Virus genome (UHGV): UHGV-0057547
Source: a virus
DNA: 64,000 nt
Reading direction: 5' to 3' (one strand)
How positions within the stretch are numbered: the stretch's first letter is position 1; the number at the start of each line of letters is the position of its first letter. The position numbers and the translations under genes are program-made. The notes below the pieces were generated by a model. It had not been told where the DNA came from. It ran no database searches and saw only the letters and a list, made by a program, of their open reading frames with translations. Shown piece by piece: positions 1 to 64,000 of the stretch.

Positions 1-84
1 AGAAATAGTCTAGTCACTCTAGGAAACTAGGTGCTTAGAATTAACTAAGGTTTATAGTGTAGCGACTATAAGTAAATATTAACG
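1..84 (+). mobile_element. 3' terminal part of a group I-like intron (5' part lies upstream of window)
   Basis: S-like element GAAATAGTCTAG at 2-13. Terminal hairpin TATAGTGTAGCGACTATAA. Ends ...ATATTAACG like the element termini at 23026 and 41131, which share the GTGCTTAGAATT(A/G)ACTAAGGTTTATA...GCGA(C/T)TATAAATAAA block. Confidence 0.55.
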
Positions 85-261
85 TTTGTTTTGCCTTTTG
101 CGAAGCAGTGGAAATTAGCTAAAAATGATGTTTTAGGGGGAGAAGAAGGAATAGAAGATTATGAAGATGTAGATAAAATATACAATGAACAAAATAAGAA
201 TAATACCGAAGTAGAAAATGAAGTAGAAGATGAAGTAGGTGAGGAAAACAATGACAAGTAG
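85..261 (+). CDS. 3' exon (C-terminal acidic tail) of an upstream intron-containing gene, partial
   Basis: Open frame from the presumed 3' splice site at 84/85 to TAG at 259-261. E/D-rich tail. Identity unknown; the position before TerL suggests small terminase or another packaging gene. Confidence 0.4.
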   Translation, partial: FVLPFAKQWKLAKNDVLGGEEGIEDYEDVDKIYNEQNKNNTEVENEVEDEVGEENNDK

Positions 262-401
262 TCCAAAAGAAAATGTTGAAAAAGAAGAAATACTTTCCGA
301 TGATGTCATGAAAAGTCCTCATAGAAAAAGAAGGAATTTATCCCAAAGAAAAAAAGATAGATTAAATGAAGGTATGAAAATATGGACTGCATTTTATAGG
401 T
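251..401 (+). CDS. terL: large terminase subunit, exon 1 (N-terminus; 3' boundary approximate)
   Basis: ATG 251 with SD GGTGAGG about 8 nt upstream. Basic N-terminus ...GMKIWTAFYR. The frame hits TAG at 410, just before the intron core (P element at 450), so the exon must end at or before about 409. Joining to 748 gives ...FYR-L-NIHRFALDFLGL... Confidence 0.45.
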
Positions 402-747
402 TAAATATTTAGCTTATTTTATTAGGTAACTAATAATCTAAACCCTTTGAATTGCTGGAAAGGACTTAGAGCCTATTGAACTACAACGTGACTAGAAATG
501 GTGAGCGTGAATGTTTAAAAATCAATAGGATTGTTTAATCAGCAGGTAAGATTCTAAATTGCTATAAACAATATGAATAAACTTCAACGACTAGAGTTTA
601 AACTCGTAGGCTACAAGTTATTGGTAGTCGAAGCGGAGGGCATCCTTTCATAGGATGAAGATATAGTCTGTTCTTATATGAAAATATAAGTAGTTCTTTA
701 TTTAATAAAGAACAGTATGTATGTAGCGAATACATATGAACATTTAG
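402..747 (+). mobile_element. group I intron (family A), ORF-less, TerL intron 1
   Basis: P AATTGCTGGAAA 450-461. Q AATCAGCAGG 537-546. R CTTCAACGACTAG 582-594. S AAGATATAGTCT 658-669. Terminal hairpin TATGTATGTAGCGAATACATAT then GAACATTTAG|. The 5' splice site is uncertain (about 400-425). Confidence 0.75.
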
Positions 748-863
748 TAAACATCCATAGATTCGCACTGGATTTTTTGGGACTTAATTTATATCCGTTC
801 CAAATTATATTGCTTTATATGATGAATATAATGTATAGCACTTGCCTAATATGTGCAAGGGGT
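748..863 (+). CDS. terL: large terminase subunit, exon 2 (Q-motif/Walker A region)
   Basis: Frame from 750 reads NIHRFALDFLGLNLYPFQIILLYMMNIMYSTCLICARG. LYPFQ resembles the TerL adenine-binding Q motif (L.PWQ). The exon ends ...AGGGGT, the family B insertion context. Confidence 0.6.
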
Positions 864-937
864 AAATAGATATGCTCCATTATATAGAAATATATAATTA
901 AAAATCAATCAAAATCGGTAAAAGTCTAAGTTTAATA

Positions 938-966
938 TTTACATTTTTTAGGAATATAAGTATAAT
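938..966 (+). promoter_or_regulatory. intron-internal sigma70-like promoter for the HNH ORF
   Basis: TTTACA 938-943, 17-nt spacer, TATAAT 961-966. SD AAAAGGGGTG then ATG 988. Confidence 0.5.
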
Positions 967-987
967 ATATAAAAGGGGTGAGATTAA

Positions 988-1773
988 ATGGGTAAAATAA
1001 TAAATAAATATGATAGAATAGGTGAAACATCGATATCAAAAGAAGGATATGAAATGAAAATAATTGAATATATTGATGCAAGACATATTCTAATAGAATT
1101 TCAAGATGAACATAAAACTAGGTTAATGTGTCAATATGGTGACTTTAAATGTAGAAAAAATATTAAAAATCCATATCATCCAGCAGTATATAAAATAGGG
1201 TATTTGGGACAAGGTAAATATAATAAAAAAAATTATCAACGTATATATTGGACATGGAAAGATATGCTGAGAAGATGTTATAGTGAAGAGTACTTAAAAA
1301 GAGAACCTTCTTATAGAGGCTGTTGTGTTTGTGAAGAATGGCATAATTTCCAAAACTTTGCTAAATGGTATGAAGAAAATTATTATGAAGTTGAGAATCA
1401 AAGAATGCATTTAGATAAAGATATACTTGTAAAAATGAATAAAACATATAGTCCACAAACTTGTATATTTGTTCCACAAATAATTAATAGTTTATTTATA
1501 ACATCTAAGGCTATAAGAGGAGAATATCCTATTGGCGTTTCAAGAAAACAGAATAAATTAATTGTTCAAATTAATAAATATGATGAAAATATGAAAAAAT
1601 CAAAATATACAATGGTAAAAAAATTTGAAATAGAAGAAGTAAATGAAGCATTTTTTTGCTATAAAACAGAAAAAGAAAATGAAATAAAGAAAAGAGCCGA
1701 TTTATTTAAAGAATATATTCCAAAAAAATTGTATAATGCATTATATAAATATAAAATTGAAATAACAGATTAA
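988..1773 (+). CDS. HNH-family homing endonuclease with AP2-type DNA-binding region (intron-encoded)
   Basis: WTWKDMLRRC...YRGCCVCEEWHNFQNFAKW and H-LDKD...N...C blocks as in phage HNH/AP2 homing endonucleases. Lies entirely inside family B element 864-2032. Confidence 0.55.
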   Translation: MGKIINKYDRIGETSISKEGYEMKIIEYIDARHILIEFQDEHKTRLMCQYGDFKCRKNIKNPYHPAVYKIGYLGQGKYNKKNYQRIYWTWKDMLRRCYSEEYLKREPSYRGCCVCEEWHNFQNFAKWYEENYYEVENQRMHLDKDILVKMNKTYSPQTCIFVPQIINSLFITSKAIRGEYPIGVSRKQNKLIVQINKYDENMKKSKYTMVKKFEIEEVNEAFFCYKTEKENEIKKRADLFKEYIPKKLYNALYKYKIEITD

Positions 1774-2032
1774 ATATGATAATACCGAGGTAAGATAGAA
1801 AATTAAAAAGTTCTATCCACTGTAGAGCATAGAGATTGAACCTTTGTAAGAACTATTATACAATAGTTCTTTTTTAATTGCAAAGAATAAAATATCTCCA
1901 AGAGTGATTGACACCTTACTATTAAGTTAAAGGTGAAAATATATGCCATACTGAGCTAGAATTGACTAGCTGATGAAAATGAGGGAAACCTCCAGAGGTT
2001 AAGATAAAAAACTTAACGTTAATAATGAATAG

Positions 2033-2125
2033 TTATCGAAATCGTATATGACAGCAATATTCCTTTGTTGTAAAGCAATATTATATCCAAATAGTTTAAT
2101 TGTAGTTTCTTGTTCAACTAAGGAG
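2033..2125 (+). CDS. terL: large terminase subunit, exon 3 (3' boundary approximate, 2125-2142)
   Basis: Only open frame from 2033 reads LSKSYMTAIFLCCKAILYPNSLIVVSCSTKEQARYN. The junction with exon 2 gives CARG-LSKS, a deviant Walker A P-loop. The exon ends in AGGAG next to the family A 5' hairpin. Confidence 0.5.
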
Positions 2126-2338
2126 CAAGCGAGATATAATGTCTCCTATATTAAGTGATTAGTATAGCAAATCTTTTGAATTGCTGGAAACTCCTAAAGC
2201 TCAATTCACTACAACGTAAGGTTAAATCCTAAGCGTGAATGTTACGAAAGTAGAAAAAAGTAATTGAGATGGTATAAGGTTAAATCCTAAGTACTTTTAC
2301 AATGGACAATCAGCAGGTAAGATTTATATTTATTTTAC

Positions 2339-2368
2339 TTTACTTTTAATAATTAATTTCGTATAATT
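2339..2368 (+). promoter_or_regulatory. intron-internal sigma70-like promoter
   Basis: TTTACT 2339-2344, 18-nt spacer, TATAAT 2363-2368, SD GGAGGTG, ATG 2392. The same about 80-nt block recurs at 6497-6579 and 21421-21503. Confidence 0.5.
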
Positions 2369-2391
2369 TAAGTAAATGGAGGTGAAATATT

Positions 2392-3327
2392 ATGGCATGG
2401 AAATATGAAGATGTGAAAAAGTATGTAGAATCATTTGGTTATAAATTAATATCAAAAGAATATAAGACTTGTAAAGATAAACTTCATTTAATGTGTCCTA
2501 ATGAAAGTGATTTTATTGTAAGATTTGATAATTTTAAAAATGCTAAACAACGTTGTAAATGTGATAAATGTAAAGGTAGAAATCCAAGAATGTTTTCTTA
2601 TGAATATGTAAAAGAATACATAGAAAAAGAAGGGTATAAATTAATATCAAAAGAATACAATGGAAATAAAAAACGTATAGAATTAGAATGCCCAAATGGT
2701 CATAAATGGAAAGTAAGATTTACTGATTTTAAAAATGGAAGAAGATGTTATTATTGTTCTTGTTGTTATAAACCTACCATTGGAGAAATTAGAATGAGAT
2801 TATCAAAATATGGTTATACATTGTTATCTGAAGAATATAAAAATGCAAATGAAAAAATTAATGTAAAATGCCCTAATGGTCATAAATATCCTACTACATA
2901 TCATAATTTTGATAATGGTAAAAGATGTCCATACTGTTATAATAAATATAGTAAAGGTGAGTATAGACTTATAAATTTATTTAATAATTATAAAATAAAC
3001 TATAAACATCAATATATTTTTAATGATTGTAGAGATATAAATCCTTTGCCATTTGATTTTTATTTATATGATTATAATTGTTGTGTAGAATTTGATGGAG
3101 AAGGGCATTATGAACCTAGAAATTGGAATGGAGCTTCAGATGAAAAAGCAATAGAAACATATAAAATAACGGTATTACATGATAAAATTAAAACACAATA
3201 TTGTAAGGATAATAGCGTAAAACTCATAAGAATACCATATTGGGAATTTAATAATATAGAAAACATTATTTGTCAAGAATTAAATATTAAAAGAAAACAA
3301 AGAAGAAAAGGTAATAAATTAAAATAA
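2392..3327 (+). CDS. intron-encoded homing endonuclease: 4 tandem Zn-ribbon-like modules + C-terminal Vsr/DUF559-like PD-(D/E)XK nuclease
   Basis: Repeated module Y(V/I)E..GYKLIS.EYK.....L...CPNGH.....F.NFKNG.RC..C x4. C-terminal block PLPFDFYLYDYNCCVEFDGEGHYE...KLIRIPYWEFNNIENII. Confidence 0.6.
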   Translation: MAWKYEDVKKYVESFGYKLISKEYKTCKDKLHLMCPNESDFIVRFDNFKNAKQRCKCDKCKGRNPRMFSYEYVKEYIEKEGYKLISKEYNGNKKRIELECPNGHKWKVRFTDFKNGRRCYYCSCCYKPTIGEIRMRLSKYGYTLLSEEYKNANEKINVKCPNGHKYPTTYHNFDNGKRCPYCYNKYSKGEYRLINLFNNYKINYKHQYIFNDCRDINPLPFDFYLYDYNCCVEFDGEGHYEPRNWNGASDEKAIETYKITVLHDKIKTQYCKDNSVKLIRIPYWEFNNIENIICQELNIKRKQRRKGNKLK

Positions 3328-3484
3328 ATATGAATAAACTTCAACGACTAAGTATCCTAGTAGTCTAGGTAGAGGAAGAGGTCTTATATTAATAAGATTG
3401 TGATATAGTCTGCTCTCATGCGAAAGCATGAGCAGTTCATAAAAGAACGGATAGAATAGTAACGATATTCTATTGAACATAAGG

Positions 3485-3617
3485 AATCTTATAAAGGAGA
3501 AGATAGCTAAAGAGCTATGTTCTCAATCGAAAATGTTAAATAGAGAAATTGCTAAAGTAGTCACTGGTACTAATGAAACAGTGGTTATCTTTAACAATGG
3601 TAGTACCATTCAAGTTT
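3485..3617 (+). CDS. terL: large terminase subunit, exon 4
   Basis: Frame from 3485 reads NLIKEKIAKELCSQSKMLNREIAKVVTGTNETVVIFNNGSTIQV until TAA 3617-3619. Consistent with the post-Walker-A region of TerL ATPases. Confidence 0.5.
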
Positions 3618-3826
3618 AATGCTTTGCACATTGAGTAATTAGTGTGTATAACCGATTGAATTGCTTGTAAATCCTAAAGCTAACTAAACTACAACGTAAC
3701 CTGAAAAGGTAAGCGTGAATGTAGCGAAAGCAGAAAAAATTAGTTAGATGGTATATGGTTAAATCCTAAGTACTTTTACAATGGAAGTCTAGCAGGGAAG
3801 ATTCTAAAATTATTTAAATTAAATAT

Positions 3827-3855
3827 TTGACTTTTAATAATATAAGTTGTATAAT
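3827..3855 (+). promoter_or_regulatory. intron-internal sigma70-like promoter
   Basis: TTGACT 3827-3832, 17-nt spacer, TATAAT 3850-3855, SD GGAGGTG, ATG 3878. Confidence 0.55.
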
Positions 3856-3877
3856 ATAAATAAATGGAGGTGATAAT

Positions 3878-4834
3878 ATGTCAAAAATAATGTGGGATGA
3901 AAAATCAATAAAAAAATTTGTTGAGCAATATAATCATGAATTCATTGAAATTATAGAATTTAATAACATAAGAAGTTTAATAAAAATTAAATGTAAAAAT
4001 AAAAAACACAAACCATTTGAAATAAAATTTACATCATTTAGACAAACTATGCTAAAAAATGGAAATTCTTGCAAAGAATGTAAAAAAGAAGCAAAAATGT
4101 TAAAAAGAGAAGATGTAGAAAACCTAATTAGAGAAAGAGGACTTATTTGGCTAGAGGGAGAGTATATAAGTAATGATACAAAAAATTTATTAGTATGGTG
4201 TGGAAATATTAATCATGAACCATTTTTAACAAGTCAAAATTATATATTATGTAATAATGGTAATAGTTGCAAAAAATGTGGTATAGAAAATAATGCAAAT
4301 AACAAAAGACTTTCATATGAGTATGTATATAACTATATAAAAAATGAGGGTGATGAACTATTATCAAAAACTTATGTAAACAATTCACAAAATTTAAAAA
4401 TTAAATGTGGTAAATGTAATAATGTATTTGAAACTTCATTTGGGCACTATCAAAATAAAGATAGAAGATGCTTATGTAAAGCTCAATCAAGAGGAGAATA
4501 TGAAATTAAACGAATATTTGATAAATATAATTTAATTGAAAATGTAGATTATGAATGTCAAAAAAAATACGAAGGATTAATTGGGGTTGGTGGTAGAAAA
4601 CTTTCTTATGATTTCTATATCAATAATACATTAATAGAATATCAAGGTTCTTATCATGATGGAACTGCTAGAAAACAAACAGATGAAGGATATGAGATAC
4701 AAAAGGAACATGATAAAAGAAAAAAAGATTATGCTAAAAATAATAACATTAATTTATTAGAGATATGGTATTGGGACTTTAATAATATAGAAAATATACT
4801 TATAGAAAATTTTAATTTAAATAATAATGAATAA
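3878..4834 (+). CDS. intron-encoded homing endonuclease, Zn-ribbon modules + divergent Vsr-like nuclease domain
   Basis: CKECK/CKKCG/CGKCN Cys pairs in repeated modules. C-terminal block KLSYDFYINNTLIEYQGSYHDG...LLEIWYWDFNNIENILIENF. Confidence 0.55.
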   Translation: MSKIMWDEKSIKKFVEQYNHEFIEIIEFNNIRSLIKIKCKNKKHKPFEIKFTSFRQTMLKNGNSCKECKKEAKMLKREDVENLIRERGLIWLEGEYISNDTKNLLVWCGNINHEPFLTSQNYILCNNGNSCKKCGIENNANNKRLSYEYVYNYIKNEGDELLSKTYVNNSQNLKIKCGKCNNVFETSFGHYQNKDRRCLCKAQSRGEYEIKRIFDKYNLIENVDYECQKKYEGLIGVGGRKLSYDFYINNTLIEYQGSYHDGTARKQTDEGYEIQKEHDKRKKDYAKNNNINLLEIWYWDFNNIENILIENFNLNNNE

Positions 4835-4999
4835 CCTTCAACGAACAAGTATCCTAGTAGTCTAGGTAGTGGTCGGTATCCTTAGTAAAGGATAATGATA
4901 TGTTCTGCTCTCATGTGAAAGCATGAGCAGTTTATGTGATTAATTAAAATTCACAAATAAACGGTATAAGGTATAACGAACCTTATATGAACACAAATG

Positions 5000-5028
5000 C
5001 AGTAAACGCTTCTCAAAATACAAGAGGT
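5000..5028 (+). CDS. terL: large terminase subunit, exon 5 (29-nt micro-exon, arginine-finger region)
   Basis: Reads (S/L)VNASQNTRG. It ends in AGAGGT, the same GGT context as exon 2. Joined to exon 6 it gives NTRG-LRCHVLVVDEY, the (S/T)xRG...hhhhDE arrangement common in TerL ATPases. Confidence 0.5.
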
Positions 5029-5044
5029 AAATTTTTCATATCAC

Positions 5045-5073
5045 TTTACATTTTTTAATAATTAGAGTATAAT
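5045..5073 (+). promoter_or_regulatory. intron-internal sigma70-like promoter for the LAGLIDADG ORF
   Basis: TTTACA 5045-5050, 17-nt spacer, TATAAT 5068-5073, SD AAGGGGG. Confidence 0.5.
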
Positions 5074-5086
5074 ATAAACAAAGGGG

Positions 5087-5956
5087 GTGATTGAATTGAA
5101 ATGGACTAAGGATATGGAGCAATACTTAATTGATAATTATAATAAATTAACTATTGAAGAATTAGCTAAAAATATAGGAGTAACAAAATCCTCAATAATA
5201 AATAAAGCTTTTTCATTAAAAATAACAAATAATGTTAAAAATAAAGATAGAGGAAATATTAATATATTTAAAAATATAAATTCAGAAGAAAGTGCTTATT
5301 GGTTAGGATTTATATATGCTGATGGTTATATAGTTAAAAGTGAAAATGATAAAAAACATCATAATTATGAATTAGGTATAGAACTTCAAGAATCTGATAT
5401 TTCTCATTTGAAAAAATTTAATAAAATATTTAATGATTATTATAAAATAAAAACAAGAATCAGAAAAATGGATTCATTGGATATTTTAAATGGAAATGAA
5501 GTTTCAAATAGATTAAATAAAACTTGTTTGATAAGAATATATAATAAAGAAATAGTTAATGATTTAATAAAAAATAATATTGTTCAAAATAAAACTAATT
5601 CAGATATATTTCCTATTATAGATGATGACAATATGTTTTTACATTTTTTAAGAGGATATATTGATGGCGATGGTTCTTATGTTGTTGATAGTAAAAATAG
5701 ATACATAATATCAATTCAAGGTAATAATAAAAAATGTTTTGAATTTATATCTAATAAGTTATTAACAAGTTTTAATATTAATTCATATATAACAAAAGAT
5801 AAAACAGGTTGGAAATTAAATATAAGAAAAAAAGATGATGTTTTAAAATTAATAGATTTAATGTTTAATAATTCAAATATTTATTTAGATAGAAAATATG
5901 AGAAAGTAAAAGATATGAAAAAAGCCGTCTTTAATAGAAATATTAAAGATAATTAG
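5087..5956 (+). CDS. LAGLIDADG homing endonuclease (two LAGLIDADG motifs); start uncertain (GTG 5087, TTG 5096 or ATG 5111)
   Basis: AYWLGFIYADGYI and LRGYIDGDGSY motifs. C-terminus NRNIKDN is shared with the second LAGLIDADG ORF at 31569. Confidence 0.7.
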   Translation: MIELKWTKDMEQYLIDNYNKLTIEELAKNIGVTKSSIINKAFSLKITNNVKNKDRGNINIFKNINSEESAYWLGFIYADGYIVKSENDKKHHNYELGIELQESDISHLKKFNKIFNDYYKIKTRIRKMDSLDILNGNEVSNRLNKTCLIRIYNKEIVNDLIKNNIVQNKTNSDIFPIIDDDNMFLHFLRGYIDGDGSYVVDSKNRYIISIQGNNKKCFEFISNKLLTSFNINSYITKDKTGWKLNIRKKDDVLKLIDLMFNNSNIYLDRKYEKVKDMKKAVFNRNIKDN

Positions 5957-6275
5957 AGAACAAAATCGGTCATAGTAAATCGTAAGATTAAGCTGATAAG
6001 AGAGCCTAAGTCCTTATAGGATATGGTAATACCGAGGTAAGATAGAAAATTAAAAAGTTCTATCCACCGTAACGCATAGAGATTGAACCTTTGTGAGAAC
6101 TATTATACAATAGTTCTTTTTTAATTACAAAGAATAAAATATCTCCAAGAGTGTTCTCCACCTTATCATTAAGTTGAAGGTGAAAATATATGCTGGACTG
6201 GGTATGAATTGACATACCATAATGCGAGGAAACTCCTAGAACTAGAGGATAAAAAGCCTTTAGGATAACAAAACG

Positions 6276-6325
6276 TTAAGATGCCATGTACTCGTGGTTG
6301 ATGAGTATAGAATGATACAAGGAGT
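6276..6325 (+). CDS. terL: large terminase subunit, exon 6 (50-nt micro-exon with Walker B)
   Basis: Reads LRCHVLVVDEYRMIQG(V). VLVVDE is a Walker B hhhhDE motif. It ends with the GGAGT 5' strand of the family A P1 hairpin. Confidence 0.6.
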
Positions 6326-7865
6326 AATATATAGCTCCCTATGTTTATAAAAAGCATAGAAAAACTCTTTAATTGCTGGAAACTCCTAAAGTCCTATAAA
6401 CTACAACATGATTAGAAATAATGAGTGTGAATGTTACGAAAGTAGAAAAAATTATAGGAATGGTATATGGTTAAATCCTAAGTACTTTTACAATGGACAA
6501 TCAGCAGGTAAGATTTATATTTATTTTACTTTACTTTTAATAATTAATTTTGTATAATTTAAGTAAATGGAGGTGATAAAATGTTAAAATATAATAATGA
6601 TTATATTATCAATTATATAAATGAAAATTATAAAAATTTTAAAATAGTAAGTATAGATGGTAATGGAAAGGAAGCTATTGTAACTTTATGGTGTGGCGTT
6701 AGTGGTCATAAACATATACAATGCACATTTGCTAATCTTTTATATAAAGATAGTTTTCACTGTAGAGAATGTAAAAAAGATGATAAGATAAACGAAATAA
6801 AAAAGATTATAGGTGATGAATATCAAATAATCTCAATAGATTATATTAGTAATGATTGGATAAGAAGTAGAGCTATATTATGGTGTGGAATAGAAGGACA
6901 TGAATATATTGATGTATCTTTTAAATCAATAATAAATGGAAATATTATTGGATGTAAATTATGTAGAAAAAATAAACATATATTAAAAATAAAAGAAAAT
7001 GTAGAAAAAGTTAATAAAAAATTAATAGAAGTAAAAAAATATAATGAAAAAGATTATCACAAATCAAGAATAATAGTATCTTGTGGTAATGAAAAACATG
7101 AATTAATAGAGACTTCTTTAAATAAAATTATAAATTCAAACGTTAAATGTAAGGATTGCATAAAAGAAGATAATATTAATAAAATGATGCTATATATAAA
7201 TTCTACTCAATACAAATTTAATAAAATTGTAAAATATTGTGAATCAGATTATATAAAAAGTATGGTAGAAATAACATGTCCAAAAGATGAAACCCACATA
7301 TTTACAATGAGATTTTCTAATTTTAAATATGAAGGTAAAAGATGTCCTCATTGTGGTATGACTTATGGTGAACAAGAAGTTGCAAATGTATTAAAAAGAT
7401 ACAATATAAAATATAAATTTCAATATAAATATAAAGATTGTAGATTTATAAATCCTCTTCCTTTTGATTTTTATTTACCTGATTATAACATATTAATTGA
7501 ATACGATGGTAAACAACATTATGAATCAGTAGATTTATTTGGTGGAGAAAAAGGTTTTAAATATACAAAACAAAATGATGGAATAAAAAATCAATACTGT
7601 AAGAATAATAATATAAAATTAATAAGGATACCATATTGGTGTTTTAATAATATAGAAGAAATATTAATTAAAGAATTAAAAGTAAACATAAATAAATATG
7701 AATAAACTTCAACGACTAGAACGTAAGTTCGTAGGGTGTAAGTGATTGACACTCGAAATGGGAGTTACCTAATAATAGGTAGTGATATAGTCTAGTCTCA
7801 TATGAAAGTATGAGCAGTTCATAAGAGAACGTACATAACGTAGCGAATTATGTAGAATATAACGG
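6326..7865 (+). mobile_element. group I intron (family A) with homing endonuclease gene; TerL intron 6
   Basis: P1-like GGAGT/GCTCC hairpin 6321-6337. Hairpin CTATGTTTATAAAAAGCATAG. P 6371-6382. Q 6499-6508. ORF 6581-7705. R 7707-7719. S 7783-7792. Terminal hairpin TACATAACGTAGCGAATTATGTA then GAATATAACGG| at about 7864-7865. Confidence 0.75.
6581..7705 (+). CDS. intron-encoded homing endonuclease, Zn-ribbon modules + Vsr/DUF559-like nuclease
   Basis: Modules with WCG..GH...C.F....CReCKK and CK.C. C-terminal block PLPFDFYLPDYNILIEYDGKQHYE...KLIRIPYWCFNNIEEILIKEL. Preceded by promoter TTTACT at 6530-6535 and TATAAT at 6553-6558. Confidence 0.6.
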   Translation: MLKYNNDYIINYINENYKNFKIVSIDGNGKEAIVTLWCGVSGHKHIQCTFANLLYKDSFHCRECKKDDKINEIKKIIGDEYQIISIDYISNDWIRSRAILWCGIEGHEYIDVSFKSIINGNIIGCKLCRKNKHILKIKENVEKVNKKLIEVKKYNEKDYHKSRIIVSCGNEKHELIETSLNKIINSNVKCKDCIKEDNINKMMLYINSTQYKFNKIVKYCESDYIKSMVEITCPKDETHIFTMRFSNFKYEGKRCPHCGMTYGEQEVANVLKRYNIKYKFQYKYKDCRFINPLPFDFYLPDYNILIEYDGKQHYESVDLFGGEKGFKYTKQNDGIKNQYCKNNNIKLIRIPYWCFNNIEEILIKELKVNINKYE

Positions 7866-8021
7866 TTTTGATACATTAAACTCAGTATTAAGACCATTCT
7901 TAAACTGTGTTAGAATACCAAAATTTAAGAATAGAGATGATGGAAAATATGCAGATTATCCATCAGAGGAAAACCAAGAGATTTATTTGAGCAGTGCATT
8001 AAAACTAGTGCAAACTATGGT
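7866..8021 (+). CDS. terL: large terminase subunit, exon 7
   Basis: Reads (V/G)FDTLNSVLRPFLNCVRIPKFKNRDDGKYADYPSEENQEIYLSSALKLVQTM(V). Ends ...ATGGT before the family B start GAAATGTAGATA. Confidence 0.5.
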
Positions 8022-8341
8022 GAAATGTAGATAGCTATAGTTGAGTATCAATCAAAATCGGTCATATGTATAGTGATATACATGGTAAGAAAGACTAAGT
8101 GTTAATTTAACATAAGTTGATACCGAGGTAAGTTAAGGAACTAAAAAGCCTTATCCACTGTAACGCATAGAGATTGAACCTTTGCAAGAACTATTATATA
8201 ATAGTTCTTTTTTAATTGCAAAGAATAAAATATCTCCAAGAGTGATTGACACACGCTACATTTATTGTGTGAAAATATATGCTGAACTTATAGGAAACTA
8301 TAAGAACTAAAGGATAAAAAGCCTTTAGGATAACAATTTGG
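8022..8341 (+). mobile_element. family B intron-like element, ORF-less (about 320 nt); TerL intron 7
   Basis: AAAATCGGT 8054-8062, GACTAAGT, ATACCGAGGTAAG 8120-8132, CTCCAAGAGTG, GTGAAAATATATGC. Terminal hairpin CTAAAGGATAAAAAGCCTTTAG then GATAACAATTTGG| at 8341. The minimal size is consistent with a ribozyme-only element. Confidence 0.6.
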
Positions 8342-9428
8342 GTTCGAGAATCATTGGAGTTATGACCTCTATTCTTCCCATGTTAAGAAAATGTTAGCAG
8401 GTGATGATTATTTTGTATGTAATTTACCTTATCAATTATCTGCTTATCATGGAATATTAACTAAAAAAAGAATACAAGATATTTTATCAGATGAGAATAT
8501 GTCGGAAATATCATTTATGATGGAATTTGAAGCATTATTTTATTCTGATAAAGATACTAGTTATTTTAAATCAAGTGACATATTACCTTGTAGAACATTG
8601 GAATATGCATGGTATCCTCCAACACCTGAGGAATATTATAGAAATAAAAATAAAGAGAAAAAGAGTTATCATTTGAAGAAATTAAATGATAAAGAACTTA
8701 GAATAATTAGTTGTGATATAGCCTTAATGAATAGTAAAAATGGACATGACAACGATAATGCCGTATTTACTTTTATAAGAAGTATTCCAAAGAATCAAAA
8801 TTATATATCACAAGTTTTATGGCAGGAAACCTATGATGGTTGTACAGCTAAACAATTAGCATTAAATATAAAAAGATTATATTTTGACACTCAAAGTGAT
8901 TATATAGTACTAGATACTGCCGGTAATGGGATATCTGTGTTAGATGAGTTAGGTGAATATACAACAGATGTAGAAAGAGGAATAGTTTATCCTCCATTGA
9001 AAGCAATGAATGATGAAAAATATGAAGAACGTTGTGGTTATTCTGAGGCACAAAAATCTATATTTTGTGTTAATGGTAACTCAAAGTTTAACCACGAAAT
9101 TGCAGTAACCCTTAAAACAGCATTTCAAAATAAAACCATTAGATTATTAAAAACACAATTTGAAGCAGATGACTTTATAGAAGGATATCATAAGATGTCT
9201 CCTAAAGAACAAGCTGACAAATTAATGCCTTATATTCAAACTTCTTTAATGCAAGATGAAATAACTCAATTGGAATATGAAATAAAAGATTCTTATATTA
9301 AACTTTATGAAACCACAGGTAAACGTAAGGATAGATATTCAAGTTTAGCTTATGGTAATTATTTTATAAGAGAAAGAGAAAAAAAATTAAAGAAAAAGAA
9401 AAAAGGTGGATTAGCTAATCTATGGTAG
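8342..9428 (+). CDS. terL: large terminase subunit, exon 8 (C-terminal RNase H-like nuclease domain)
   Basis: The frame is open from 8334 with no start codon before it. IISCDIALMNSKNGHDNDNAVFTFIR ... VLDTAGNGISV match the terminase nuclease-domain acidic motifs. The listed ORF start at 8391 is an internal Met. Confidence 0.75.
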
Positions 9429-9465
9429 TCTTATTAAAATATTGAGAAAGAAAGGGATGATATGA

Positions 9466-10364
9466 GTGAGTGAAGAAAAAAAGCAAAAGAAGTTGTTTGC
9501 AGAAACTTCTGTAGCTAACAATGCACAAAAATATACAACTAAACCAGTTAAATATAGTGCTAGTGAAATAATGGGATTCTTAGAAGACCCACAAGCAAAT
9601 GCACTTAACTTACAAAAAGCTAGTATTTGGTTGTATTATAATAGTGGTATATACAATAGAATAATTAATAACTATGCTGGTATGAATATCTATGATTTAT
9701 ATTTATATCCAACTACAATTAGTAAATTTTCTAAATCAAAAAGAAAAATAACACCTGATAAATTATATAAAGATTATTTAGATATAAGTAATTTATTAGA
9801 AAGAATTAGTTGGAAATCAAATTATCGTAATATAGGAGTTAACCTTATGATACAAGGAGAAGTTTTCTTATATGATGTATCTGATAATCAAGGTACTATA
9901 TTAAAAGAAATACCAACTGAAATATGTAAAATATGTAAGGTTATAAATGATAATTTATATAAATATGCAATCAATGTAAATAAATTAGGTACAGCAGAAT
10001 ATTATTCAATGATGCCTTTAGGATTACAAAGATTATATGACCAACATAAAGCAGGTTCACTATCACCTGAACAATATTTAGGAACTGCTGGTTCAGGTTA
10101 TGTAATAGTAGATGACCCTGAAGCAATATGTTTAAGTTTAAATAATATGACTTCAACAAAATCTGTTCCAACTTTATCTTATTTATTTCCTTCATTATTA
10201 AGATTAATGGAAGAAGAAGAAAATGAAGTTGTGGAAAATAAAGCTAATAATTTAAAAATGATACATATGCAATATGATGTAGATGAAGAAGGCGAATCAA
10301 GAATAGCTGAAGCTGACCTTATAAAAATGCATAATTCAGCTAAAGCCAATTTACCAGTAGGAGT
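9466..10364 (+). CDS. portal protein, exon 1 (3' boundary +/- 1 nt)
   Basis: GTG 9466. Long N-terminal portal-like sequence. Ends at AGGAGT, which forms a P1-like hairpin with GCTCC at 10372-10376. The stop at 10387 lies inside the intron. Confidence 0.55.
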
Positions 10365-11679
10365 AACATATAGCTCCCTATGTTTATAAAAAGCATAGAA
10401 AACTCTTTTAATTGCTGGAAACTCCTAAAGCTCAATTCACTAAAACATAATCTGAAAATGATAAGTGTGAATGTTACGAAAGTAGAAAAAAGTAATTGAG
10501 ATTACCCAAGGTTAAATCCTAAAGGTGAATGAATGGACAATCAGCAACCAAGATTTTAAGTTTAATTCATTGATTTTTAATATAATATAAAATAAAGTGA
10601 GGTAATTAATATAGCATTAAAATGGACTGAAGAAAAAATAATAGAATTTATAAATAATGAAAATTATATAGTAAAAAAAATAATAAGTGGAATTGGAAAA
10701 GAAACGAGATTATTGGTATGGTGTGGTAATCCTAATCATAAACCATATAAAGTTATTTTTAATAATTTTAAAAGAGGAACAAGATGTCAGTCTTGTTATG
10801 ATGAAAGAAGAAGAAAATGGACTGATGAAATTATTAAAGAATATTTAGAAAGTTATAAATATAAACTAATAGAAATTATAAAATCTAAAGGCGTTCAATC
10901 TATTGTAAAAATAAAATGTCCTAAATGTGGATATGTATATACTATTAAATTTGATACATTTAGAAATGGTCGTAGATGTATGCAATGTTTTCTTAAAGAA
11001 AATAGAATTAGTGAAGAAGAAATAAAAAAAATAATAAAAGATAATAAAGATATATTAATAGATATTGAGTATCATAGTTTAGATAGTATTTTATATTTAT
11101 ATTGTAATAAATGTAAAAAAAATTATCCTATTACATTTTATTGGTATTTAAAAGGCGGAAGATGCAAGTTTTGCAAAGAATCAAGAGGGGCTAGAAAAAT
11201 AAGAGAATATTTAGAAAATAAACAATATAATTTTAAACAAGAATTTAGAATTAAAGAATGTAGATATAAATTTCCATTACCATTTGATTTTATGGTTACT
11301 ATAAATGATAATATTATTTTAATAGAATTCGATGGGTTAGAACATTATGAACCTATTGAGTATTTTGGAGGTATAGTTAAATTTAATGAAAGAAAAAGAA
11401 ATGATAATATTAAAAATCAATATTGTAAAGATAATAATATAAAACTTATAAGGATTCCATATTGGGAATATGACAACATAGATGAAATATTAAATAAAGA
11501 ATTAAACTTAAAATAAGGTTCAACGACTAGAGCGTAAGCTCGTAGAGTGTAAGTGATTGACACTCGAAATGGAGAGTATCTAATAATAGGTAGTGATATA
11601 GTCTAGTCTCATATGAAAGTATGAGCAGTTCATAAGAGAACGGATTAGGAGTAGCGACCCTAATTGAATACAACGTTTG
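10365..11679 (+). mobile_element. group I intron (family A) with homing endonuclease gene; portal intron
   Basis: P 10410-10421. Q variant AATCAGCAACC 10539-10549. ORF 10713-11516. R 11518-11530. S 11595-11604. Terminal hairpin ATTAGGAGTAGCGACCCTAAT then GAATACAACG(TTTG)|. The 3' splice site is 11675 or 11679 depending on the donor phase. Confidence 0.75.
10713..11516 (+). CDS. intron-encoded homing endonuclease (Zn-ribbon modules + Vsr-like nuclease); true start probably upstream (non-ATG, about 10608-10611)
   Basis: The frame is open from 10608. SD GTGAGGT at 10596-10602 is followed 8 nt later by ATA GCA TTA AAA TGG ACT GAA GAA, parallel to the 21491 ORF. C-terminal block FPLPFDFMVTINDNIILIEFDGLEHYE...KLIRIPYWEYDNIDEIL. 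Confidence 0.55.
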   Translation: MVWCGNPNHKPYKVIFNNFKRGTRCQSCYDERRRKWTDEIIKEYLESYKYKLIEIIKSKGVQSIVKIKCPKCGYVYTIKFDTFRNGRRCMQCFLKENRISEEEIKKIIKDNKDILIDIEYHSLDSILYLYCNKCKKNYPITFYWYLKGGRCKFCKESRGARKIREYLENKQYNFKQEFRIKECRYKFPLPFDFMVTINDNIILIEFDGLEHYEPIEYFGGIVKFNERKRNDNIKNQYCKDNNIKLIRIPYWEYDNIDEILNKELNLK

Positions 11680-12241
11680 TGTAAATACTAACCCTTTGAA
11701 AGTACAAGCATTAACATTACAAAGAACTGGTAATGTAAATGCAAGTAATAGACAAACATTAACTGAATTAGTTTATAATAATTCAGGTGTTAATAGTGAG
11801 ATATTCAATGGTAATCAAAGTAATAACCAAGCTATACTTACTGGAGTAACAGCAGATGAAATATATTGTGATGTTTTAAATAATGTATTTGAAAACTATA
11901 CTAAATATAGAGTAAAACAATTAAAAAGAAATCCTTTATGGATGGTTAGATTTGTAAGAAACACTCAATACAATAAACAAACTTTAGTAACAGAATCAAT
12001 GCAAGGTTGTACAGTAGGATTATCAAGAATGAAATTTTTAGCTTGTAATCATTATGCACCATTAGAAGCATTATCATTACTTGAATTTGAAACTGAAAAT
12101 GGTATAGATGAATTCTTTGTACCTCTAGCTACTTCTTACACTCAAAGTGGAGATGAAGAAGAAGAATTAGGTAGACCTAAGAATTCAGAAAACCCTGATA
12201 ATCAAAAAGATGTTGGCGAGAATCCTGATAGCACTAAATAA
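11680..12241 (+). CDS. portal protein, exon 2 (acidic C-terminus)
   Basis: The frame is open from 11636 with no ATG. Junction GV-(C)VNTNPLKVQALTLQRTG. D/E-rich C-terminal tail typical of portals. Confidence 0.55.
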
Positions 12242-12327
12242 TACTTCATTTTTCGATATTTTATTAAAAATATCGTCTTATAAATAATATGTAAGATTGA
12301 CATTTTTCAAAGGAGAGTGTTGCTTTT

Positions 12328-12522
12328 ATGCTTGTTTATACGACTGATGAAAGTATAAAAGATAAATTGTTAGATAATAAACAAGTTCTAAAAAAACAAA
12401 AAGAAGTTAATGGAGAAATGATTTATGTATTCTTTATTAATGATATGAGTTTATTAAATAGAAATTTTAGTAAAGAAGAAAATAGTAAAATAATATTAGT
12501 AAATAACAAATTTACCTTCTAA
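12328..12522 (+). CDS. hypothetical small protein
   Basis: ATG with SD AAGGAGAG 10 nt upstream. 64 aa. Confidence 0.4.
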   Translation: MLVYTTDESIKDKLLDNKQVLKKQKEVNGEMIYVFFINDMSLLNRNFSKEENSKIILVNNKFTF

Positions 12523-12541
12523 TTTGAAAGGAGGTGTAATT

Positions 12542-13098
12542 ATGAATAACAAACTTAGATTACCTATTAAAAGATTTGAAAGTACAGATGAAGTTTTAGT
12601 TAATACAAACTTTAAAAAAGTTAAAATATACATTATGCATACAGGTGAAAACCTTAATGGTTCTGTATTTTCAGTAGATAGTATAAATGATTCAATAGAT
12701 ACACTTGCAAACATTCCAATATTGGCATTTGTTGAAAAAACTGATGGACAAGATAACAAAGATTTTGCAGGACATGAAACTGATTTAGATATATTTACAG
12801 ATGAAGATGGAACAATTAAAGTAAGAGAATACTATAAAGAAGTACCTATTGGAGTAATACCTGAAAGTAATGATTATTTCTTTGAAGAAAAAGATGGAGA
12901 AACATACTTAGGGTGTTATGGTTACATATGGAAATGTTATTCTAATGATGCTTATGACATATTAGAAGAAGACCAAGAAAAAGAAGTCTCTATGGAAATT
13001 TATATAAATAATTGTTCTTATGATAGAAAACAAAGATGTAATATTAATAAATTTGAATTTCTTGGAGTTACAGTGTTAGGTGCTAAATACCCAGGAGT
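12542..13098 (+). CDS. prohead protease/scaffold fusion protein, exon 1 (putative prohead protease domain)
   Basis: ATG 12542 with SD GAAAGGAGGTG. The exon ends GGAGT, the 5' strand of the P1-like hairpin GGAGTGATTAGCTCC at 13094-13108. Confidence 0.45.
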
Positions 13099-13502
13099 GA
13101 TTAGCTCCCTATATGGAGTGATTCATATAGCAAACTCTCTGAATTGCTTGTAAATCCTAAAGCTAACTAAACTACAACGTGATTGGAAACAATGGGCGTG
13201 AATGTGGCGAAAGCAGAAAAAATTAGTTAGATGGTATATGGTTAAATCCTAAGTACTTTTACAATGGAAGTCTAGCAGGTAAGATTCTAAATTACTATAA
13301 GTGATATGAATAAACTTCAACGACTATTGAAATAATTGTAAGAACCTTATTACAATTAAAGTAAAGTACATTCAAGTGAATGGAAGTAGAGAGTGTCTTA
13401 TTTAATTAATGTAAGATAATGATATAGTCTCAACGTTTAGCGAAAGCTAAAGAAGTTCATAAGAGAACTGCATAAGAATAACGAACTTATGTGAAGATAT
13501 TG
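13099..13502 (+). mobile_element. group I intron (family A), ORF-less; prohead protease-scaffold intron
   Basis: P variant AATTGCTTGTAAA 13142-13154. Q-like AGTCTAGCAGG 13270-13280. R CTTCAACGACTAT 13315-13327. S GATATAGTCT 13431-13440. Terminal hairpin CATAAGAATAACGAACTTATG then GAAGATATTG| at 13502. Confidence 0.75.
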
Positions 13503-14707
13503 CTATGGGGGAAGATTGTGTACTTAGTATGAATTTTTCTAAAGAAGATAGTGAATATAAAGAATATTTATCTTCTGTTGAAAAATTAAATAAATTATTA
13601 AAATGTCAAAGAGAGGAGGGATTAAGTGTGGATGTAAATAAAGAAACTTCTACTGTTGAAAACAAAGAAGAATTTGCTGAAGAAAACAAAGATGAAGAAG
13701 TTTGTCCTGAATGTGGTGAAAATCCTTGTGTATGCAAAAAAGAAAATCATGCAGTTAATGATGATGAAGAAGATAAAGCAGATGACAAAAAAGATGATGA
13801 TAAAGAAGACGATAAAGACAAAGAAGATGAATCTTGTAAAAAGAAAAATCATGCAACTGAAGATAAAGCAGATGATGATAAAAAAGACGATAAAGCAGAT
13901 GACGAGGAAGACGACGACAAAGATGATGATAAATCAGATGAAGAAGATGACAAAGATAAAGACAAAGAAGATGAATCTTGCAAAAAGAAAAATCATACAG
14001 TAGAAGATGACAAAGCAGACTTTGGACTTTCTTTAAATAATACATTTAAAGCTATAAGAAAACAATTAGAATCTTACACTTATGAATATGTGAGCTATTG
14101 GGGTGACACTTATACTTGGAGAAAATATTACGTAGTAGAATTAATCCCTGAAGATTCTGTTGTTGTTATAGAAGATGAAGAAGAAAATGAATTCTATGGA
14201 GTAACTTATTCTATAAATAATGATGATGTTACTTTAGATTTGGATAATAAAGCATTATATATTCAAGAATGGAGACCTAAAGAAACTAGTTCTGCTAGAT
14301 TTGAAAATACTGATAAAAAAGAAAAATATACTGCTAAAGATGAAATGTATCAAGCAGTTGGAAAAGAATTAAAAGAACTTAGACAATTTAAAGCTGATAT
14401 AGAAGCTCAAGAAGAAAAGGCTCAATTCGATGAAAAAGTTAATGCTATCTTATCACAATTTGAATTCAATGAAGAAGAAACTTCTGATTTAGTAGAAAAA
14501 GTTTATAACAAATCAATTAATTTAGATATGTTTGAAACTTGCTTATTTGCTTTAGAAGCTAAAAAGAATAGAGCAGAAAAAGAAAAATTTGCTAAAATGG
14601 AAAAAGAAAACAGTTTAAATATAGTTGATTCTAAAAAAGAAGAACCAGCAAAACCAAAATCAAGATTTGATTATCTATTAAAAGAATTTGGAAACAAAAA
14701 TAAATAA
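13503..14707 (+). CDS. prohead protease/scaffold fusion protein, exon 2 (acidic repeat + coiled-coil scaffold-like region)
   Basis: The frame is open from the 3' splice site. A D/E/K-rich tandem repeat is followed by a coiled-coil C-terminus typical of scaffolding domains. Confidence 0.45.
13741..14010 (+). repeat. tandem acidic coding repeat (KEDESCKKKNH-T-EDKADD...) within scaffold region
   Basis: Two about 40-codon units of near-identical sequence. They explain the spurious alternative-frame and antisense ORFs at 13622-14045. Confidence 0.6.
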
Positions 14708-14726
14708 TAAAAGGAGCATGAAAAAC

Positions 14727-15251
14727 ATGGATGTAAAAAATATAGTTAGATTAGACATAATCGAAGGTAAACCAAGAACATTTGTTCATAGTGAAAACTT
14801 ACAAAATGGACTTTTCCTAGAAATAGATGGAAAAGTTGAAAATGCTGTACTAGGAGTTGAAGCTGATTATGAAGCTTATAAAGTTAAATTAGCTACTGCT
14901 GATACTAAAAGAGCTAATTTATTATTCCATTGCAGTGTTGCAAACCAATACGATGAAAGAAAATTACCTTGCGAATTTGAATTAGAAGCAGGTAGACCAG
15001 GAAGAGGATATCAACCAGTTTTAGGTGATATAGTTACAATACCTGAAGCATTAGTTGCTGATACAGTAGTTGAAAAAGACGAATTAAAATTAGGAGCAGA
15101 TGGTAAATTAGCTAAAGCTACTACTGGTGACACTGTAATAGCTGTTGTTGAAGCTAAAGAAGACATAGTAATACCTATGTATAAATATGAATTTGGAAAA
15201 CAAGGTGTAGACGATACAGTACAAAAATCATTAGTAATAAGATTTGTATAA
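14727..15251 (+). CDS. hypothetical head protein (possible decoration/accessory protein)
   Basis: ATG 14727 is 10 nt after SD AAGGAG. It sits between the scaffold and capsid genes. Confidence 0.35.
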   Translation: MDVKNIVRLDIIEGKPRTFVHSENLQNGLFLEIDGKVENAVLGVEADYEAYKVKLATADTKRANLLFHCSVANQYDERKLPCEFELEAGRPGRGYQPVLGDIVTIPEALVADTVVEKDELKLGADGKLAKATTGDTVIAVVEAKEDIVIPMYKYEFGKQGVDDTVQKSLVIRFV

Positions 15252-15296
15252 AATATAAAATAAATAAAATATAAGATAAAAAGGAGAATGAGACGA

Positions 15297-15737
15297 ATGT
15301 CAGAATTAAATATAACTGATGTAAGAGATATGGCTTACAGTCTATATAAAGGTAAAACTGCTAATTTCGATGCAGAATCTGCAAATGAAGCTATAAAAAA
15401 TATAATACTTAAAACAGCTGGATGTGAAGATGGTTGGGATATGTATAAATTCATGGATAACAAATACAAAGTATTTGCTATAATGAGAGAAATATTAACT
15501 CCAGTTGTAGCTGAAAATGTTTTAGCTAGATTTGAATCTTGGGTAGACATAGAAGATATAGCTTTAGGTGATACTAAAGACTTTGAAGTTATGAACCAAG
15601 AATTATTTGAAATAGGATATGTAGCTGATGGTACTTCTGAATTAAGAAGACAAAACTTAACTCATGGTAAAATTACTATGACTGGTTTCCAATTAGGTGC
15701 TAAATTATATACTGAATTTGATGACTTTAGAAGGGGT
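15297..15737 (+). CDS. major capsid protein, exon 1
   Basis: ATG 15297 is 10 nt after SD AAGGAG. It ends at AGGGGT, which pairs with GCCCC at 15756-15760. This covaries with the GGAGT/GCTCC pairing of the other family A introns. Confidence 0.55.
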
Positions 15738-17070
15738 AACTTAGTTTACTAGACAGCCCCCTATGTTTGTAAAAAGCATAGCAAATCCTTTTAATTGCTG
15801 GAAACTCCTAAAGCTCAATTCACTACAACGTAAGGTTAAATCCTAAGCGTGAATGTTACGAAAGTAGAAAAAAGTAATTGAGATTACCCAAGGTTAAATC
15901 CTAAAGGTGAATGAATGGACAATCAGCAGGGAAGATTTTAATTAACACTTAATTTTTTATAAGTTTATGAGTATAATATAAATAAGTGGAGGTGATGAAA
16001 ATGACAAGAAAGATTTGGAATGAAATTACAATAAAAGAATTTATAGAAAATGAAACAAATTATAAATTCATATCAATGGTTAAATTAAATGGAATGAAAT
16101 CAATAGTGCTAGTATGGTGCGGTAATACTAATCATAAACCTTATAAAGTTCGATTTGATGCATTTAAAGGTACTTCTAAAAAAGAAGGAACGAGATGTGA
16201 ACAATGTAGAAGAGAAAAGGATACTATTTGGACTAAAGATGAAATTATAAAATATGTAGAATCTCAAGATTATAAATTTATAAGATTTGTAAAATTTAAT
16301 AAATATGCAAGTATAATAGAAATTCAATGTAATAAAGGACACGAATCATATGAAACATACTTTAGTAATTTCTATAATAATAGAAGATGTTTTCAATGTC
16401 ATATAATATGGTCTAAAAAAGATATTATTAATTTTATAGAATCTCAAAATTATAAATTTATAAGATTTATAACATATGAAAAAAATAATAGTTTAATAGA
16501 GATAAAGTGTCCTAAAGGACATATGAATCAAGTTAGATTTAGAAAATTTAAAGAAGGAACTAGATGCACAGAATGTAATAAGTCTAAAGGTGAGGAAAAA
16601 GTAAAAGATATATTAAAAGAAATGTGTATAGATTTTAAATCACAATACAAATTCAAAGATTGTAAATGTAAAAAAGAGTTGCCATTTGATTTTTACATAC
16701 CTTCATTAAATATTGCAATAGAATATGATGGAATACAACATTTTGAAATATTACCACATTGGGGTGGTATTGATAAACTTATAGAAACTAAAATACATGA
16801 TGAAATAAAAACACAATATTGTAAAAGAAAAAGAATAAAACTTATTAGAATTCCTTATTGGGAATTTAAAAATATAGAAAACATACTTATAAAAGAATTA
16901 GTGTTAAATTAGAATAACCTTCAACGACTAGAGCATAAGCTCGTACACTCAAGTGGGTGGAAATGGAGGATACCTAGAAATAGGTAGTGATATAGTCTTG
17001 TCTCATGTGAAAGCATGAGCAGTTCATAAGAGAACGGATTAGGAGTAACGACCCTAGTCGAAAATAAACG
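15738..17070 (+). mobile_element. group I intron (family A) with homing endonuclease gene; major capsid intron
   Basis: Hairpin CTATGTTTGTAAAAAGCATAG. P 15793-15804. Q 15921-15930. ORF 16001-16912. R 16918-16931. S 16989-16998. Terminal hairpin ATTAGGAGTAACGACCCTAGT then GAAAATAAACG| at 17070. The acceptor is ambiguous (17050, 17070 or 17092). Confidence 0.75.
16001..16912 (+). CDS. intron-encoded homing endonuclease (Zn-ribbon modules + Vsr-like nuclease)
   Basis: ATG 16001 is 7 nt after SD GGAGGTG. TATAAT at 15972-15977. C-terminal block ELPFDFYIPSLNIAIEYDGIQHFE...KLIRIPYWEFKNIENILIKEL. Confidence 0.6.
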   Translation: MTRKIWNEITIKEFIENETNYKFISMVKLNGMKSIVLVWCGNTNHKPYKVRFDAFKGTSKKEGTRCEQCRREKDTIWTKDEIIKYVESQDYKFIRFVKFNKYASIIEIQCNKGHESYETYFSNFYNNRRCFQCHIIWSKKDIINFIESQNYKFIRFITYEKNNSLIEIKCPKGHMNQVRFRKFKEGTRCTECNKSKGEEKVKDILKEMCIDFKSQYKFKDCKCKKELPFDFYIPSLNIAIEYDGIQHFEILPHWGGIDKLIETKIHDEIKTQYCKRKRIKLIRIPYWEFKNIENILIKELVLN

Positions 17071-17638
17071 CAGAACTGATTTTGCTGAATGGATAAGCAG
17101 ATTAGGAAAATCATTTGAAGTTAAAATAGGTGAATATATAGTTAGAGGTATAGAAGATGCTTACTCTAGTTTAGGTGCTAAATTCGGTGTGACTGGTGCA
17201 TACCAAGATGAAAAAATGGTTGAATTAATAGAAAGAGTTGAAGCTAAAACTGGACAAAAAGCTACTATATACGGAACTAAAACTGCTTTAGCTAAATTAA
17301 GAACTGGTGCAGATGGTGCATTCCAAGCATACTTATCAGATAGCGACAAAGAAAACATAAGCAAAACTGGTAGAGTTGGAGATTACTACGGAACTCCTGT
17401 TGTTGAAATACCTCAATCAGTTAACAGAAAAGATGAATTTATGTTAAGTAATAAAATGCTTTATGTAATACCTAACGGAACTAAAATAATAAAATTATTA
17501 TTTGAAGGCGATGTAGATGTTATAGAAGTATCTGACCCAGCAGTAAGAAAAGATATGCAATTTGAATATATGTTCATGAGAAGAATACAATTAGGTGTTT
17601 GTAAAGCTTCTGTTTATGGAATATACAAAATGAACTAA
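17071..17638 (+). CDS. major capsid protein, exon 2
   Basis: The frame is open from 17051 with no start codon. Junction FRRG-RTDFAEWISRLGK... The C-terminal 190 aa of an HK97-fold-like capsid protein. Confidence 0.55.
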
Positions 17639-17656
17639 TTTATAAATAGTAAAAAA

Positions 17657-17690
17657 GGGAGGATATAATTTCTCCCTCGTATAATTATTT
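17657..17690 (+). terminator. possible rho-independent terminator after the capsid gene
   Basis: GGGAG...CTCCC stem with a 10-nt loop, followed by a T-rich tract. Weak. Confidence 0.3.
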
Positions 17691-17704
17691 AAAGGAGAGA
17701 TAAT

Positions 17705-18295
17705 ATGCGTGAAAGAAAAAAAGATAGATTAGATAAAAAAACAATCAGTGAGATGAAAAGAGATTTAAAGGATGCAGATATAACAATTAAAAATAATTCT
17801 ATATTTGAAGTCGTTCTTAGAAGTGATAAAAATGGTGGAAGCTATATATCTTTAAAACCAACTGAAGAAGAAGATATAACTTTTAGTGATTTACAAAGTA
17901 TAGTAAAAAAACAAAAGAGCTTATTTGAAGATTTCTCAGTATTAATAGAAGATGTATATTGTCCGAATAATGAAAATATTGGTATAGAAGAATTAGAACA
18001 AATAGTAGGATTAGGAAGAATTAAAAAAGGCATGGAAGAAATCCCTGATGAAGAGTATTTTGATGATTTACTTTCAGCTGACTGTAGTGTAGATGAGTTT
18101 TTCTATGAAGTAGATAAAATGAAAATCCAAGTAATTAATAGATTGATTGAAAGAGCTATTTATTTATATAAAGAAAAAGAGTTTTCTAATAATTTCAAAA
18201 TGTCATATTTAGAGAAAAAACTCGGTGTACAAAATGTTTTTGATGATATAGATAGAAGTATGAAGAAGATACAATCAGATGTAGATAGATTATAA
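17705..18295 (+). CDS. hypothetical protein (head completion/connector module)
   Basis: ATG with SD AAAGGAGAGA. Position immediately after the capsid gene. Confidence 0.4.
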   Translation: MRERKKDRLDKKTISEMKRDLKDADITIKNNSIFEVVLRSDKNGGSYISLKPTEEEDITFSDLQSIVKKQKSLFEDFSVLIEDVYCPNNENIGIEELEQIVGLGRIKKGMEEIPDEEYFDDLLSADCSVDEFFYEVDKMKIQVINRLIERAIYLYKEKEFSNNFKMSYLEKKLGVQNVFDDIDRSMKKIQSDVDRL

Positions 18296-18311
18296 GAAGG
18301 AGGTGTTCATA

Positions 18312-18770
18312 ATGACACCTGTTTCAAACATATATGCAAGAATATCAGTTCTTATTGAGGATTCGAGATATTGCAAAATATCTGATGAAGAAATTGAGTT
18401 TATATTTGAAAAATATATAGAAACTGCAATTGTTCTTTTTAAAGAATTAAATAAAAAATATAAACCTAGAGTAGTTGAAGATGAATTTGGTGAAAAATTT
18501 ATTAAGAAAACTATAAATTCTGATGATGAAGATTTAGATTTAGATGAAGAAGTTATATTGGCTCATGGTATGATAATATCATGGCATAATAGTGTAGTTC
18601 TTAGAGATAGATTCTTAAAACAAAACCTTAATACAAGCGATTTCCAACAATTATCTAATGCTACAATGTTAGCTAATAATGAAGTTTTACATGAAAGAAT
18701 TGAAAAAGATTTCATTAAAATGAGGATAAGATACAGAAATAGAGATTGGTCAGGTGATGGATTTGAATAA
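18312..18770 (+). CDS. hypothetical protein (head-tail connector module)
   Basis: ATG 18312 is 7 nt after GGAGGTG. The listed GTG at 18303 lies inside the SD. Confidence 0.4.
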   Translation: MTPVSNIYARISVLIEDSRYCKISDEEIEFIFEKYIETAIVLFKELNKKYKPRVVEDEFGEKFIKKTINSDDEDLDLDEEVILAHGMIISWHNSVVLRDRFLKQNLNTSDFQQLSNATMLANNEVLHERIEKDFIKMRIRYRNRDWSGDGFE

Positions 18771-19734
18771 TAAAGATTATCTTCAAATATTTAGAAGAAG
18801 AATGTATACTAATAGAGTTTGTAATCCATCAGAAGCAGGAACACAGGAAGCGAGAGAAACCTTCGATGATTTAATAGATAATAAACTTGCACCAACTGTA
18901 CATACAGTTCCTTATGTAAAAAGAGAGAATGTTGGAAAGAGTACTAAAGATTGTGAAATCAATGTTTTAGTTGAAGATACTTCTAAGAATGACCAAAAAA
19001 CTAATGATGAAAAATATTTTAGCTTTAAATGGGATATGGATGTTAATAGTGGAGATATATTATTTTGGCATGGACTATGGTGGGTAATGTATCATGAAGA
19101 AAAGAAAGCCGTATTATCACATAAAACTTTTACAGCTAAAAAATGTAATTTTTCATATGCATTTGATTTTCATGGAAAAAGATATATCATACCAATGTTA
19201 GTAACAAACTTAACACTATATAGTGATGGTTTAAAAGACAAGGTTTATATGTCTAATGAAGATGGTAAAAGAAGATTAACTTTTACAGATAATGAATTAA
19301 CAAAACCACTTGATTGTGGTCTTAAAATAATGGTTAGTGGTAAAGTCTTTGAAATTACTCATATAGATGATTTCAGTAGACCAGGTGTAAAAGATTGTAT
19401 TGTCGGACAAATTTTTTCAACATCACTGGATGATAAAAAGAATAATCATGCTTATAATAAAGTAAATGATGAAGTTGATGAAAGTGGAATTATAGGTCTT
19501 GATTATATATATTTAGGTGGTAATGAAGTTTATACAACAAATCATGAAGTTATCAGATGGGAAATAGAAGCCAAAGATAACTGTGTTTACATAGATACTA
19601 AATACAATGGTAAAGGTTGTAGGATAATTTGTACGGATGATATTGATTATATAGGCACTAAGGTTAAATTAAAAATAATAAGAAGAAATCAAGAAGATAT
19701 AGTTAAAGAAATTTTAGTGAAGGGGATGTTTTAG
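18757..19734 (+). CDS. hypothetical protein (head-tail joining module)
   Basis: ATG 18757 overlaps the previous stop, suggesting translational coupling. Confidence 0.4.
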   Translation: MDLNNKDYLQIFRRRMYTNRVCNPSEAGTQEARETFDDLIDNKLAPTVHTVPYVKRENVGKSTKDCEINVLVEDTSKNDQKTNDEKYFSFKWDMDVNSGDILFWHGLWWVMYHEEKKAVLSHKTFTAKKCNFSYAFDFHGKRYIIPMLVTNLTLYSDGLKDKVYMSNEDGKRRLTFTDNELTKPLDCGLKIMVSGKVFEITHIDDFSRPGVKDCIVGQIFSTSLDDKKNNHAYNKVNDEVDESGIIGLDYIYLGGNEVYTTNHEVIRWEIEAKDNCVYIDTKYNGKGCRIICTDDIDYIGTKVKLKIIRRNQEDIVKEILVKGMF

Positions 19735-19737
19735 AAT

Positions 19738-20238
19738 ATGGCATTATATGGTTATACGAATAAAGTGTTAGCTGAGATTCATGCACATTTATTAAAACAC
19801 CCTGAGCTAACAAAATTCTTATATTATACTGATAATGAATATAAAGAAAAAGATATATTAGAACAAGAAAAACCAAAAGTTAGTGATATAGCAAATAAAA
19901 AGATATTCATGTATAAAAGAGTAGAAGAAACAGTTAAAGATGCTGGTGCTTATATGTTTATAGATGTATATAGAATTACTCCTACAACAATTGGGGGTAA
20001 AATTAGAGAAGTAACTTTTACAGTAGATATATTAGTTCATCAAGATTGTGTTGATACAATGCATGGTAATAGAGCAATTTGTATATTAAGTGCCTTAGAA
20101 GAAGCATTAGGTGAATATGTGAAAAAACATTCCATTGGTTCTATTGATTTAATTAGGGTCGCTCCTATATTAGGTATAATTAAACAATTCACCGGATACC
20201 AAATGCAATTCAGAGCCTATGGATTTAATGGAGATTAA
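19738..20238 (+). CDS. hypothetical protein (possible tail terminator/adaptor)
   Basis: Position and size only. Confidence 0.35.
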   Translation: MALYGYTNKVLAEIHAHLLKHPELTKFLYYTDNEYKEKDILEQEKPKVSDIANKKIFMYKRVEETVKDAGAYMFIDVYRITPTTIGGKIREVTFTVDILVHQDCVDTMHGNRAICILSALEEALGEYVKKHSIGSIDLIRVAPILGIIKQFTGYQMQFRAYGFNGD

Positions 20239-20241
20239 TAT

Positions 20242-21066
20242 ATGAAAAAGGTAAAGGAAGAAAAATTATATTTTGGTATACCTATAAAGTTTAATGATGA
20301 AGTTACTTTATATCAACCAACTTTAAAAGATATAATTTATAGTGACTTATCTTTTGAAGCTTTAGTAGAACCATTTATGTCTTTAGATAAAAGAAATTTT
20401 GAATCAGAAGAAGAAAATAGTGAATTAGAAAATTTTGATATGTTTTTTATTCAAATATTTACTTCTTATCTATCTGTGCTTAAAAATGGTGAAAGTATCA
20501 CTTTGCAAGAATGGTTAGATTCAGAACTCTCTAAAGGCTTGGTACTTAATAGACTTGTAAAAGTTATTAAATTTTTGTTCAAGACTGATGATGTTCAAGT
20601 TTCAATGTGTGAAAATATCATTGATAAATTGGATGATAACTATATTTTAATCAATAAGTCTTATAAAATAAATAGAAGTAACTATGAGGACTTTAAATGG
20701 ATAATCTGTGATATATTTGATACAGATATGAAAGTAGAAAAGAAACGCCCTCAAACTGAAGAAGAAGATGAACTTGCTAAAAGATTCGCTAAGAAGAAAG
20801 CAAGTTATGAGAAACAATATGGTAGAGAGGCTAGAGAAGGTAAAAATAAAGACCATTTAACAATTTATACTCTAGTTAACTACATAGTAAATAATAAAAA
20901 TTCTCAATATACTTATGAGAGTATACAAAATTTAACAATATATCAAATTAAAAACACTTTCAAATATTATCAAAATCAAGAAAGTTATGATATAGATATC
21001 AGATATAGAACCAGTGGTAATTTTAAAGTAGATAAACAAAGTGAACATTGGTTCTTTGATAAATAA
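20242..21066 (+). CDS. hypothetical protein
   Basis: Tightly packed with the preceding gene. Confidence 0.35.
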   Translation: MKKVKEEKLYFGIPIKFNDEVTLYQPTLKDIIYSDLSFEALVEPFMSLDKRNFESEEENSELENFDMFFIQIFTSYLSVLKNGESITLQEWLDSELSKGLVLNRLVKVIKFLFKTDDVQVSMCENIIDKLDDNYILINKSYKINRSNYEDFKWIICDIFDTDMKVEKKRPQTEEEDELAKRFAKKKASYEKQYGREAREGKNKDHLTIYTLVNYIVNNKNSQYTYESIQNLTIYQIKNTFKYYQNQESYDIDIRYRTSGNFKVDKQSEHWFFDK

Positions 21067-21107
21067 AATATAAAATAATAAAATAATTAAAAGAAAGGTG
21101 ATTACAA

Positions 21108-21253
21108 ATGGCTACACTATTTGCTATAAAAGATGCAATAGATTTAAAAATAACTAAAAAAGGTGAATCAGCAGTTTTCACTACAATAGACTACTTAAAT
21201 GAATGTCAAATACAAATGGACTCAGAACAAGTATATGCTCTTAAAAAAGGAGT
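21108..21253 (+). CDS. major tail protein, exon 1
   Basis: ATG 21108 with SD AAAGGTG. Ends AGGAGT with P1-like hairpin GGAGTAATTTGCTCC. Confidence 0.5.
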
Positions 21254-22596
21254 AATTTGCTCCCTATGTAAGTAAATTGCATAGCAAATCCTTTTAATTG
21301 CTGGAAACTCCTAAAGCCTTGCAAACCACAACGCAACTTGAAAAAGTAAACGTGATGGTGACGAAAGTAGAAAAAATTGTAAGGATTACCCAAGGTTAAA
21401 TCCTAAAGGTGAATGAATGGACAATCAGCAGGTAAGATTTATATTTATTTTACTTTACTTTTAATAATTAATTTCGTATAATTTAAGTAAATGGAGGTGG
21501 TAGATATAAAATGGACAGAAGATAGAATTAAAGAATATGTTGAAAATCAAGGATATACTTATATAAAAAGAATTGAAGGAAAAGCAAGTATGTCGATTAT
21601 AGAAGTTTGGTGTGGAAATCTTAATCATAAATCTTATAGGGTTATGTTTAAAAATTTTAAAGGTAATAAAGCAAAAAAACCAACAAGATGCCCATATTGT
21701 AGTAAAAATAAAAAATTAACCATTGAAGAAGTAAGAGTATTTGTTGAAAAATATGATTTTAGTTTATTATCTGTAGAATATATTAATAATAGAACTCCAT
21801 TAACACTACAATGTAAAAATGGACATATATTTTCAATAAGATTAGATAATTTTAAACAAAGTTTAAAATGTCCAATGTGTTATAGACATTATGGTGCTTA
21901 CACCGAAGATGAAGTTAAGCAATACCTTGAAAGTTTTGGTTATGAATTACTGAATAAATATATAGATATACATAAAAAAATAATAATTAAATGCCCTAAA
22001 GGTCATATTTATAAAACTTCATTTAATAGTTTTAAAAATAATGGAACTAGATGTTCTATTTGTAGAAAATCAAAAGGTGAAGAAAAAATATCTAAAACAT
22101 TAAAAGAATTAAAAATAAAATTCATAAGTCAATTTGTATTCGATGATTGTCAATATAAAACATATCTTCCATTTGATTTTTATTTACCTGAATATAATAT
22201 ATTAATTGAATACGATGGGATTCAACACTATGAACCTGTAGACTTTGGTGGTAAAGGAAATGAATGGGCAAATAAACAACTCGAATTAACAAAAATAAAA
22301 GACAATATAAAAACACAATATTGTGAAAATAATAATATAAAACTTATAAGAATATCTTATTGGGAATTTGATAGCATAGAAAATATATTAAGTAAAGAGT
22401 TAAAAGTAAGAAAATAAATATGAATAAACTTCAACGACTATTCCGTAAGGAAGTAAAGCCACAAGCTATTGGTGGAAGAAATGGAGGATACCTAGAAATA
22501 GGTAGTGATATAGTCTGTTCTCATGTGAAAGCATGAGCAGTTTATATTGAATGAGTATAAACGATGTATGTGTAGCGAACATATGTGAACACAAAG
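21254..22596 (+). mobile_element. group I intron (family A) with homing endonuclease gene; major tail protein intron 1
   Basis: P 21295-21306. Q 21423-21432. ORF 21491-22417. R 22429-22440. S 22507-22516. Terminal hairpin ATGTATGTGTAGCGAACATAT then GAACACAAAG| at 22596. Confidence 0.75.
21491..22417 (+). CDS. intron-encoded homing endonuclease (Zn-ribbon modules + Vsr-like nuclease); start ambiguous
   Basis: The listed ATG is part of the SD ATGGAGGTGG. The likely initiation is about 21497-21506 (GTG or ATA). C-terminal block YLPFDFYLPEYNILIEYDGIQHYE...KLIRISYWEFDSIENILSKEL. Confidence 0.55.
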   Translation: MEVVDIKWTEDRIKEYVENQGYTYIKRIEGKASMSIIEVWCGNLNHKSYRVMFKNFKGNKAKKPTRCPYCSKNKKLTIEEVRVFVEKYDFSLLSVEYINNRTPLTLQCKNGHIFSIRLDNFKQSLKCPMCYRHYGAYTEDEVKQYLESFGYELLNKYIDIHKKIIIKCPKGHIYKTSFNSFKNNGTRCSICRKSKGEEKISKTLKELKIKFISQFVFDDCQYKTYLPFDFYLPEYNILIEYDGIQHYEPVDFGGKGNEWANKQLELTKIKDNIKTQYCENNNIKLIRISYWEFDSIENILSKELKVRK

Positions 22597-22651
22597 ATAA
22601 CTATATATCATTCTCAAGTGGTAGAACAGGAACATTAACAATGAACTGTAA
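22597..22651 (+). CDS. major tail protein, exon 2 (about 55-nt micro-exon; 3' boundary approximate)
   Basis: Reads (V)NYISFSSGRTGTLTMNC(N). An in-frame TAG at 22653 forces a donor before it. It lies between two introns. Confidence 0.4.
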
Positions 22652-23026
22652 CTAGTACAGCGTATGTAAAGAAATTTACATAGGACACAACCTTAAAACC
22701 AGTAACTCCTAAAGCTCAACAACTACAACAAAGGATAGAATCAGAAACCTTTGTGAATGTGAGGAAACTCTGAAACAATAGTTGAGATGATATATGGCGA
22801 GAGCCTAAGTATTGTAACAATGGATGTTTGGTCGCCAAACTTAGAAATAAGAAGGTCAAACGACTATGATTTGAAAGAATCATAAAGCCTCAAGCGAATG
22901 GAGGAAGAAATGGGTTGCCCCTAACAGATAATGCTGAGGGTGAAGAAATAGTCTAGTCACTCTAGGAAACTAGGTGCTTAGAATTGACTAAGGTTTATAA
23001 GTTGCGATTATAAATAAATATTAACG
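22652..23026 (+). mobile_element. group I-like intron (divergent family A subtype), ORF-less; major tail protein intron 2
   Basis: Degenerate P AAAACCAGTAACTCC at 22695-22709. R GGTCAAACGACTATG at 22854-22868. S GAAGAAATAGTCTAG at 22941-22955. The 3' terminal block GTGCTTAGAATTGACTAAGGTTTATAAGTTGCGATTATAAATAAATATTAACG| is shared with the elements ending at 84 and 41131. Confidence 0.6.
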
Positions 23027-23381
23027 TCAAGTAATGGATGAAGACTTCTTATGTATGATGCTTGGTGCTACTAAAGGTGCAGATGGTAAAATATCTGTAA
23101 CATCTTCAGTTCCAAACCAAAGTTATACAGCAGAAGGTACTTTCAGAACTACTTCATTAAATGGAGACCAATACAAAAAAATAAAATTCTACAACTTAAA
23201 AGCACAAGTTTCAGCTGACTTAACTTTATCTGCTTCTGATGTTTCTGAATTCTCATTAGTATTAGATATAATGGCTGACGATGCTGGTAAAATATTAGAT
23301 ATAGAAAACACTGCTGGTGGAGTATCTGCTGGATTTAATGAACCTGAAATTGTTTCTATAAAAGCTAAAGCTGATAAATAA
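23027..23381 (+). CDS. major tail protein, exon 3
   Basis: The frame is open from 23025. MMLGATKGADGK... resembles siphovirus major tail proteins. Followed by a strong terminator. Confidence 0.5.
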
Positions 23382-23402
23382 TTAAATATATACTTGATAA
23401 AT

Positions 23403-23438
23403 GGTGAGAGATAACTACTATCTCTTACCATTTTTTTT
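23403..23438 (+). terminator. rho-independent terminator after the major tail protein
   Basis: GGTGAGAGAT / ATCTCTTACC 10-bp stem with a 7-nt loop, followed by T8. Confidence 0.8.
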
Positions 23439-23484
23439 ATGCCCCAATAGTCTTATTTTAGATATGTAAAATAAAAAGAAGGAG

Positions 23485-24039
23485 ATGATTTTTGTGGATA
23501 GATTAGCATTCACAAGCGATTTAATCGCAGATGATATAAGATGTAAATTAAAAGTTATAAGCAAAGAGGATGGTGAACCTAGTTACATAACTATATGGAA
23601 CATCAAAGGTGATAGAAGACAAGAAGTATTAAATGAATTAAACACTATTATGGAATTACATAATGAAGATGATGAAAAATTATTTAATATGTTTTATACT
23701 AGTCTTATTTTAGAATTCACTGATTTAGTAATAGATACAGATGATGTATTATTTTTATTAAATGATAGCACATTAACTGGAAAAATGTTAATGCAAGAAT
23801 TTAATGATATGATATATGAAATACAATATGAAATAGCTATGGATAACTTACAACAAACTAGAAATTTAGCTATGGCTTTAATAGCTAAGTCTACAATAGA
23901 TGAAATGAATTATGCACAAGAAAGAGTAGACCGTGCTAAAGATAAAAGAGATAAGAATATTTTTATAGATTTAGAAAAAGAAAAAAGAGAAAAACATCTT
24001 GCCTGTAAAAGAAAAGGAAATAAAAAATATAGAAAATAG
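23485..24039 (+). CDS. hypothetical protein in tail assembly chaperone position (start ATG 23485 or GTG 23494)
   Basis: Lies between the major tail and tape measure genes. Ends in-frame with the next ORF, separated only by TAG and one codon. Confidence 0.4.
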   Translation: MIFVDRLAFTSDLIADDIRCKLKVISKEDGEPSYITIWNIKGDRRQEVLNELNTIMELHNEDDEKLFNMFYTSLILEFTDLVIDTDDVLFLLNDSTLTGKMLMQEFNDMIYEIQYEIAMDNLQQTRNLAMALIAKSTIDEMNYAQERVDRAKDKRDKNIFIDLEKEKREKHLACKRKGNKKYRK

Positions 24040-24042
24040 GAT

Positions 24043-24468
24043 GTGATTGAATTGGTTTTTGATTCAATGGAGCAACTAGAAGCATATGTATTAAAGGCAA
24101 TGGATGATTGTGCTAAATTAAGTGCAAAAAAAATGTTAGACATAATGACAGATGAATTAGAAAATAGAATTTATAATAATTATTCACCTAACCTATATGT
24201 AAGAACAGGTGATTTGATGAATACACCTCAAATAATTTCTGCTGATTCAACTGGAATGCATACTGAATTTGTAGATAATGGTGGTTGGTTTAGTTTAGTA
24301 AGTGCAACAAAAGGGCAACATTTCTTTGCTTTAGAAGGATTAGAAGGTGGTCATTCTTGGGGAAGAGAAGCAACAAATGCTTACCCATTTGCTTACACTA
24401 GATGTCTTTCTGAAATACCCGACTATTATAGAAGTTGTTTAGTGGCATTTGGGATACCAATAGTTTAA
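24043..24468 (+). CDS. hypothetical protein in tail assembly chaperone position
   Basis: GTG start in the same frame as 23485-24039, immediately after its TAG. Confidence 0.35.
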   Translation: MIELVFDSMEQLEAYVLKAMDDCAKLSAKKMLDIMTDELENRIYNNYSPNLYVRTGDLMNTPQIISADSTGMHTEFVDNGGWFSLVSATKGQHFFALEGLEGGHSWGREATNAYPFAYTRCLSEIPDYYRSCLVAFGIPIV

Positions 24469-24502
24469 TCAATCTATTAATAAGAAAGAGTGGTGGTAAT
24501 TT

Positions 24503-27500
24503 GTGAGTGAATTTGATATAAGAATTGGTACGCAACTAGATACTAGTAAAGCGTTACAACAATTGATGGAATTCGTCAAAAAATATGACAATAAAGAAAA
24601 GATAAATATAGACATAGGCCAAACAAAAGGTGCTAATAACATAAAAAACACAACCAAAGCTATGAAAGAAATGCAAAAGATAGCTAAGGCGTTAGGAAGC
24701 ACAAAGATTGACATAGGTGGCAATATAGGTAAGGCTACTGGTGAAGCTACTAAATCATTAGAAAATAGTATAGACAAACAAGCCAAATCTATTGCCAAAA
24801 TAACTAGTAATGCACAAAGAGATTTAACTAAAGATGCTCAAAAAGGTATTGGGAATAGTCTTAAAGGTATCAATGCAGAAATGAAAGATACCCAAAGAAA
24901 TGTCGAGAGAATGATTAGTACTCTTGAACGAGCTAAGAAAGTTGAATTAATAGACCAAAAAGGTTTAGATGAAGGGTTAGCTAAATTAAAAGATATGAAA
25001 GCTAATCTTAATATAGGTAATATTGACAATGTAGAAAAAAAATTAGGGGAAGTAGCAAGTGACTATAAGAAATTAATGACAGATGCAACTAAGGAAGCAT
25101 TTAATAATGTTGAAGTATCAGGGTTATTAGAAGACTTAAAAGTTGTCAGAGAAGCTATGTCAGCTAAAAACATGGATTTAAGTGGTGTTGATACTTTAAT
25201 TTCTAAAGCTAAACAACTTACTTCTTTAAGTGTTGACCAAATGTTACAACAGTACAAAGAATTAAGACAAGTATTTAGTAAAGAATTAAAGATACCATTA
25301 GGTTTAAGTGGCATAATGAACGCTGAAACTGCAATTAAAAATGTTCTAGATTATAAAAACAAACTAACTGCTAAAGTTTCAGTTGAAACAAATTCAGAAC
25401 AAATAGATATTTTAAAAGATAAAATAATAAGATGTGATGAAGTTGTTGAACAACTTAGAGGAGATTTAAACTTAGTAGGTAGAAGTACAGCATTAAATTT
25501 AATGGAACAAGCTAATGAAAGAGAATTAGATACATTAAGCGCTAAATTAAAAAAATGTAAAAATGATTATGCTAGTTTAGAAAAAGAAAGAGAAAGATTA
25601 AATAAAGATAGTAGATACCTTGGAACAGAAGATTTAAACAACATAGAGAAACAATCATTAGCCATAAAGAAAAACCTTGATAGTTTAAATGTTGGAAATT
25701 TAAATACTGATAAAATAAATAAAGTTACTGGTGACATAGATAATTTAAGAAAAACAATAGAATCAACTGGTAATTCAGCTAAAAAATTAGATATAGAAGC
25801 AACAGTTAAAGTAGATATGAAAAATGCTCAAGACCAATTAAATGGTATGTATTCTGCTTTAATAAAATCTAATAAATCTACCGTAATGGTTAAAAAATAT
25901 AAAGATGAATTAGAAGGATTATTTGATTTATCTAAGACTAACCCAGGTGTAGCACTAGACAAAATAAGTGGTTTTATAGAAAAAGTAAATAAAGAAGCCA
26001 AGAATAAAGGTTTAGGTAAAATAACTGGTGGTTTAGACCAATACAAACAATACTTAAAAGATTATGAATCATTAGTTAAAAAAGCTAGTGGTACTACTGA
26101 TATTGGTTTTGCAAAAGCTTACAAATCAGAAGTTACACAAATAGAAAAAGCATTAGACCAATTAGAAAGTGGATTTAACCAAACTCAAAAATCTATGGCT
26201 AAATCTTTGAGATTAGAGTCAATTAATAAGAATACTCAAGAATTTATTAATCAAGTTGAGAAATCTATTAAGAAAACTCAAGAATATAAAAAAGAATTAC
26301 AAACTCTTAATAATGATATAAATTTTGATGGTCTTACTTCTAAATTAGGTCAAAAAGTCAAAGAAGAATTTGACGGAATGATTAATAAAACTAATCAATT
26401 AGAAAAAAGACTTGGCAATATGTTATCATCAGGTAACATAAATACTACTGAACTATCTAAGTTAAAATCAGAACTTGAAAGTACTTTTTCCGGACTTTCT
26501 AAACTTAAGGATACTAGTATAAAAATTAAAACTGATGAAACTGTATCAGGACTTAATAAAATCAAAAAAGATTTAGAAACATTAGGACAAGATACTAGTC
26601 AAATAGAAAGAGTTATTAACGCATTAAAAGAACTTAAAGCCAATTTCAATGGTGGTACAGCAGGTTATAAAGAATTAGCCAATGGAATAAAATCTATTGG
26701 AAAAGATAATAACTTAGAAAAACTAAATAGTTCTTTAGAAAAATCAGTTAAGAAATTTAATAACTTAGCTAAAGCTGTCGGAGAACTAAAGGTTAAAAAT
26801 ATAGGTAATATAGACCAAGGTGCTTTTCAATCTTTAGATAGTCAAGTTGCACGAATACAATCTCATATAGAAGGTTTAAATAAAAATGATATATCTTTAA
26901 TAGATGTTAAAAAAGTTGAAGCAGAAGTAAATGAATTAAGCAACTGTGTAGAAAAAATGAGTAGTGAATTAACTCAATATAGTAAATATTTGGAAGAATA
27001 TAAAAGATTATCTAGTCAAGCAGGTAAAACAAATGATGTTAATTTAGCTACAAAATATCAACAAGAAGCAGAAGGTATAAAAGGTGTATTAACTCAATTA
27101 GAAAGTGAGTTTACACAAGCTCAAAAATCTATTGCTCAAGGATTAAAAACTGATGCTTTCTCTAATGCTAATGAAAAAATGTCTTCTGAAATTAATAAAT
27201 CAATTAAAACAGTTGATAATCTTAAAGAAAAACTTAATACATTAGATAAAGATGTACATTTTGAAAATATGACATCTGAATTAGGTAAAGAATTAAATAG
27301 TCAATTTGATACTTTAGCTAATAAAGGTGAAGAATTAAAAGATAAATTAAATAAAATATTAGCATCTGATAACGTAGATATTTCTGCTTTAAGTAAAATT
27401 AAAAAAGAAATAAGCGAATTTGCAAGTGAAGTTAATAATTTAAAAAATTCTGCAATGGATAATGTTATTAGAGAATCTTTTGATAACATTAAAATACCTA

Positions 27501-29631
27501 ATTTAAATAAACAACTAGAAGCCGTTAAAGATTTAATGTCACTTAAAAATATGGACACTAGTGGTATAGATACTTTAATAGAAAGAACTAAAAAATTATC
27601 AAGTTTAAGCGTAGATAAAATAGGTCAAGAGTTTAAGGAAATACAAAATGCACTTGGTAAAGAAATTAATTTACGTTTAGGTTCTAGTGGTATCAAAGAT
27701 ATAGAATCTGCATTAAAAGTTATATTACAATATAGAAATGAATTAAAAAATAAAATAGCAGTTGAAACAGATTCGTCAAAAGTAAAAGACCTTAATAACC
27801 AATTAGAAAAAACTGAGAATATAATAGAAAAGCTTAAAGGTCAAACTAGTGGTGGACTTGGTGCAAGTTTAATTAGCGATGCTAATAATAATAACTTAAA
27901 ACAATTAGAAGATACTGCTAATGGATTAGAGAAAACATTCTCTAATTTAGAAAATGAAGTAAATAAATTAAACAGCGAAGCATTGAATAAGGTTGACATA
28001 AGTCAATTAAGGGAAATGAATGAAGTTGTTAATGATGTAAAGAAAAATTTAGCATCTATTGGAGAAGGAAATGTTAATGTTGATTCAATAAATAAAACAG
28101 CACAAGATATAGAAAAATTAAAAAGACTAATAGAAAACACTAAAAAGACAATTAGTGATATGAAATTAGAAGTTTCATTTAATATTAAATCAAATGAAGC
28201 AGAACAATATTTAGCAGGTTTTGAATCAGCTTTATTAAGATTAGGTAAATCAACTAGTGGAATAAATGATTTAAAAAGTGAATTTGAAAGTATAAAAAAT
28301 TCAGCTAACGGAAATTTAAGTAGTGCCATAAAAATGATTGATGACTTTATTAATAAATTAAAACAAATGGGTAGCAAACAAGGTCTAGGTAATATAAGTG
28401 GTACTATATCTCAATATAAACAATATGCTAAAGAATTACAACAAGCTATGAGTGGAGCATTGAAATCTAGTGGTTCTGATACAGCTAAAGGATTTGAACA
28501 ACAAGCTGATAGAATAAAAAATGCTATGCAACGTTTAACTTCAAGTTTCAAAGAATCACAAAGAGAATCGGCTAATGCTTTTAACAGTAGTTCATTTAGT
28601 GGTTTTTCTTCTAAATATGAAGCTGAAATAAATAAAGTTGAAAAAAGTATAAACAGATTTAAATCATCAATGCAAAATTTAGATAAAGCTGTAAACTTCA
28701 AAAGTTTCCAAAGTGATGTAGGTAGAGGTTTATCTGAACAATTTGACCAAATAATGGCGAAAGCCGAACAATTAAGAGATAAACTAAAGAGTGCATTATC
28801 TTCAGGTACATTTGATATAAGTGAAATAAATAGAATAAAAGATGAATTAAAACAAGTTGAACAAGAAGCAGATTCATTAAAACAAAAATCTATTGTATTG
28901 AAATGTGCCGAAAGTATATCTGAATTAGAAAAGCTTAGTAGTAAACTAAGAGATATAGGTGGAGATACATCACAAATAGACAGATTAAGAGATGAATTTG
29001 TTTCACTTGGTTCAGGTATAAAAGAGGGTACTGCTGGAATAGATGATGCAATTTCTAAACTGAAATCTTTATCTTCGGAAGCACAAAGAACTTTTAGTTC
29101 TTTTGAATCATCTACTGGTAAAATAGGTTCTTTTGGTTCTAAAATACAAGGTTTCTTTGGTTCTATTAAGGATTCATTTAGGAATTTTACTATTGGTGAA
29201 TTAATGGCTGATGGTATAAATCAAGCTGTTTATCAAATAAAAGATACTATATCAGGTTTAGATGAAGCAATGTCCGAATTTAAAAGGGTTGCTCCTGATA
29301 ACTTTAGTTTAAACACATCTAACTTACAAAGTGTTGCTAATGAAGCAAGAGAAATAGGTATTAGTGTTGGGCAATCAGTAGAAGATGTTATCACTGGAAT
29401 GAGTACTGCATTACAAGCTGGTGCAGGCGACATTAAAACAGCTTCTGAAATAGCTAAAAGTTCTGCTATATTCCAAAATGTTACAGATATGGATGCAAAA
29501 AGTGCCTCAAAAGCTATTTCTTCAATGGTTAACCAATATTATGATATGGATTCAGCATTAAATCAAGTTGACCACGGTGTAGGTAAATCTGTAAAAGGAT
29601 ACAATAACTTAACTGAAGCGATGGATTTGGT
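24503..29631 (+). CDS. tape measure protein, exon 1 (N-terminal coiled-coil repeats)
   Basis: GTG 24503 is 7 nt after SD GAGTGGTGG. About 1710 aa of repetitive coiled-coil. Ends ...TTGGT before the family B element. The listed stop at 29663 is inside the intron. Confidence 0.55.
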
Positions 29632-29709
29632 AATTGATTTGCCGTTTATATTAGAAATAATATAAATTATTAGAGGGCAAAATCGGTGAAGACTAAATAT
29701 TTTAATTTA

Positions 29710-29738
29710 TTTACTTTTAATAAAAAATATGGTATAAT
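29710..29738 (+). promoter_or_regulatory. intron-internal sigma70-like promoter
   Basis: TTTACT 29710-29715, 17-nt spacer, TATAAT 29733-29738, SD GGAGGGG, ATG 29762. Confidence 0.5.
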
Positions 29739-29761
29739 AATATAAAATAGGAGGGGATATA

Positions 29762-30469
29762 ATGAGAAGATTGAGTTATGAATATGTAAAAGAGTATATA
29801 GAAAATTTTGGTTATAAATTATTATCAAAAGAATATAAAAACAATAAAACTGAATTAGAAATACAATGTAATGATTGTGGGAATATATTCCATATGAGAT
29901 TTAACAATTTTAAAGATGGTAAACATAGATGTGAATGTAAGAGCAAACCATTAGTTTTGACATATGAATATGTTAAAAATTATATTGAATCATGTGGATA
30001 TAAATTATTATCAAAAGAATATAAAAATAATGCAACCTATTTATTGGTTTGGTGTGGAAATCCTAATCACAAACCTTATAAAGTTAAATTTAATAATTTT
30101 AAAGATTGTAATAGTAGATGTCCTGAATGTAATACAACTTCAAAAGGTGAAGAAAAAATAAAAGAAATTCTAATAAAATATAATATAAAATTTAATCAAC
30201 AATATTTATTTAATGATTGTAGAAATACAAGACCACTTCCATTTGATTTTTATTTACCACAGTATAATATTACAATAGAATATGATGGGAGACAACATTA
30301 TAAATTAGATTGTTTTAATATGAATTTATTAGATTTAATGAATTTGAAATATAATGATAATAAAAAAACACAATATTGCAATAATAATAATATAAAACTT
30401 ATAAGAATACCATATTGGGATTTTAATAATATAGAAAAAATACTTAAAAAAGAATTAAAAGTAAATTGA
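29762..30469 (+). CDS. intron-encoded homing endonuclease (3 Zn-ribbon modules + Vsr-like nuclease)
   Basis: Same family as 2392. C-terminal block PLPFDFYLPQYNITIEYDGRQHYK...KLIRIPYWDFNNIEKILKKEL. Confidence 0.6.
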   Translation: MRRLSYEYVKEYIENFGYKLLSKEYKNNKTELEIQCNDCGNIFHMRFNNFKDGKHRCECKSKPLVLTYEYVKNYIESCGYKLLSKEYKNNATYLLVWCGNPNHKPYKVKFNNFKDCNSRCPECNTTSKGEEKIKEILIKYNIKFNQQYLFNDCRNTRPLPFDFYLPQYNITIEYDGRQHYKLDCFNMNLLDLMNLKYNDNKKTQYCNNNNIKLIRIPYWDFNNIEKILKKELKVN

Positions 30470-41476: not shown

Positions 41477-42978
41477 AAATTAGCTCCTTTTACTAAGTAA
41501 TTAGTATTAAAACTCATTGAATTGCTGGAACTTCCTAAAGCTAACTAAACTACAATATGGCTAGAAATGGCGAATATGAATGTGGCGAAAGCAGAAAAAA
41601 TTAGTTAGATATTCATATGGTTAAATCCTAAGTGAATATAAATGGATAATCAGCAGGTAAGTGCCTAAATTTATTTTATAAAATAATTGACTTTTAATAA
41701 GATAAAACGTATAATATAAGTAAAGAAAGGGGTTGAGATGATGAAAAAACATGATTATAAATTTATTAAAGAATATGTTGAAAGTTTTGGATATAAATTA
41801 TTATCAACAGAATATAAAAATGCTAATACTAAATTAAAAATAGAATGTCAAGAAGGACATATGTTTGAAAGAACATTTAGTAAGTTTAAACAAACTCAAA
41901 ATTGTCCATATTGCACTAATACTAGAAAATGGAATATTTTAGAAATAAAAGAGTATTTAAAAAACATAGGTTATACATTATTAAGTACAGAGTATAAAAA
42001 TAATCAAACCAAATTAGATATGATTTGTTCAGAGGGACATAAAATACAAATGACTTTAGGAAATATCCAACAAGGTAAAAGATGTCATATATGTTCAAGA
42101 AAAACAGCTTCAGAAAAAAGAAAACATGATTATGAATTCGTTAAGCAATATATTGAAAATGAAGGTTATAAATTATTATCCAAAACATATATAAATCAAG
42201 ATGAAAAATTAAAAATAAGATGTTCGAAAGGTCATATATTTTTAATGAGTTTTTGTAAATTTAAACAAGGTCAAAGATGTCCTCAATGTTGTAAAAATAA
42301 AAAAATGTCTCATAAAGAATTTTTAGAAAAATTCTATAATCAAAATTACAATACTGAAAATATAGAAATATTGAGTGAATATATAAATGCTAAGACGAAA
42401 ATAAAATGTAAATGTCTAAAAGACGGTTGTATTTGGTATGTTATACCTAATAGTTTACTAAACGGAACTGGTTGTCCTCAATGTAACGAATCTAAAGGAG
42501 AAAAAAGAGTTGCTAAATATTTAGATAGTAGAAATATAGAATATGAAAGACAATATAAATTTAATGATTGTAAAAGTAACAAAGAGTTACCTTTTGATTT
42601 TTATATACATAGTTTAAATATAGCTATAGAATATGATGGTGGACAACATTATATGATAGTAAACCATTTTGGAGGACTTAATGGATTTATAACTACTAAA
42701 ATACATGACACTATAAAAACACAATATTGCAAAAATAACAATATTCGTTTAATAAGAATACCATATTGGGATTTTGATAATATAGAAAATATACTAAGTC
42801 AATTATTAAATATAAATATGAATAAATAAGGCAAAACTTCAACGACTATATATACTAGTAGTCTAGTTAGTGGTGAGCATCCTTATGGGATGATGATATA
42901 GTCTACTCTCATGTGAAAGCATGAGCAGTTCATAAGAGAACGGTATAAGGTTTAACGAACTTTATATGAATATTAAGG
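41477..42978 (+). mobile_element. group I intron (family A) with homing endonuclease gene; TMP intron 6
   Basis: P 41520-41531. Q 41648-41657. Promoter TTGACT 41687-41692, 17-nt spacer, TATAAT 41710-41715. ORF 41738-42829. R 42837-42849. S about 42891-42903. Terminal hairpin TATAAGGTTTAACGAACTTTATA then GAATATTAAGG| at 42977-42978. Confidence 0.75.
41738..42829 (+). CDS. intron-encoded homing endonuclease (4 Zn-ribbon modules + Vsr-like nuclease)
   Basis: C-terminal block ELPFDFYIHSLNIAIEYDGGQHYM...RLIRIPYWDFDNIENILSQLL. Confidence 0.6.
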   Translation: MMKKHDYKFIKEYVESFGYKLLSTEYKNANTKLKIECQEGHMFERTFSKFKQTQNCPYCTNTRKWNILEIKEYLKNIGYTLLSTEYKNNQTKLDMICSEGHKIQMTLGNIQQGKRCHICSRKTASEKRKHDYEFVKQYIENEGYKLLSKTYINQDEKLKIRCSKGHIFLMSFCKFKQGQRCPQCCKNKKMSHKEFLEKFYNQNYNTENIEILSEYINAKTKIKCKCLKDGCIWYVIPNSLLNGTGCPQCNESKGEKRVAKYLDSRNIEYERQYKFNDCKSNKELPFDFYIHSLNIAIEYDGGQHYMIVNHFGGLNGFITTKIHDTIKTQYCKNNNIRLIRIPYWDFDNIENILSQLLNINMNK

Positions 42979-43379
42979 TGTTTACAGATATTGATGGAAA
43001 TATCAAAACTCTTCAAACAGCATTAATGGATTTTGCTAATACAAGTTCTGATTATTTTGGAGTTATGGGTGATTCATTAAAGAAAGAATTGTTAAATAAT
43101 CTTAATGTAGCATTAGAGACTATGAAAGAACTTCAAAAAATGTCAGATAATTATACTGCTCCTAATATAGATTATAGCAATACAGTACTTCCAAAAGATA
43201 GTGGTATTAATACTTCTCCACAAGTTTCTAGTAATGTTGAAACTAATAATATTACAATTGGAGATACTAATATTACAATTCAAGGTGGTGCAGATGATGT
43301 TACTTTAGGAAAAGTAGATGAAATGTTAAAAGATTACAAAGCAAGCATTTGTAAGGAAATTGTTAAAAATATGAAATAA
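42979..43379 (+). CDS. tape measure protein, exon 7 (C-terminus)
   Basis: Continues the frame from 42966 (junction DTG-V-FTDIDGNIK...) and ends at TAA 43377-43379. Confidence 0.5.
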
Positions 43380-43456
43380 ATTTACGAAGGAAGGGTTAAA
43401 ATATAACTCTTCCTTCTTATTTTATATATGTAAGATAAAAGAAAGGAGAAAGGAAT

Positions 43457-44164
43457 ATGGCAAAGCCTTATTATTTAAAATTTAAAATATGTAGTACTTG
43501 TAAAAATATATTACATATAAGTAAATTTAATAAAAATAAAAAATGTAAATATGGTGTGTCATCTCGATGCAGAGAGTGTGATAGAAAATATTATAAAAAA
43601 TACTATGGGAGTAATAAAGAAAAAATAATAGAAACAAATAAAGAATATTATAAAAACAATAAAGAAAAAATTTTAGAATACCATAAAGAATATTATGAAG
43701 ACAATAAAGAAAAAATCTATAAAAAAACAAGACAATATGCAATTGATAATAAAGAGAAAACTAATGAATATAAAAGAAAATATAAAAAAAATAATCCTAA
43801 TAAAACATTTAATAACAGTATAAAAAGAAGATTAAATGAAAAAACACAAGGTAATGGAATTACTAAAGAACAATGGTATGAAATGATGGGATTTTTTGAT
43901 TGGAAATGTGCTTATAGTGGAGAATACATAGGTGGAGATAATGATAATAGAACTATAGACCATATTGTACCTTTAAACAATGATGGAGAACATGAAATTT
44001 GGAATTGTGTACCTATGTATCAACCTTACAACAGTGGTAAACGTGATAGAAATATGTTAGAATGGTATTTAAAACAAGAATATTTCTCAATAGAAAAATT
44101 AACTAAAATATATGAATGGAGAATATATGCATATAATAAATGGGGTGATATAAATGGCAAGTAG
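43457..44164 (+). CDS. free-standing HNH endonuclease
   Basis: SD AAAGGAGAAAGG. HNH block CAYSGEYI...RTIDHIVPLNNDGEHEIWNCVPMYQPYNSGK. It is not inside an intron-like element and overlaps the next gene by 11 nt. Confidence 0.65.
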   Translation: MAKPYYLKFKICSTCKNILHISKFNKNKKCKYGVSSRCRECDRKYYKKYYGSNKEKIIETNKEYYKNNKEKILEYHKEYYEDNKEKIYKKTRQYAIDNKEKTNEYKRKYKKNNPNKTFNNSIKRRLNEKTQGNGITKEQWYEMMGFFDWKCAYSGEYIGGDNDNRTIDHIVPLNNDGEHEIWNCVPMYQPYNSGKRDRNMLEWYLKQEYFSIEKLTKIYEWRIYAYNKWGDINGK

Positions 44165-44936
44165 TTTTTGGAATGGTAGCTTTTATTTCAACAATGTATA
44201 TTCTGAAACTTTCAATGTTGTAATAATTGATTTTGATAGTTCGGATAGACTAAAACAAATAGGAAGTACAATTAATATAGAATTAAATGAAGAAAATACA
44301 CTTAATGGGAAAAAGAGTTATATTGAAGGAACTCGCACTTCTGAAAATATAGTCTTACAATTAATGAAAAAAGATGGTGACATATGGAGTGATGGAGATA
44401 TAATCAATGTATACAATTGGTTATTTCAAAAAGATTTTAAAAAATTCCAAACAGTAGATTATTCTAGTGGATATAATCTATGTTATTATTTGAAAGCAGT
44501 AAGTTTTTCAAAATTTTTAACTCCTGATTTTAGGGGTTATTTAGAAGTAGAATTTATGAGTTATGCTCCTTATTGTTATTCTATACCAACAAATAGGCTT
44601 AATTTGAAAGCTAGTGGTCAATCAGGTGTTTTATTTAATTATAGTAATCTATATGAAACATATAAGCCAAAAATTAATGTAACAGCCTCAAATAGTGATA
44701 GTATTAAAATATTAAATAATACAAATGGTACTTTTGTAGAATTAAGTGGATTAAACAGTGGAGAAATGGTTACAATAGATTGTGCTATGGGAACTGTAAT
44801 AAACAGTGGTGGAGCTAATAGATTTGAAACATTAAAAAATTATAATTTATTAGAATTAGATAAAGGAAATAACAATATAACACTTACTGGAAGTGCAAAT
44901 ATAGAATTTATTTGCGAATTTCCTGTAATTATATAG
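44154..44936 (+). CDS. distal tail protein (Dit)-like
   Basis: First gene after TMP. The 260-aa size and position are typical of siphovirus Dit. Confidence 0.45.
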   Translation: MASSFWNGSFYFNNVYSETFNVVIIDFDSSDRLKQIGSTINIELNEENTLNGKKSYIEGTRTSENIVLQLMKKDGDIWSDGDIINVYNWLFQKDFKKFQTVDYSSGYNLCYYLKAVSFSKFLTPDFRGYLEVEFMSYAPYCYSIPTNRLNLKASGQSGVLFNYSNLYETYKPKINVTASNSDSIKILNNTNGTFVELSGLNSGEMVTIDCAMGTVINSGGANRFETLKNYNLLELDKGNNNITLTGSANIEFICEFPVII

Positions 44937-44947
44937 TAGGTGATTAA

Positions 44948-46633
44948 ATGAAAATAAGAGGTGCTAAAGATTCATACAATTTAATATTAAGCAAAATGAA
45001 TGGAAAAAAATTAGGTATTATACCTTGTTCCATTATAGAAAGTATGCAAAAAGGTGTTAAAACTGTTAGTGAATTTACATTTTCAGTTAATAAATATTAT
45101 GGTGAAAATAATGAAATAAATCCCTTGTATGATGAACTTAAAACAGAAAGATTTATATTTTTAGATGAAGATGAATGTTATGTAATAAAAAATATAAGTG
45201 AAGAAAATGAGAAGAAAAAAACCATAACAGCTTATTCAAGAGAAAAAAAATTATTTAAAAATATAGCAGAATTTGAGGATATTACACTAACATTAAAAAC
45301 TCCATATGCTGATATAGAAGGTTGCTTTAGCTTAGATGAATTGTTATATGATGCAACTGGTTGGCATGTTGGATATGTAAGTCCTAAAGTTTTATATAAA
45401 TCAAAAGAAACAATATTAGACAATGTCACAGGTGAAATAATAGTAGAATTGACAAAAGAAGAAAAATTAAGATACCAAGAAAGTGTATCGTCAAATTGGT
45501 ATGATTTTATTAATGATGATATATCAGAACAATTTGAATGTTTTCCTGTATTTAATAGCTATGATAAAACAGTTGACTTATATGATGACGAAGAATTAGG
45601 TGATGACCCTAATTTAATATTATCTTATGATAATTATCTTAAGAGTATGGAAAAAGAAGATGACACAGAAGATATTACAACTGTATTAACATTATCAGGA
45701 AATGATGATTTAACTATAAGTGAAGTTAATCCTAGTGGTGATACTTATGTAGAAAATTTTTCATATTTTATAGAAAATGAAGAAATGAGTACTGAATTAA
45801 TAAATGCATTAAATAAATATTATCAAATGGTAAATGTAAGAGCAGTAACATGGAATCAATTGAGAACAGAAAAAGAAGAAAAAACTGCCACATTAACACA
45901 GAAGAAAAATAGATTATTAATAGTTTATGCACAAATGAAATCCATTGAGTTTACTATAGAACAAACTACTGATGAAAAATTTAAAGCTCAACAACAAGAA
46001 AGATTAGTAAAGCTAAATGATGAAAAAGTATTATTAGAAAAAGAAGTAACAGAATTAGATGAGAACATTAGAAATATAGATGCTTCAATAGATAATATAA
46101 ATAAATTATGTAAGAAAAAATATGCAACTGATGAAAATGGCGTATTGATATTTACCGAAAGTTTATTAAATGAATTAAAAGATTTTATATATCAAGATAC
46201 TTATAGCAATGATTCTATTACAGATGGTTTAACCTTAATGAGAATAGGTAAAAAACAATTAAAAGAAAGTTGTTATCCTACTAAAACTTGGACTATTGAT
46301 TCTGTTAATTTTATTGAAAAATTAATTGATAATGGTTTTAGACAACATTGGAATGGAGAATTAGGCTTAGGAGATATGATAGTATTAAAAGGTGAAACAA
46401 CTATTGAAGTTGTATATTTAATAAATTATACACAAAATTTTAAAGATAAAACAATTGAGTTACAATTATCTAATAAAAAAGATGAGAATACATTTTCACT
46501 ATCAATAGGTGAAAGATTAACACAAGGTAAAGAGGCTTATGAAATAGCTAAGAAAAGTAGAAGTACTATTAATAGAGTAAATAAGAATAGAGTAGGACTT
46601 AATTATGACAAGATTAATAAAAAAATTTTATAG
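44948..46633 (+). CDS. tail-associated protein (Tal-like; baseplate/tail tip)
   Basis: Position after Dit. 561 aa with an internal coiled-coil. Confidence 0.4.
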   Translation: MKIRGAKDSYNLILSKMNGKKLGIIPCSIIESMQKGVKTVSEFTFSVNKYYGENNEINPLYDELKTERFIFLDEDECYVIKNISEENEKKKTITAYSREKKLFKNIAEFEDITLTLKTPYADIEGCFSLDELLYDATGWHVGYVSPKVLYKSKETILDNVTGEIIVELTKEEKLRYQESVSSNWYDFINDDISEQFECFPVFNSYDKTVDLYDDEELGDDPNLILSYDNYLKSMEKEDDTEDITTVLTLSGNDDLTISEVNPSGDTYVENFSYFIENEEMSTELINALNKYYQMVNVRAVTWNQLRTEKEEKTATLTQKKNRLLIVYAQMKSIEFTIEQTTDEKFKAQQQERLVKLNDEKVLLEKEVTELDENIRNIDASIDNINKLCKKKYATDENGVLIFTESLLNELKDFIYQDTYSNDSITDGLTLMRIGKKQLKESCYPTKTWTIDSVNFIEKLIDNGFRQHWNGELGLGDMIVLKGETTIEVVYLINYTQNFKDKTIELQLSNKKDENTFSLSIGERLTQGKEAYEIAKKSRSTINRVNKNRVGLNYDKINKKIL

Positions 46634-46648
46634 GAAGGAGTTGGTTTA

Positions 46649-49600
46649 ATGTTATTACCTAACATTCCTGCAACGACATATATATCTTGGACTGGATTAG
46701 TAATAATTGATAAATCAGATAATACACCATACATAGTAAATGATGGTAAATCTTGTATGAAGTATATATATTGGGATATGAATGATAATCCATATGTTTT
46801 AAAAGAAAGCAATGAATGGATAAAAGAAACAGCAACTAAAAAAATGATATATATAAATGAAAATGGTATAGGAACACAAGTTCCCCATGACGATTATGAT
46901 ATTTATTATAATGATACTGGTAATGGAGCTTCTTCTAAATTAACAGGTGAAGCATTAGGTAAATATGATGAATTAAATGGAAAATATATGACAATAAAAG
47001 AAGATGTAGATGGAATTAAACAAGTATTAGGTTCTACTGAAAGTGGTTCAGGTTCTTTGGTCGAAAGAGTTAATAAAATAGAAAAAACAGCTGAAGAAAC
47101 TAAAGAAACAATATCTACTGTTGAAAAAAACTTTAGTAATAACAAAGAATTAGAAGAATTAAGAAATAATATAAATGTTTCAATGATAAATCTAGGTGAA
47201 ACATTGGCTCAATACGAAGAATTAATAACAAAAGTATCAGAAGATATGGAAATTTCATCTGATGAAAAAATAGACATATCAGCTATACAGAATCAATTAC
47301 TAGATGATTATACTGTTATGTCACAATATCATCAAGTTTTAATTGAGAGATTAAAGAATTCAGAGGAAGATAATACTGAGACAATAAATAATTTAAATAA
47401 AAATTTAGATGCATTAAATACTTCTATTAATAATTTAAACTCATTAGTTAATGATTCTATAAGTGATAACACAATAGTCCCTAGTGAAATTACTGTTATG
47501 TTAAATGCAATAGCTAATGTATCTGTAAAAAATACTCAATATAAAAATGCAGTATCAGATGCAATACTATTAGGTATAGGTGGTAAATTAGTAGAAAGTA
47601 TTTTAGACATAAGAAAAACTTCTAATAATTTTAGTCAAACAATATCTAAAATGGAAGAAGATATTGATGGTAAAACTGGTTTAAAAGTTTTAGTTCAAAA
47701 AAATGCTACTGCAATTAAACAAACTGCTGATAATTTAATTTTGAATTATGTTAAGTACAATCAAACCACTTCTCAATTAACTATTGGAGATAATGTAATT
47801 AAATTAGATGCTGGAAAAGTATTAATGACAGGAACATTAACTTGGGATAGCTTAGACGATTCAGCTAAAAAGAATTTAAAAGGTGAAGCAGGTTCTGCTC
47901 AATATGTAATGTTAGTTGGCGACCAAATATTTAAATATGATAAAGATGGAAATCCTAATGTTTCATCAATAACTTTAAATGTTCAAGTATCCAATATACA
48001 AAATCCTGTATTCGACTGGTATTATAGAGATGCTAAAGTAACTAATGAATGGACAAATATACCTAGCAATTCTAACTTAAGTTCATTTATATTAAAACAT
48101 GATGACCCAATATGGGGAAATAATTCAAATTCTATCACTATAAAAGTAGTATGTGGTGAATATACTGATGAAATGACTATTGTAAAATTGCATGATGGTG
48201 TAGTTGGTCAAGATGCTAAATCAGTATCAATTAATGGTAATCAATTATTTAGATATAAAGGTGGTTTTACAGAAACTCCAAATCCAACTTCAATTACATT
48301 AACAGCTACTAGAAATAATATATCTGCTGATAGAACTTCAAGATGGTATTATAGAGTTTCTGAAAATGATGATTGGACTGAAATAACTTCATCAAAAAAT
48401 GCAAATACTTTAATAGTAAATCATGATAGCTATTTTGGTGATTCAAAAATATTAATGATAAGATATGAGATAGACACTTATTATGATATTATGACATTAG
48501 CAAAAATTACTGATGGTTCAGATGGATATGCAGTGTTATTAACCAATGAAAATCATAGTGTTCCTTGTGATGAAAATGGTAACTATACATTTGAAGCTAT
48601 AAGTACTGCTTATACTTATGTAAAAGTTTATAAAGGATTATCTGAAATTACTTCATTTAACCTAGAGAGAATAGATGATGGTTGTACTTCTGTTTATAGT
48701 AGTGCAACAAGAAGATTAGATGTAACTTCATTATCTAAAAATATAGCTACTGTTACATTAAATATAACAGTAGATAAAAATACTTTCCAAAAAGTAATGA
48801 CTATAACTAAATCAATAAAAGGGGAAAAAGGTGAAGAGGGTACAGGTGTTAATATAATTGGTAAATTAGAAAATAAAGACCAATTACCTACAACTGGTAA
48901 ACCTGGAGATGCTTATGTTATAGACGGTTTATTATATGTTTGGTTAGAAGAAAATAATGGTTGGTCAGATGGAGTACCTTTTAGAGGAGAACAAGGTATA
49001 CCAGGTAAGAATGGTACTGACGGAAGAACTACTTATTTACATATAAAATACAGTAATGATGGCAAAACATTTACAAATAACAACGGAGAAGACACTGGAG
49101 ATTGGATAGGACAATATACAGATTATGTTGAAGCTGATTCAACTAATTTTGCTGATTATAAATGGAAAAAGATAAAAGGTGAAGATGGAGAAAAGGGTAT
49201 AGTTGCAAATTTAACTAATGACACTCACATAGTACCTATTGAACCTGATGGTACTTTTGGAGAAGACTCTTTTAAAGATTGTTCTGCTAAGATAACTTTA
49301 TCTTATGTTGGACAAGAATTAATTAATGGAGTTTCATATAGTGCTAAACCTAATAGTGATATAGAAGGTACTTTAGATACAAAAACAGGAACTTATACAG
49401 TTACAAATTGGACAGGTGAAGCAAAAGGTACTTATGTTGATTTAATAGCTACTTATGATGGAGTATCATATACAAAAAGATTTTCAATCAATAGAGCAAA
49501 AAATCCTTTAGATGCATATACTGTTGTATTAACAAATGAAGCACATGTTTTTCCTGGTGATATTTCTAATGCTTTAGCAAGTTTTACTACTTGTAATGTC

Positions 49601-52591
49601 TTAGTATATAGAGGAGACCAATTAGTTAAAGCTACTATTGGAACAATAGAAAATATACCTAAAGGAATGACAATCACTATTGATAATAACAATACAATTA
49701 CTCCTACTATGAATATAAATGTTAATACTAACTTAACTGAAAATGGTGAATTAAGTATACCTATTACAGTTGGATTATTAAAATTTACTAAAACATTTAC
49801 TTATTCAATATCCTTTAAGGGTATGCAAGGAATTCCAGGTACTCCTGGTAAAGATGGTAAAGATGGGAATTCAGTAAGAGTATTGGGAAGATATGATAGT
49901 AAAGAACAATTAGATTCTGCTCATCCTACTGGAAATGAAAATGGTGACGGATATATAATTAATAAAGATTTATGGGTATGGACAGAAGATAAATTTATAA
50001 ATGTTGGTCAGTTCCAAGGTGAAGATGGTACTTCTGCTTATGTACATATTAGATATTCTAATGACGGAGTAACCTTTACTGGTAGTGATGGTGAAGAAGT
50101 TGGTACTTGGATGGGTATGTATGTAGATAATATTGAAACAGATTCAACAGTGTTTTCAAAATATAAATGGAAAAAAATAGAAGGTTCAGATGCTAGATTA
50201 TTATCACTATCTGCAAGTAGACAAACAATAGCTTTTAATAGCGATAATACATTAAAAGATAATTCTGAAATAGTATTAACAGTTAATCAACAAAATTTTA
50301 ATGATATTATAACATGGTCTACTTCACCAAATGTAGAATTAGGTAGTAGTGGTAATAATAGAACATTAAATCCAACAATCTTTACAGATAATAACCAAAT
50401 AAAAATAACAGTAACTGGTGGAGGTTTAACCGATAGTATTACAATAGTAAAAGTATTAGATGGACAAAAGGGTTCAGATGGTACTTCAGTTAAAATATTA
50501 GATTCTTATAATAGTAAAGAAGAATTAGACCAAGCTCATCCTAATGGAAATGAAAATGGTGACGGATATATAATTGATAAAGACTTATGGGTATGGAATG
50601 GTAATGAATTTATAAACGTTGGTCAAATAAAAGGAAATGATGGGCAAGATGGTCAAAATGGTTTAAATGGTACTTCTGCTTATGTACATATAAAATATTC
50701 TAACGATGGTGGTACAACATTCACTAATAATAATGGTGAAGACCCTGGTGATTATATGGGTGTATATACAGATGAAATTAAAGCAGATAGTACAAATCCT
50801 TCTGATTACACTTGGAGTTTGACTAAAGGTAATGATGGTTGGGATGCTTATACTGTCTTACTAACAAATGAATCTCATACATTTGCAGGTAATTCATCAA
50901 CTGCTTTAGTTGGTTCTGCAAATTGTGGTATTATAGGTTACAAAGGTGGTACTCAAGTAGCTACAACAATAGGTAATATTACAGGAATGCCAAATGGTAT
51001 GAGTGTATCAATAACAAATAATGGTACGACAAATACTTATTTTATAGTTACAGTATCTAATAGTATGTCAACAAGAAATGGTACGTTAACAATTCCTATT
51101 ACAGTTGATGGAATAACATTTACAAAAAAATTTACTTACGCTTTATCATTAAAAGGTGAAGATGGTACAGATGGTACTAATGGTTCAGATGCTAGATTGC
51201 TATCATTATCTGCAAATAGACAAGCAATAGCATTTGATAAAAATAATTCTCCTAAAGATTCAACAGTTATAACTTTAACTGCTAATCAACAAAATTTTAA
51301 TGATACTATAACATGGTCTACAAGTCCAAATGTTACTTTAAATGGTGAAGGAAACACAAGAACCTTATCAGTTAATGATTTTACTAATAATTTAAAAATA
51401 TCTATTACTATTAAAGCAGGTGACTTAAGTGATACTATAACATTAGTTAAAGTAATTGATGGTGTAGATGGGATAGATGGTTCTGATGGAACTGATGGTG
51501 TAGATGGATGTACTATTAACTTAACTAATGATAATCATAGCTTCGTAGCTAACGCAGAAGGACAAATTGAAATGCAACAAGCTGTCACTACAACAGTTAT
51601 ATCTTATAAAGGTAGTGAGATTGTAACACCTAGTTTTGGCACAATGCCAACTGTTAATGGTTTAAAAATCACAAGAGATGGATTAACTATAACAATAGTT
51701 GCTTTGGTTGGAAGTACACTTGCTTCAAATGGCTCATTTAATATTCCTGTAATAATTGATGGAATAACTTTTAATAAAGCATTTAGCTATAGTAAAGTAA
51801 AATGTGGTGATGATGGAGCAGATGGATATACCATAATATTAACTAATGAAAACCATACATTTCCTTGTGAAAATAATGGAACTATAGAAACAGCTATTAC
51901 TACAACAACACAAGTAAAAGTTTACCAAGGTACTAAAGAAATAACACCTACTATTGGTACTTTACCTACTGTAGATGGATTAACATTGACTAAAAATGGA
52001 ACAACTATAACTATTACGGCTATAACAGGTGACAAATTGGCTTCATCAGGTAATTTTAGTGTTCCGATTGTAATTAATGATGTTACTTATTATAAGGTAT
52101 TTAGTTGGGCAAAAGCATTTAAAGGTAATGCAGGTCAAGATGGTAAAGCAGATTTACCAACTTGGATTACTGAATGGGATACTGGTAAGACAACAATTAA
52201 TGGTTCAACTGTATTAACTCCTAAAATATTTGCAGGTACAGTTAGTAATGGATTACCAACTGGTGTTGCTATGGGTAAAAATGTATTCGGAACTAGTGGT
52301 AGTTATAGTGGTGTTAATGGTATAGTTGGATATAAGAGTGGTACTAAAACTTATGAATTTAATACTAATGGAGAAGTATTAATAGGTAATAAAAATGCTT
52401 CACATATTAGTTGGGATGGTAGTAATTTAGAAATAGTAAGTGGTAGTAGTCCAGTTGCTAGTAAATCTGATATTGATAAAGTAAATCAAAAGATTAATGA
52501 AATAAAAGAAAATGTAGATGATTATACAATAGTTATAACTAAAGATACAATAGTAACTAAATGTGATATAAATGGAAATATAATAGATTAA
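46649..52591 (+). CDS. giant tail fiber/host-specificity protein with collagen-like Gly-X-Y stretches and internally triplicated modules
   Basis: SD GGAAGGAG. GEKGEEGTG, GEQGIPGKNGTDG, GMQGIPGTPGKDGKDG and GNDGQDGQNGLNG runs. Three copies of (Y/V)(L/V)HI(K/R)YSNDG.TFT...Y(K/T)WKKI. Two copies of ARLLSLSA(S/N)RQ(T/A)IAF. Confidence 0.5.
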   Translation: MLLPNIPATTYISWTGLVIIDKSDNTPYIVNDGKSCMKYIYWDMNDNPYVLKESNEWIKETATKKMIYINENGIGTQVPHDDYDIYYNDTGNGASSKLTGEALGKYDELNGKYMTIKEDVDGIKQVLGSTESGSGSLVERVNKIEKTAEETKETISTVEKNFSNNKELEELRNNINVSMINLGETLAQYEELITKVSEDMEISSDEKIDISAIQNQLLDDYTVMSQYHQVLIERLKNSEEDNTETINNLNKNLDALNTSINNLNSLVNDSISDNTIVPSEITVMLNAIANVSVKNTQYKNAVSDAILLGIGGKLVESILDIRKTSNNFSQTISKMEEDIDGKTGLKVLVQKNATAIKQTADNLILNYVKYNQTTSQLTIGDNVIKLDAGKVLMTGTLTWDSLDDSAKKNLKGEAGSAQYVMLVGDQIFKYDKDGNPNVSSITLNVQVSNIQNPVFDWYYRDAKVTNEWTNIPSNSNLSSFILKHDDPIWGNNSNSITIKVVCGEYTDEMTIVKLHDGVVGQDAKSVSINGNQLFRYKGGFTETPNPTSITLTATRNNISADRTSRWYYRVSENDDWTEITSSKNANTLIVNHDSYFGDSKILMIRYEIDTYYDIMTLAKITDGSDGYAVLLTNENHSVPCDENGNYTFEAISTAYTYVKVYKGLSEITSFNLERIDDGCTSVYSSATRRLDVTSLSKNIATVTLNITVDKNTFQKVMTITKSIKGEKGEEGTGVNIIGKLENKDQLPTTGKPGDAYVIDGLLYVWLEENNGWSDGVPFRGEQGIPGKNGTDGRTTYLHIKYSNDGKTFTNNNGEDTGDWIGQYTDYVEADSTNFADYKWKKIKGEDGEKGIVANLTNDTHIVPIEPDGTFGEDSFKDCSAKITLSYVGQELINGVSYSAKPNSDIEGTLDTKTGTYTVTNWTGEAKGTYVDLIATYDGVSYTKRFSINRAKNPLDAYTVVLTNEAHVFPGDISNALASFTTCNVLVYRGDQLVKATIGTIENIPKGMTITIDNNNTITPTMNINVNTNLTENGELSIPITVGLLKFTKTFTYSISFKGMQGIPGTPGKDGKDGNSVRVLGRYDSKEQLDSAHPTGNENGDGYIINKDLWVWTEDKFINVGQFQGEDGTSAYVHIRYSNDGVTFTGSDGEEVGTWMGMYVDNIETDSTVFSKYKWKKIEGSDARLLSLSASRQTIAFNSDNTLKDNSEIVLTVNQQNFNDIITWSTSPNVELGSSGNNRTLNPTIFTDNNQIKITVTGGGLTDSITIVKVLDGQKGSDGTSVKILDSYNSKEELDQAHPNGNENGDGYIIDKDLWVWNGNEFINVGQIKGNDGQDGQNGLNGTSAYVHIKYSNDGGTTFTNNNGEDPGDYMGVYTDEIKADSTNPSDYTWSLTKGNDGWDAYTVLLTNESHTFAGNSSTALVGSANCGIIGYKGGTQVATTIGNITGMPNGMSVSITNNGTTNTYFIVTVSNSMSTRNGTLTIPITVDGITFTKKFTYALSLKGEDGTDGTNGSDARLLSLSANRQAIAFDKNNSPKDSTVITLTANQQNFNDTITWSTSPNVTLNGEGNTRTLSVNDFTNNLKISITIKAGDLSDTITLVKVIDGVDGIDGSDGTDGVDGCTINLTNDNHSFVANAEGQIEMQQAVTTTVISYKGSEIVTPSFGTMPTVNGLKITRDGLTITIVALVGSTLASNGSFNIPVIIDGITFNKAFSYSKVKCGDDGADGYTIILTNENHTFPCENNGTIETAITTTTQVKVYQGTKEITPTIGTLPTVDGLTLTKNGTTITITAITGDKLASSGNFSVPIVINDVTYYKVFSWAKAFKGNAGQDGKADLPTWITEWDTGKTTINGSTVLTPKIFAGTVSNGLPTGVAMGKNVFGTSGSYSGVNGIVGYKSGTKTYEFNTNGEVLIGNKNASHISWDGSNLEIVSGSSPVASKSDIDKVNQKINEIKENVDDYTIVITKDTIVTKCDINGNIID

Positions 52592-52601
52592 GGAAGGTGA
52601 T

Positions 52602-55178
52602 ATGATGGCAAATCTTTCAATTATTGGTAGTCCTTCGACTACCAATAATAACCTTATAGTTAATTATAGTACGGATATTTCAGATATTACTAATATAGAA
52701 ATTAGTAATAATGGAAGTAATTACATAAGTGCAACAACTTTTTCAAATAGTTCTGCAATTTTCGATGTATCTAGTTGGAAAAATGGTACTTATAATTCAT
52801 GTACTTTGAGAGTTACATATGGTAAAAATGGCGAAGAAACACAATTACTTATTAATAATATAGGAAATATAACACAAACAGTAGGAAATTCATTCTATAT
52901 TCAATATTCTACAAATAAAGCAGTAGTAAAACATGAAGTTTCATGGGATGGAGGAAACACATTCTATGATAAAACAAGTGATGTAACATCTAGTGGTAAT
53001 AATTATTCTTTTAAACACGATGATAAAACTAGTGCTGGAACTTATAGGATGGCTATAAGAGTTACAACTTCAAGTGGAGAAACAGTAACAAGTAATATAT
53101 TTACTGTAACTATAAATTCAGGAGTATCAGTAGATACTTATTATACTGTTAAATATAACTTAAATAATGCTACTAGTTCTAATTCAAACACAACTGTTAA
53201 AAAGGGTTCTAGTTATTCTACAACTATCACTCCTACAAGTGGTTATAGAATAACTAAAATATATTGCGTAATGAATGGTGATGACATAAGTAATTCAACT
53301 GTTAATGGTAATAATATCAATATACCTAATGTTACAGGAGAAATTAATATTACTGTATATACAGAAGCAACTGGTGGAAGTACAGATACTTATTATACTA
53401 TAGCTTATAATTTAAATAATTCAGTAAGTAGCAATACTAGTACATCTATTAAAAAAGGCTCTAGTTATCATACTGTTATTACTGCCAATGCAGGTCATAA
53501 AATAACTAGAATTCTATGTACAATGGGTGGTGTAAATATAATTGATAGAGATGGTACGAGTGGTGATATCAGCATAGCCAATGTTTCAGGTGATATTACT
53601 ATTTCTATTACAACAGAAGCAATTGGAGGAAGTACAGATACTTATTATACAATAAGATATTCTTTACATGATGCTACTAGTTCTAATACAAGTACCTCTA
53701 TTAAAAAAGGTTCTAGCTATTCTACTACTATTGCCCCTGAGAATGGTTATAGAATAACTCAAATATATTGTGTAATGGGTGGCACTGATATAAGTAGCTC
53801 AGCTGTTAATGGTAATAATGTCTACATAGGCAATGTTACAGGTGATGTGAGTATTTTAGTAAATACAGAAGCAACTGGTGGAAGTACAGATACTTATCCT
53901 GTAACTTATACTCTATTTGAATCAACAAGTACTAATTCAGCTACAACTGTTAAAAAAGGTTCTAGTTATTCTACTACTGTTGCTCCAAAAAGTGGTTATA
54001 GAATAACTAAAATTTATTGTGTAATGGGTGGTACTGATGTAAGTAGTTCAACAGTTAGTGGAAACAATATCAATATACCTAACGTTACTGGTGAAATTTA
54101 TATTACAGTATATACAGAAGCGATTTCAGGCACTAAGGTTTATACAGTAACTAGAAATGTAACTAATTGTATATCAACAGGAAGTGATACTTTAGATACT
54201 TCAATAACTACAACATTCCAAAGCATAGTTGCACCTAATGAAGGATATACATTAAAAACTTTAACTGTAAGTATGGGTGGAGTTGATTATACTGATGGAC
54301 TTGGTGTTATAACAGATGTGGAATGGGAAGGAAAATCTGCTAAACAAATAACTATTGAAAATGTACATGGAAATATAGTTATCAATGCAGTTGCTGAAAA
54401 AGAAACTACTAAACCTGATATACCTGATACACCAATTGTAGATGATACTTTAGAAATATTACCTTCATGCACATATATTGATATTGCTGAAGGTGGAAAT
54501 AAAACAATATACTTTAAATTATCAAATAAACCTACATCAAGTACAACTATAAATATTACTTCATCATCTTCTTATTTGACACTTTCTACAAGTCAATTAA
54601 CTTTTACTGCTGATAATTATCATATTGCTCAATCTGTAAACGTAACTTCTATTAGTGATAACAATAAAACTGATGATGTATATAATATAACTGTATCAGC
54701 AAATGGCTTAACAAGTAAAACAATAACAGTAGATGTTATAGATAGTGCTAATAGTAATTTTGAAGTAATTTATGACAATGGTACTTTAGTGGAAGGTGCT
54801 TCATTTACATTAAATAATGCAGTTAATTATGGAACTTATATAAGTACTAATCAAAATCAAGATGTTAGTGTTGCTATAAGTAATCATCCATTAAATCTTA
54901 ATAAAAATGATAAAGTACACGTAGTTTTAGGATTAGGAACAAGTGACCCATCATCAATTTATTCTTTACGTAGTTTGGTTTTAGGTGATGGTTCAGCTAA
55001 TAACATAAGTAATTCTAACATGATTAATGAGGTGCAAATAAATGAAGCGTTATCTAGTGATGGTAAAGTAGATACTTATTGGACTATTGCTGGTAATTTA
55101 TCAAATATAACATTGACATTCACATGTTATTTTGCACGAGTTAATATTTATAAAATTTATATAGAAAGAGGGAAATAA
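52602..55178 (+). CDS. tail fiber/receptor-binding protein with five tandem Ig-like repeats
   Basis: SD AAGGAAGGTGA. N-terminal module shared with 55181. Five about 85-aa tandem repeats (TDTYYT...KKGSSYSTT...GYRITKIYCVMGG.D...). Confidence 0.45.
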   Translation: MMANLSIIGSPSTTNNNLIVNYSTDISDITNIEISNNGSNYISATTFSNSSAIFDVSSWKNGTYNSCTLRVTYGKNGEETQLLINNIGNITQTVGNSFYIQYSTNKAVVKHEVSWDGGNTFYDKTSDVTSSGNNYSFKHDDKTSAGTYRMAIRVTTSSGETVTSNIFTVTINSGVSVDTYYTVKYNLNNATSSNSNTTVKKGSSYSTTITPTSGYRITKIYCVMNGDDISNSTVNGNNINIPNVTGEINITVYTEATGGSTDTYYTIAYNLNNSVSSNTSTSIKKGSSYHTVITANAGHKITRILCTMGGVNIIDRDGTSGDISIANVSGDITISITTEAIGGSTDTYYTIRYSLHDATSSNTSTSIKKGSSYSTTIAPENGYRITQIYCVMGGTDISSSAVNGNNVYIGNVTGDVSILVNTEATGGSTDTYPVTYTLFESTSTNSATTVKKGSSYSTTVAPKSGYRITKIYCVMGGTDVSSSTVSGNNINIPNVTGEIYITVYTEAISGTKVYTVTRNVTNCISTGSDTLDTSITTTFQSIVAPNEGYTLKTLTVSMGGVDYTDGLGVITDVEWEGKSAKQITIENVHGNIVINAVAEKETTKPDIPDTPIVDDTLEILPSCTYIDIAEGGNKTIYFKLSNKPTSSTTINITSSSSYLTLSTSQLTFTADNYHIAQSVNVTSISDNNKTDDVYNITVSANGLTSKTITVDVIDSANSNFEVIYDNGTLVEGASFTLNNAVNYGTYISTNQNQDVSVAISNHPLNLNKNDKVHVVLGLGTSDPSSIYSLRSLVLGDGSANNISNSNMINEVQINEALSSDGKVDTYWTIAGNLSNITLTFTCYFARVNIYKIYIERGK
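53130..54130 (+). repeat. five tandem about 255-nt coding repeats
   Basis: Repeated GGAAGTACAGATACTTATTATAC... units visible directly in the nucleotide sequence. Confidence 0.6.
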
Positions 55179-55180
55179 GT

Positions 55181-58100
55181 ATGGCAAATACAATAAATTC
55201 TACTAATAATCTCACATCCACAAAAATACCTGAATTATATATTAGATATTTCAATCCTAAACAAAAAATTAATGAAACGATAAGTATTAAATATTATGTA
55301 TCTGATAGTACTCAAGCTGAGTATTTAAATAAAGATGATAGTAAAAGTTTTACAACTATTGTTAAAATAAATGATAAGTCATATTCTAAAACCACTAAAG
55401 CAGGAGAATATTCAATAGATATAGGTTCAATTGCTATTACTGGAGAAACTTACTTTAGCATTCAAACCATAGATGACAATGGTGTAGCGAGTATTGAACA
55501 ATTTTTTGATATACTAATAGTTAATGATACATATAATCAAGTAAATAATTATAATATGACAACTGCTGATTTATCTACATATAATATTACTGTTGGTGAA
55601 ACTGCTAGTATATCACAAGCTAAAACAAATAATACAGGATTGAACAACTTGTTTAAAGCAGTTAAAAATAATGGTCATAATAAGATTACTATGCTAAATA
55701 AAATTTATATGTTAGATTATCATTCTGATAAAGTAGTTTTACCTGACCATTTCACAGTAGATATGAATGGTGCTACATTTAAGGCAACACAATGTAATGA
55801 CATTAATGTATCAAATCTAGTAGACTTAAGAGATTGCTTTGATTCTCATGTTAAAAATGGTAAATTAATTGGTAACTATGATGGATTTGATTTTGAAGCA
55901 ACGAAAACTAATACAAATTATAACATACCTGGTGAAGGTCTTGCAGTTGCTGAAATCAATGGTGCAAGATATTCATCTTTTGAAGATATGGAAATGGGAT
56001 ATTCAGTTGGTTACAATTTAGGTGTATTTGGAGGTAAATTAGCAGGATATGTAGGAACTCCTGGTCAATTAGCCTTCCCAAATGCATATTATATAAATGA
56101 CCAAGGCAACACAGTTAGTAGTACTACTATGAGTACAACAGAATTAATTGATATTTCAACATTGTTAGATAGAGGTGAAATACAATGTAATGTGTATTTA
56201 GGATATGGAGGATTGGCTTTAAACAAAGCAGAATTGTTTTTTCATTTTTATGATAGTCATTCTGCATATAAAACAACAATAAAAACAAGACAGTATCAAG
56301 TAGTTAAAATACCAAGTGGTTCAAAATCTATGAGAATTACTAGTTTCACTTCAACTACAACATCATCAGGTATGACAATATGCCATACAGGTGGGGCTAC
56401 AAATTGTGAACTAATTAATGTGAAATCACATAATACAAGAACATGTGCTATGCATCCTGGTATATACAATCATTTGTTAATAAAGAATTGTTCATTCAAC
56501 TATGTTGCTGATGAAAATGAATATAAAGTAACAAAGTTAGCTTTGGATTTTGAAGATGGATATGAGAACGGTAAAAATTTATTTTTCATAAACAATGAAG
56601 TTTATAATGGAACATCTGCTTTGACAATCCAAAGAGGTTTCAATTGTAATGTTATTAATTGTAGAAATTTTGGATTAGACTTAAGAGGACATATAAAAGG
56701 AGCAAATATTAAAAATAATTTCTTCAATGATGGAAGTATTTATACTACTAATTTTGACTCTCAATCACATTTAAAATTGGACAATAATACATTCTTTAAA
56801 ATATTGAAATTCTTAAAATGGGATAATACTGGAAATTATTCTACTGTTGGATTAACTAAATTAGATTGTAAACAAAGTTATCAAAATAACTCTAATATCA
56901 ATGTAATAATTGATAAAGCGGTTGAAAGTGGTGGTAGTGGAGGAGGAACTACTCCTGAAACATTAACTATAAGTAATATATCAAACATAACACAATCAGA
57001 AAAAACAGAATTCTATATTGAATATTCCACAAATATAGCAGTAGTAAAACATGAAGTTTCATGGGATGGAGGAAATACATTCTACGATAAAACAAGTGAT
57101 GTTGTAGTAAACGGAACATCATATAAATTTAAACATGATAATAAAGGTAATGCTGGAACTTATCAAATGGCTATAAGGGTAACAACAGCTAAAGGTACTA
57201 CTAAGACAAGTAATGTATTTACTGTTACTTTAGTAGATAATAATCAATTAGCTTTCACTCAATACAAACGACTTAATGAGGGTGTAATTACAGATACAAC
57301 AGATGGTACATATTATAGTACATTAAATTATATAAGTGTAACTGCTGGTAAATCATATACTATCAATCTTAATAAAGCTAATTATGTATGTGTTTGTTAT
57401 TACAATTCATCAAATTCTTATGTATCCTATGTCGAAGGCAATACAGATGACTGGTCAAATAAAGCTTTGTCATATACGTTTACTGTACCAGCAAATATAG
57501 CTAAAATATTAATATGTGCTACTGGTGATGCAAGTACTGCTATCACAGCTACATTAAAAGAAAATGGTTCAAGTTCAAGCTCATTACTAGATTCTACTGG
57601 TGCTTATGTAATAGATGATTTCTCAGGTAATAGTGTAGACTCAAATAAATGGGGATATGAATTGGGTTATGTTAGAAATAATGAAACTCAAAGATATACA
57701 AACACTAATGCTGAAATCAACGATGGTATATTAGCATTAAGAGGTAAAAAAGCAAGTGATGGTTCTTGGACATCAGCATCAATTATCTCTAAAGGTCATT
57801 TTGCTTTTATGTATGGTAAAATAGTAGCAAGAGTTAGACCATGTAATTGGAATGGTTCTTTTGGTGCATTTTGGACTTTAGGAGACAGTTTTGAATTTGG
57901 ATATAAAGAAAATGGTAGTCCTGATACATTAGGTGAATGGTGGGCTTATTGTGGTGAATTTGATGTAATGGAATTTTACAATGGTAAACTAACTTGTGGT
58001 ACGTTCTTTAATGAAAAAGAAGAAAGTGGTCGTGTATGGTATAATAATTATCCTACTGGTGATTGGCATGAGTTTGCTATGGAATGGAATACAGATGGTA

Positions 58101-61100
58101 GTTTAGTTTTCTCTATTGATGGAAATGAATTAAGCAGAACAAGTGCTACTGATAACAGAGCATTCCATATACCACACTTTATTTTACTTAATCAGGCAAT
58201 TGGTGCTAGTGGTGGTACTCCTGATAGCAATACAACAGAAATAACTCAATATGTTGATTGGGTAAAATATTATCCATTGAGTACTGATAACCTAGTGTTA
58301 AACTCTAATGACTTCTCTTTAAGTGCTATGGATTTTAATGATAGTTCACATAACTGCATGGTAAGACCTACTTTTAATGATAATTGTATTAATAAATCAC
58401 TAACATGGTCATCTAATAATTCTAGTCTAGTTTGGGTTCATAGTGGACTATGTTCTACTTATGCAGGAGCTAATGGTGAAGTAATAATTACAGGTACTTC
58501 ACATTCAGGTGTATCAAAACAAATTACATTAACTGTATCAAATGGTACACTAAGAGCTAAAGATTCAGGTGGTACAACTCCTTCTCAAACTATAGGTAAC
58601 ATGACTTATGGAAAAGGTATAAATCAAAGTACACATGTTATAACTGATAATGCAGAATGTTGGGCAACAGTTAATGCAGTAACAGTTGAAAAAGGTGCAA
58701 CTTATACACTACAAATGGATGCTACATGGACTTGGGCATATGCTTATGACGACAATGATAAATTTGTTAAAGAGTTATTCACTAGTACTGGTAATAATAA
58801 CTATAAATACACATTCACTGCACCTACAAACAAAATAAGATATGGTTGTTATGACCCAGGTAAGTATTTAACATATTGTAATTTAACTAAAAATTCAACT
58901 GCATTAACTATAAGTAATATATCAAACATAACACAAACTGAAAAAACAGAATTTTACATTGAATATAGTACAAATATAGCAGTAACAAAACATGAAGTAT
59001 CATGGGATGGTGGAAATATGTTCTACGATAAAACAGAGGATGTAACTGCTAATGGGACAACTTATAAATTTAAGCATGATAATTCAGGTAATGCAGGAAC
59101 TTATAGAATGGCTATAAGAGTTACAGATTCAGATGGTAATACTAAGACAAGTAATGTATTTACTGTTACTCTTACAAGCACATCTACTCCTACACCAGTA
59201 TACGAATTAGCCGATACAGTATTTGACGGTTCTTCTAAATATATAGACACTGGAGTAAAACCATTCAAGACTGCAAGTGATTACACTATATTCATTGACT
59301 TTGATGATTATGGAGCTAGTCAAGGGCAACAGCCATATTTATTCCACTGTGCATATGAGAATGCCGACGGTGACGGATTAAAAGTATATTATAATAACGA
59401 AGATAATCACTACTATATAATAGGAAATAGACAAAACGCTAGCGATGGTACTTATGAATCTAGTTGGACATTAGTTGGTGGTAAAAATAATAAAATTGCT
59501 ATAGCAATCTCTAAAGGTGTGGTTAGCCAAATAGTAATAAATGGCTCAGCTGTTGCAGTTACTAAGAATGCATACGACATGAACGACTATTCATTAATAC
59601 TAGGAGCTTATCAAGATGCGGAATGCAATAAGAGTAAATATTGGAAAGGTACAATACATACTTTCAAAGTATGGAATTCAGCTTTCACAGTAGCTCAATT
59701 AAAAGAACTATGTAACTCATCTAGTGGAGGTGGTAGTAACCCAGGAGGTGGCGATAGTGGTTCAAGCGATGCTTATAGACCAGGTAGAACCCTAATATGG
59801 GAGGATGACTTCACTGGTACAACTTTAAATACTGCTAACTGGGATTATGAAAACAACTATAGTAGACCGAATGAAGTTCAAAATTATGTGGCAGGAACAA
59901 ATAACGTATGGGTAGAAAATAGTAACCTTGTTATAAAAGCTAAGAAGGAATGGTCAAATGGTAAAGAATGGTCAAGTGGTTGTATCCATACAGACAACAA
60001 ACGAGAATTTATGTATGGTAGATTTGAAGCTAAAATTAAGATACCACAAACAATAGGTTCATTCCCAGCATTTTGGACATTAGGAGGTAACTACGAAGAA
60101 GGTGGAGGAATTACATGGCCATACTGTGGTGAAATCGACATCATGGAACACAAATATGGTTATGCTTGGACTACAGCCGGTGCATTGTACAGAACAGACT
60201 TAGTATGGGACAACTGGGATGCGAAAGATTTAGGTAGGGTTGATTCAGGAAACATAGGAAGCTTCGATGATTACCATATCTATGCTATGGAATGGACTCA
60301 CGATAGACTAGATTACTATGTAGATGATAGACTTATAGGACATTCTGACATATCCGATGATAACACATGGTTCATGTTCCACCAACCACATTATATTCTA
60401 CTAAATCAAGCTTTAGGTGCCGCCGGTGGTAGTGTTCCTAGTAATATGACTGAATACACTATGTATGTTGATTGGGTTAGAGTTTACGCTCCTCAAGAAG
60501 CACCGAGTGGTGGAGGTACTTCAAATCAAATTTGGTTTGAGGACACAAGTGCTAGACATATGAATAAATGGTCTAAACTTGGATTAATACTTAAATTCAA
60601 CGAAAGTTGGAATAATAAAGTAGTTACATGGAAATCTAATAATACAAACATAGCTACTGTATGTGGTGGTAGAGTAGACTCTAAAGGAGTTGACGGAACT
60701 TGTATTATAACTGCGACAACATTAGAAGGTAATTCAGCTAGCATAACTGTTAATGTAGGTTCAGGAGGAAGTAGTTCTGATAGTACTGAATATGAAACAT
60801 CTATAGCATCTGATTACATTTTAGACAAGATGTACCCCATGCCACAAAATCATGAAGTTTTGCCCAGTGGAGTAACTGACACTTGGGCAACTCAATCACG
60901 TTGGGAAAATCAACAAAGACCTACTGCAATAGCTCACAATTGTGGTCAAGCAGGTTGTCCAGGAGCAGTACAATTTAGAGCATTAGGTGCGTGGGCAAAT
61001 GTATACAGAGTTAAAAATTCAGGTTTTAGTACAAATACTGGAGTGGAAATGAGAAATATAAAAGTTTATGGATGGTATAATGGTCAATGGGAAAAAGTGC

Positions 61101-61543
61101 AAGATTTACCAGTTCCTAATGGAAACTTCTATGCTGAAAGTTTTTCAGGTGATAGTAATCAATATTTTAGTGACAGTATAAAAACTACAAGCACTAGTAA
61201 AACTATAATCTTACGAGAAACCAATAAGGTTAATGGTGAAAATTGTATGTATCACCCATTCTCTGATATTAAAAACTTTGACACAAAATATGAATATGTA
61301 TATACTTGCATAGATTTACGTAAGGTAAAATGGAATGAAAGTGGTACAGATGATAGAGATAGTTCTCATTATTGTGCAAGTTGTGGTGGTGACTGGTGGT
61401 TAGCTGAAGGTTTAACATTTGATAGTAGTTGGCAACATAACAAAGGTATAGCTCAACCTAAGATAATAGAAATTACAAAAGAGTGGAGAAGATTCTCAAT
61501 GACTACTGTTCCACAAAATTGGACTAACGGATTCCCAAAATAG
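55181..61543 (+). CDS. giant tail fiber/depolymerase-like protein: beta-helix-like region + two GH16-family (beta-glucanase/laminarinase-like) domains + repeated FYIEYSTN modules
   Basis: Two ExDxxE glycoside hydrolase family 16 catalytic signatures: GEFDVMEF (about 57952-57975) and GEIDIMEH (about 60124-60150). Each lies in a roughly 230-aa segment with W/G-rich beta-jelly-roll-like context. The module TEFYIEYSTNIAV(V/T)KHEVSWDGGN.FYDKT.DV...AGTY(Q/R)MAIRVT occurs about 3 times. Confidence 0.5.
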   Translation: MANTINSTNNLTSTKIPELYIRYFNPKQKINETISIKYYVSDSTQAEYLNKDDSKSFTTIVKINDKSYSKTTKAGEYSIDIGSIAITGETYFSIQTIDDNGVASIEQFFDILIVNDTYNQVNNYNMTTADLSTYNITVGETASISQAKTNNTGLNNLFKAVKNNGHNKITMLNKIYMLDYHSDKVVLPDHFTVDMNGATFKATQCNDINVSNLVDLRDCFDSHVKNGKLIGNYDGFDFEATKTNTNYNIPGEGLAVAEINGARYSSFEDMEMGYSVGYNLGVFGGKLAGYVGTPGQLAFPNAYYINDQGNTVSSTTMSTTELIDISTLLDRGEIQCNVYLGYGGLALNKAELFFHFYDSHSAYKTTIKTRQYQVVKIPSGSKSMRITSFTSTTTSSGMTICHTGGATNCELINVKSHNTRTCAMHPGIYNHLLIKNCSFNYVADENEYKVTKLALDFEDGYENGKNLFFINNEVYNGTSALTIQRGFNCNVINCRNFGLDLRGHIKGANIKNNFFNDGSIYTTNFDSQSHLKLDNNTFFKILKFLKWDNTGNYSTVGLTKLDCKQSYQNNSNINVIIDKAVESGGSGGGTTPETLTISNISNITQSEKTEFYIEYSTNIAVVKHEVSWDGGNTFYDKTSDVVVNGTSYKFKHDNKGNAGTYQMAIRVTTAKGTTKTSNVFTVTLVDNNQLAFTQYKRLNEGVITDTTDGTYYSTLNYISVTAGKSYTINLNKANYVCVCYYNSSNSYVSYVEGNTDDWSNKALSYTFTVPANIAKILICATGDASTAITATLKENGSSSSSLLDSTGAYVIDDFSGNSVDSNKWGYELGYVRNNETQRYTNTNAEINDGILALRGKKASDGSWTSASIISKGHFAFMYGKIVARVRPCNWNGSFGAFWTLGDSFEFGYKENGSPDTLGEWWAYCGEFDVMEFYNGKLTCGTFFNEKEESGRVWYNNYPTGDWHEFAMEWNTDGSLVFSIDGNELSRTSATDNRAFHIPHFILLNQAIGASGGTPDSNTTEITQYVDWVKYYPLSTDNLVLNSNDFSLSAMDFNDSSHNCMVRPTFNDNCINKSLTWSSNNSSLVWVHSGLCSTYAGANGEVIITGTSHSGVSKQITLTVSNGTLRAKDSGGTTPSQTIGNMTYGKGINQSTHVITDNAECWATVNAVTVEKGATYTLQMDATWTWAYAYDDNDKFVKELFTSTGNNNYKYTFTAPTNKIRYGCYDPGKYLTYCNLTKNSTALTISNISNITQTEKTEFYIEYSTNIAVTKHEVSWDGGNMFYDKTEDVTANGTTYKFKHDNSGNAGTYRMAIRVTDSDGNTKTSNVFTVTLTSTSTPTPVYELADTVFDGSSKYIDTGVKPFKTASDYTIFIDFDDYGASQGQQPYLFHCAYENADGDGLKVYYNNEDNHYYIIGNRQNASDGTYESSWTLVGGKNNKIAIAISKGVVSQIVINGSAVAVTKNAYDMNDYSLILGAYQDAECNKSKYWKGTIHTFKVWNSAFTVAQLKELCNSSSGGGSNPGGGDSGSSDAYRPGRTLIWEDDFTGTTLNTANWDYENNYSRPNEVQNYVAGTNNVWVENSNLVIKAKKEWSNGKEWSSGCIHTDNKREFMYGRFEAKIKIPQTIGSFPAFWTLGGNYEEGGGITWPYCGEIDIMEHKYGYAWTTAGALYRTDLVWDNWDAKDLGRVDSGNIGSFDDYHIYAMEWTHDRLDYYVDDRLIGHSDISDDNTWFMFHQPHYILLNQALGAAGGSVPSNMTEYTMYVDWVRVYAPQEAPSGGGTSNQIWFEDTSARHMNKWSKLGLILKFNESWNNKVVTWKSNNTNIATVCGGRVDSKGVDGTCIITATTLEGNSASITVNVGSGGSSSDSTEYETSIASDYILDKMYPMPQNHEVLPSGVTDTWATQSRWENQQRPTAIAHNCGQAGCPGAVQFRALGAWANVYRVKNSGFSTNTGVEMRNIKVYGWYNGQWEKVQDLPVPNGNFYAESFSGDSNQYFSDSIKTTSTSKTIILRETNKVNGENCMYHPFSDIKNFDTKYEYVYTCIDLRKVKWNESGTDDRDSSHYCASCGGDWWLAEGLTFDSSWQHNKGIAQPKIIEITKEWRRFSMTTVPQNWTNGFPK

Positions 61544-61558
61544 GAGAGTGATTAAATA

Positions 61559-63397
61559 ATGAGTAGTTATATAAGTAATTCGTTTTCAGTATCGGTCAAT
61601 AGACCGACTACTGGAACAATTGAACCAGTATCAACAGTTAATATATATAAAAATGAAAAAATGTTACAAGCTGTAAATGGTACACCAGGAGATGGAGAAT
61701 ATAAAGTTATTATAACAAATACGACAAATTGTAGTGCTAGCATAAAATCTGATAATAAAACTATATTATTAAATTCTGTATCAGGAAATAATGGTACAAT
61801 AGAAATATCAGTAAATATTGAAAATAAAAAAACATATAGTAAAACTATTTCTGTTGCTAATGTTAATGATACATCTGTTTTAAGTAGTAATTTTAGTAGA
61901 ATTGAACAAACTGCTAATAAAATAAGTTGGTTAGTAAAAAGTGGTACTAGTTCAAGTAATATGACATTAACAGATGAAGCACTGGATATTATTTCAAAAA
62001 ATATTAATATTACAGGTAAGGTTACTTTTTCTAGTTTAGATAGTTATACTCAAAATAGAATAAATAATTCATATGATTTAACTTCATCTTGGAAATATGG
62101 AGGAACAACTACAATCAATGGTGCTAAAATACAAACAGGTACAATAACAGCCGACCAAATAAGTGCCAATGCAATTACAGGTAAAAATATTACAGGTGGT
62201 ACAATAAATATAGGTAGTGGTACTTTTATAGTTAATAAAAATGGTCAAATTGTTGCAAGTACAGAGCCTAACGAAAAAGGTCAATATTTGGAAATGAATA
62301 GTTCAAATTATAAAATTTTTAATGGTTCTAAAACTGTTGCTATGACAATGGGGTTTAGAGATTTAGACTTTGAAAATGGTAATATATCAACTTCATCACC
62401 ATCAATATTTTTAGGTGCAAATGGTATAAATATTGACGGTGGCACTAGTTACTCAGCTGGAACAGGTAGATATTATGGTAGAATATTTGCAACAGATAAT
62501 AAAACATCTATGACAAATACTCATGTTGGTGTTCCTATGATGGAAATAAACTTTAATACAAAATATACTGATTATGATACCAATCATCCAATAGCAAGTC
62601 AATTTAGACTTTTTGGAGATGGAGATATAGTACTAGCTCCAGTTTGTGACTTCCAAATAAGAACCCATCAAAAAGATAATCAAGTAACAAAAGGAGGTTC
62701 AGAGTACGAAATAGCTTACTTTGCTTCAAGTTCATCTGAATGGTATCCATCATTTATGAGAGCTTATGCAATAACAAATAATTATAATAAAAAAGGTTTG
62801 TTTTTAGGAGATTATTACATGAGTGCTGATGGTAACGGTTATGATTCTAGTTTAGGTAGTTTTGTTAGTGCAGTTCTTGTAAAAGCTGGTGTAGCAAGTT
62901 CAGGAGCTAAAATGAGAACATTTAGACCTCATGCAGATAATGTTGCTATATTAGGTTCAGGTAGTTATAGATGGTCAAAACTTTATTGTGGTAGTAGTTC
63001 AATAAATACTTCAGATAGAAGATGTAAGACAAACATAAATTATCTTACTTCAGATAACGCAAGGGTCGCAAGTAAGCCATTATTTGATGAAAATGAAATA
63101 TGGAATTTTGTAAAAGATATTGATTTTGCAACATATAACTTTATAGATAACGAAACAGGAGGAGCTAAAGAAGATAATCAAATAGGATTTATTTTACAAG
63201 ATTTAATTCAGTCTTATCCTGATTTGACTAATTCTTTATTATTAGATAAAGGTAGTTATGATATAGAAGAAGGCGAAGATGATACAATAGTTCCTATGTT
63301 AGGATATAATAGTGGAAACTATGTTAATTTATTAGGTTGTGCTTTAAAACAAGCATTGCAAAGAATAGAAAAATTAGAAGAACAAATAAATAAATAG
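61559..63397 (+). CDS. tail fiber protein with C-terminal intramolecular-chaperone (peptidase S74-like) domain
   Basis: C-terminal SDRRCKTNINYLTSDNARVASKPLFDENEIWNF...YNF resembles the SD(R/E)RLKENI...Y.Y signature of self-cleaving fiber chaperone domains. Confidence 0.5.
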   Translation: MSSYISNSFSVSVNRPTTGTIEPVSTVNIYKNEKMLQAVNGTPGDGEYKVIITNTTNCSASIKSDNKTILLNSVSGNNGTIEISVNIENKKTYSKTISVANVNDTSVLSSNFSRIEQTANKISWLVKSGTSSSNMTLTDEALDIISKNINITGKVTFSSLDSYTQNRINNSYDLTSSWKYGGTTTINGAKIQTGTITADQISANAITGKNITGGTINIGSGTFIVNKNGQIVASTEPNEKGQYLEMNSSNYKIFNGSKTVAMTMGFRDLDFENGNISTSSPSIFLGANGINIDGGTSYSAGTGRYYGRIFATDNKTSMTNTHVGVPMMEINFNTKYTDYDTNHPIASQFRLFGDGDIVLAPVCDFQIRTHQKDNQVTKGGSEYEIAYFASSSSEWYPSFMRAYAITNNYNKKGLFLGDYYMSADGNGYDSSLGSFVSAVLVKAGVASSGAKMRTFRPHADNVAILGSGSYRWSKLYCGSSSINTSDRRCKTNINYLTSDNARVASKPLFDENEIWNFVKDIDFATYNFIDNETGGAKEDNQIGFILQDLIQSYPDLTNSLLLDKGSYDIEEGEDDTIVPMLGYNSGNYVNLLGCALKQALQRIEKLEEQINK

Positions 63398-63447
63398 ATT
63401 AAAGTCTTATAAATATAATGTAAAATAAAAATAAAGGAGAGATATTA

Positions 63448-63609
63448 ATGGATATAAAACTTGAAATTGCTTTTCAACAAGCAATGGAAGAAATAGCAAA
63501 TTTAAATCAAAGAGTGATTCTTGAAAAAAGTTTAAGAATACAAGTAGAAGAAGAAAATAAAGAATTAAAGGAAAAAATAGCAAAATTAGAAAAAGATAAT
63601 CCTCAATAA
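63448..63609 (+). CDS. hypothetical small coiled-coil protein (53 aa)
   Basis: ATG is 8 nt after SD AAAGGAGAG. Not in the ORF track (<60 aa). Confidence 0.35.
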   Translation: MDIKLEIAFQQAMEEIANLNQRVILEKSLRIQVEEENKELKEKIAKLEKDNPQ

Positions 63610-63633
63610 ATATAAATAAAAGAAGGTGATAGA

Positions 63634-64000
63634 ATGAGTGATAACTTAATAAAAAAACCTTTAACTATTACTATTAATGGAAACACTGCTAGTTTAAATG
63701 AAACTATGTATTTTTATCAAGAGGATAGATGGATAGATTTTGAATTTACTATAGCAGATGTAAAATATAAATTTAATGAATATAGTGGTAACATATTAGT
63801 TGAATCCAATGCTTCTTATGCAGTAATTAAAGTATTAAAACCAAATGGTGATAGATTTATGACTGATAAATTACCAATACAAAATAATACAGTTATACTT
63901 TCTATAACAGATGAATTCGCTGATGAATGTGAAGAATGTGGAACTCACACAATGCAGATACATTTATATGATGATGAAAGAAATGATGCAACAGGAAAAA
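63634..64000 (+). CDS. hypothetical protein, 5' partial (continues beyond window)
   Basis: ATG 63634 after SD AAGAAGGTGA. Open to the window end. Confidence 0.4.
   Translation, partial: MSDNLIKKPLTITINGNTASLNETMYFYQEDRWIDFEFTIADVKYKFNEYSGNILVESNASYAVIKVLKPNGDRFMTDKLPIQNNTVILSITDEFADECEECGTHTMQIHLYDDERNDATGK

Follow-up and report, generated by a model that had tools for sequence, protein, structure and literature searches.

A probable large-terminase gene in eight exons, interrupted by seven group I introns, in an SPbeta/phiCD211-like phage

How can a phage make its large terminase (TerL) from a locus in which no single open reading frame (ORF) encodes the terminase ATPase? That no such ORF exists, as an earlier note on this DNA had claimed, is confirmed by the ORF list of the window (the whole 64,000-nucleotide stretch that was analysed), in which the longest ORF with TerL sequence has 345 aa. 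We propose, with a probability of about 90%, that 251-9428 on the plus strand is one TerL gene of an SPbeta/phiCD211-like phage that has been colonised by seven mobile group I introns, with 1,800 coding bases in eight exons and 7,378 bases in introns of two families, A (introns 1, 3, 4, and 6) and B (introns 2, 5, and 7). The parts of this gene, including predicted endonuclease genes and promoter-like sites, are as follows.

251..401 (+): TerL exon 1, 151 nt, codons 1-50 plus 1 nt, ATG at 251
402..747 (+): intron 1, family A, 346 nt, no ORF; P1 GGU/GCU, canonical U.G at -1
748..863 (+): TerL exon 2, 116 nt; Q-motif LYPFQ and first half of Walker A (CARG)
864..2032 (+): intron 2, family B, 1,169 nt; guide GCUCC (874-878) pairs with exon GGGGU
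938-966: promoter-like site, 11/12, before the intron 2 endonuclease gene
988..1773 (+): HNH-type gene in intron 2, 261 aa; PHROG phrog_953 HNH endonuclease, E = 2.2e-54
2033..2134 (+): TerL exon 3, 102 nt; Walker A LSKS and VVSCSTKEQAR
2135..3484 (+): intron 3, family A, 1,350 nt; P1 GAGA/UCUC, then a U.G pair
2392..3327 (+): predicted endonuclease gene in intron 3, 311 aa; PHROG phrog_559, E = 2.4e-64
3485..3614 (+): TerL exon 4, 130 nt; NLIKEKI...TGTNETVVIFNNGSTIQ, and the motif TGTNETVVIFNNGS
3615..4999 (+): intron 4, family A, 1,385 nt; base at -1 is G
3827-3855: promoter-like site, 11/12, before the intron 4 endonuclease gene
3878..4834 (+): predicted endonuclease gene in intron 4, 318 aa; PHROG phrog_559, E = 8.4e-42
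5000..5028 (+): TerL exon 5, 29-nt micro-exon; encodes (A)VNASQNTRG with invariant R175 and G176
5029..6275 (+): intron 5, family B, 1,247 nt; endonuclease gene inside the P1 loop
5045-5073: promoter-like site, 11/12, before the intron 5 endonuclease gene
5087..5956 (+): LAGLIDADG gene in intron 5, 289 aa; Pfam PF14528, E = 1.7e-14; phrog_4645, E = 4e-38
6276..6324 (+): TerL exon 6, 49-nt micro-exon (50 nt with U6325 kept); encodes LRCHVLVVDEYRMIQG, Walker B and the catalytic glutamate
6325..7864 (+): intron 6, family A, 1,540 nt; P1 GGAG/CUCC, then a U.G pair
6581..7705 (+): predicted endonuclease gene in intron 6, 374 aa; phrog_559, E = 6.9e-57; phrog_9084 homing endonuclease, E = 1.3e-33
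7865..7999 (+): TerL exon 7, 135 nt; GFDTLNSVLRPF...EIYLSSA
8000..8340 (+): intron 7, family B, 341 nt, no ORF; P1 GCAU/GUGC, canonical U.G
8341..9428 (+): TerL exon 8, 1,088 nt; end of the ATPase domain and the entire C-terminal half

The first line of evidence is the product of the joined exons. These form an uninterrupted ORF of 1,800 nt encoding 599 aa—not the 630 aa given in the earlier note—for which a search returned 607 homologues, the best being a protein of 602 aa (P0001) with 72% identity over 99% coverage (E = 1.7e-293), and chance is therefore excluded. The homology search and multiple alignment with intron-less TerL that the earlier note had proposed yielded a contiguous, full-length alignment that places the junctions: against uninterrupted homologues of 594-603 aa, the product aligns from end to end at 72% identity, gap-free over every junction. 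Annotated, single-piece terminase genes of phiCD211-like and SPbeta-like phages are found by tblastn (38-41% identity, 91-94% of the query), and the PHROG TerL family phrog_2 matches residues 37-588 (E = 1.5e-22), a match in which lies the conserved region 240-599, with D363, D429, and D515 among its invariant residues. The product of exon 8 is 98% identical to a 345-aa ORF (P0027) present on 22 contigs. Pfam Terminase_6N scores 17.6 bits, under its cut-off of 22, and the profile alignment with the ATPase of T4 gp17, whose E-value is weak (0.019), agrees motif by motif, with YPFQ on YQ (LRDYQ), ARGLSKS on SRQLGKT, and HVLVVDE on AMIYIDE.

The motifs follow one another in the order first read from the sequence: LYPFQ, CARG-LSKS across junction 2, VVSCSTKEQA, TGTNETVVIFNNGS, and NTRG-LRCHVLVVDEY across junction 5. 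Only splicing would bring the conserved RG together with the ATP-binding loop and Walker B in one contiguous RNA. The P-loop spans junction 2, but the closest homologues without introns retain its supposedly deviant sequence, ARGLSKS, which corresponds to SRQLGKT of T4 gp17; the form of the loop is therefore unrelated to the introns. Exon 5 does have the 29 nt attributed to it, but the 50 nt of exon 6 hold only if the U of the P1 U.G is kept, the intron-less allele giving 49 nt. Calling NTRG an Arg finger is a reasonable analogy, its arginine lying just upstream of the Walker B strand, as do R139 of P74-26 and a T4 arginine (PMC5727402). Junction 7 restores the invariant W238.

The second line of evidence is that the junctions can be read in the DNA of relatives. 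Ten contigs that are 93-98% identical, from independent assemblies, each carry three to five TerL introns in differing combinations, and intron-less DNA is therefore readable at six of the seven junctions (1-6). Intron 1 is missing in L004, which reads TATAGGCTAAACATCC where the window has TATAGGT^TAAACATCC (a caret marks the junction), and has a 1,383-nt, ORF-bearing form in L002, L005, and L008. Intron 2 is missing in L001-L005 and L008, with the fused allele GCAAG(G/A)GGGTT(A/G)TC(G/A)AAA. The intron-less alleles read GCGAGA^AATCTT at junction 3 (L002, L005, and L008) and TTCAAG^CAGTAAA at junction 4 (L001 and L004-L007), and a 352-nt, ORF-less form of intron 3 occurs in L004, L006, and L007. 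Intron 5 is missing in L004-L007 and L010, and intron 6 in L001-L003, L008, and L010 (CAAGGAG^GTTTTGAT), with a 378-nt, ORF-less form of the latter in L005. Intron 7 is present in 11 of the 11 genomes compared, and in four (L001, L003, L004, and L010) it contains an 844-nt insertion of an endonuclease gene.

The intervening sequences themselves have the architecture of group I introns. Family A can be assigned to the Twort-orf142-like, IA-type introns. Intron 1 matches Rfam RF00028 (Intron_gpI) over 392-690 with 92.8 bits (gathering score, 50) and E = 9.3e-25 in a search limited to 385-765; Rfam scans of the entire window gave no matches. Introns 3, 4, and 6, in which the core is broken by endonuclease genes, align with intron 1 to common 5' and 3' profiles, with E between 1e-35 and 1e-56. 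The P1 pairings of family A, of which the window holds at least 13 copies, co-vary with the site (GGAG/CUCC at five sites, GAGA/UCUC, AAG/CUU, GGGG/CCCC, and CUGG/CCAG), and a terminal G is found in all seven inferred TerL introns of both families. Family B, for which Rfam gave no match at E <= 10 even when it was searched alone, is on structural grounds probably a second, IA-like group I family with a P7.1 helix. Across 44 sequences, compensatory changes support 31 of the 36 predicted pairs, spread over P6, P7 (GCAUA/UAUGC), P7.1, P8, and P9, while visual inspection suggested P3 (intron 7, UCAAUC/GAUUGA; intron 5, GAGAAC/GUUCUC), P4, and P/Q/R/S-like elements. Its P1 pairings (GGGGU/GCUCC, GCAU/GUGC, and AAGAGGU/GCC(G)UCUU) also co-vary with the insertion site, and in intron 5 the last part of the endonuclease ORF is shared with the guide GCCGUCUU (5924-5931) and with P2.

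Intron 2 has its nearest relative in intron 5, and vice versa (their cores share 93% identity across 135 nt); as had been noticed, the two sit at similar sites, GCAAGGGGT^TTATCG and ACAAGAGGT^TTAAGA, in which 10 of 11 bases of CAAGNGGT^TTA are identical. The suggestion that one element invaded both sites is plausible given this likeness of cores and sites. However, their endonuclease genes, the loops holding these genes, and their guides (GCUCC and GCCGUCUU) differ, and at junction 5 the relative L001 has a diverged, ORF-less family B intron with the same guide and P2 as intron 5; a single jump and later recombination of cores are therefore about equally good accounts of the likeness.

Introns 2, 3, 4, 5, and 6, five of the seven, contain ORFs with signatures of homing-endonuclease families, whose products are predicted to cleave DNA, and directly upstream of each is a promoter-like site. 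The intron 3 protein additionally has Pfam matches to CapR and a zinc-ribbon. The phrog_559 family is reported to be the Vsr-fold endonuclease of Bastillevirinae TerL introns (PMC11878797).

Another significant aspect of this gene is the base that precedes the intron (position -1), a U that is held to be invariant in group I introns (PMC11835236). At intron 1, the exon ends in U, which forms the expected U.G pair (GGU^, where the intron-less allele has C). For introns 3 and 4, the DNA of intron-less alleles places A and G, respectively, at -1 instead of U, and the U.G lies one position inside the intron. Compared with such alleles, what has been inserted at introns 3 and 4, and likewise in the portal gene and at 13102, runs precisely from U to G (U...G); other introns in the window also have A or G at -1. 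For intron 6, both choices of 5' splice site are possible, the canonical one being in frame. Splicing at the U.G of introns 3 and 4 would lead to stop codons in TerL.

Strictly canonical splicing of all seven introns after the P1 U, yielding a TerL in which a few residues are inserted or replaced at junctions 3, 4, and 6 (KEQARYNNLIKEKI, IQVSVNAS, and QGVFD), is the alternative that survives best. It would respect the presumed invariance of U at -1, it has a precedent in Twort orf142 I1-I3, which have the same P1 architecture and frames that fit a splice after U only, and with U2140 and U3617 as 5' splice sites it allows an ORF of 602 aa. We nevertheless regard it as improbable. The U.G-paired U2135 and U3615 give a frameshift with any nearby 3' G, and those other U's which would preserve the frame lack a convincing pairing with the guide. 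The insertions would hit segments without length variation in 16 homologues and replace the invariant A167, and the predicted junctions, GATATAAT^AATCTT or CAAGTTT^CAGTAAA, are at odds with inserted DNA that is exactly U...G. We tentatively suggest, at somewhat below even odds, that introns 3 and 4, probably 6, and those in the portal gene and at 13102, 15741, 21253, and 41476 form a Twort-like subclass that can do without a U as the final base of the preceding exon. At the top of P1, the first intron base, U, would pair with a purine, and cleavage would occur one base pair lower, at any pair, so that the place in the helix, rather than the wobble, would define the 5' splice site. The pair at the inferred cleavage point varies, being G-C, A-U, or U-A, and U.G in the relatives L021 and L030. 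If this is true, the intron in effect brings its own wobble, which would broaden the range of sequences that it can invade.

We give even less credence to a decaying pseudogene, a TerL shredded by endonuclease cassettes and repeats in which the intervening sequences are retained and from which no functional TerL is made. Such decay would explain why no ORF longer than 345 aa bears TerL sequence and why introns 3 and 4, if spliced canonically at the U.G, would introduce stops, but the eight exons are without frameshift or stop and 93-100% identical to those of the ten relatives, the spliced product keeps all invariant residues of the family, and the ribozyme cores are conserved, with covariation. 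Moreover, the same arrangement recurs in 170-210-kb contigs from independent samples, and the portal gene and other essential genes are interrupted in the same way. An assembly artefact, whether a chimaera of intron-bearing and intron-less strains or a collapse of repeats that can mislead assemblers (identity among the three cores of family B is 86-93% across 135 nt, and family A is repeated many times), is hardly credible, since several independent assemblies (ENA, JGI, and Logan) reproduce every boundary to the base, in varied combinations, and the cores that repeat extend over only part of each intron, with endonuclease genes on their flanks that are unique.

Gap-free homologues, intron-less relatives, and group I architecture together argue for what the earlier note had held, a TerL gene in eight pieces that would be functional only once seven intervening sequences are removed. 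We envisage that the entire 9.2-kb stretch is transcribed as one unit, in which each intron would fold, pair its guide with the last 3-7 bases of the preceding exon, and be removed by the two-step, guanosine-initiated reaction, presumably by self-splicing, to leave an 1,800-nt mRNA for a TerL of 599 aa. Seven consecutive splicings around exons of 29 and 49 nt may carry a risk of exon skipping, which has been reported for Twort and SIOphi (PMC11878797). The five putative endonucleases, each with its promoter-like site, would spread the introns into intron-less alleles during co-infection, and the mosaic of presence and absence among relatives would therefore be expected.

Multi-intron TerL genes and micro-exons are already known, from Twort orf142, Bastillevirinae, and Romulus, and the present gene is an extreme case. 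In Twort orf142, a tail tube gene (Landthaler & Shub 1999; AF132670), three related group I introns interrupt one gene. Family A is homologous to orf142-I2 and matches Twort-like phages (the I2 query matches Twort at 98.6%). It agrees with orf142 in how P1 and P2 are laid out, in having a hairpin and tail at the 3' end, and in ending with G, and the Twort micro-exons of 41 and 23 nt resemble those of 29 and 49-50 nt seen here. However, the Twort introns are of one family and have no endonuclease genes, unlike the seven introns of two families in TerL, and in Twort the exon ends with the U of the P1 U.G, whereas in TerL introns 3 and 4 this U begins the intron. The same host gene is invaded in Bastillevirinae (SIOphi, phiAGATE, Grass, and SPG24; PMC11878797) and in Staphylococcus Romulus/Remus (EDxHD endonucleases), again with several IA2-type introns per TerL and phrog_559 (Vsr/EDxHD-like) endonucleases inside them, and cDNA sequencing of such genes has revealed small internal exons and exon skipping (PMC11878797). 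The differences are the host lineage, here SPbeta/phiCD211-like with ~25% G+C, and the number of introns: whereas a survey of 52 genomes found at most three per gene and six per genome (PMC11878797), this one gene has seven, and the 64 kb contain at least 17. The mobile group IA2 introns of T4 td, nrdB, and nrdD likewise have an endonuclease gene with its own expression signals in a peripheral loop, insert into the most conserved, catalytically important codons, and vary in presence among close relatives. The T4 introns differ from those of TerL in occurring once per gene and in having a canonical U.G at the splice site, the homing site of I-TevI being TTGGGT^CTACCG. Several splice sites in the present TerL look unusual.

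The region 251-9428 contains no ORF for a terminase ATPase in its ORF list, an observation made in the earlier note that is confirmed here, together with support for its main interpretation. What the list does contain are short TerL-like fragments, five endonuclease-resembling ORFs of 261-374 aa and a C-terminal ORF of 345 aa, in a window that is AT-rich (G+C about 25%). The sequence evidence supports reading these pieces as one gene for the large terminase, TerL, with eight exons read across seven group I introns. Joined, the exons make an ORF of 1,800 nt for a product of 599 aa, not the 630 aa once claimed, and the introns (346, 1169, 1350, 1385, 1247, 1540, and 341 nt in order) occupy 80% of the gene.

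Final exons of the TerL gene
251-401, exon 1
748-863, exon 2
2033-2134, exon 3
3485-3614, exon 4
5000-5028, exon 5
6276-6324, exon 6
7865-7999, exon 7
8341-9428, exon 8

This exon set replaces a first splice model of 602 aa, in which the exons before introns 3 and 4 end in U. In that alignment five junctions were gap-free, and the model was dropped because its surplus residues, two at junction 3 and one at junction 4, fall where no homologue varies in length. With the corrected junctions, TerL aligns with 15 homologues without a gap at any junction. Junctions 1 to 6 are read from intron-less alleles. No relative among ten loci that are 93-98% identical to the window lacks intron 7; there, GCAT·GGTTCG brings back an invariant tryptophan, W238. 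As the elements are 340-1,540 nt long, with in-frame stops and a group I core, both group II introns and inteins could be rejected.

Intron-less alleles at the TerL junctions (dot, insertion point; -1, last base before the intron)
Junction 1, TATAGGC·TAAACATCC, window T at -1
Junction 2, GCAAGGGGG·TTATCG, window T at -1
Junction 3, GCGAGA·AATCTT
Junction 4, TTCAAG·CAGTAAA
Junction 5, AGAGGT·TTGCGC
Junction 6, CAAGGAG·GTTTTGAT

A protein search with the 602-aa conceptual splice retrieved 607 homologues, the best of which are uninterrupted proteins of 594-603 aa with 68-72% identity at 95-100% coverage (top E = 1.7e-293). No close full-length spliced protein, of possible transcript-assembly origin, was present in this search, the best full-length matches being 72% identical. 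The corrected product matches PHROG phrog_2 (terminase large subunit) over residues 37-588 (E = 1.5e-22) and is 38-41% identical to the products of single-piece annotated terminase genes in phiCD211-like Clostridioides and SPbeta-like Bacillus phages. Its match to Pfam Terminase_6N is sub-threshold, and the T4 gp17 ATPase aligns with it motif by motif at a weak E of 0.019 (YPFQ/YQ, ARGLSKS/SRQLGKT, VRG/TRG, and MIYIDE/VLVVDE). The 345-aa ORF of exon 8 is 98% identical to P0027, a protein found on 170-210-kb contigs with the SPbeta-type structural genes YonG, YonD, YonB, and YomX.

The micro-exons of the earlier note hold up. Exon 5, of 29 nt, encodes AVNASQNTRG, in which R175 and G176 are invariant, and exon 6, of 49 nt (50 if U6325 is kept), encodes LRCHVLVVDEYRMIQG, that is, Walker B and the catalytic glutamate. 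Walker A is cut by intron 2 (RG·LSKS) as proposed; the GLSKS variant that led the P-loop to be called deviant is present, but it is conserved among the closest homologues that lack introns. The arginine of NTRG lies directly upstream of the Walker B strand, the position that R139, a trans-acting finger, has in P74-26 and that an arginine also has in T4 (PMC5727402); by analogy, the NTRG arginine may be a trans-acting finger. All seven insertion sites are at most 1-2 residues from invariant ATPase residues and fall within the first 238 residues, the C-terminal 60% of TerL having none. An eighth site, GTGGT·TGATGAG, lies inside the Walker B codons and is empty in the window and filled in three of the relatives.

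Family B-like intron at the eighth TerL site
L002, 9121-9449
L008, 7871-8198
L003, about 8350-8604

Presence and absence were read from the ten fetched loci, which with the window make eleven near-identical genomes. Introns 1, 2, 4, and 5 are missing from L004, introns 2 and 3 from L002 and L008, introns 2-5 from L005, and intron 6 from L001 and L010, while intron 7 is kept in all ten. Among the relatives, introns 1, 3, 6, and 7 come in forms with an endonuclease gene and in forms that lack one, as expected from a homing cycle; L004, for example, has a natural 352-nt form of intron 3 in which the endonuclease ORF is missing. Eleven genomes with introns present or absent, four of these introns being endonuclease-plus or -minus, offer a ready natural experiment on that cycle.

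Introns 1, 3, 4, and 6 (family A) show by eye the P, Q, R, and S elements of group I introns (UGAAUUGCUGGAAA, AUCAGCAGGUAAGAU, CUUCAACGACUAG, and GAUAUAGUCUG). The Rfam model Intron_gpI scores 92.8 bits (E = 9.3e-25) on intron 1 alone, in a 381-nt slice, and Rfam reports no group I intron at the gathering threshold on 64 kb or at E <= 10 on 12 kb. Since the same model scores the short slice, these misses are a filter effect, and routine Rfam scans would miss every intron in the genome. In BLAST, family A matches Staphylococcus phages of the Twort type and an intron of Clostridium phage D-1873 whose annotation reads "Group I catalytic intron"; IMG/VR contains more than 100 family A hits. By eye, family A has the R and S elements, 3′ hairpin and tail in common with Twort orf142-I2, whose ribozyme sequence matched Twort at 98.6%. 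Searches with separate profiles for the 5′ and 3′ halves locate 13 family A copies in the window, and of a fourteenth the tail is present at window 1-85, so that the 64 kb hold at least 17 introns (at least 14 of family A and three of family B). This 3′ end (GAAATAGTC, a hairpin, and GTAAATATTAACG·TTTG) interrupts an upstream yonG-like gene that is split in several relatives too. The portal-like gene, a 307-aa fragment in the window, is an ORF of 486-487 aa in the intron-less L005, L009, and L010. The copies further downstream lie in structural genes, and some are ORF-less.

Family A introns downstream of TerL
9466-12000, portal-like gene, split between 10366 and 11676 by a family A intron
10713-11516, endonuclease gene of the portal intron
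13102-13499, family A copy
15741-17067, family A copy
21253-22596, family A copy
about 22700, family A copy, 3′ half not found
30739-31088, family A copy
32757-33127, family A copy
about 39749, family A copy, 3′ half not found
41476-42978, family A copy

The one odd feature is the 5′ splice site of these introns. The P1 helix of family A forms between the guide sequence and the four final bases of the exon, after which a U·G pair closes the loop. In Twort orf142, the U of this pair is the last exon base, and only this gives the annotated 142-aa product. In contrast, comparison with intron-less alleles shows that the inserted DNA runs exactly from U to G at introns 3 and 4, in the portal intron (GGAG·U...G·TTTGTG), and at 13102, and the reading frame also demands cleavage before U at 21253 and 41476. 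At 15741, the frame is kept only by cleavage before U with a terminal G, while a minimum-mismatch comparison assigns the U to the exon and gives the intron a C as its last base.

Family A 5′ ends with U inside the inserted DNA
2135, TerL intron 3
3615, TerL intron 4
10367, portal-like gene
13102, downstream copy
15741, downstream copy
21253, downstream copy
41476, downstream copy

Because the U of the P1 U·G pair belongs to the inserted DNA, the base before these introns would be A or G, not U. Cleavage after U would leave one extra base, with stop codons in TerL and the portal gene, and canonical cleavage would also frameshift the other genes holding these introns; intron 1 is canonical, and both readings fit the 30739 copy as well as intron 6. 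In IMG/VR relatives of the same layout, the pair just below the top pair is U·G (L021 and L030), U-A (L097), or G-C (L099), and the sequences suggest that the cleavage position may be fixed within the helix, independently of the wobble pair. A ruler counted from P2 was rejected as an explanation of the cleavage position, since it fits most copies without a spacer but fails for L099 and Twort. Attempts to save the canonical U·G at introns 3 and 4 were rejected as well: the use of other 3′ G's leads to frameshifts or stop codons, and intron 3 does not allow the junction to slide. For programmed frameshifting the sites lack a common context, and 90-nt alignments show no compensating exon indels. 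For introns with this P1 layout, we found no junction mapped by experiment; join coordinates are absent from the Romulus annotation and intron coordinates from the Bastillevirinae supplement. The U·G pair is held to be "completely conserved," and one database filters intron boundaries by that U (PMC11835236), a rule that the non-U splice sites, if real, would challenge.

The endonuclease genes are of several kinds. The ORF of intron 2 is an HNH enzyme (phrog_953), and those of introns 3, 4, and 6 are phrog_559 enzymes, a family reported to be the Vsr-fold endonuclease of Bastillevirinae TerL introns, EDxHD endonucleases being listed for Romulus/Remus TerL introns in Table S1 of the same study (PMC11878797). 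The ORF of intron 5, a LAGLIDADG enzyme, is placed in the P1 loop, and its last codons (AAA GCC GUC UUU AAU AGA AAU AUU AAA; 5921-5956) are also the guide sequence GCCGUCUU and P2 hairpin, both of which are the same in an ORF-less family B intron at the junction 5 site of L001. Most of this ORF module lies between two copies of a short repeat, AATTAGAG (5059-5066 and 5951-5958). The best plus-strand promoter-like matches lie 20-25 nt before all five endonuclease ORFs, in a total number of matches not above chance.

Introns 2, 5, and 7 (family B) have elements that by eye are related to those of family A but distinct (AAAAUCGGU, AUACCGAGGUAAG, GCAUAGAGAUUGAAC, and AAAAUAUAUGCUGAAC), and no Rfam model matches them. 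The family is widespread, with 61 phage records and more than 119 IMG/VR stretches holding an exact 14-mer. Compensatory changes are seen at 31 of the 36 pairs predicted in an alignment of 44 sequences, and this covariation sets P6, P7 (GCAUA/UAUGC), an inserted P7.1 (GAGAU/AUCUC), P8, and two P9 hairpins; P3 was found by eye (UCAAUC/GAUUGA in intron 7, GAGAAC/GUUCUC in intron 5). All three introns have a U·G pair at the 5′ site and a terminal G. The earlier note had one element invading two similar sites, and the sites are indeed alike (GCAAGGGGT·TTATCG at junction 2, ACAAGAGGT·TTAAGA at junction 5), matching at 10 of 11 positions, an agreement that by rough estimate would arise by chance about once in 10,000 comparisons of this kind. 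Within family B, introns 2 and 5 also make up the closest pair, with 93% identity over the 135 nt that reach from P4′ to P7.1 and 75% in the part downstream, against 86-90% and 59-66% for the same stretches when either is compared with intron 7. It is therefore plausible that a single element moved from one of these sites to the other. Room is left for recombination between introns within one genome as the source of the shared core: the guide sequences of introns 2 and 5 are unlike, as are their endonuclease genes, which are housed in different loops, and the family B intron at the junction 5 site of L001 is a diverged one.

That TerL genes of phages can carry group I introns is already established, and Lactobacillus phage LL-H has such a TerL intron. 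Micro-exons also have a precedent in Twort, where exons of 41 and 23 nt lie between group I introns, and a small internal exon and the skipping of exons are described in phiNIT1 and SIOphi (PMC11878797). In Staphylococcus phage DELF3 (Silviavirus; 1125-2620 of the fetched locus), the tail-tube gene, annotated as a truncated 339-nt CDS, apparently has four consecutive Twort-like introns, too diverged for junction reading. The portal gene of Romulus, a Staphylococcus phage (JX846613, 8301-11928), has only a misc_feature as its annotation; since it contains an IS605 OrfB (TnpB) gene, an IStron-type element is suggested to break it. Gene callers and whole-window Rfam scans miss the introns, and such phages will therefore seem to be without TerL and portal genes. 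In a survey of 52 genomes, the maximum was three introns per gene and six per genome (PMC11878797). Seven in TerL and at least 17 in the window are far beyond that range, although of the same kind as those known, and TerL, with 80% of its length in introns, has the densest group I intron load that we have found for a phage gene.

Follow-up and report, generated by a model that had tools for sequence, protein, structure and literature searches.

The closest described relatives of the elements considered here are introns in the terminase and tape measure genes of phages of Gram-positive bacteria. In the Lactobacillus delbrueckii phage JCL1032, self-splicing is cited as proven for the group I introns of terL and of the tape measure gene (TMP) (Riipinen & Alatossava 2004, cited in PMC6669764), and GenBank gives both JCL1032 genes as joined CDS. 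The introns TMP-IVS3a/b, term-IVS1 and term-IVS2 of Bacillus cereus-group prophages, together with that of Staphylococcus phage ROSA, are group I introns in the description of Tourasse & Kolstø (2008, PMC2504315), who drew secondary structures for these homologues; the same description classes TMP-IVS3 as IA1 and the whole B. cereus phage set as IA1 or IA2. Like the copies analysed below, the introns described there occupy terminase and TMP genes, show a variable HEG position and include ORF-less derivatives, but their hosts differ, being lambda01-like and other prophages that each have one to three introns.

The window, that is, the whole 64-kb stretch of viral DNA analysed, contains exactly five such elements, all on the + strand and here called family B (c1 to c5 in order of position). 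An HMM built from their 3' halves matches at 1772-2038, 6016-6279, 8108-8346, 30474-30695 and 32378-32644 (nhmmer E 4e-45 to 1e-75) and finds no further copy in the window; the common blocks by which a sequence-only reading had grouped the five are indeed present in the sequence. The family HMM also matches the introns of JCL1032 (terL, E 8e-29; TMP, E 1e-20), with which family B shares both its host genes and one HMM family, as well as B. cereus 03BB108 terL (E 6e-35), ROSA (E 5e-32) and TMP-IVS3b of pBWB404 (E 3e-23), the 5' half of which is rearranged or deleted; the B. cereus and ROSA matches were tied to PMC2504315 by the accession and location in its description. The five copies very probably belong to a single lineage of mobile, self-splicing group I introns whose published relatives are typed as IA1. 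Phages of Gram-positive bacteria are known to harbour this lineage, of which the five copies are further members; they do not form a new class.

Three copies (c1, c2 and c3) interrupt terL and two (c4 and c5) interrupt the TMP gene. The earlier claim that both reading frames continue across the elements is confirmed for all five by comparison with uninterrupted homologues (by tblastn for TerL), the conserved protein sequence of which is restored at every junction. These homologue exon junctions also set the position of the 3'-terminal G found in each copy (G2032, G6275, G8340, G30695 and G32638). The boundaries first proposed hold for four copies and fail for the ORF-less one, which lies at 8000-8340 instead of 8022-8341. 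Likewise, of the proposal that all copies follow an exon GGT with U at -1, the U stands in 5/5 copies, where it faces a G, while the exon ends in GGU in only four, c3 having GCAU instead. The introns start with AAAUAG, AAAUUU, UAAAAC, AAUUGA and AGUAUG (c1 to c5), and the GATAAYAA tail said to follow the last hairpin throughout is present in c2, c3 and c5 but is replaced by GGATAATAACAATAG in c4 and GTTAATAATGAATAG in c1.

The full group I architecture can be assigned in all five copies: P1, the P3/P7 pseudoknot, P4-P6, P7.1, P8, P9 and P9.1, with P8 placed between the 3' strands of P3 and P7 and the pseudoknot enclosing P4-P6. Canonical P/Q/R/S strings, reported as absent, are missing only in the literal sense; the shared blocks correspond to variants of P, Q, R and S, and P7 reads GCAUA/UAUGC, not GACUA/UAGUC. 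Covariation was assessed over 32 non-redundant family members drawn from the window, from IMG/VR contigs and from published phages and plasmids. Pairing is found in 97.6% of 950 cells as against 78.1% in shuffles, none of which (0/500) reaches the real value, and sliding the partners by 1-3 columns lowers it to 29-47%. Two-sided changes occur in 24 of the 35 pairs. For P3 (6/6), P7.1 (5/5), P5 (3/3), P8 (3/5) and P6 (1/2), the strands were taken at fixed offsets and the counts are free of anchor bias; those for P4 (2/5) and P7 (1/5) are biased, since the alignment anchors at the P4 5' strand and at J6/7-P7 were chosen partly by pairing. Being almost invariant, P7 covaries in one pair only. The paired fraction is 98.5% for P3, 100% for P7, 100% for P4, 96.9% for P6 and 93.1% for P8. 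The pairing of TCGGT with ACCGA foreseen in the sequence-only reading is a real helix, namely P4, which covaries to ACGGT/ACCGT and TCGGC/GCCGA.

All 32 sequences have G-C as their first P7 pair, the presumed guanosine-binding site. J6/7 reads GUA(A/G)(A/C), and J8/7, AAAA(U/C)(A/G), is nearly invariant. Between P7 and the P3 3' strand stands a single P7.1 stem, extended in c1-c3 by the P7.1a hairpin; a second hairpin before the P3 3' strand was not found in family B, and this strand is preceded by a conserved 7-nt linker, CA(A/C)GAGU. A-rich loops (AUAAAAAG) are conserved in P6a and P9.1, and P2 and P9 end in GNRA tetraloops. In c2 and c5, P1 is a short helix of 3-6 bp, and P10 pairing is weak.

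The ORF-less terL copy, c3, is the common family B ribozyme minus the ORF and, at 341 nt (8000-8340, + strand), is longer than the core of about 320 nt first proposed. Every uninterrupted TerL homologue reads ...EIYLSSA-W-(Y/F/M)..HWSY, and the junction GCA U/GG UUC is the only option giving A-W-F as in these homologues; the boundaries 8022-8341, displaced by 22 nt on the 5' side and 1 nt on the 3' side, would add eight residues (LKLVQTMV) absent from them. What was earlier read as the exon end, GGT, is the 5' strand of P2. In c3, P1 is formed by 7995-7999/8008-8012 (UGCAU/GUGCA) and is followed by P2 (8013-8042), P3 (8048-8053/8244-8249), J3/4 (8054-8057), P4 (8058-8062/8122-8126), an extra hairpin (8063-8085), P5 (8093-8095/8116-8118), P6 (8127-8128/8158-8159), P6a (8133-8153), J6/7 (8160-8164), P7 (8165-8169/8278-8282), P7.1 (8170-8174/8232-8236), P7.1a (8180-8223), P8 (8250-8254/8267-8271), J8/7 (8272-8277), P9 (8287-8304, GAAA loop) and P9.1 (8307-8328). 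The MFE fold (z = -4.08) recovers P2, the long-range P3, P6a, P7.1a, P8, P9 and P9.1. At the same site, relatives carry either a 341-nt version or one of 1185-1186 nt, with a 263-aa ORF in distal P5.

Each of the four other copies holds a homing-endonuclease gene that has a promoter-like site and a ribosome-binding site of its own, and the two ORF positions noted earlier are confirmed: the LAGLIDADG genes sit upstream of the AAAATCGGT block, in the P1 loop, while the HNH-type and zinc-ribbon genes sit between TCGGT and ACCGA, in the distal P5 loop. Copy c1 (864-2032, + strand) separates terL codons ...ICARG / LSKS...; its P1 is GGGGU (859-863)/GCUCC (874-878), followed by P2 at 880-897 (GAAA loop), the P3 5' strand-J3/4-P4 5' strand at 905-919 and the 3' core at 1778-2032. 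Its 261-aa ORF (988-1773, + strand), inserted between the P5 strands GUC (924-926) and GAU (1778-1780), matches PHROG 953 'HNH endonuclease' (E 2e-54), a Pfam search giving no match, and is preceded by TTTACA-17-TATAAT at 938-966, an 11/12 match in the promoter scan. Copy c2 (5029-6275, + strand; terL, ...NTRG / LRCH...) has the P1 GGU/GCC, with guide sequence GCC(GUC) at 5924-5929, P2 at 5929-5948, P3-J3/4-P4 at 5956-5970 and the 3' core at 6025-6275. It encodes a 289-aa LAGLIDADG endonuclease (5087-5956, + strand; PF14528, E 1.7e-14) in L1, the P1 loop. The final ~11 codons of this ORF share nucleotides with the guide sequence and P2, and its stop codon UAG abuts P3; its promoter-like site (promoter scan) is at 5045-5073.

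In the TMP gene, c4 (29632-30695, + strand; ...AMDL(V) / NYAG) has P1 UGGUAA (29628-29633)/UUGCCG (29639-29644), P2 at 29645-29666, P3-J3/4-P4 at 29673-29687 and the 3' core at 30481-30695; uninterrupted TMP homologues read AMDLANYAGNNFAISS at this site. Its ORF in distal P5 (29762-30469, + strand, promoter-like site at 29710-29738 in the promoter scan) encodes a 235-aa zinc-ribbon/homing endonuclease matching PHROG 559 'HNH endonuclease' (E 4e-57) and PHROG 9084 'homing endonuclease', with a weak Pfam match to CapR. Copy c5 (31474-32638, + strand; ...SEAIAG / KTQAGVF) has P1 GGUAGU (31471-31476)/ACUGCC (32316-32321), P2 at 32324-32343, P3-J3/4-P4 at 32351-32365 and the 3' core at 32387-32638. 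The uninterrupted homologue P0121 reads EGLAGKTQAQVF at this site, where a homologous intron interrupts P0122 and P0123. The P1 loop of c5 holds a 260-aa LAGLIDADG endonuclease with an N-terminal HTH (31569-32351, + strand; PF14528, E 1.6e-12; PHROG 4645, E 2e-56; promoter-like site at 31508-31536 in the promoter scan), and the 3' end of this ORF overlaps the guide sequence and P2.

By comparison with the window copies, the JCL1032 terL intron displays the same exon GGU/guide GCCGU arrangement, the same P4 (UCGGU/ACCGA), P7 (GCAUA/UAUGC) and J8/7 (AAAAUA), the CACGAG linker, the AUAAAAAG loop in P9.1 and a GAUAAC tail; the JCL1032 terL insertion sites differ, however, and its copies have neither an ORF nor the P7.1a extension. 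The B. cereus-group introns have P4 UCGGC/GCCGA and P7 GCGUA/UACGC, covarying with the window copies. Canonical IA2-type phage introns (T4 td, Twort orf142, SPβ nrdE), with which a second set in the window, family A, groups by sequence, share with family B the mechanism, the core topology, a peripheral insertion between P7 and the P3 3' strand, and HEGs in loops. Their P, Q, R and S elements are recognisably related to those of family B (AAAAUCGGUGAAG versus AAUUGCGGGAAAG, AAUACCGAGG versus AAUCCGCAGC, CCGUAACGCAUA versus GUUCAACGACUA and AAAAUAUAUGC versus AAGAUAUAGUC), whereas family B differs in the middle base pairs of P7, in its shorter P4 and in having a lone P7.1 stem where the IA2 type has both P7.1 and P7.2. 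In the scheme of Michel and Westhof (1990), IA1 introns reportedly have an extra P7.1 (with P7.1a) between P7 and the P3 3' strand and lack the P7.1 and P7.2 pair typical of IA2 introns. By the published label of its homologues in PMC2504315, family B would fall into subgroup IA1.

Rfam gave no clean assignment to a known subgroup: none of its families match the family B elements at any threshold, and RF00028 finds nothing in c3 searched alone (7985-8355), even at E <= 10, nor in the JCL1032 terL intron. The JCL1032 TMP intron, which has the canonical P7 GACUA/UAGUC, is in contrast seen by RF00028 at 59.4 bits (gathering threshold 50), the model placing P3', P8, J8/7, P7' and P9 as assigned in family B, and a family A intron (30709-31089) scores 72.7 bits on 30699-31037, whereas c3, the sole window copy searched alone, is silent. 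The Rfam test thus came out empty because RF00028 is insensitive to the lineage, and family B looked odd because its core motifs are too variant for the standard model; the misses of c3 and JCL1032 terL also mean that this model gives family B membership no direct support. The RF00028 score characterises the model and does not define the RNA.

An unlikely reading is that family B forms a separate group I subgroup outside the 14 accepted ones, the IA1 label being a forced fit. The RF00028 misses of typical members (c3, JCL1032 terL) speak for it, as do the family's own P7, the lone P7.1 without P7.2, the CA(A/C)GAGU linker, the conserved A-rich loops, and a 2025 survey arguing that the present subgroups do not cover the diversity of phage introns and that Rfam and GISSD have incomplete models. 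On the other hand, the TMP-IVS3 homologue is classed IA1 by Tourasse & Kolstø in the description cited, and the JCL1032 TMP relative carries a canonical P7 in the common scaffold, so that the lineage grades into standard sequence motifs; the question is one of taxonomy, not of kind. Far less probable is that the copies are non-splicing HEG cassettes with a relic ribozyme, and terL and TMP pseudogenes or separate fragments in a defective prophage. Seven interruptions of one essential gene look like a heavy burden, but every exon is in frame and highly conserved (60-91% identity to uninterrupted TerL), conservation of the ribozyme cores includes compensatory changes, a complete core is retained even by the ORF-less copy, and assemblies of the phage lineage from many samples differ in their intron sets but have intact exons. 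The sequence-only reading was right on introns, on their group I nature and on the two ORF positions, but its further suggestion of a distinct, non-group-I self-splicing class, which could appeal to the lack of Rfam matches and of literal P/Q/R/S strings, is effectively refuted and retains next to no probability: all defining group I helices are present and covary, the P3/P7 pseudoknot included, 5/5 copies have the terminal G and, at the 5' splice site, the U·G, and HMM homology reaches both an RF00028-positive relative and introns whose group I nature is cited as proven. A group II intron, expected to show six domains including domain V and, as a rule, an RT/maturase ORF, was rejected, as the starts are not GUGYG, all copies end in G rather than AY, the ORFs are of LAGLIDADG/HNH type and not RT, and RF00029 finds nothing in the elements.

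Structure and covariation show each family B copy folding into the canonical core, in which P1 holds the 5' splice site as a U·G wobble against the internal guide sequence and the P3/P7 pseudoknot connects the P4-P5-P6 and P3-P8-P9 domains. Following the family mechanism, an external guanosine would attack behind the U at -1, whereupon the terminal G would dock in P7 and the exons be ligated into intact terL (three copies) and TMP (two) frames. Splicing of these copies is probable by analogy with the JCL1032 relative, cited as proven (PMC6669764). The endonucleases would presumably cut intron-less alleles in co-infection and so promote homing, and presence/absence polymorphism in near-identical phages fits this. 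In close relatives with a TerL C-terminal exon 98% identical, the c1 site is empty in 4/4 contigs, reading TGTGCAAG(A/G)GGG before and TT(G/A)TCGAAATCG after exactly the predicted junction, and the c2 site is empty in relative L130 (AAGAGGT before, TTGCGTTGT after). Both ORF-less and ORF-containing versions occur among close relatives' contigs at the c2 and c3 sites; at the c2 site, L127 and L129 hold an ORF-less family B intron of 263 nt with guide GCCGT 9 nt past the 5' splice site.

The intron load is a more notable feature than family B itself, with seven introns in terL, four in TMP and at least 15 in the 64-kb window. By frame bookkeeping and spliced translation, a 13-nt micro-exon, AAAUUACGCUGGU (30696-30708, + strand), encoding (V)NYAG, separates c4 from the canonical group I intron at 30709-31089, while TMP homologues are contiguous across it; lying between introns of two lineages, it implies that several ribozymes would have to fold and splice correctly within one transcript. 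Tentatively, this SPβ-like phage may bear the heaviest group I intron load reported for any phage gene or module. The family B lineage is common in phages of Bacillota, and RF00028 missed both typical members tested. If this blindness holds across the lineage, family B could merit a subgroup or model of its own, and Rfam-based surveys undercount phage introns.

Exon mapping by tblastn of uninterrupted TerL homologues (595-603 aa) resolves the terL gene of the window (272-9428, + strand) into eight exons and seven group I introns. Exon 1 (~272-401, with an inferred 5' splice site near 401) is followed by exons 2 (747-863), 3 (2033-2134), 4 (3482-3616), 5 (4996-5028, 33 nt), 6 (6276-6323, 48 nt), 7 (7867-7999) and 8 (8341-9428), all on the + strand. 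Between them lie introns 1 (about 402-746), 2 (864-2032), 3 (2135-3481), 4 (3617-4995), 5 (5029-6275), 6 (6324-7866) and 7 (8000-8340, placed by the TerL junction A-W-F), also on the + strand; introns 2, 5 and 7 belong to family B and are referred to as copies c1, c2 and c3. In a literature search no phage terL or other phage gene came up with a comparable number of introns; this argues only weakly that none exists.

An HMM derived from the 3' halves of the elements that the sequence-only reading lists, run against the 64 kb, finds exactly those five family-B copies, all on the + strand (E 1e-45 to 1e-75), and no sixth; the remaining two, c4 (29632-30695) and c5 (31474-32638), interrupt the tape measure gene (TMP). 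The sequence blocks by which the sequence-only reading had grouped these elements are present, and its boundaries are upheld for c1 and c2 by the terL exon mapping and for c4 and c5 by spliced TMP stretches that are uninterrupted in homologues. The ORF-less c3 had been placed at 8022-8341, which is wrong: eight extra residues would result, and the homologues read A-W-F, all of them having ...EIYLSSA-W-(Y/F/M)xxHWSY at this junction. Because A-W-F arises only from GCA U|GG UUC, c3 is 8000-8340, 341 nt long, following exon GCAU and ending with G8340. The rule that every copy follows GGT thus fails for c3, the GGT in question being the 5' strand of P2; likewise, an early by-eye P1 (AACUAUGGU/GCUAUAGUU), which agreed with the misplaced 5' boundary, was dropped after the TerL mapping, and that hairpin is P2. 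Apart from the limits of the ORF-less copy and the universal GGU, the original observation was largely right.

Every element of the group I scheme is present in family B. In c3, P1 (UGCAU/GUGCA) carries the wobble U7999·G8008 and is followed by P2, a hairpin that is instead GAAA-capped in the other four copies; P3 (UCAAUC/GAUUGA, its 3' strand adjoining P8) leads through J3/4 (AAAA) to P4 (UCGGU/ACCGA), a 3-bp P5 between A-rich J4/5 and J5/4, and P6 (GG/CU), which closes P6a. J6/7 (GUAAC) precedes P7 (GCAUA/UAUGC) and P7.1 (GAGAU/AUCUC, lengthened by P7.1a); a 7-nt linker (CAAGAGU) stands before the 3' strand of P3, and P8 (CACAC/GUGUG), J8/7 (AAAAUA), P9 with a GAAA loop, P9.1 and the tail GAUAACAAUUUG with its terminal G complete the intron. 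P2, P3, P6a, P7.1a, P8, P9 and P9.1 also emerge independently from the minimum free energy fold of c3 (z = -4.08). The statement that canonical P/Q/R/S strings are lacking holds literally, although the blocks are variants of these very elements: AAAAUCGGUGAAG, AAUACCGAGG, CCGUAACGCAUA and AAAAUAUAUGC are the counterparts of textbook P, Q, R and S AAUUGCGGGAAAG, AAUCCGCAGC, GUUCAACGACUA and AAGAUAUAGUC, respectively. For the conserved CA(A/C)GAG linker and the GAUAAC tail no consistent pairing partner was found.

Several peripheral features vary among the copies. An extra hairpin between the P4 5' strand and J4/5 (8063-8085 in c3, about 5971-6000 in c2) is absent from most relatives, and a small AAUUGA-loop hairpin (AAUAGA in c4) behaves as a movable module, lying within P9 in c1 (1955-1971), c2 (6200-6218) and c4 (30620-30636), within P9.1 in c5 (32587-32604) and nowhere in c3. 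The motif A(A/U)UAAAAAG recurs in the loops of P6a and P9.1; both this motif and the AAUUGA hairpin may be tertiary-contact elements.

The helices are borne out by comparison with relatives. A blastn search of GenBank phages with c3 returned 92 records from phages of Staphylococcus, Bacillus, Clostridium/Clostridioides, Streptococcus and others, often in TMP genes, and a 14-mer scan of IMG/VR gave at least 120 loci, with 56 HMM matches having the full family 3' half among those listed. With helices extracted at constant distances from conserved junction anchors in 32 non-redundant cores (the family core spans about 165-190 positions), standard pairs fill 97.6% of 950 cells, against 78.1% in shuffles (0/500 as high) and 29-47% after a shift of the partners by 1-3 columns. 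Both sides have changed in 24 of 35 pairs, including every pair of the long-range P3 (six), P7.1 (five) and P5 (three) and three of the five in P8. P4 covaries (UCGGU/ACCGA, ACGGU/ACCGU, UCGGC/GCCGA), as does P7 at one pair within the alignment (GCAUA/UAUGC to GCGUA/UACGC), counts that are biased for these two helices alone, because pairing partly guided the choice of the J6/7-P7 anchor and of the 5' strand of P4; in an IMG/VR member that the alignment does not include, P7 is GAGUG/UACUC.

Homology leads to the same class. The family HMM matches the terL (E 8e-29) and TMP (E 1e-20) introns of Lactobacillus phage JCL1032, where both genes are annotated as joined CDS and whose introns are cited in PMC6669764 as proven self-splicing group I introns (Riipinen & Alatossava 2004). 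The terL intron has a P7 typical of family B; the TMP intron, unlike it, has the canonical GACUA/UAGUC in place of GCAUA/UAUGC on the same scaffold. Further matches are a terL intron of the Bacillus cereus 03BB108 prophage-plasmid, an intron of Staphylococcus phage ROSA and a TMP intron of pBWB404 from B. weihenstephanensis (now B. mycoides) KBAB4, which by strain, replicon and gene correspond to term-IVS2, its ROSA homologue and TMP-IVS3b (PMC2504315). In that article, TMP-IVS3 is classed as IA1, and the phage introns of B. cereus are placed overall in IA1 or IA2 (Tourasse & Kolstø 2008). By structure, by homology and by the cited experiment on the JCL1032 relative, the family-B lineage is group I; the full helix set and the covariation bear out that part of the initial reading. 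Its proposal of an unusual subgroup reduces to this published lineage, for which Rfam has no model, and that of a distinct ribozyme class is unsupported. A new ribozyme class, a group II intron and non-splicing HEG cassettes were each considered and rejected. The five copies add members to a lineage known from Lactobacillus, Bacillus and Staphylococcus phages.

That family B goes unrecognised as canonical group I is literally true, Rfam having no match to c3. Nothing relevant was returned at E <= 10 for c3 alone or for positions 1-12000, and the whole window gave no match at gathering thresholds. The latter result is uninformative because the canonical intron at 30699-31037, which RF00028 (the Rfam group I model) scores at 72.7 bits provided that the query is cut to a 411-nt slice, was missed there too; AT-rich, insertion-bearing introns are lost to the Rfam speed filters. 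A ten-locus search missed even the annotated Intron_gpI of phiCD211 and carries no weight as evidence. RF00028 does not match the JCL1032 terL intron with its typical family-B P7; the TMP intron, with canonical P7 in the same scaffold, scores 59.4 bits, and the Rfam structure line sets the P3 3' strand after CACGAG, then P8, J8/7, P7' and a GAAA-capped P9, exactly as in our own family-B placement. The miss is a sensitivity gap of RF00028; a 2025 survey of phage introns discusses gaps of this kind.

The TerL C-terminal exon is found, with 98% identity, on metagenomic SPβ-like contigs that are 48-210 kb long and encode YonB, YonD and YonG domains. In all four close-relative contigs (L127-L130) c1 is missing and the predicted junction is matched exactly, as TGTGCAAG(A/G)GGG|TT(G/A)TCGAAATCG. 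At the c2 site one contig has no intron (AAGAGGT|TTGCGTTGT), and two others have a 263-nt ORF-less family-B intron whose guide GCCGU follows the splice site at a distance of just 9 nt. The c3 site carries either a 341-nt intron or one of 1185-1186 nt, with a 263-aa ORF after GACUAAGU, in distal P5. An extra terL site after GUGGU (VLVV|DEYR), vacant in the window, is occupied in L128 (8122-8449) and L129 (about 6470-7604), one version being ORF-less and one having a 249-aa ORF. Intron-less and intron-containing alleles differ synonymously around the insertion sites (L127-L130 compared with 855-2045 and 5020-6300), as in GGG|TTG versus GGT|TTA at the c1 site and in several codons 3' of the c2 site, which fits co-conversion or divergence of the endonuclease target.

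These alleles fix the two ORF positions of the sequence-only reading as the P1 loop and the distal P5 loop. The LAGLIDADG genes of c2 and c5 occupy the former; P2 and the guide sequence overlap with their last codons, and P3 adjoins the stop codon. The HNH-type gene of c1 and the zinc-ribbon gene of c4 occupy the latter. Upstream of each intron ORF, in family B as in the canonical family A, lie a near-consensus TTTACA/TTGACT-17-TATAAT and a strong ribosome-binding site of the GGAGG type (promoter-like sites at 938-966, 2339-2367, 3827-3855, 5045-5073, 6530-6558, 29710-29738 and 31508-31536). The best promoter-like matches of the scanned regions lie 20-33 nt upstream of the ORF starts, with no overall enrichment of such sites in this AT-rich DNA; the arrangement suggests that the homing-endonuclease genes are transcribed independently of late host genes.

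In TMP, the joins 29631|30696, 30708|31090 and 31473|32639 give ...AMDLVNYAGNNFAISS... and ...SEAIAGKTQAGVF..., uninterrupted in homologues. They delimit a 13-nt micro-exon, AAAUUACGCUGGU (30696-30708, + strand), which codes for NYAG and contributes a single base to a Val codon, is contiguous in homologues and is flanked by c4 on one side and a canonical group I intron (30709-31089) on the other. A similar tandem occurs in phiCD211, where a family-B match is followed 22 nt later by the annotated Intron_gpI. A fourth TMP intron of canonical type (~32753-33127; R-like AACUUCAACGACUAGA, S-like GAAAUAGUCUAC) would give on read-through ...REKQHSPYVQKCA*, an ending shared by the homologue P0121; the exon restarts around 33128 (..IYMDSIAGKFN).

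Further canonical introns, in genes other than terL and TMP, lie at about 10.4-11.7 (10410), 13.1-13.5 (13100-13499), 15.8 (15793), 21.3-22.6 (21296-22596), 22.65-23.0 (22648-23026) and 41.5 kb (41520), with family-A HMM matches at 11512-11671, 13100-13499, 22418-22593 and 22653-23022; the P element AAUUGCUGGAAA has nine matches at <=1 mismatch versus 0.9 expected. With seven introns in terL and four in TMP, this brings the count to 15 or more for the 64 kb.

For the question posed the outcome is deflationary, there being no new ribozyme class; the unusual part is the setting, namely the intron load of terL, TMP and the window. Family B is found in about half of the first 120 listed IMG/VR loci with one common 14-mer. 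In phage genomes, split terL and TMP genes are routinely and wrongly recorded as several 'hypothetical proteins', so gene calling would gain from a covariance model specific to the family. Among this phage and its near relatives, several sites occur as empty, ORF-less and ORF-containing alleles, a natural series in which one ribozyme scaffold offers two loops, one to LAGLIDADG and the other to HNH genes; this series is convenient for studying the gain and loss of introns and homing endonucleases and the tolerance of one essential gene to introns.

Follow-up and report, generated by a model that had tools for sequence, protein, structure and literature searches.

Homing-endonuclease genes in the group I introns of a large AT-rich phage from human-gut metagenomes are preceded by sites that, judging by their sequence and statistics, are very likely real promoters dedicated to these genes. 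The explanation that best fits the data as a whole, and that we consider probable, is that the endonuclease genes are parts of cassettes equipped with a phage promoter, that the endonucleases would thereby be expressed independently of the genes they interrupt, and that a sequence block common to several cassettes is maintained by recombination.

The phage and its introns

The window, that is, the entire 64,000-nucleotide stretch analyzed here, is the structural-gene module of this phage and has a base composition of 28% G+C. terL, portal, tape measure, and tail proteins are among the genes recognized, and PHROGs was needed to recognize all of these; Pfam yielded no match on the structural proteins. 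Megablast against INPHARED phages returned short intron-core matches only and no close genome, and a tRNA scan of the window found none. Two hints of the host are a tail protein ~40% identical to that of Clostridioides difficile phage phiCD211 and one relative, 76% identical, that a protein-based scan located in a “Bacilli bacterium” MAG; the latter is free of introns and promoters in the 7.7 kb examined. A literature search on the intron-rich gut phage lineage found no description. A free-standing HNH/EndoVII-like ORF (43457-44164) is absent from the relatives and lacks a consensus promoter.

The window contains at least 18 group I introns of two sequence classes, type A and type B, and 12 of them hold a homing-endonuclease gene placed in a peripheral ribozyme loop. 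terL alone is split by seven introns, most with promoter-equipped endonuclease cassettes. Such introns account for fragmented gene calls, and Rfam misses them entirely: a scan of the whole window at the gathering threshold gave 0 matches, Intron_gpI included, and a scan at E≤10 over positions 1-8500, which include the ORF-less intron below, gave no intron match. The identity of the introns is therefore drawn from intron-less alleles, splice-site rules, and covariation.

402..747, + strand: ORF-less type-A group I intron in terL, exact limits; P6 loop of 11-17 nt, no promoter

Intron-less alleles in relatives set the exact limits of this intron and of intron 864-2032; at both, the exon ends in GGT (U) and the intron in AG (G). 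Eight more introns are missing from relatives, in which the exons are contiguous. Intron excision restores the terL reading frame, and the spliced N-terminus matches the terminase large subunit. In an RNAalifold consensus fold of 10 type-A introns with their cassettes removed, P4 (UUGCUGG/CAGCAG) and P7 (GACUA/UAGUC) are formed and 32 of the 57 pairs show compensatory changes; group I core motifs were mapped in 13 introns, and the type-A ribozymes and Kayvirus intron regions share 80-90% identity over 120-140 nt. Endonuclease genes are inserted between P6 and P6' in type A and at two different 5'-proximal sites in type B. Given this evidence, we read the Rfam result as a sensitivity limit of the Intron_gpI model for this intron type. 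The elements hosting the cassettes thus have the features of group I introns and are predicted to self-splice.

Endonuclease cassettes and their predicted promoters

The intron ORFs are predicted homing endonucleases with recognizable family domains; nine of them match phrog_559/9084/7140, annotated as “HNH / homing / intron encoded” endonuclease. The cassettes are as follows; “block” denotes the sequence shared by three of them, which is considered separately.

938..1773, + strand: cassette in type-B intron 864-2032; -35 TTTACA at 938, -10 at 961-966, SD GGGGTG at 975-980
988..1773, + strand: its ORF, an HNH endonuclease matching phrog_953
2307..2384, + strand: block copy 1, in terL intron ~2138-3481; Q/P4'-P6 5' strand at 2307-2323, then an AT-rich stretch
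2339..2384, + strand: promoter and SD of block copy 1; -35 TTTACT at 2339-2344, -10 TATAAT at 2362-2367, SD GGAGGTG at 2378-2384
2392..3327, + strand: ORF behind block copy 1, in the P6 loop; homing endonuclease of 311 aa, phrog_559 type, with Zn-ribbon/CapR repeats and a C-terminal nuclease
3827..4834, + strand: cassette in type-A intron ~3625-5003; -35 TTGACT at 3827, -10 at 3850-3855, SD at 3866-3872
3878..4834, + strand: its ORF, phrog_559 type
5045..5956, + strand: cassette in type-B intron ~5029-6281; -35 TTTACA at 5045, only 16 nt past the 5' splice site, -10 at 5068-5073, SD at 5083-5089, TTG start at 5096
5096..5956, + strand: its ORF, a LAGLIDADG endonuclease (LAGLIDADG_3 above the Pfam cut-off)
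6498..6575, + strand: block copy 2, in terL intron ~6340-7865, with T in place of C at block position 54; -35 at 6530-6535, -10 at 6553-6558, SD at 6569-6575
6581..7705, + strand: ORF behind block copy 2; homing endonuclease of 374 aa, phrog_559 type, 38% identical to ORF 2392-3327
10553..11516, + strand: decaying cassette in type-A intron ~10365-11674, ORF phrog_559-like; promoter-to-start part 10553-10617, promoter internally deleted (TTGATT, 7 nt, TAATAT), ATA at the expected start, 10617
15937..16912, + strand: cassette in type-A intron ~15739-17071; promoter-to-start part 15937-16001, -35 only TTAATT (3/6), -10 TATAAT at 15973-15978, SD GGAGGTG at 15988-15994, ATG at 16001
21422..21499, + strand: block copy 3, in intron ~21270-22590 on a different ribozyme backbone; -35 at 21454-21459, -10 at 21477-21482, SD at 21493-21499
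21491..22417, + strand: ORF behind block copy 3; homing endonuclease, phrog_559 type
29710..30469, + strand: cassette in type-B intron ~29680-30700; -35 TTTACT at 29710, -10 at 29733-29738, SD at 29750-29754
29762..30469, + strand: its ORF, phrog_559 type
31508..32351, + strand: cassette in type-B intron ~31473-32638 of a tape-measure-like gene; -35 TAGACA, -10 at 31531-31536, SD at 31556-31560
31569..32351, + strand: its ORF, LAGLIDADG (LAGLIDADG_3 above the Pfam cut-off)
39968..40913, + strand: cassette in type-A intron ~39743-41132; -35 TTGACT, -10 at 39991-39996, SD at 40008-40013
40020..40913, + strand: its ORF, HNH, phrog_559/119
41687..42829, + strand: cassette in type-A intron ~41495-42960; -35 TTGACT, -10 at 41710-41715, SD at 41728-41732
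41738..42829, + strand: its ORF, phrog_559

ORF 21491-22417 has no ATG after the SD; its only in-frame ATG (21491) falls inside the SD itself, and the ORF is homologous to the others from 21506 onward.

The cassettes share one layout: an AT-rich stretch, the -35 hexamer, 17 nt, TATAAT, ~8-11 nt, the SD, 5-8 nt, and the start codon. An earlier note on this DNA had listed nine promoter sites; all nine are present, each with a 17-nt spacer, a perfect TATAAT, and an SD, and a tenth lies at 21454-21482. The note's -35 hexamers, TTGACT, TTTACT, and TTTACA paired with TATAAT, were likewise found, but TAGACA at 31508 has to be added, and its statement that every intron ORF has a promoter and SD of its own holds for 10 of the 12, the exceptions being cassette 10553-10617 with its deleted promoter and cassette 15937-16001 with its degenerate -35. 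In all ten intact sites, which carry GGAGGTG-type SDs, 10-11 of the 12 hexamer positions match and the spacer is 17 nt; the SD lies 5-8 nt before the start codon, and the end of the -10 box 22-25 nt before it, once 33 nt.

At 28% G+C, TTGACA/TATAAT-like strings are to be expected throughout a genome, and the sites could be chance matches. At a loose threshold this is indeed how promoter-like sites behave, their counts not exceeding those in shuffles (151 vs 151.9 and 102 vs 117.5), so a generic promoter scan is uninformative in such AT-rich DNA and a stringent class tied to ORF starts is needed. With that class limited to a -35 of 4/6 or better followed, after a spacer of 17 nt, by TATAAT, the + strand has 15 sites, 10 of which lie 22-33 nt upstream of intron-ORF start codons. 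In the window, a stringent site thus stands at 10/12 intron-ORF starts and at 0/24 ordinary gene starts, against a chance expectation of 0.054 (Poisson P~5.5e-20). Retrieval independent of the promoter points the same way: of 24 distinct type-A cassettes found in the window and relatives by ribozyme signature only, 23 combine at least 10/12 matches with the 17-nt spacer and with an SD. Conservation also covers the spacer itself and the stretch following the -10 box, which match 75 distinct non-intronic promoters of relatives. Chance is effectively refuted, and we give it next to no weight. Real promoters dedicated to the endonuclease genes would also be in keeping with the finding that three endonuclease families, both intron classes, and no fewer than three insertion points all go with a single promoter class.

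A promoter class of the phage lineage

The predicted intron promoters are copies of the lineage's own stereotyped promoter, TTGACTTTTAATAA-N8-GTATAATATAAGTAAA, rather than generic sigma70 look-alikes. The phage-wide consensus behind them had escaped the earlier note. The pattern derived from the intron sites has 108 matches, 6 in the window and 102 in its IMG/VR relatives, whose identity to the window is 95-99%; among the 98 relative sites with enough flank to be scored, 85 are non-intronic, and 75 of these are unique. Further positions are conserved in non-intronic and intron sites alike (TAGTATAATATAAGTAAAtaA), and about half of the unique non-intronic sites (35/75) come after a terminator, with a perfect hairpin and a T-run directly upstream. 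The genes behind the non-intronic copies encode AAA_24, Pol III alpha, FtsH-like, guanylate-kinase-like, sigma-70-family, phosphoesterase, ORF6N, and TnpB proteins; within the structural module, consensus matches occur at intron sites only. The extended consensus has no match in 185,579 bacterial and archaeal genomes, and no host or prophage was found by this route. Together, the intron promoters and the extended consensus should aid the annotation of transcription units in this uncultured gut phage lineage.

Gain and loss of the cassette

Comparison with relatives suggests that the promoter, SD, and ORF form a single cassette within the ribozyme loop, being gained or lost together in 7/8 polymorphisms. 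In relatives, a cassette is inserted in introns 402-747, ~7998-8340, and ~13130-13440, deleted from introns ~2138-3481, ~3625-5003, and ~41495-42960, and replaced whole in intron ~6340-7865. The P6 loop that is empty in intron 402-747 of the window holds a 1048-nt promoter, SD, and ORF cassette in one relative (L022); the whole cassette at 3801-4832 is missing from the orthologous intron of a second (L058), and that of intron ~41495-42960 from its ortholog in a third (L041). No promoter was found in ORF-less introns. In intron ~29680-30700, three relatives have kept the promoter but neither SD nor ORF, which shows that the promoter can occur apart from an endonuclease gene.

The shared block

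The earlier note had described a block of some 80 nt that recurs in three introns. The block is real, with coordinates that shift by 1 nt and a length slightly below that given: the 78-nt pattern matches exactly at 2307-2384, 6498-6575, and 21422-21499, and not once in 100 shuffles. That the three copies are essentially identical is borne out by a common tract of 84 nt (2301-2384, 6492-6575, and 21416-21499) with a single C/T site; between the two terL copies, identity extends to 2278-2385 / 6469-6576. The block also overlaps the Q element of the ribozyme, as had been proposed, since in the consensus fold P4 is formed by AATCAGCAGG and the P element UUGCUGG. Its borders are sharp, identity ending abruptly just after GGAGGTG. 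At 77-78/78 identical positions, it is an island of 99-100% identity in flanks of 57-80%, compared with 72-80% for the 5' ribozyme, 64-67% for the 3' ribozyme, and 37-39% at the amino acid level for the ORFs.

Very recent intragenomic copying, the origin put forward for the block, is not supported by its distribution. The block is present at orthologous sites in related phages, upstream of six different endonuclease ORFs and on two ribozyme backbones; all four backbone-by-promoter combinations exist, and the nearest neighbors are discordant from segment to segment. An identity island in front of six ORFs and on two backbones fits recombination among paralogous introns, and the block looks more like a putative recombination or gene-conversion tract, a 5' module that exchangeable cassettes have in common, than like the trace of an intron duplication. 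It consists of the conserved Q/P6 strand and one promoter variant, and either of these processes would keep it 99-100% identical among three paralogous introns. With the conserved P6'/P7 sequence that follows the stop codon, it would flank exchangeable endonuclease ORFs.

Selection could hold the block constant instead, either as the binding site of a common regulator or as an RNA element for ribozyme or translational control, which would suit its unchanged state at orthologous sites in relatives, the ribozyme core in its first 17 nt, and the precedent of T4 I-TevI, which represses its own promoter via an overlapping operator (PMC2988022). However, other cassettes in the same intron class carry clearly different sequence at the same positions and ORF-less introns are devoid of the block, so its exact sequence is required neither by the ribozyme nor by the promoter class. 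We discarded a role as a ribozyme element, since the block is missing from ORF-less introns whose cores are complete. The three endonucleases behind the block are only 37-39% identical, the promoters resemble their own homing site no more than others, the C/T variant is spread across sites rather than sorted by site, and the block's two backbones and discordant segment trees also speak against selection, which we regard as distinctly unlikely.

Returning to recombination, we tentatively propose, as a possibility that we ourselves doubt more than we credit, that the P6-loop cassettes form an intragenomic exchange system in which a portable left arm and a conserved right arm allow endonucleases, or a compact P6 that is empty, to be shuffled among ~13 paralogous introns and from one co-infecting phage to another. 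The left arm would be the Q/P6 strand with the promoter/SD block, the right arm P6'/P7 (ATATGAATAAACTTCAACGAC), and homologous recombination the shuffler. If this were true, each arriving endonuclease would automatically be wired into the phage early program, which would help to explain how a single structural module came to have at least 18 introns.

Proposed expression, timing, and read-through

We posit that host RNA polymerase with its primary sigma factor would initiate ~7 nt after TATAAT, yielding endonuclease mRNAs with short leaders of 15-18 nt on the schedule of the phage non-structural (early/middle) genes. This timing, probably early/middle, is suggested by the kinds of genes that stand behind the non-intronic copies. 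With an early/middle promoter of their own, the endonucleases would be expressed independently of late transcription and of splicing of the interrupted genes; we infer such autonomy from the cassette layout and by analogy with known systems.

Alternatively, the promoters could be real but late or dependent on a phage factor, for instance the lineage's sigma-70-family protein, with the endonucleases co-timed with the structural genes. Conservation extends beyond the hexamers, to TTTAATAA after the -35 and ATAAGTAAA after the -10, further than is usual for plain sigma-A promoters; none of the genomes searched contains the extended motif, the lineage encodes its own sigma factor, and the intron endonucleases of T4 use middle or late phage promoters (PMC2988022). 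Yet both the hexamers and the 17-nt spacing come close to the ideal for primary sigma factors, and the genes behind the non-intronic copies serve replication, nucleotide metabolism, and regulation, the sigma-factor gene itself among them. The motif is missing from all 24 ordinary structural genes of the window, and the Gram-positive phage system most like this one uses an early promoter (PMC7698491). We consider late or factor-dependent expression rather unlikely and retain early/middle initiation by the host enzyme as the working model.

The stretches from each ORF stop to the following exon contain no more than weak terminator-like P9 hairpins whose T-tails are poor. There being no convincing terminator, transcripts would probably continue past the rest of the intron, its 3' half, into the exons that follow, and such read-through, which also has precedent, is plausible; the resulting RNAs could not be spliced at the intron of origin. 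In a further reading, this is the very function of the promoters, co-opted as internal promoters that boost or pre-start the downstream structural genes, the endonuclease being incidental. All of them are oriented with the host genes, with no terminator after the ORFs; the three relatives that retain a promoter after loss of the ORF would fit, as would the T4 promoters inside seg/mob genes that serve downstream essential genes (PMC2988022). Transcripts started within an intron, however, would lack its 5' half, be unspliceable, and deliver a shortened exon that has no SD; promoter and ORF vanish together in all but one of the eight polymorphisms, phages with intron-less or ORF-less alleles manage without these promoters, and an SD and start codon at a fixed distance mark the promoter as built for the endonuclease ORF. 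Co-option is thus highly improbable, and dedicated endonuclease promoters remain the preferred reading.

The SD is also contained in the pre-mRNA, so late translation from read-through RNA could also occur. Its mean P(unpaired) is lower in the pre-mRNA context in 8/11 cases, a generic drop determined without a shuffled control, and no dedicated SD-sequestering hairpin of the T4 kind was seen in the predicted structures. An I-TevI-like operator was considered and rejected: in best ungapped matches, promoters agree with their own exon junction at 12-15/20 positions and with non-cognate junctions at 11-14/20, being no closer to their own homing sites than to others.

Comparison with known systems

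Intron endonucleases have to be produced on time and without interfering with the gene that they interrupt. The arrangement by which phage T4 achieves this was reportedly described by Gott et al. in 1988. The endonucleases of its td, nrdD, and nrdB introns, I-TevI and I-TevII along with I-TevIII, have middle or late promoters of their own (PMC2988022). The cassettes studied here resemble these in the ORF in a peripheral group I loop, the intron-internal phage-type promoter, and the consensus SD ~8 nt before the start, as well as in an endonuclease timing that differs from that of the interrupted gene, as we infer it to do here. They differ in that T4 places middle/late promoters in early/middle genes, whereas sigma-A-type, probably early/middle promoters lie here in late structural genes, and in that T4 adds an RBS-sequestering hairpin and a homing-site-like operator, in place of which we find no dedicated hairpin and no operator-like similarity. 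The free-standing seg/mob endonuclease genes of T4 are “promoter-less cassettes” (PMC2988022), which ORF 43457-44164, free-standing and without a consensus promoter, resembles, in contrast to the intron-borne cassettes.

Several closely related group I introns within one gene are also found in orf142 of Staphylococcus phage Twort; these IA2-type introns, reportedly described by Landthaler and Shub in 1999, are said to be ORF-less. The two systems have similar elements, UUCAACGACUA ... GAUAUAGUCU, but the orf142 introns, if indeed ORF-less, differ from the seven terL introns, most of which have promoter-equipped cassettes. The nearest parallel in expression comes from Kayvirus (vB_SauM-515A1 / phage K), in which RNA-seq shows that ksaI is served by an early promoter of its own, p72, from which transcription runs on into the 3' part of lysK (PMC7698491). 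Here as there, a phage of Gram-positive type, putatively so in our case, has a late gene with a group I intron, an early promoter would serve the endonuclease, and transcription would proceed into the 3' exon. Kayvirus, however, offers one documented case per genome, backed by RNA-seq, and the window 10 intact cases in 43 kb, known from sequence only, with one stereotyped promoter throughout two intron classes and three endonuclease families.

The solution exemplified by T4 and Kayvirus can thus be systematic, with one promoter/SD module at ten sites in late genes that do not otherwise have such promoters. The range runs from intact cassettes to ORFs without a start, deleted promoters, and a solo promoter, forming a natural series suited to studying promoter capture, cassette exchange, and endonuclease decay, and to asking whether early sense transcription across late genes has a cost and whether shared flanks promote endonuclease shuffling. 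The arrangement itself is already known from T4 and Kayvirus; here it is seen on an unusually large, modular, and recombining scale.

Predicted promoters of the intron endonucleases

The nine -35/-10 pairs reported in the earlier note are all present, together with a tenth in the third copy of a near-identical promoter-bearing segment shared by three introns (the block). The spacer between -35 element and TATAAT is exactly 17 nt at all ten sites, the -35 element is TTGACT, TTTACT, TTTACA or, once, TAGACA, and a GGAGGTG-type SD lies 5-8 nt 5′ of the start codon. At a loose threshold of the scan tool, promoter-like sites were no commoner than in shuffles (151 versus 151.9 and 102 versus 117.5), as expected at 27.8% G+C. 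Fifteen plus-strand sites fall in a stringent class (-35 match of at least 4/6, spacer of 17 nt, TATAAT without mismatch), and ten of these lie at a fixed distance from intron-ORF start codons (22-25 nt from the end of the -10 box, 33 nt in one case); ordinary gene starts have none (0/24). With the minus-strand rate of stringent sites as background, 0.054 would be expected at intron-ORF starts (Poisson P~5.5e-20). The claim that every intron ORF has such a promoter holds for most and is overstated for two, at 10553-10617 and 15937-16001:

10553-10620: decaying cassette; promoter collapsed by internal deletion to TTGATT, 7 nt, TAATAT; ATA at the start-codon position
15937-16001: weak-promoter cassette; TATAAT and SD kept, -35 only 3/6

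The ORF of the decaying cassette is still open and homologous to its paralogues. All 12 intron ORFs resemble endonucleases: nine are of the phrog_559 type, which combines a Zn-ribbon with a nuclease, two are LAGLIDADG and one is phrog_953 HNH. One promoter class is common to three endonuclease families, two intron classes and at least three insertion points. A free-standing HNH/endonuclease-VII-like ORF (43457-44164) separates the end of the tape-measure gene from the following tail gene; it has a hairpin and an SD in front of it and no consensus promoter, and it is missing from two relatives, L041 and L044.

The host introns

At least 18 group I introns occupy the first 43 kb, 13 of type A, whose ORFs, where present, sit between P6 and P6′, and five of type B; a truncated intron 3′ end lies at 1-~85 in addition. 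Seven of them split terL (~251-9428), mini-exons measure ~24 nt (~5004-5028) and ~60 nt (~22590-22650), and most introns are polymorphic in presence between 95-99% identical relatives. Intron-less alleles, found in IMG/VR and human-gut metagenome relatives 95-99% identical to the window, give exact limits for introns 402-747 and 864-2032; in both, the last nucleotide is U in the 5′ exon and G in the intron, and excision restores the reading frame. The terminase large subunit is matched by an intron-free N-terminus from the relative L026. The same splice-site rule is obeyed by the type-B introns:

864-2032: type-B intron
~5029-6281: type-B intron
~7998-8340: type-B intron
~29680-30700: type-B intron
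~31473-32638: type-B intron

Similar intron regions occur in AR9/PBS1-like and other phages, and type-A 5′ parts are 80-90% identical to unannotated Kayvirus intron regions. A consensus fold of ten type-A introns with ORFs removed recovered P4 (P/Q) and P7 (R/S), with compensatory changes in 32/57 pairs, and it agrees with the proposed overlap of the block with the Q element: the first 17 nt of the block are Q plus the 5′ strand of P6. Rfam 15 matched no intron, ORF-less introns included, across the whole window at the gathering threshold or within 1-8500 at E<=10, so automated annotation would show fragmented genes only; we found no description of this intron-rich phage lineage in the literature. 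Type-B cores at 1845-1885, 6095-6130 and 8180-8215 contain an intrinsic-terminator-like hairpin and T-run, AGAACTATT-ATACA-ATAGTTCT-TTTTTT, which scores promoter-like on both strands and is probably a ribozyme helix, because an ORF-less copy has it too.

The cassette as a unit

Comparison with fetched parts of relatives' genomes indicates that the predicted promoter is part of the endonuclease cassette and not of the ribozyme. The window's ORF-less introns have complete cores, and their P6 loop, 11-17 nt long, contains no promoter. In relatives, promoter, SD and ORF are jointly inserted into introns that lack an ORF in the window (402-747, ~7998-8340, ~13130-13440), jointly deleted from others (~2138-3481, ~3625-5003, ~41495-42960) and, in ~6340-7865, jointly replaced by another promoter and an HNH cassette. 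The exception is ~29680-30700, where three relatives keep the promoter and lack the SD and the 708-nt ORF:

L054 6835-6872, minus strand: solo promoter in the orthologue of ~29680-30700; also in L052 (631-668) and L062

Among 24 distinct type-A cassettes retrieved by ribozyme signature alone, with the promoter pattern unused, 23 have an SD and a 17-nt-spaced promoter matching at 10/12 or better.

A phage-wide promoter class

The pattern TTKACTTTTAATAA-N8-GTATAAT-N-TAARTAAA, taken from the intron sites, has six matches in the window and, in IMG/VR, 102 in a few contigs of related phages, 147-198 kb long. Of the 98 relative sites with enough flank to score, 85 are non-intronic (75 distinct sequences); these have further conserved positions in common, TAGTATAATATAAGTAAAtaA, and a perfect hairpin with a T-run lies directly 5′ of 35 of the 75. 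Behind them are genes for an AAA_24 ATPase, Pol III alpha, an FtsH-like protease, a guanylate-kinase-like enzyme, a phosphoesterase, an ORF6N protein, TnpB and a sigma-70-family protein that passes TIGR02937 at cut-off and matches PDB SigH. The extended motif has no match in 185,579 bacterial and archaeal genomes, and within the structural module of the window and relatives the pattern matches intron sites only. We infer that the introns carry copies of a stereotyped promoter that the lineage uses for its non-structural genes, and this phage-wide homology is better functional evidence than hexamer similarity. Gene content suggests early or middle timing, which the host primary sigma factor may drive; transcription of the late structural genes probably has another requirement, perhaps the phage sigma.

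In the relative L024, a 249-aa sigma-70-family protein with a C-terminal NUMOD1-like motif begins at ~165, directly behind a consensus promoter (103-140), and is a candidate late-gene sigma factor. In L006 (minus strand), the ORF behind promoter 4064 is a Pol III alpha-like gene whose PHP/polymerase region is followed by a CFTEDALVHT... segment, seemingly an intein-like insertion.

The shared block

The 78-nt block pattern of the earlier note has exact matches at 2307-2384, 6498-6575 and 21422-21499, and none in 100 shuffles. Ungapped extension lengthens the common tract to 84 nt (2301-2384, 6492-6575, 21416-21499) with a single C/T difference, and the two terL copies agree without a mismatch over 108 nt. 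Within the block, identity between the three introns is 77-78/78, and it stops sharply just 3′ of GGAGGTG; the flanks are 72-80% identical in 150 nt of upstream ribozyme and 64-67% in the 3′ ribozyme halves, and the ORFs behind are 57-63% identical in nucleotides and 37-39% in amino acids. Very recent intragenomic copying, which the near-identity had been taken to indicate, fits poorly with the wider distribution: the block occurs on two distinct ribozyme backbones, each also found with other promoter variants, and before six different endonuclease N-termini (counted across the window, IMG/VR and metagenome contigs); the C/T variant is not sorted by insertion site, and nearest neighbours disagree among the four segments compared (5′ ribozyme, promoter, ORF, 3′ ribozyme). 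These mosaic patterns mark the block as a presumptive recombination or gene-conversion mosaic, not a recent intron duplication. Together with the conserved P6′/P7 after the stop codons, it may form a pair of homology arms that flank exchangeable ORFs.

ORF-less alleles of three introns (L022 from 7475, L058 from 22, L041 from 9410) have an identical compact P6, GGGAAGTCC(C/T)(T/A)TTAAAATGGGAAACC, a second homogenised P6 variant beside the block. Behind block copy 3, the SD is not followed by a start codon for the endonuclease ORF (21483-21506); the sole in-frame ATG (21491) lies inside AAATGGAGGTG, ~2 nt from where transcription is predicted to start. This ORF is either a pseudogene or read from a nearly leaderless mRNA. 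Relatives have a different ORF there, with a normal ATG.

Proposed mechanism and known systems

From the anatomy and statistics of the cassettes, their behaviour as a unit and their homology to the phage-wide promoter, we posit that RNA polymerase would start ~7 nt past TATAAT, giving endonuclease mRNAs leaders of 15-18 nt, and that their transcription would be independent of, and probably precede, that of the interrupted late genes. The ORFs are followed by no more than weak terminator-like P9 hairpins, so transcription probably runs on into the next exons; such read-through RNAs would be without the intron's 5′ half and could not be spliced there. Predicted SD accessibility tends to be lower in the pre-mRNA context, an uncontrolled trend.

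Autonomous endonuclease expression and read-through into exons, both proposed earlier, have direct experimental precedents in T4 and Kayvirus. T4 intron endonucleases have middle or late promoters of their own, and RBS hairpins and autorepression are described for them too (PMC2988022); in the window, no dedicated RBS-sequestering hairpin was seen at the intron ORFs, and the intron promoters have no I-TevI-style operator resembling the homing site. In the Kayvirus lysK intron, ksaI is expressed from an early promoter of its own, p72, and transcription from p72 runs on into the 3′ part of lysK (PMC7698491). The principle is already known from these systems; what is new here is its scale and modularity.

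Follow-up and report, generated by a model that had tools for sequence, protein, structure and literature searches.

The annotation of nearly all group I introns relies on the rule that the 5' exon ends in U, with a G of the guide facing this base. The introns of T4 td, Twort and the kayviruses conform to it, with U as their last exon base. The documented exceptions are so far IStrons only, in which the target choice of the transposon could account for the shift. Group B (IS607) IStrons insert after sites ending in GG, and alleles free of the IStron lack the junction U (PMC4227781). For BcISt1 from Bacillus cereus, RT-PCR yielded ligated exons without the U and a full-length circle that contains it (Tourasse, Stabell & Kolstø 2014, PMC4227781). 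Why the cut of IStrons is shifted by one base was left unanswered by these authors (PMC4227781). A further group B representative is CbISt/CboIStron of Clostridium botulinum and its phages; scarless splicing of CboIStron after TGGG was found both in vitro and inside cells (bioRxiv 10.1101/2023.11.20.567912), and the reads of wild-type IStrons were 98% precise, with a strict terminal G (PMC13521648). A plain IA2 group I intron, which is not an IStron, is known from Turicibacter sanguinis PC909 and Turicibacter sp. HGF1 and has the homing site GGAGG (PMC4227781).

The window analysed here is a stretch of 64,000 nt from the virus genome UHGV-0057547. It has a GC content of about 27%, carries every gene on the plus strand and represents the structural module of an SPbeta-like phage, as indicated by Pfam matches on genes of near-identical contigs (YonB capsid, YonD_N, YomU, YomV, YomW and YomX). 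The nearest relatives are IMG/VR contigs of 173-198 kb from a single metagenome (3300045988), in addition to shorter gut-metagenome contigs. The structural module is split by 19 group I introns with the classical elements P AATTGCTGG, Q CAGCAGG, R AACTTCAACGACTA and S GATATAGTCT. Related contigs differ in the subset of introns they carry, and the pattern is a mosaic among five relatives. The junctions of each intron were set by comparison with the uninterrupted allele in related contigs, whose loci bear L numbers.

Judged by their sequence, the introns of family A are IA2-type group I introns, partly with endonuclease-like ORFs and partly ORF-less. The preferred reading, to which a probability of about 0.8 is assigned, is that these ribozymes of the IStron clade form P1 with the intron's own first U and that splicing would remove U…G, with the donor one nucleotide early. 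Such a shift is known for the nearest relatives, the IStrons; new is its occurrence in ordinary introns, ORF-bearing or ORF-less, about 11 of which lie in one SPbeta-like phage. With about 11 ordinary introns, intron-free alleles and seven guide/exon variants, the shift would appear as a property of the ribozyme clade. Family A supplies a comparative set, together with a 405-nt ORF-less substrate, for the question of why the cut moves by one base. The earlier note on this DNA, which had raised an unusual donor position as one of two options, does not mention the existing evidence for this shift in group B IStrons.

In the phage database, the ribozyme is matched best by the IStron of Clostridium botulinum phage D-1873, which is annotated as 'Group I catalytic intron' and carries a transposase (PF01385/PF07282). 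It is 75% identical to the prohead intron over 58% of the latter, can be aligned along the whole core and scores 61.9 bits against RF00028. Its P1 can be drawn as GAGG/U…(47 nt)…GCCUC, the same design as in one of the phage introns (here and below, a slash marks the boundary of exon and intron). Group B IStrons share with family A a homologous IA2 ribozyme, purine-rich insertion sites ending in G (AGGG, TGGG, GAGG), a first base U that pairs with a G of the guide, a loop that follows directly after this U•G, a distance of one pair between U•G and the splice site, and a terminal G. Unlike these IStrons, family A introns have either no ORF or endonuclease-like ORFs located between Q and R, inside the ribozyme. 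The ORF products in the window gave only weak Pfam domain matches (CapR, DUF4379, HNH_2, PvuRts1I-like and DUF2726), among which there was no transposase family and no IS607 TnpA/TnpB. The tails of family A read AACG, ATTG, AAAG, AAGG or AATG, in contrast to CGG in group B IStrons, and the long AU-rich terminal stem of IStrons is not apparent in the aligned 3' ends. Further differences are an A at position -1 (I4) and the occurrence of the introns as presence/absence polymorphisms in phage structural genes. Family A has a ribozyme of the IStron clade but is not an IStron, because the transposase is missing, the ORFs lie inside the ribozyme and the tails are not CGG.

The canonical IA2 introns of T4 td, Twort and the kayviruses also resemble family A, with the elements P AAUUGCUGG, Q CAGCAGG, R UUCAACGACUA and S GAUAUAGUCU, a peripheral loop that houses an ORF, and the extensions P7.1/P7.2 and P9.x. 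Stretches of the family A core are 77-94% identical to introns of Staphylococcus and Listeria phages. The tail-tube intron of phiIPLA-RODI is a strong core match with 87% identity, its record being without annotated junctions. Within the window, I2, I3, I6, I8, I14 and I16 obey the U(-1) rule like T4 td and Twort, whereas family A breaks it. The homing site described for the Turicibacter intron is similar to the GGAG and GAGG sites of family A. As expected of homing introns, close relatives differ in whether a family A intron occupies one and the same site, and the ORFs vary as well: I10 is ORF-less in the window and ORF-bearing in L007, while I19 is ORF-bearing in the window and ORF-less in L019 and L020. 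The introns are listed in Table 1.

Table 1. Introns of the window drawn with U…G boundaries, and the exon strand of P1 at the terminase site
Feature	Position	Strand	Sequence at the boundaries	ORF
GGAG, last four bases of terminase exon, 5' strand of P1	6321..6324	+	complementary to CUCC 6335-6338	
Intron I7, terminase (site flagged earlier)	6325..7864	+	T6325 absent from intron-free L013/L015	6581-7705, endonuclease-like, between Q and R
Intron I4, terminase	2135..3484	+	GAGA/U ataat G UCUC … cataagG/AAUC	2392-3327; CapR / treble-clef zinc-finger domains (Pfam)
Intron I5, terminase	3615..4999	+	CAAG/U ttaat G CUU … acaaatG/CAGUAAAC	3878-4834
Intron I9, portal	10364..11675	+	GGAG/U aacatata GCUCC … gaatacaacG/UUUGUG	10713-11516
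Intron I10, prohead protease/scaffold, 405 nt	13098..13502	+	GGAG/U gatta GCUCC … gaagatattG/CUAUGGGG	ORF-less
Intron I11, major capsid	15737..17070	+	GGGG/U …GCCCC … gaaaataaacG/CAGAACU	15986-16912
Intron I12, tail tube	21253..22596	+	GGAG/U aattt GCUCC … gaacacaaaG/AUAACUAU	21491-22417
Intron I15, tape measure	30708..31088	+	CUGG/U tagaatta GCCAG … gaatattaaG/GAAUAAC	ORF-less
Intron I18, tape measure	39739..41131	+	AAGGC/U aaattt AGCC … aaatttttcG/UAAAGAAG	40011-40913
Intron I19, tape measure	41476..42978	+	GGAG/U aaatta GCUCC … gaatattaagG/UGUUUAC	41738-42829; CapR, treble-clef zinc finger

The pairing of exon and guide had been proposed from eight sites. GGAGT…GCTCC is indeed present at 6321, 10360, 13094, 21249 and 41472, GGGGT…GCCCC at 15733 and CTGGT…GCCAG at 30704. 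At 39749, no GCCAG lies downstream of CTGGT, and intron-free alleles put the insertion 11 nt upstream; the first hairpin, given as ending at 6337, was one base short, as its GCTCC ends at 6338. The motif GGAGT N4-10 GCTCC occurs five times in the window compared with 0.04 expected, and none of 100 shuffles reached five. A curated test was performed with insertion points defined independently of folding and with the four bases abutting P2 as the guide. Across 13 elements and seven tetramer types (GAGA, CAAG, GGAG, GGGG, CUGG, GGAA and GAGG), 51 of 52 pairs are Watson-Crick, or 27 of 28 when each of the seven tetramers is counted once. Upon shuffling of the guides among the sites, one of 5040 permutations matches the observed pairing, and the P1 covariation recognised in the earlier note is correct and much stronger than it appeared there. 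Since the guide is complementary to the exon across seven tetramers, the P1 helix is real. Directly 5' of the guide, a G lies opposite the intron's own first U. At I7, for example, the guide GCUCC spans 6334-6338, its G6334 is paired with U6325, and the last intron base is G7864; in I18, the U at position +1 is opposite an A instead of a G. An automatic search for a hairpin of 4 bp plus U•G upstream of the P element was discarded, as it mostly returned P2 and such hairpins are present in 37% of random 90-nt segments.

The core order P3-P4…P4'-P7-P3'-P8-P7' is present in family A. In P3, six of six positions are paired in all 11 aligned introns, with eight different sequences and compensatory changes. 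P4 has 6-7 of seven positions paired in ten of these introns and five of seven in I13, and P7 has five of six. All 11 introns contain P7 as CGACUA with UAGUC(U), in which the guanosine-binding G-C pair is kept. The ORF-less prohead intron matches RF00028 over the full model length with 46.9 bits (E 6.9e-11) in a local scan of 500 nt. Rfam scans of the whole window gave no match either with the gathering threshold or with E ≤ 10, which is explained by this score being slightly below the gathering score of 50 bits; because the whole-window scan found none, annotation pipelines are expected to miss family A introns. At the 3' ends, a hairpin whose loop is of the GCGA/AACGA type precedes a tail of 10-11 nt with the sequence GAAnAnnnnG, and the conserved acceptor described earlier is thereby recovered at all confirmed family A sites. 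Inspection by eye of the terminase, portal, prohead and capsid introns revealed no convincing P10 pairing of the 3' exon with the P1 loop.

In the proposed mechanism, four exon bases would pair with their complementary guide next to P2, and the first U of the intron would pair with the G 5' of the guide, so that U•G closes the P1 loop. The first transesterification would then attack the bond 5' of the wobble U, placing the 5' cut before this U rather than after it, and the 3' cut would follow the conserved terminal G. The shift may be caused by the U•G adjoining the loop instead of lying inside the helix. In line with this, U•G adjoins the loop in most shifted introns, whereas one to five pairs lie beyond U•G in the canonical introns I2, I3, I8 and I14 and in L004:3220 and L017:8088 of relatives. 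However, a single extra A-U pair beyond U•G is possible in I4, I12 and L016:18216, and two extra pairs are possible in I15. The correlation of Tourasse et al. with a loop-adjacent wobble mostly holds and is suggestive, but it is not a clean rule. Cleavage of the RNA at the U…G positions would follow by analogy with IStrons and is the only option yielding functional genes.

A sister subfamily with the P element AAUUGCAGG comprises I1, I13, I17, I18 and relatives. Here, the first intron base takes part in a U•G, U-A or G•U pair or in an A/G mismatch, and the last exon base has an ordinary Watson-Crick partner in the guide. A 'ruler' model, in which the cut is made at a fixed distance from the P1/P2 junction, was rejected, as family A has a spacing of 4 nt and the sister subfamily one of 5-6 nt. 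It is conceivable, though rather doubtful, that in this clade the 5' splice site is no longer marked by the universal U•G wobble and that IS607 IStrons then borrowed the ribozyme from phage homing introns. Should helix geometry determine the cut, any guide match of 3-4 nt could be invaded by such introns.

The same spliced product would arise if the ribozyme cut after the U and the extra U were trimmed from the 5' exon before ligation. Circles of BcISt1 without the first base exist, which means that the bond following the U can react as well (PMC4227781). On the other hand, group I introns are without any known trimming activity, and in the full-length BcISt1 circle the U is joined to the terminal G, as expected if the bond before the U is cut (PMC4227781). 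Trimming is hence regarded as improbable, and direct cleavage before the U is preferred.

The extent of the inserted element can be read from the uninterrupted alleles. At eight sites (I4, I5, I7, I10, I12, L005:11291, L019:7805 and L016:18216), the uninterrupted allele lacks the T, and its exon continues with the base that directly follows the conserved G. Because of these two observations, the inserted family A element, taken as DNA, is U…G. The last exon tetramers at the eight sites are GGAG, GAGA, CAAG, GGAA, GAGG and TGGG. At I7, the intron-free L013 and L015 read CAAGGAGGTTTTGAT, i.e., CAAGGAG/GTTTTGAT, and the intron-bearing allele reads CAAGGAG/T…aacG/GTTTTGAT. For I4, a single register fits the intron-free L004 and L015 (GCGAGAAATCTT), with GCGAGA/T…aagG/AATCTT in the intron-bearing allele. 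The corresponding pair at I5 is ATTCAAGCAGTAAAT (CAAGCAGTAAAT) in the intron-free L012 and CAAG/T…aatG/CAGTAAAC, and at I10 it is CCCGGAGCTATGGGGG (GGAGCTATGGGG) in the intron-free L021, with 99% amino acid identity, and GGAG/T…attG/CTATGGGG. The intron-free L002 encodes KGDNYISF (GGT GAT AAC) at the I12 site, which is obtained only with GGAG/T…aaG/ATAAC; a U(-1) donor leads to a stop or to an Asp-to-Val change. Three introns of relatives, which are not in the window, are also U…G (GGAA/T…G/C, GAGG/T…G/C and TGGG/T…G/C).

The remaining sites are less strict in register. At the portal intron, I13, I18, I19 and L004:16141, the register is ambiguous by one T, and the removed length is the same as in the U…G model. 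The intron-free portal alleles of L004, L014 and L015 read GGAGTTTGTGT, which fixes the removed length. For I18, the intron-free L018, L019 and L020 read AATAAAGCCAAAGAAGCT and place the element as AAGGC/UAAAUUUAGCC…UUUUUCG/UAAAGAAG. I15 is directly preceded by a 12-nt mini-exon, AAATTACGCTGG, at 30696-30707; the intron-free L017 reads GCTGGCAATAAT, which U…G31088 (GGG) and a canonical U(-1) with G31089 (GGT) fit equally. The capsid gene forms an exception, as a T follows GG in the intron-free alleles (GGT AGA, seven loci). Intron-bearing alleles of both lineages have AGG GG[T…G]C AGA, with a synonymous marker on each flank. Under the U…G model, a synonymous change from T to C must be linked to the intron in two lineages, and flank markers travelling with the intron are as expected from co-conversion. 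Under either allele the capsid protein is identical and collinear with 120 uninterrupted homologues, which have FRRGR(T/V)DF in this region.

These comparisons bear on an alternative in which the 5' cut is canonical, after the U, and the 3' cut falls one base past the conserved G, so that the terminal intron bases would be G, U, C, C, A and the like. The removed length is unchanged and the frames stay open, and no substitution is required at the capsid site, where the intron-free allele is GGT AGA, or at the T-ambiguous sites. However, proteins that are 93-99% identical to their intron-free counterparts would be altered, with Gly to Val at I7, Ala to Val in the prohead protein, Asn to Tyr at I4, Asp to Val in the tube and Thr to Ile at L005:11291, and at L016:18216 (TGGG/T…G/C) this register yields a TAA stop. 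Moreover, a terminal base other than G would be without known chemistry, since P7 keeps its guanosine-binding G-C pair, and among IStron variants the choice invariably fell on a terminal G (PMC13521648). A terminus other than G is accordingly judged very unlikely, and under the preferred U…G boundaries the last intron base is G throughout.

Equally unlikely is that both U(-1) and a terminal G are kept and that each intron takes a different, non-conserved G as its acceptor. This option, also raised in the earlier note, works at 6321 (G7865) and possibly at 30704 (G31089), so that I7 and I15 could be canonical with the next G as acceptor, but it fails at the other sites. Even at 6321, G7865 costs a Gly-to-Val change. 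The in-phase G of the portal intron is 4 nt off and drops a Cys that is found in all intron-free alleles; the distance is 7 or 11 nt in the prohead intron and about 20 nt in the capsid intron and I19. Residues conserved in the 120 capsid homologues and in L021 would be removed, whereas the exon sequence that directly follows the conserved G is identical to the intron-free alleles at every base. Placement of the donor one nucleotide earlier, with G at -1 and U as the first intron base, is instead supported by the intron-free alleles at the eight sites and by open frames. The junctions put forward earlier for portal (10363/11676) and capsid (15736/17071) yield proteins that are collinear with the intron-free portal alleles and the 120 capsid homologues, respectively.

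U…G boundaries leave the frames of portal (488 aa), prohead (593 aa), capsid (339 aa), tube (184 aa), TMP (4330 aa) and TerL, including its I7 junction, all open; in the case of I19, the TMP frame is open with the U…G removed length alone. U…G for family A combined with canonical junctions for the other introns gives one open frame per gene. In the canonical introns I2, I3, I6, I8, I14 and I16, the U is found in the intron-free allele, or the change is synonymous. A U(-1) donor combined with the conserved terminal G leads to premature stops in TerL, portal, prohead, capsid, tube and TMP, so the textbook rule would break six essential phage genes here. In the prohead gene, for instance, ligated exons with the U kept would read …CCAGGAGU…, as opposed to CCAGGAG/CUAUGGGG with the shifted donor. 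The phase break reported for the portal, prohead, capsid and one tape measure intron is real, but that list was incomplete, as the introns at 6321, 21249 and, in the correct exon frame, 30704 are also out of phase. The last exon base of family A is not the U of the textbook, but G, A (I4) or C. Splicing that is canonical at both ends, giving mRNAs one base too long and genes that are dead or rescued by recoding, has the textbook rule alone in its favour and is scarcely credible, given six truncated essential structural genes, junctions that split the codon after its first base in terminase, portal and prohead but after its second in the capsid, without a common slippery site, and an arrangement kept in several relatives of 173-198 kb. 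A +1 ribosomal frameshift on canonically spliced mRNA was likewise discarded, as the junction codon phases differ and no slippery motif is shared.

The five GGAG sites are unrelated, have identical guides and show no flank similarity beyond GGAG. Guide-directed site choice resembling reverse splicing would fit this distribution, as would selection for splicing after endonuclease-driven insertion.

Group I introns are unusually crowded in this phage: 19 are found in the structural genes within approximately 43 kb (window 1-43000), a density that is not known from any other phage region. The gene for the terminase large subunit carries seven and is directly preceded by a partial intron, the portal, prohead and capsid genes carry one each, the tail tube gene two, and the tape-measure gene six, with a spliced product of 4330 aa. 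Some adjacent introns are separated by very short exons of 12-52 nt, and the 12-nt exon must serve both as the 3' exon of one ribozyme and as the P1 partner of the next.

The intron content of the window was compared with that of the related contigs L004, L005, L007, L009 and L012-L020. Five close relatives, all of them contigs from a single metagenome, each have an intron subset of their own. Some sites are occupied in relatives only, namely those at window 41258, 22632 and 29624 and a second one in the tube gene, at about 23120, and the same intron is found both with and without an ORF when the window and its relatives are compared. The introns therefore look like a population in active exchange. 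The capsid genes were examined at window 15731-15737 and 17071 and in L024-L026. The RTDF-type and RVDF-type capsid lineages are divergent, yet the intron-linked exon markers AGG GG…C are common to both, while intron-free alleles of both lineages read AGA GGT. These common markers look like a short co-conversion tract brought along during homing.

The absence of U at position -1 extends beyond the shifted-donor family (introns removed as U…G) to a sister subfamily defined by the P element AATTGCAGG. Here, the identity of the first intron base varies, being U in some members only. Since the first intron base and the base facing it are A/G, G/U or U/A, this subfamily does not conserve even the displaced U•G pair.

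Recombination also joins the 5' half of one intron to the 3' half of another. Intron L016:18216-18589 combines a 5' half of the AATTGCAGG type (compare window 32746-33126) with a 3' tail of the family A, or shifted-donor, type (GAATATAAACG; compare window 6325-7864). Because of such recombination, the families distinguished in the earlier note are mosaics and not clean lineages.

Selected features (window positions unless a contig is named; the slash precedes the first intron base)
Feature	Position	Description
Mini-exon	30696-30707	AAATTACGCTGG, 12 nt
Short exon	5000-5028	29 nt
Short exon	6276-6324	49 nt
Short exon	22597-22648	52 nt
Sister-subfamily intron (partial)	ends at 84	A facing G, UGG/A…GCCA
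Sister-subfamily intron	22649-23026	U facing A
Sister-subfamily intron	32746-33126	G facing U
Sister-subfamily intron	39739-41131	U facing A
Sister-subfamily intron	L012:2816-4252	
Endonuclease gene in I6	5087-5956	LAGLIDADG
Endonuclease gene in I16	31569-32351	LAGLIDADG
Insertion	43457-44153	697 nt

Endonuclease type appears to be linked to ribozyme type. LAGLIDADG endonuclease genes are present in at least two canonical-donor introns (U at -1), namely I6 and I16, and the ORFs of the shifted-donor family encode CapR and treble-clef zinc-finger domains with weakly nuclease-like C-termini. Outside any intron, in the interval that separates the tape-measure gene from the gene following it, the window contains an insertion relative to L016, L017 and L019, which encodes a free-standing ORF of 235 aa with weak HNH matches.
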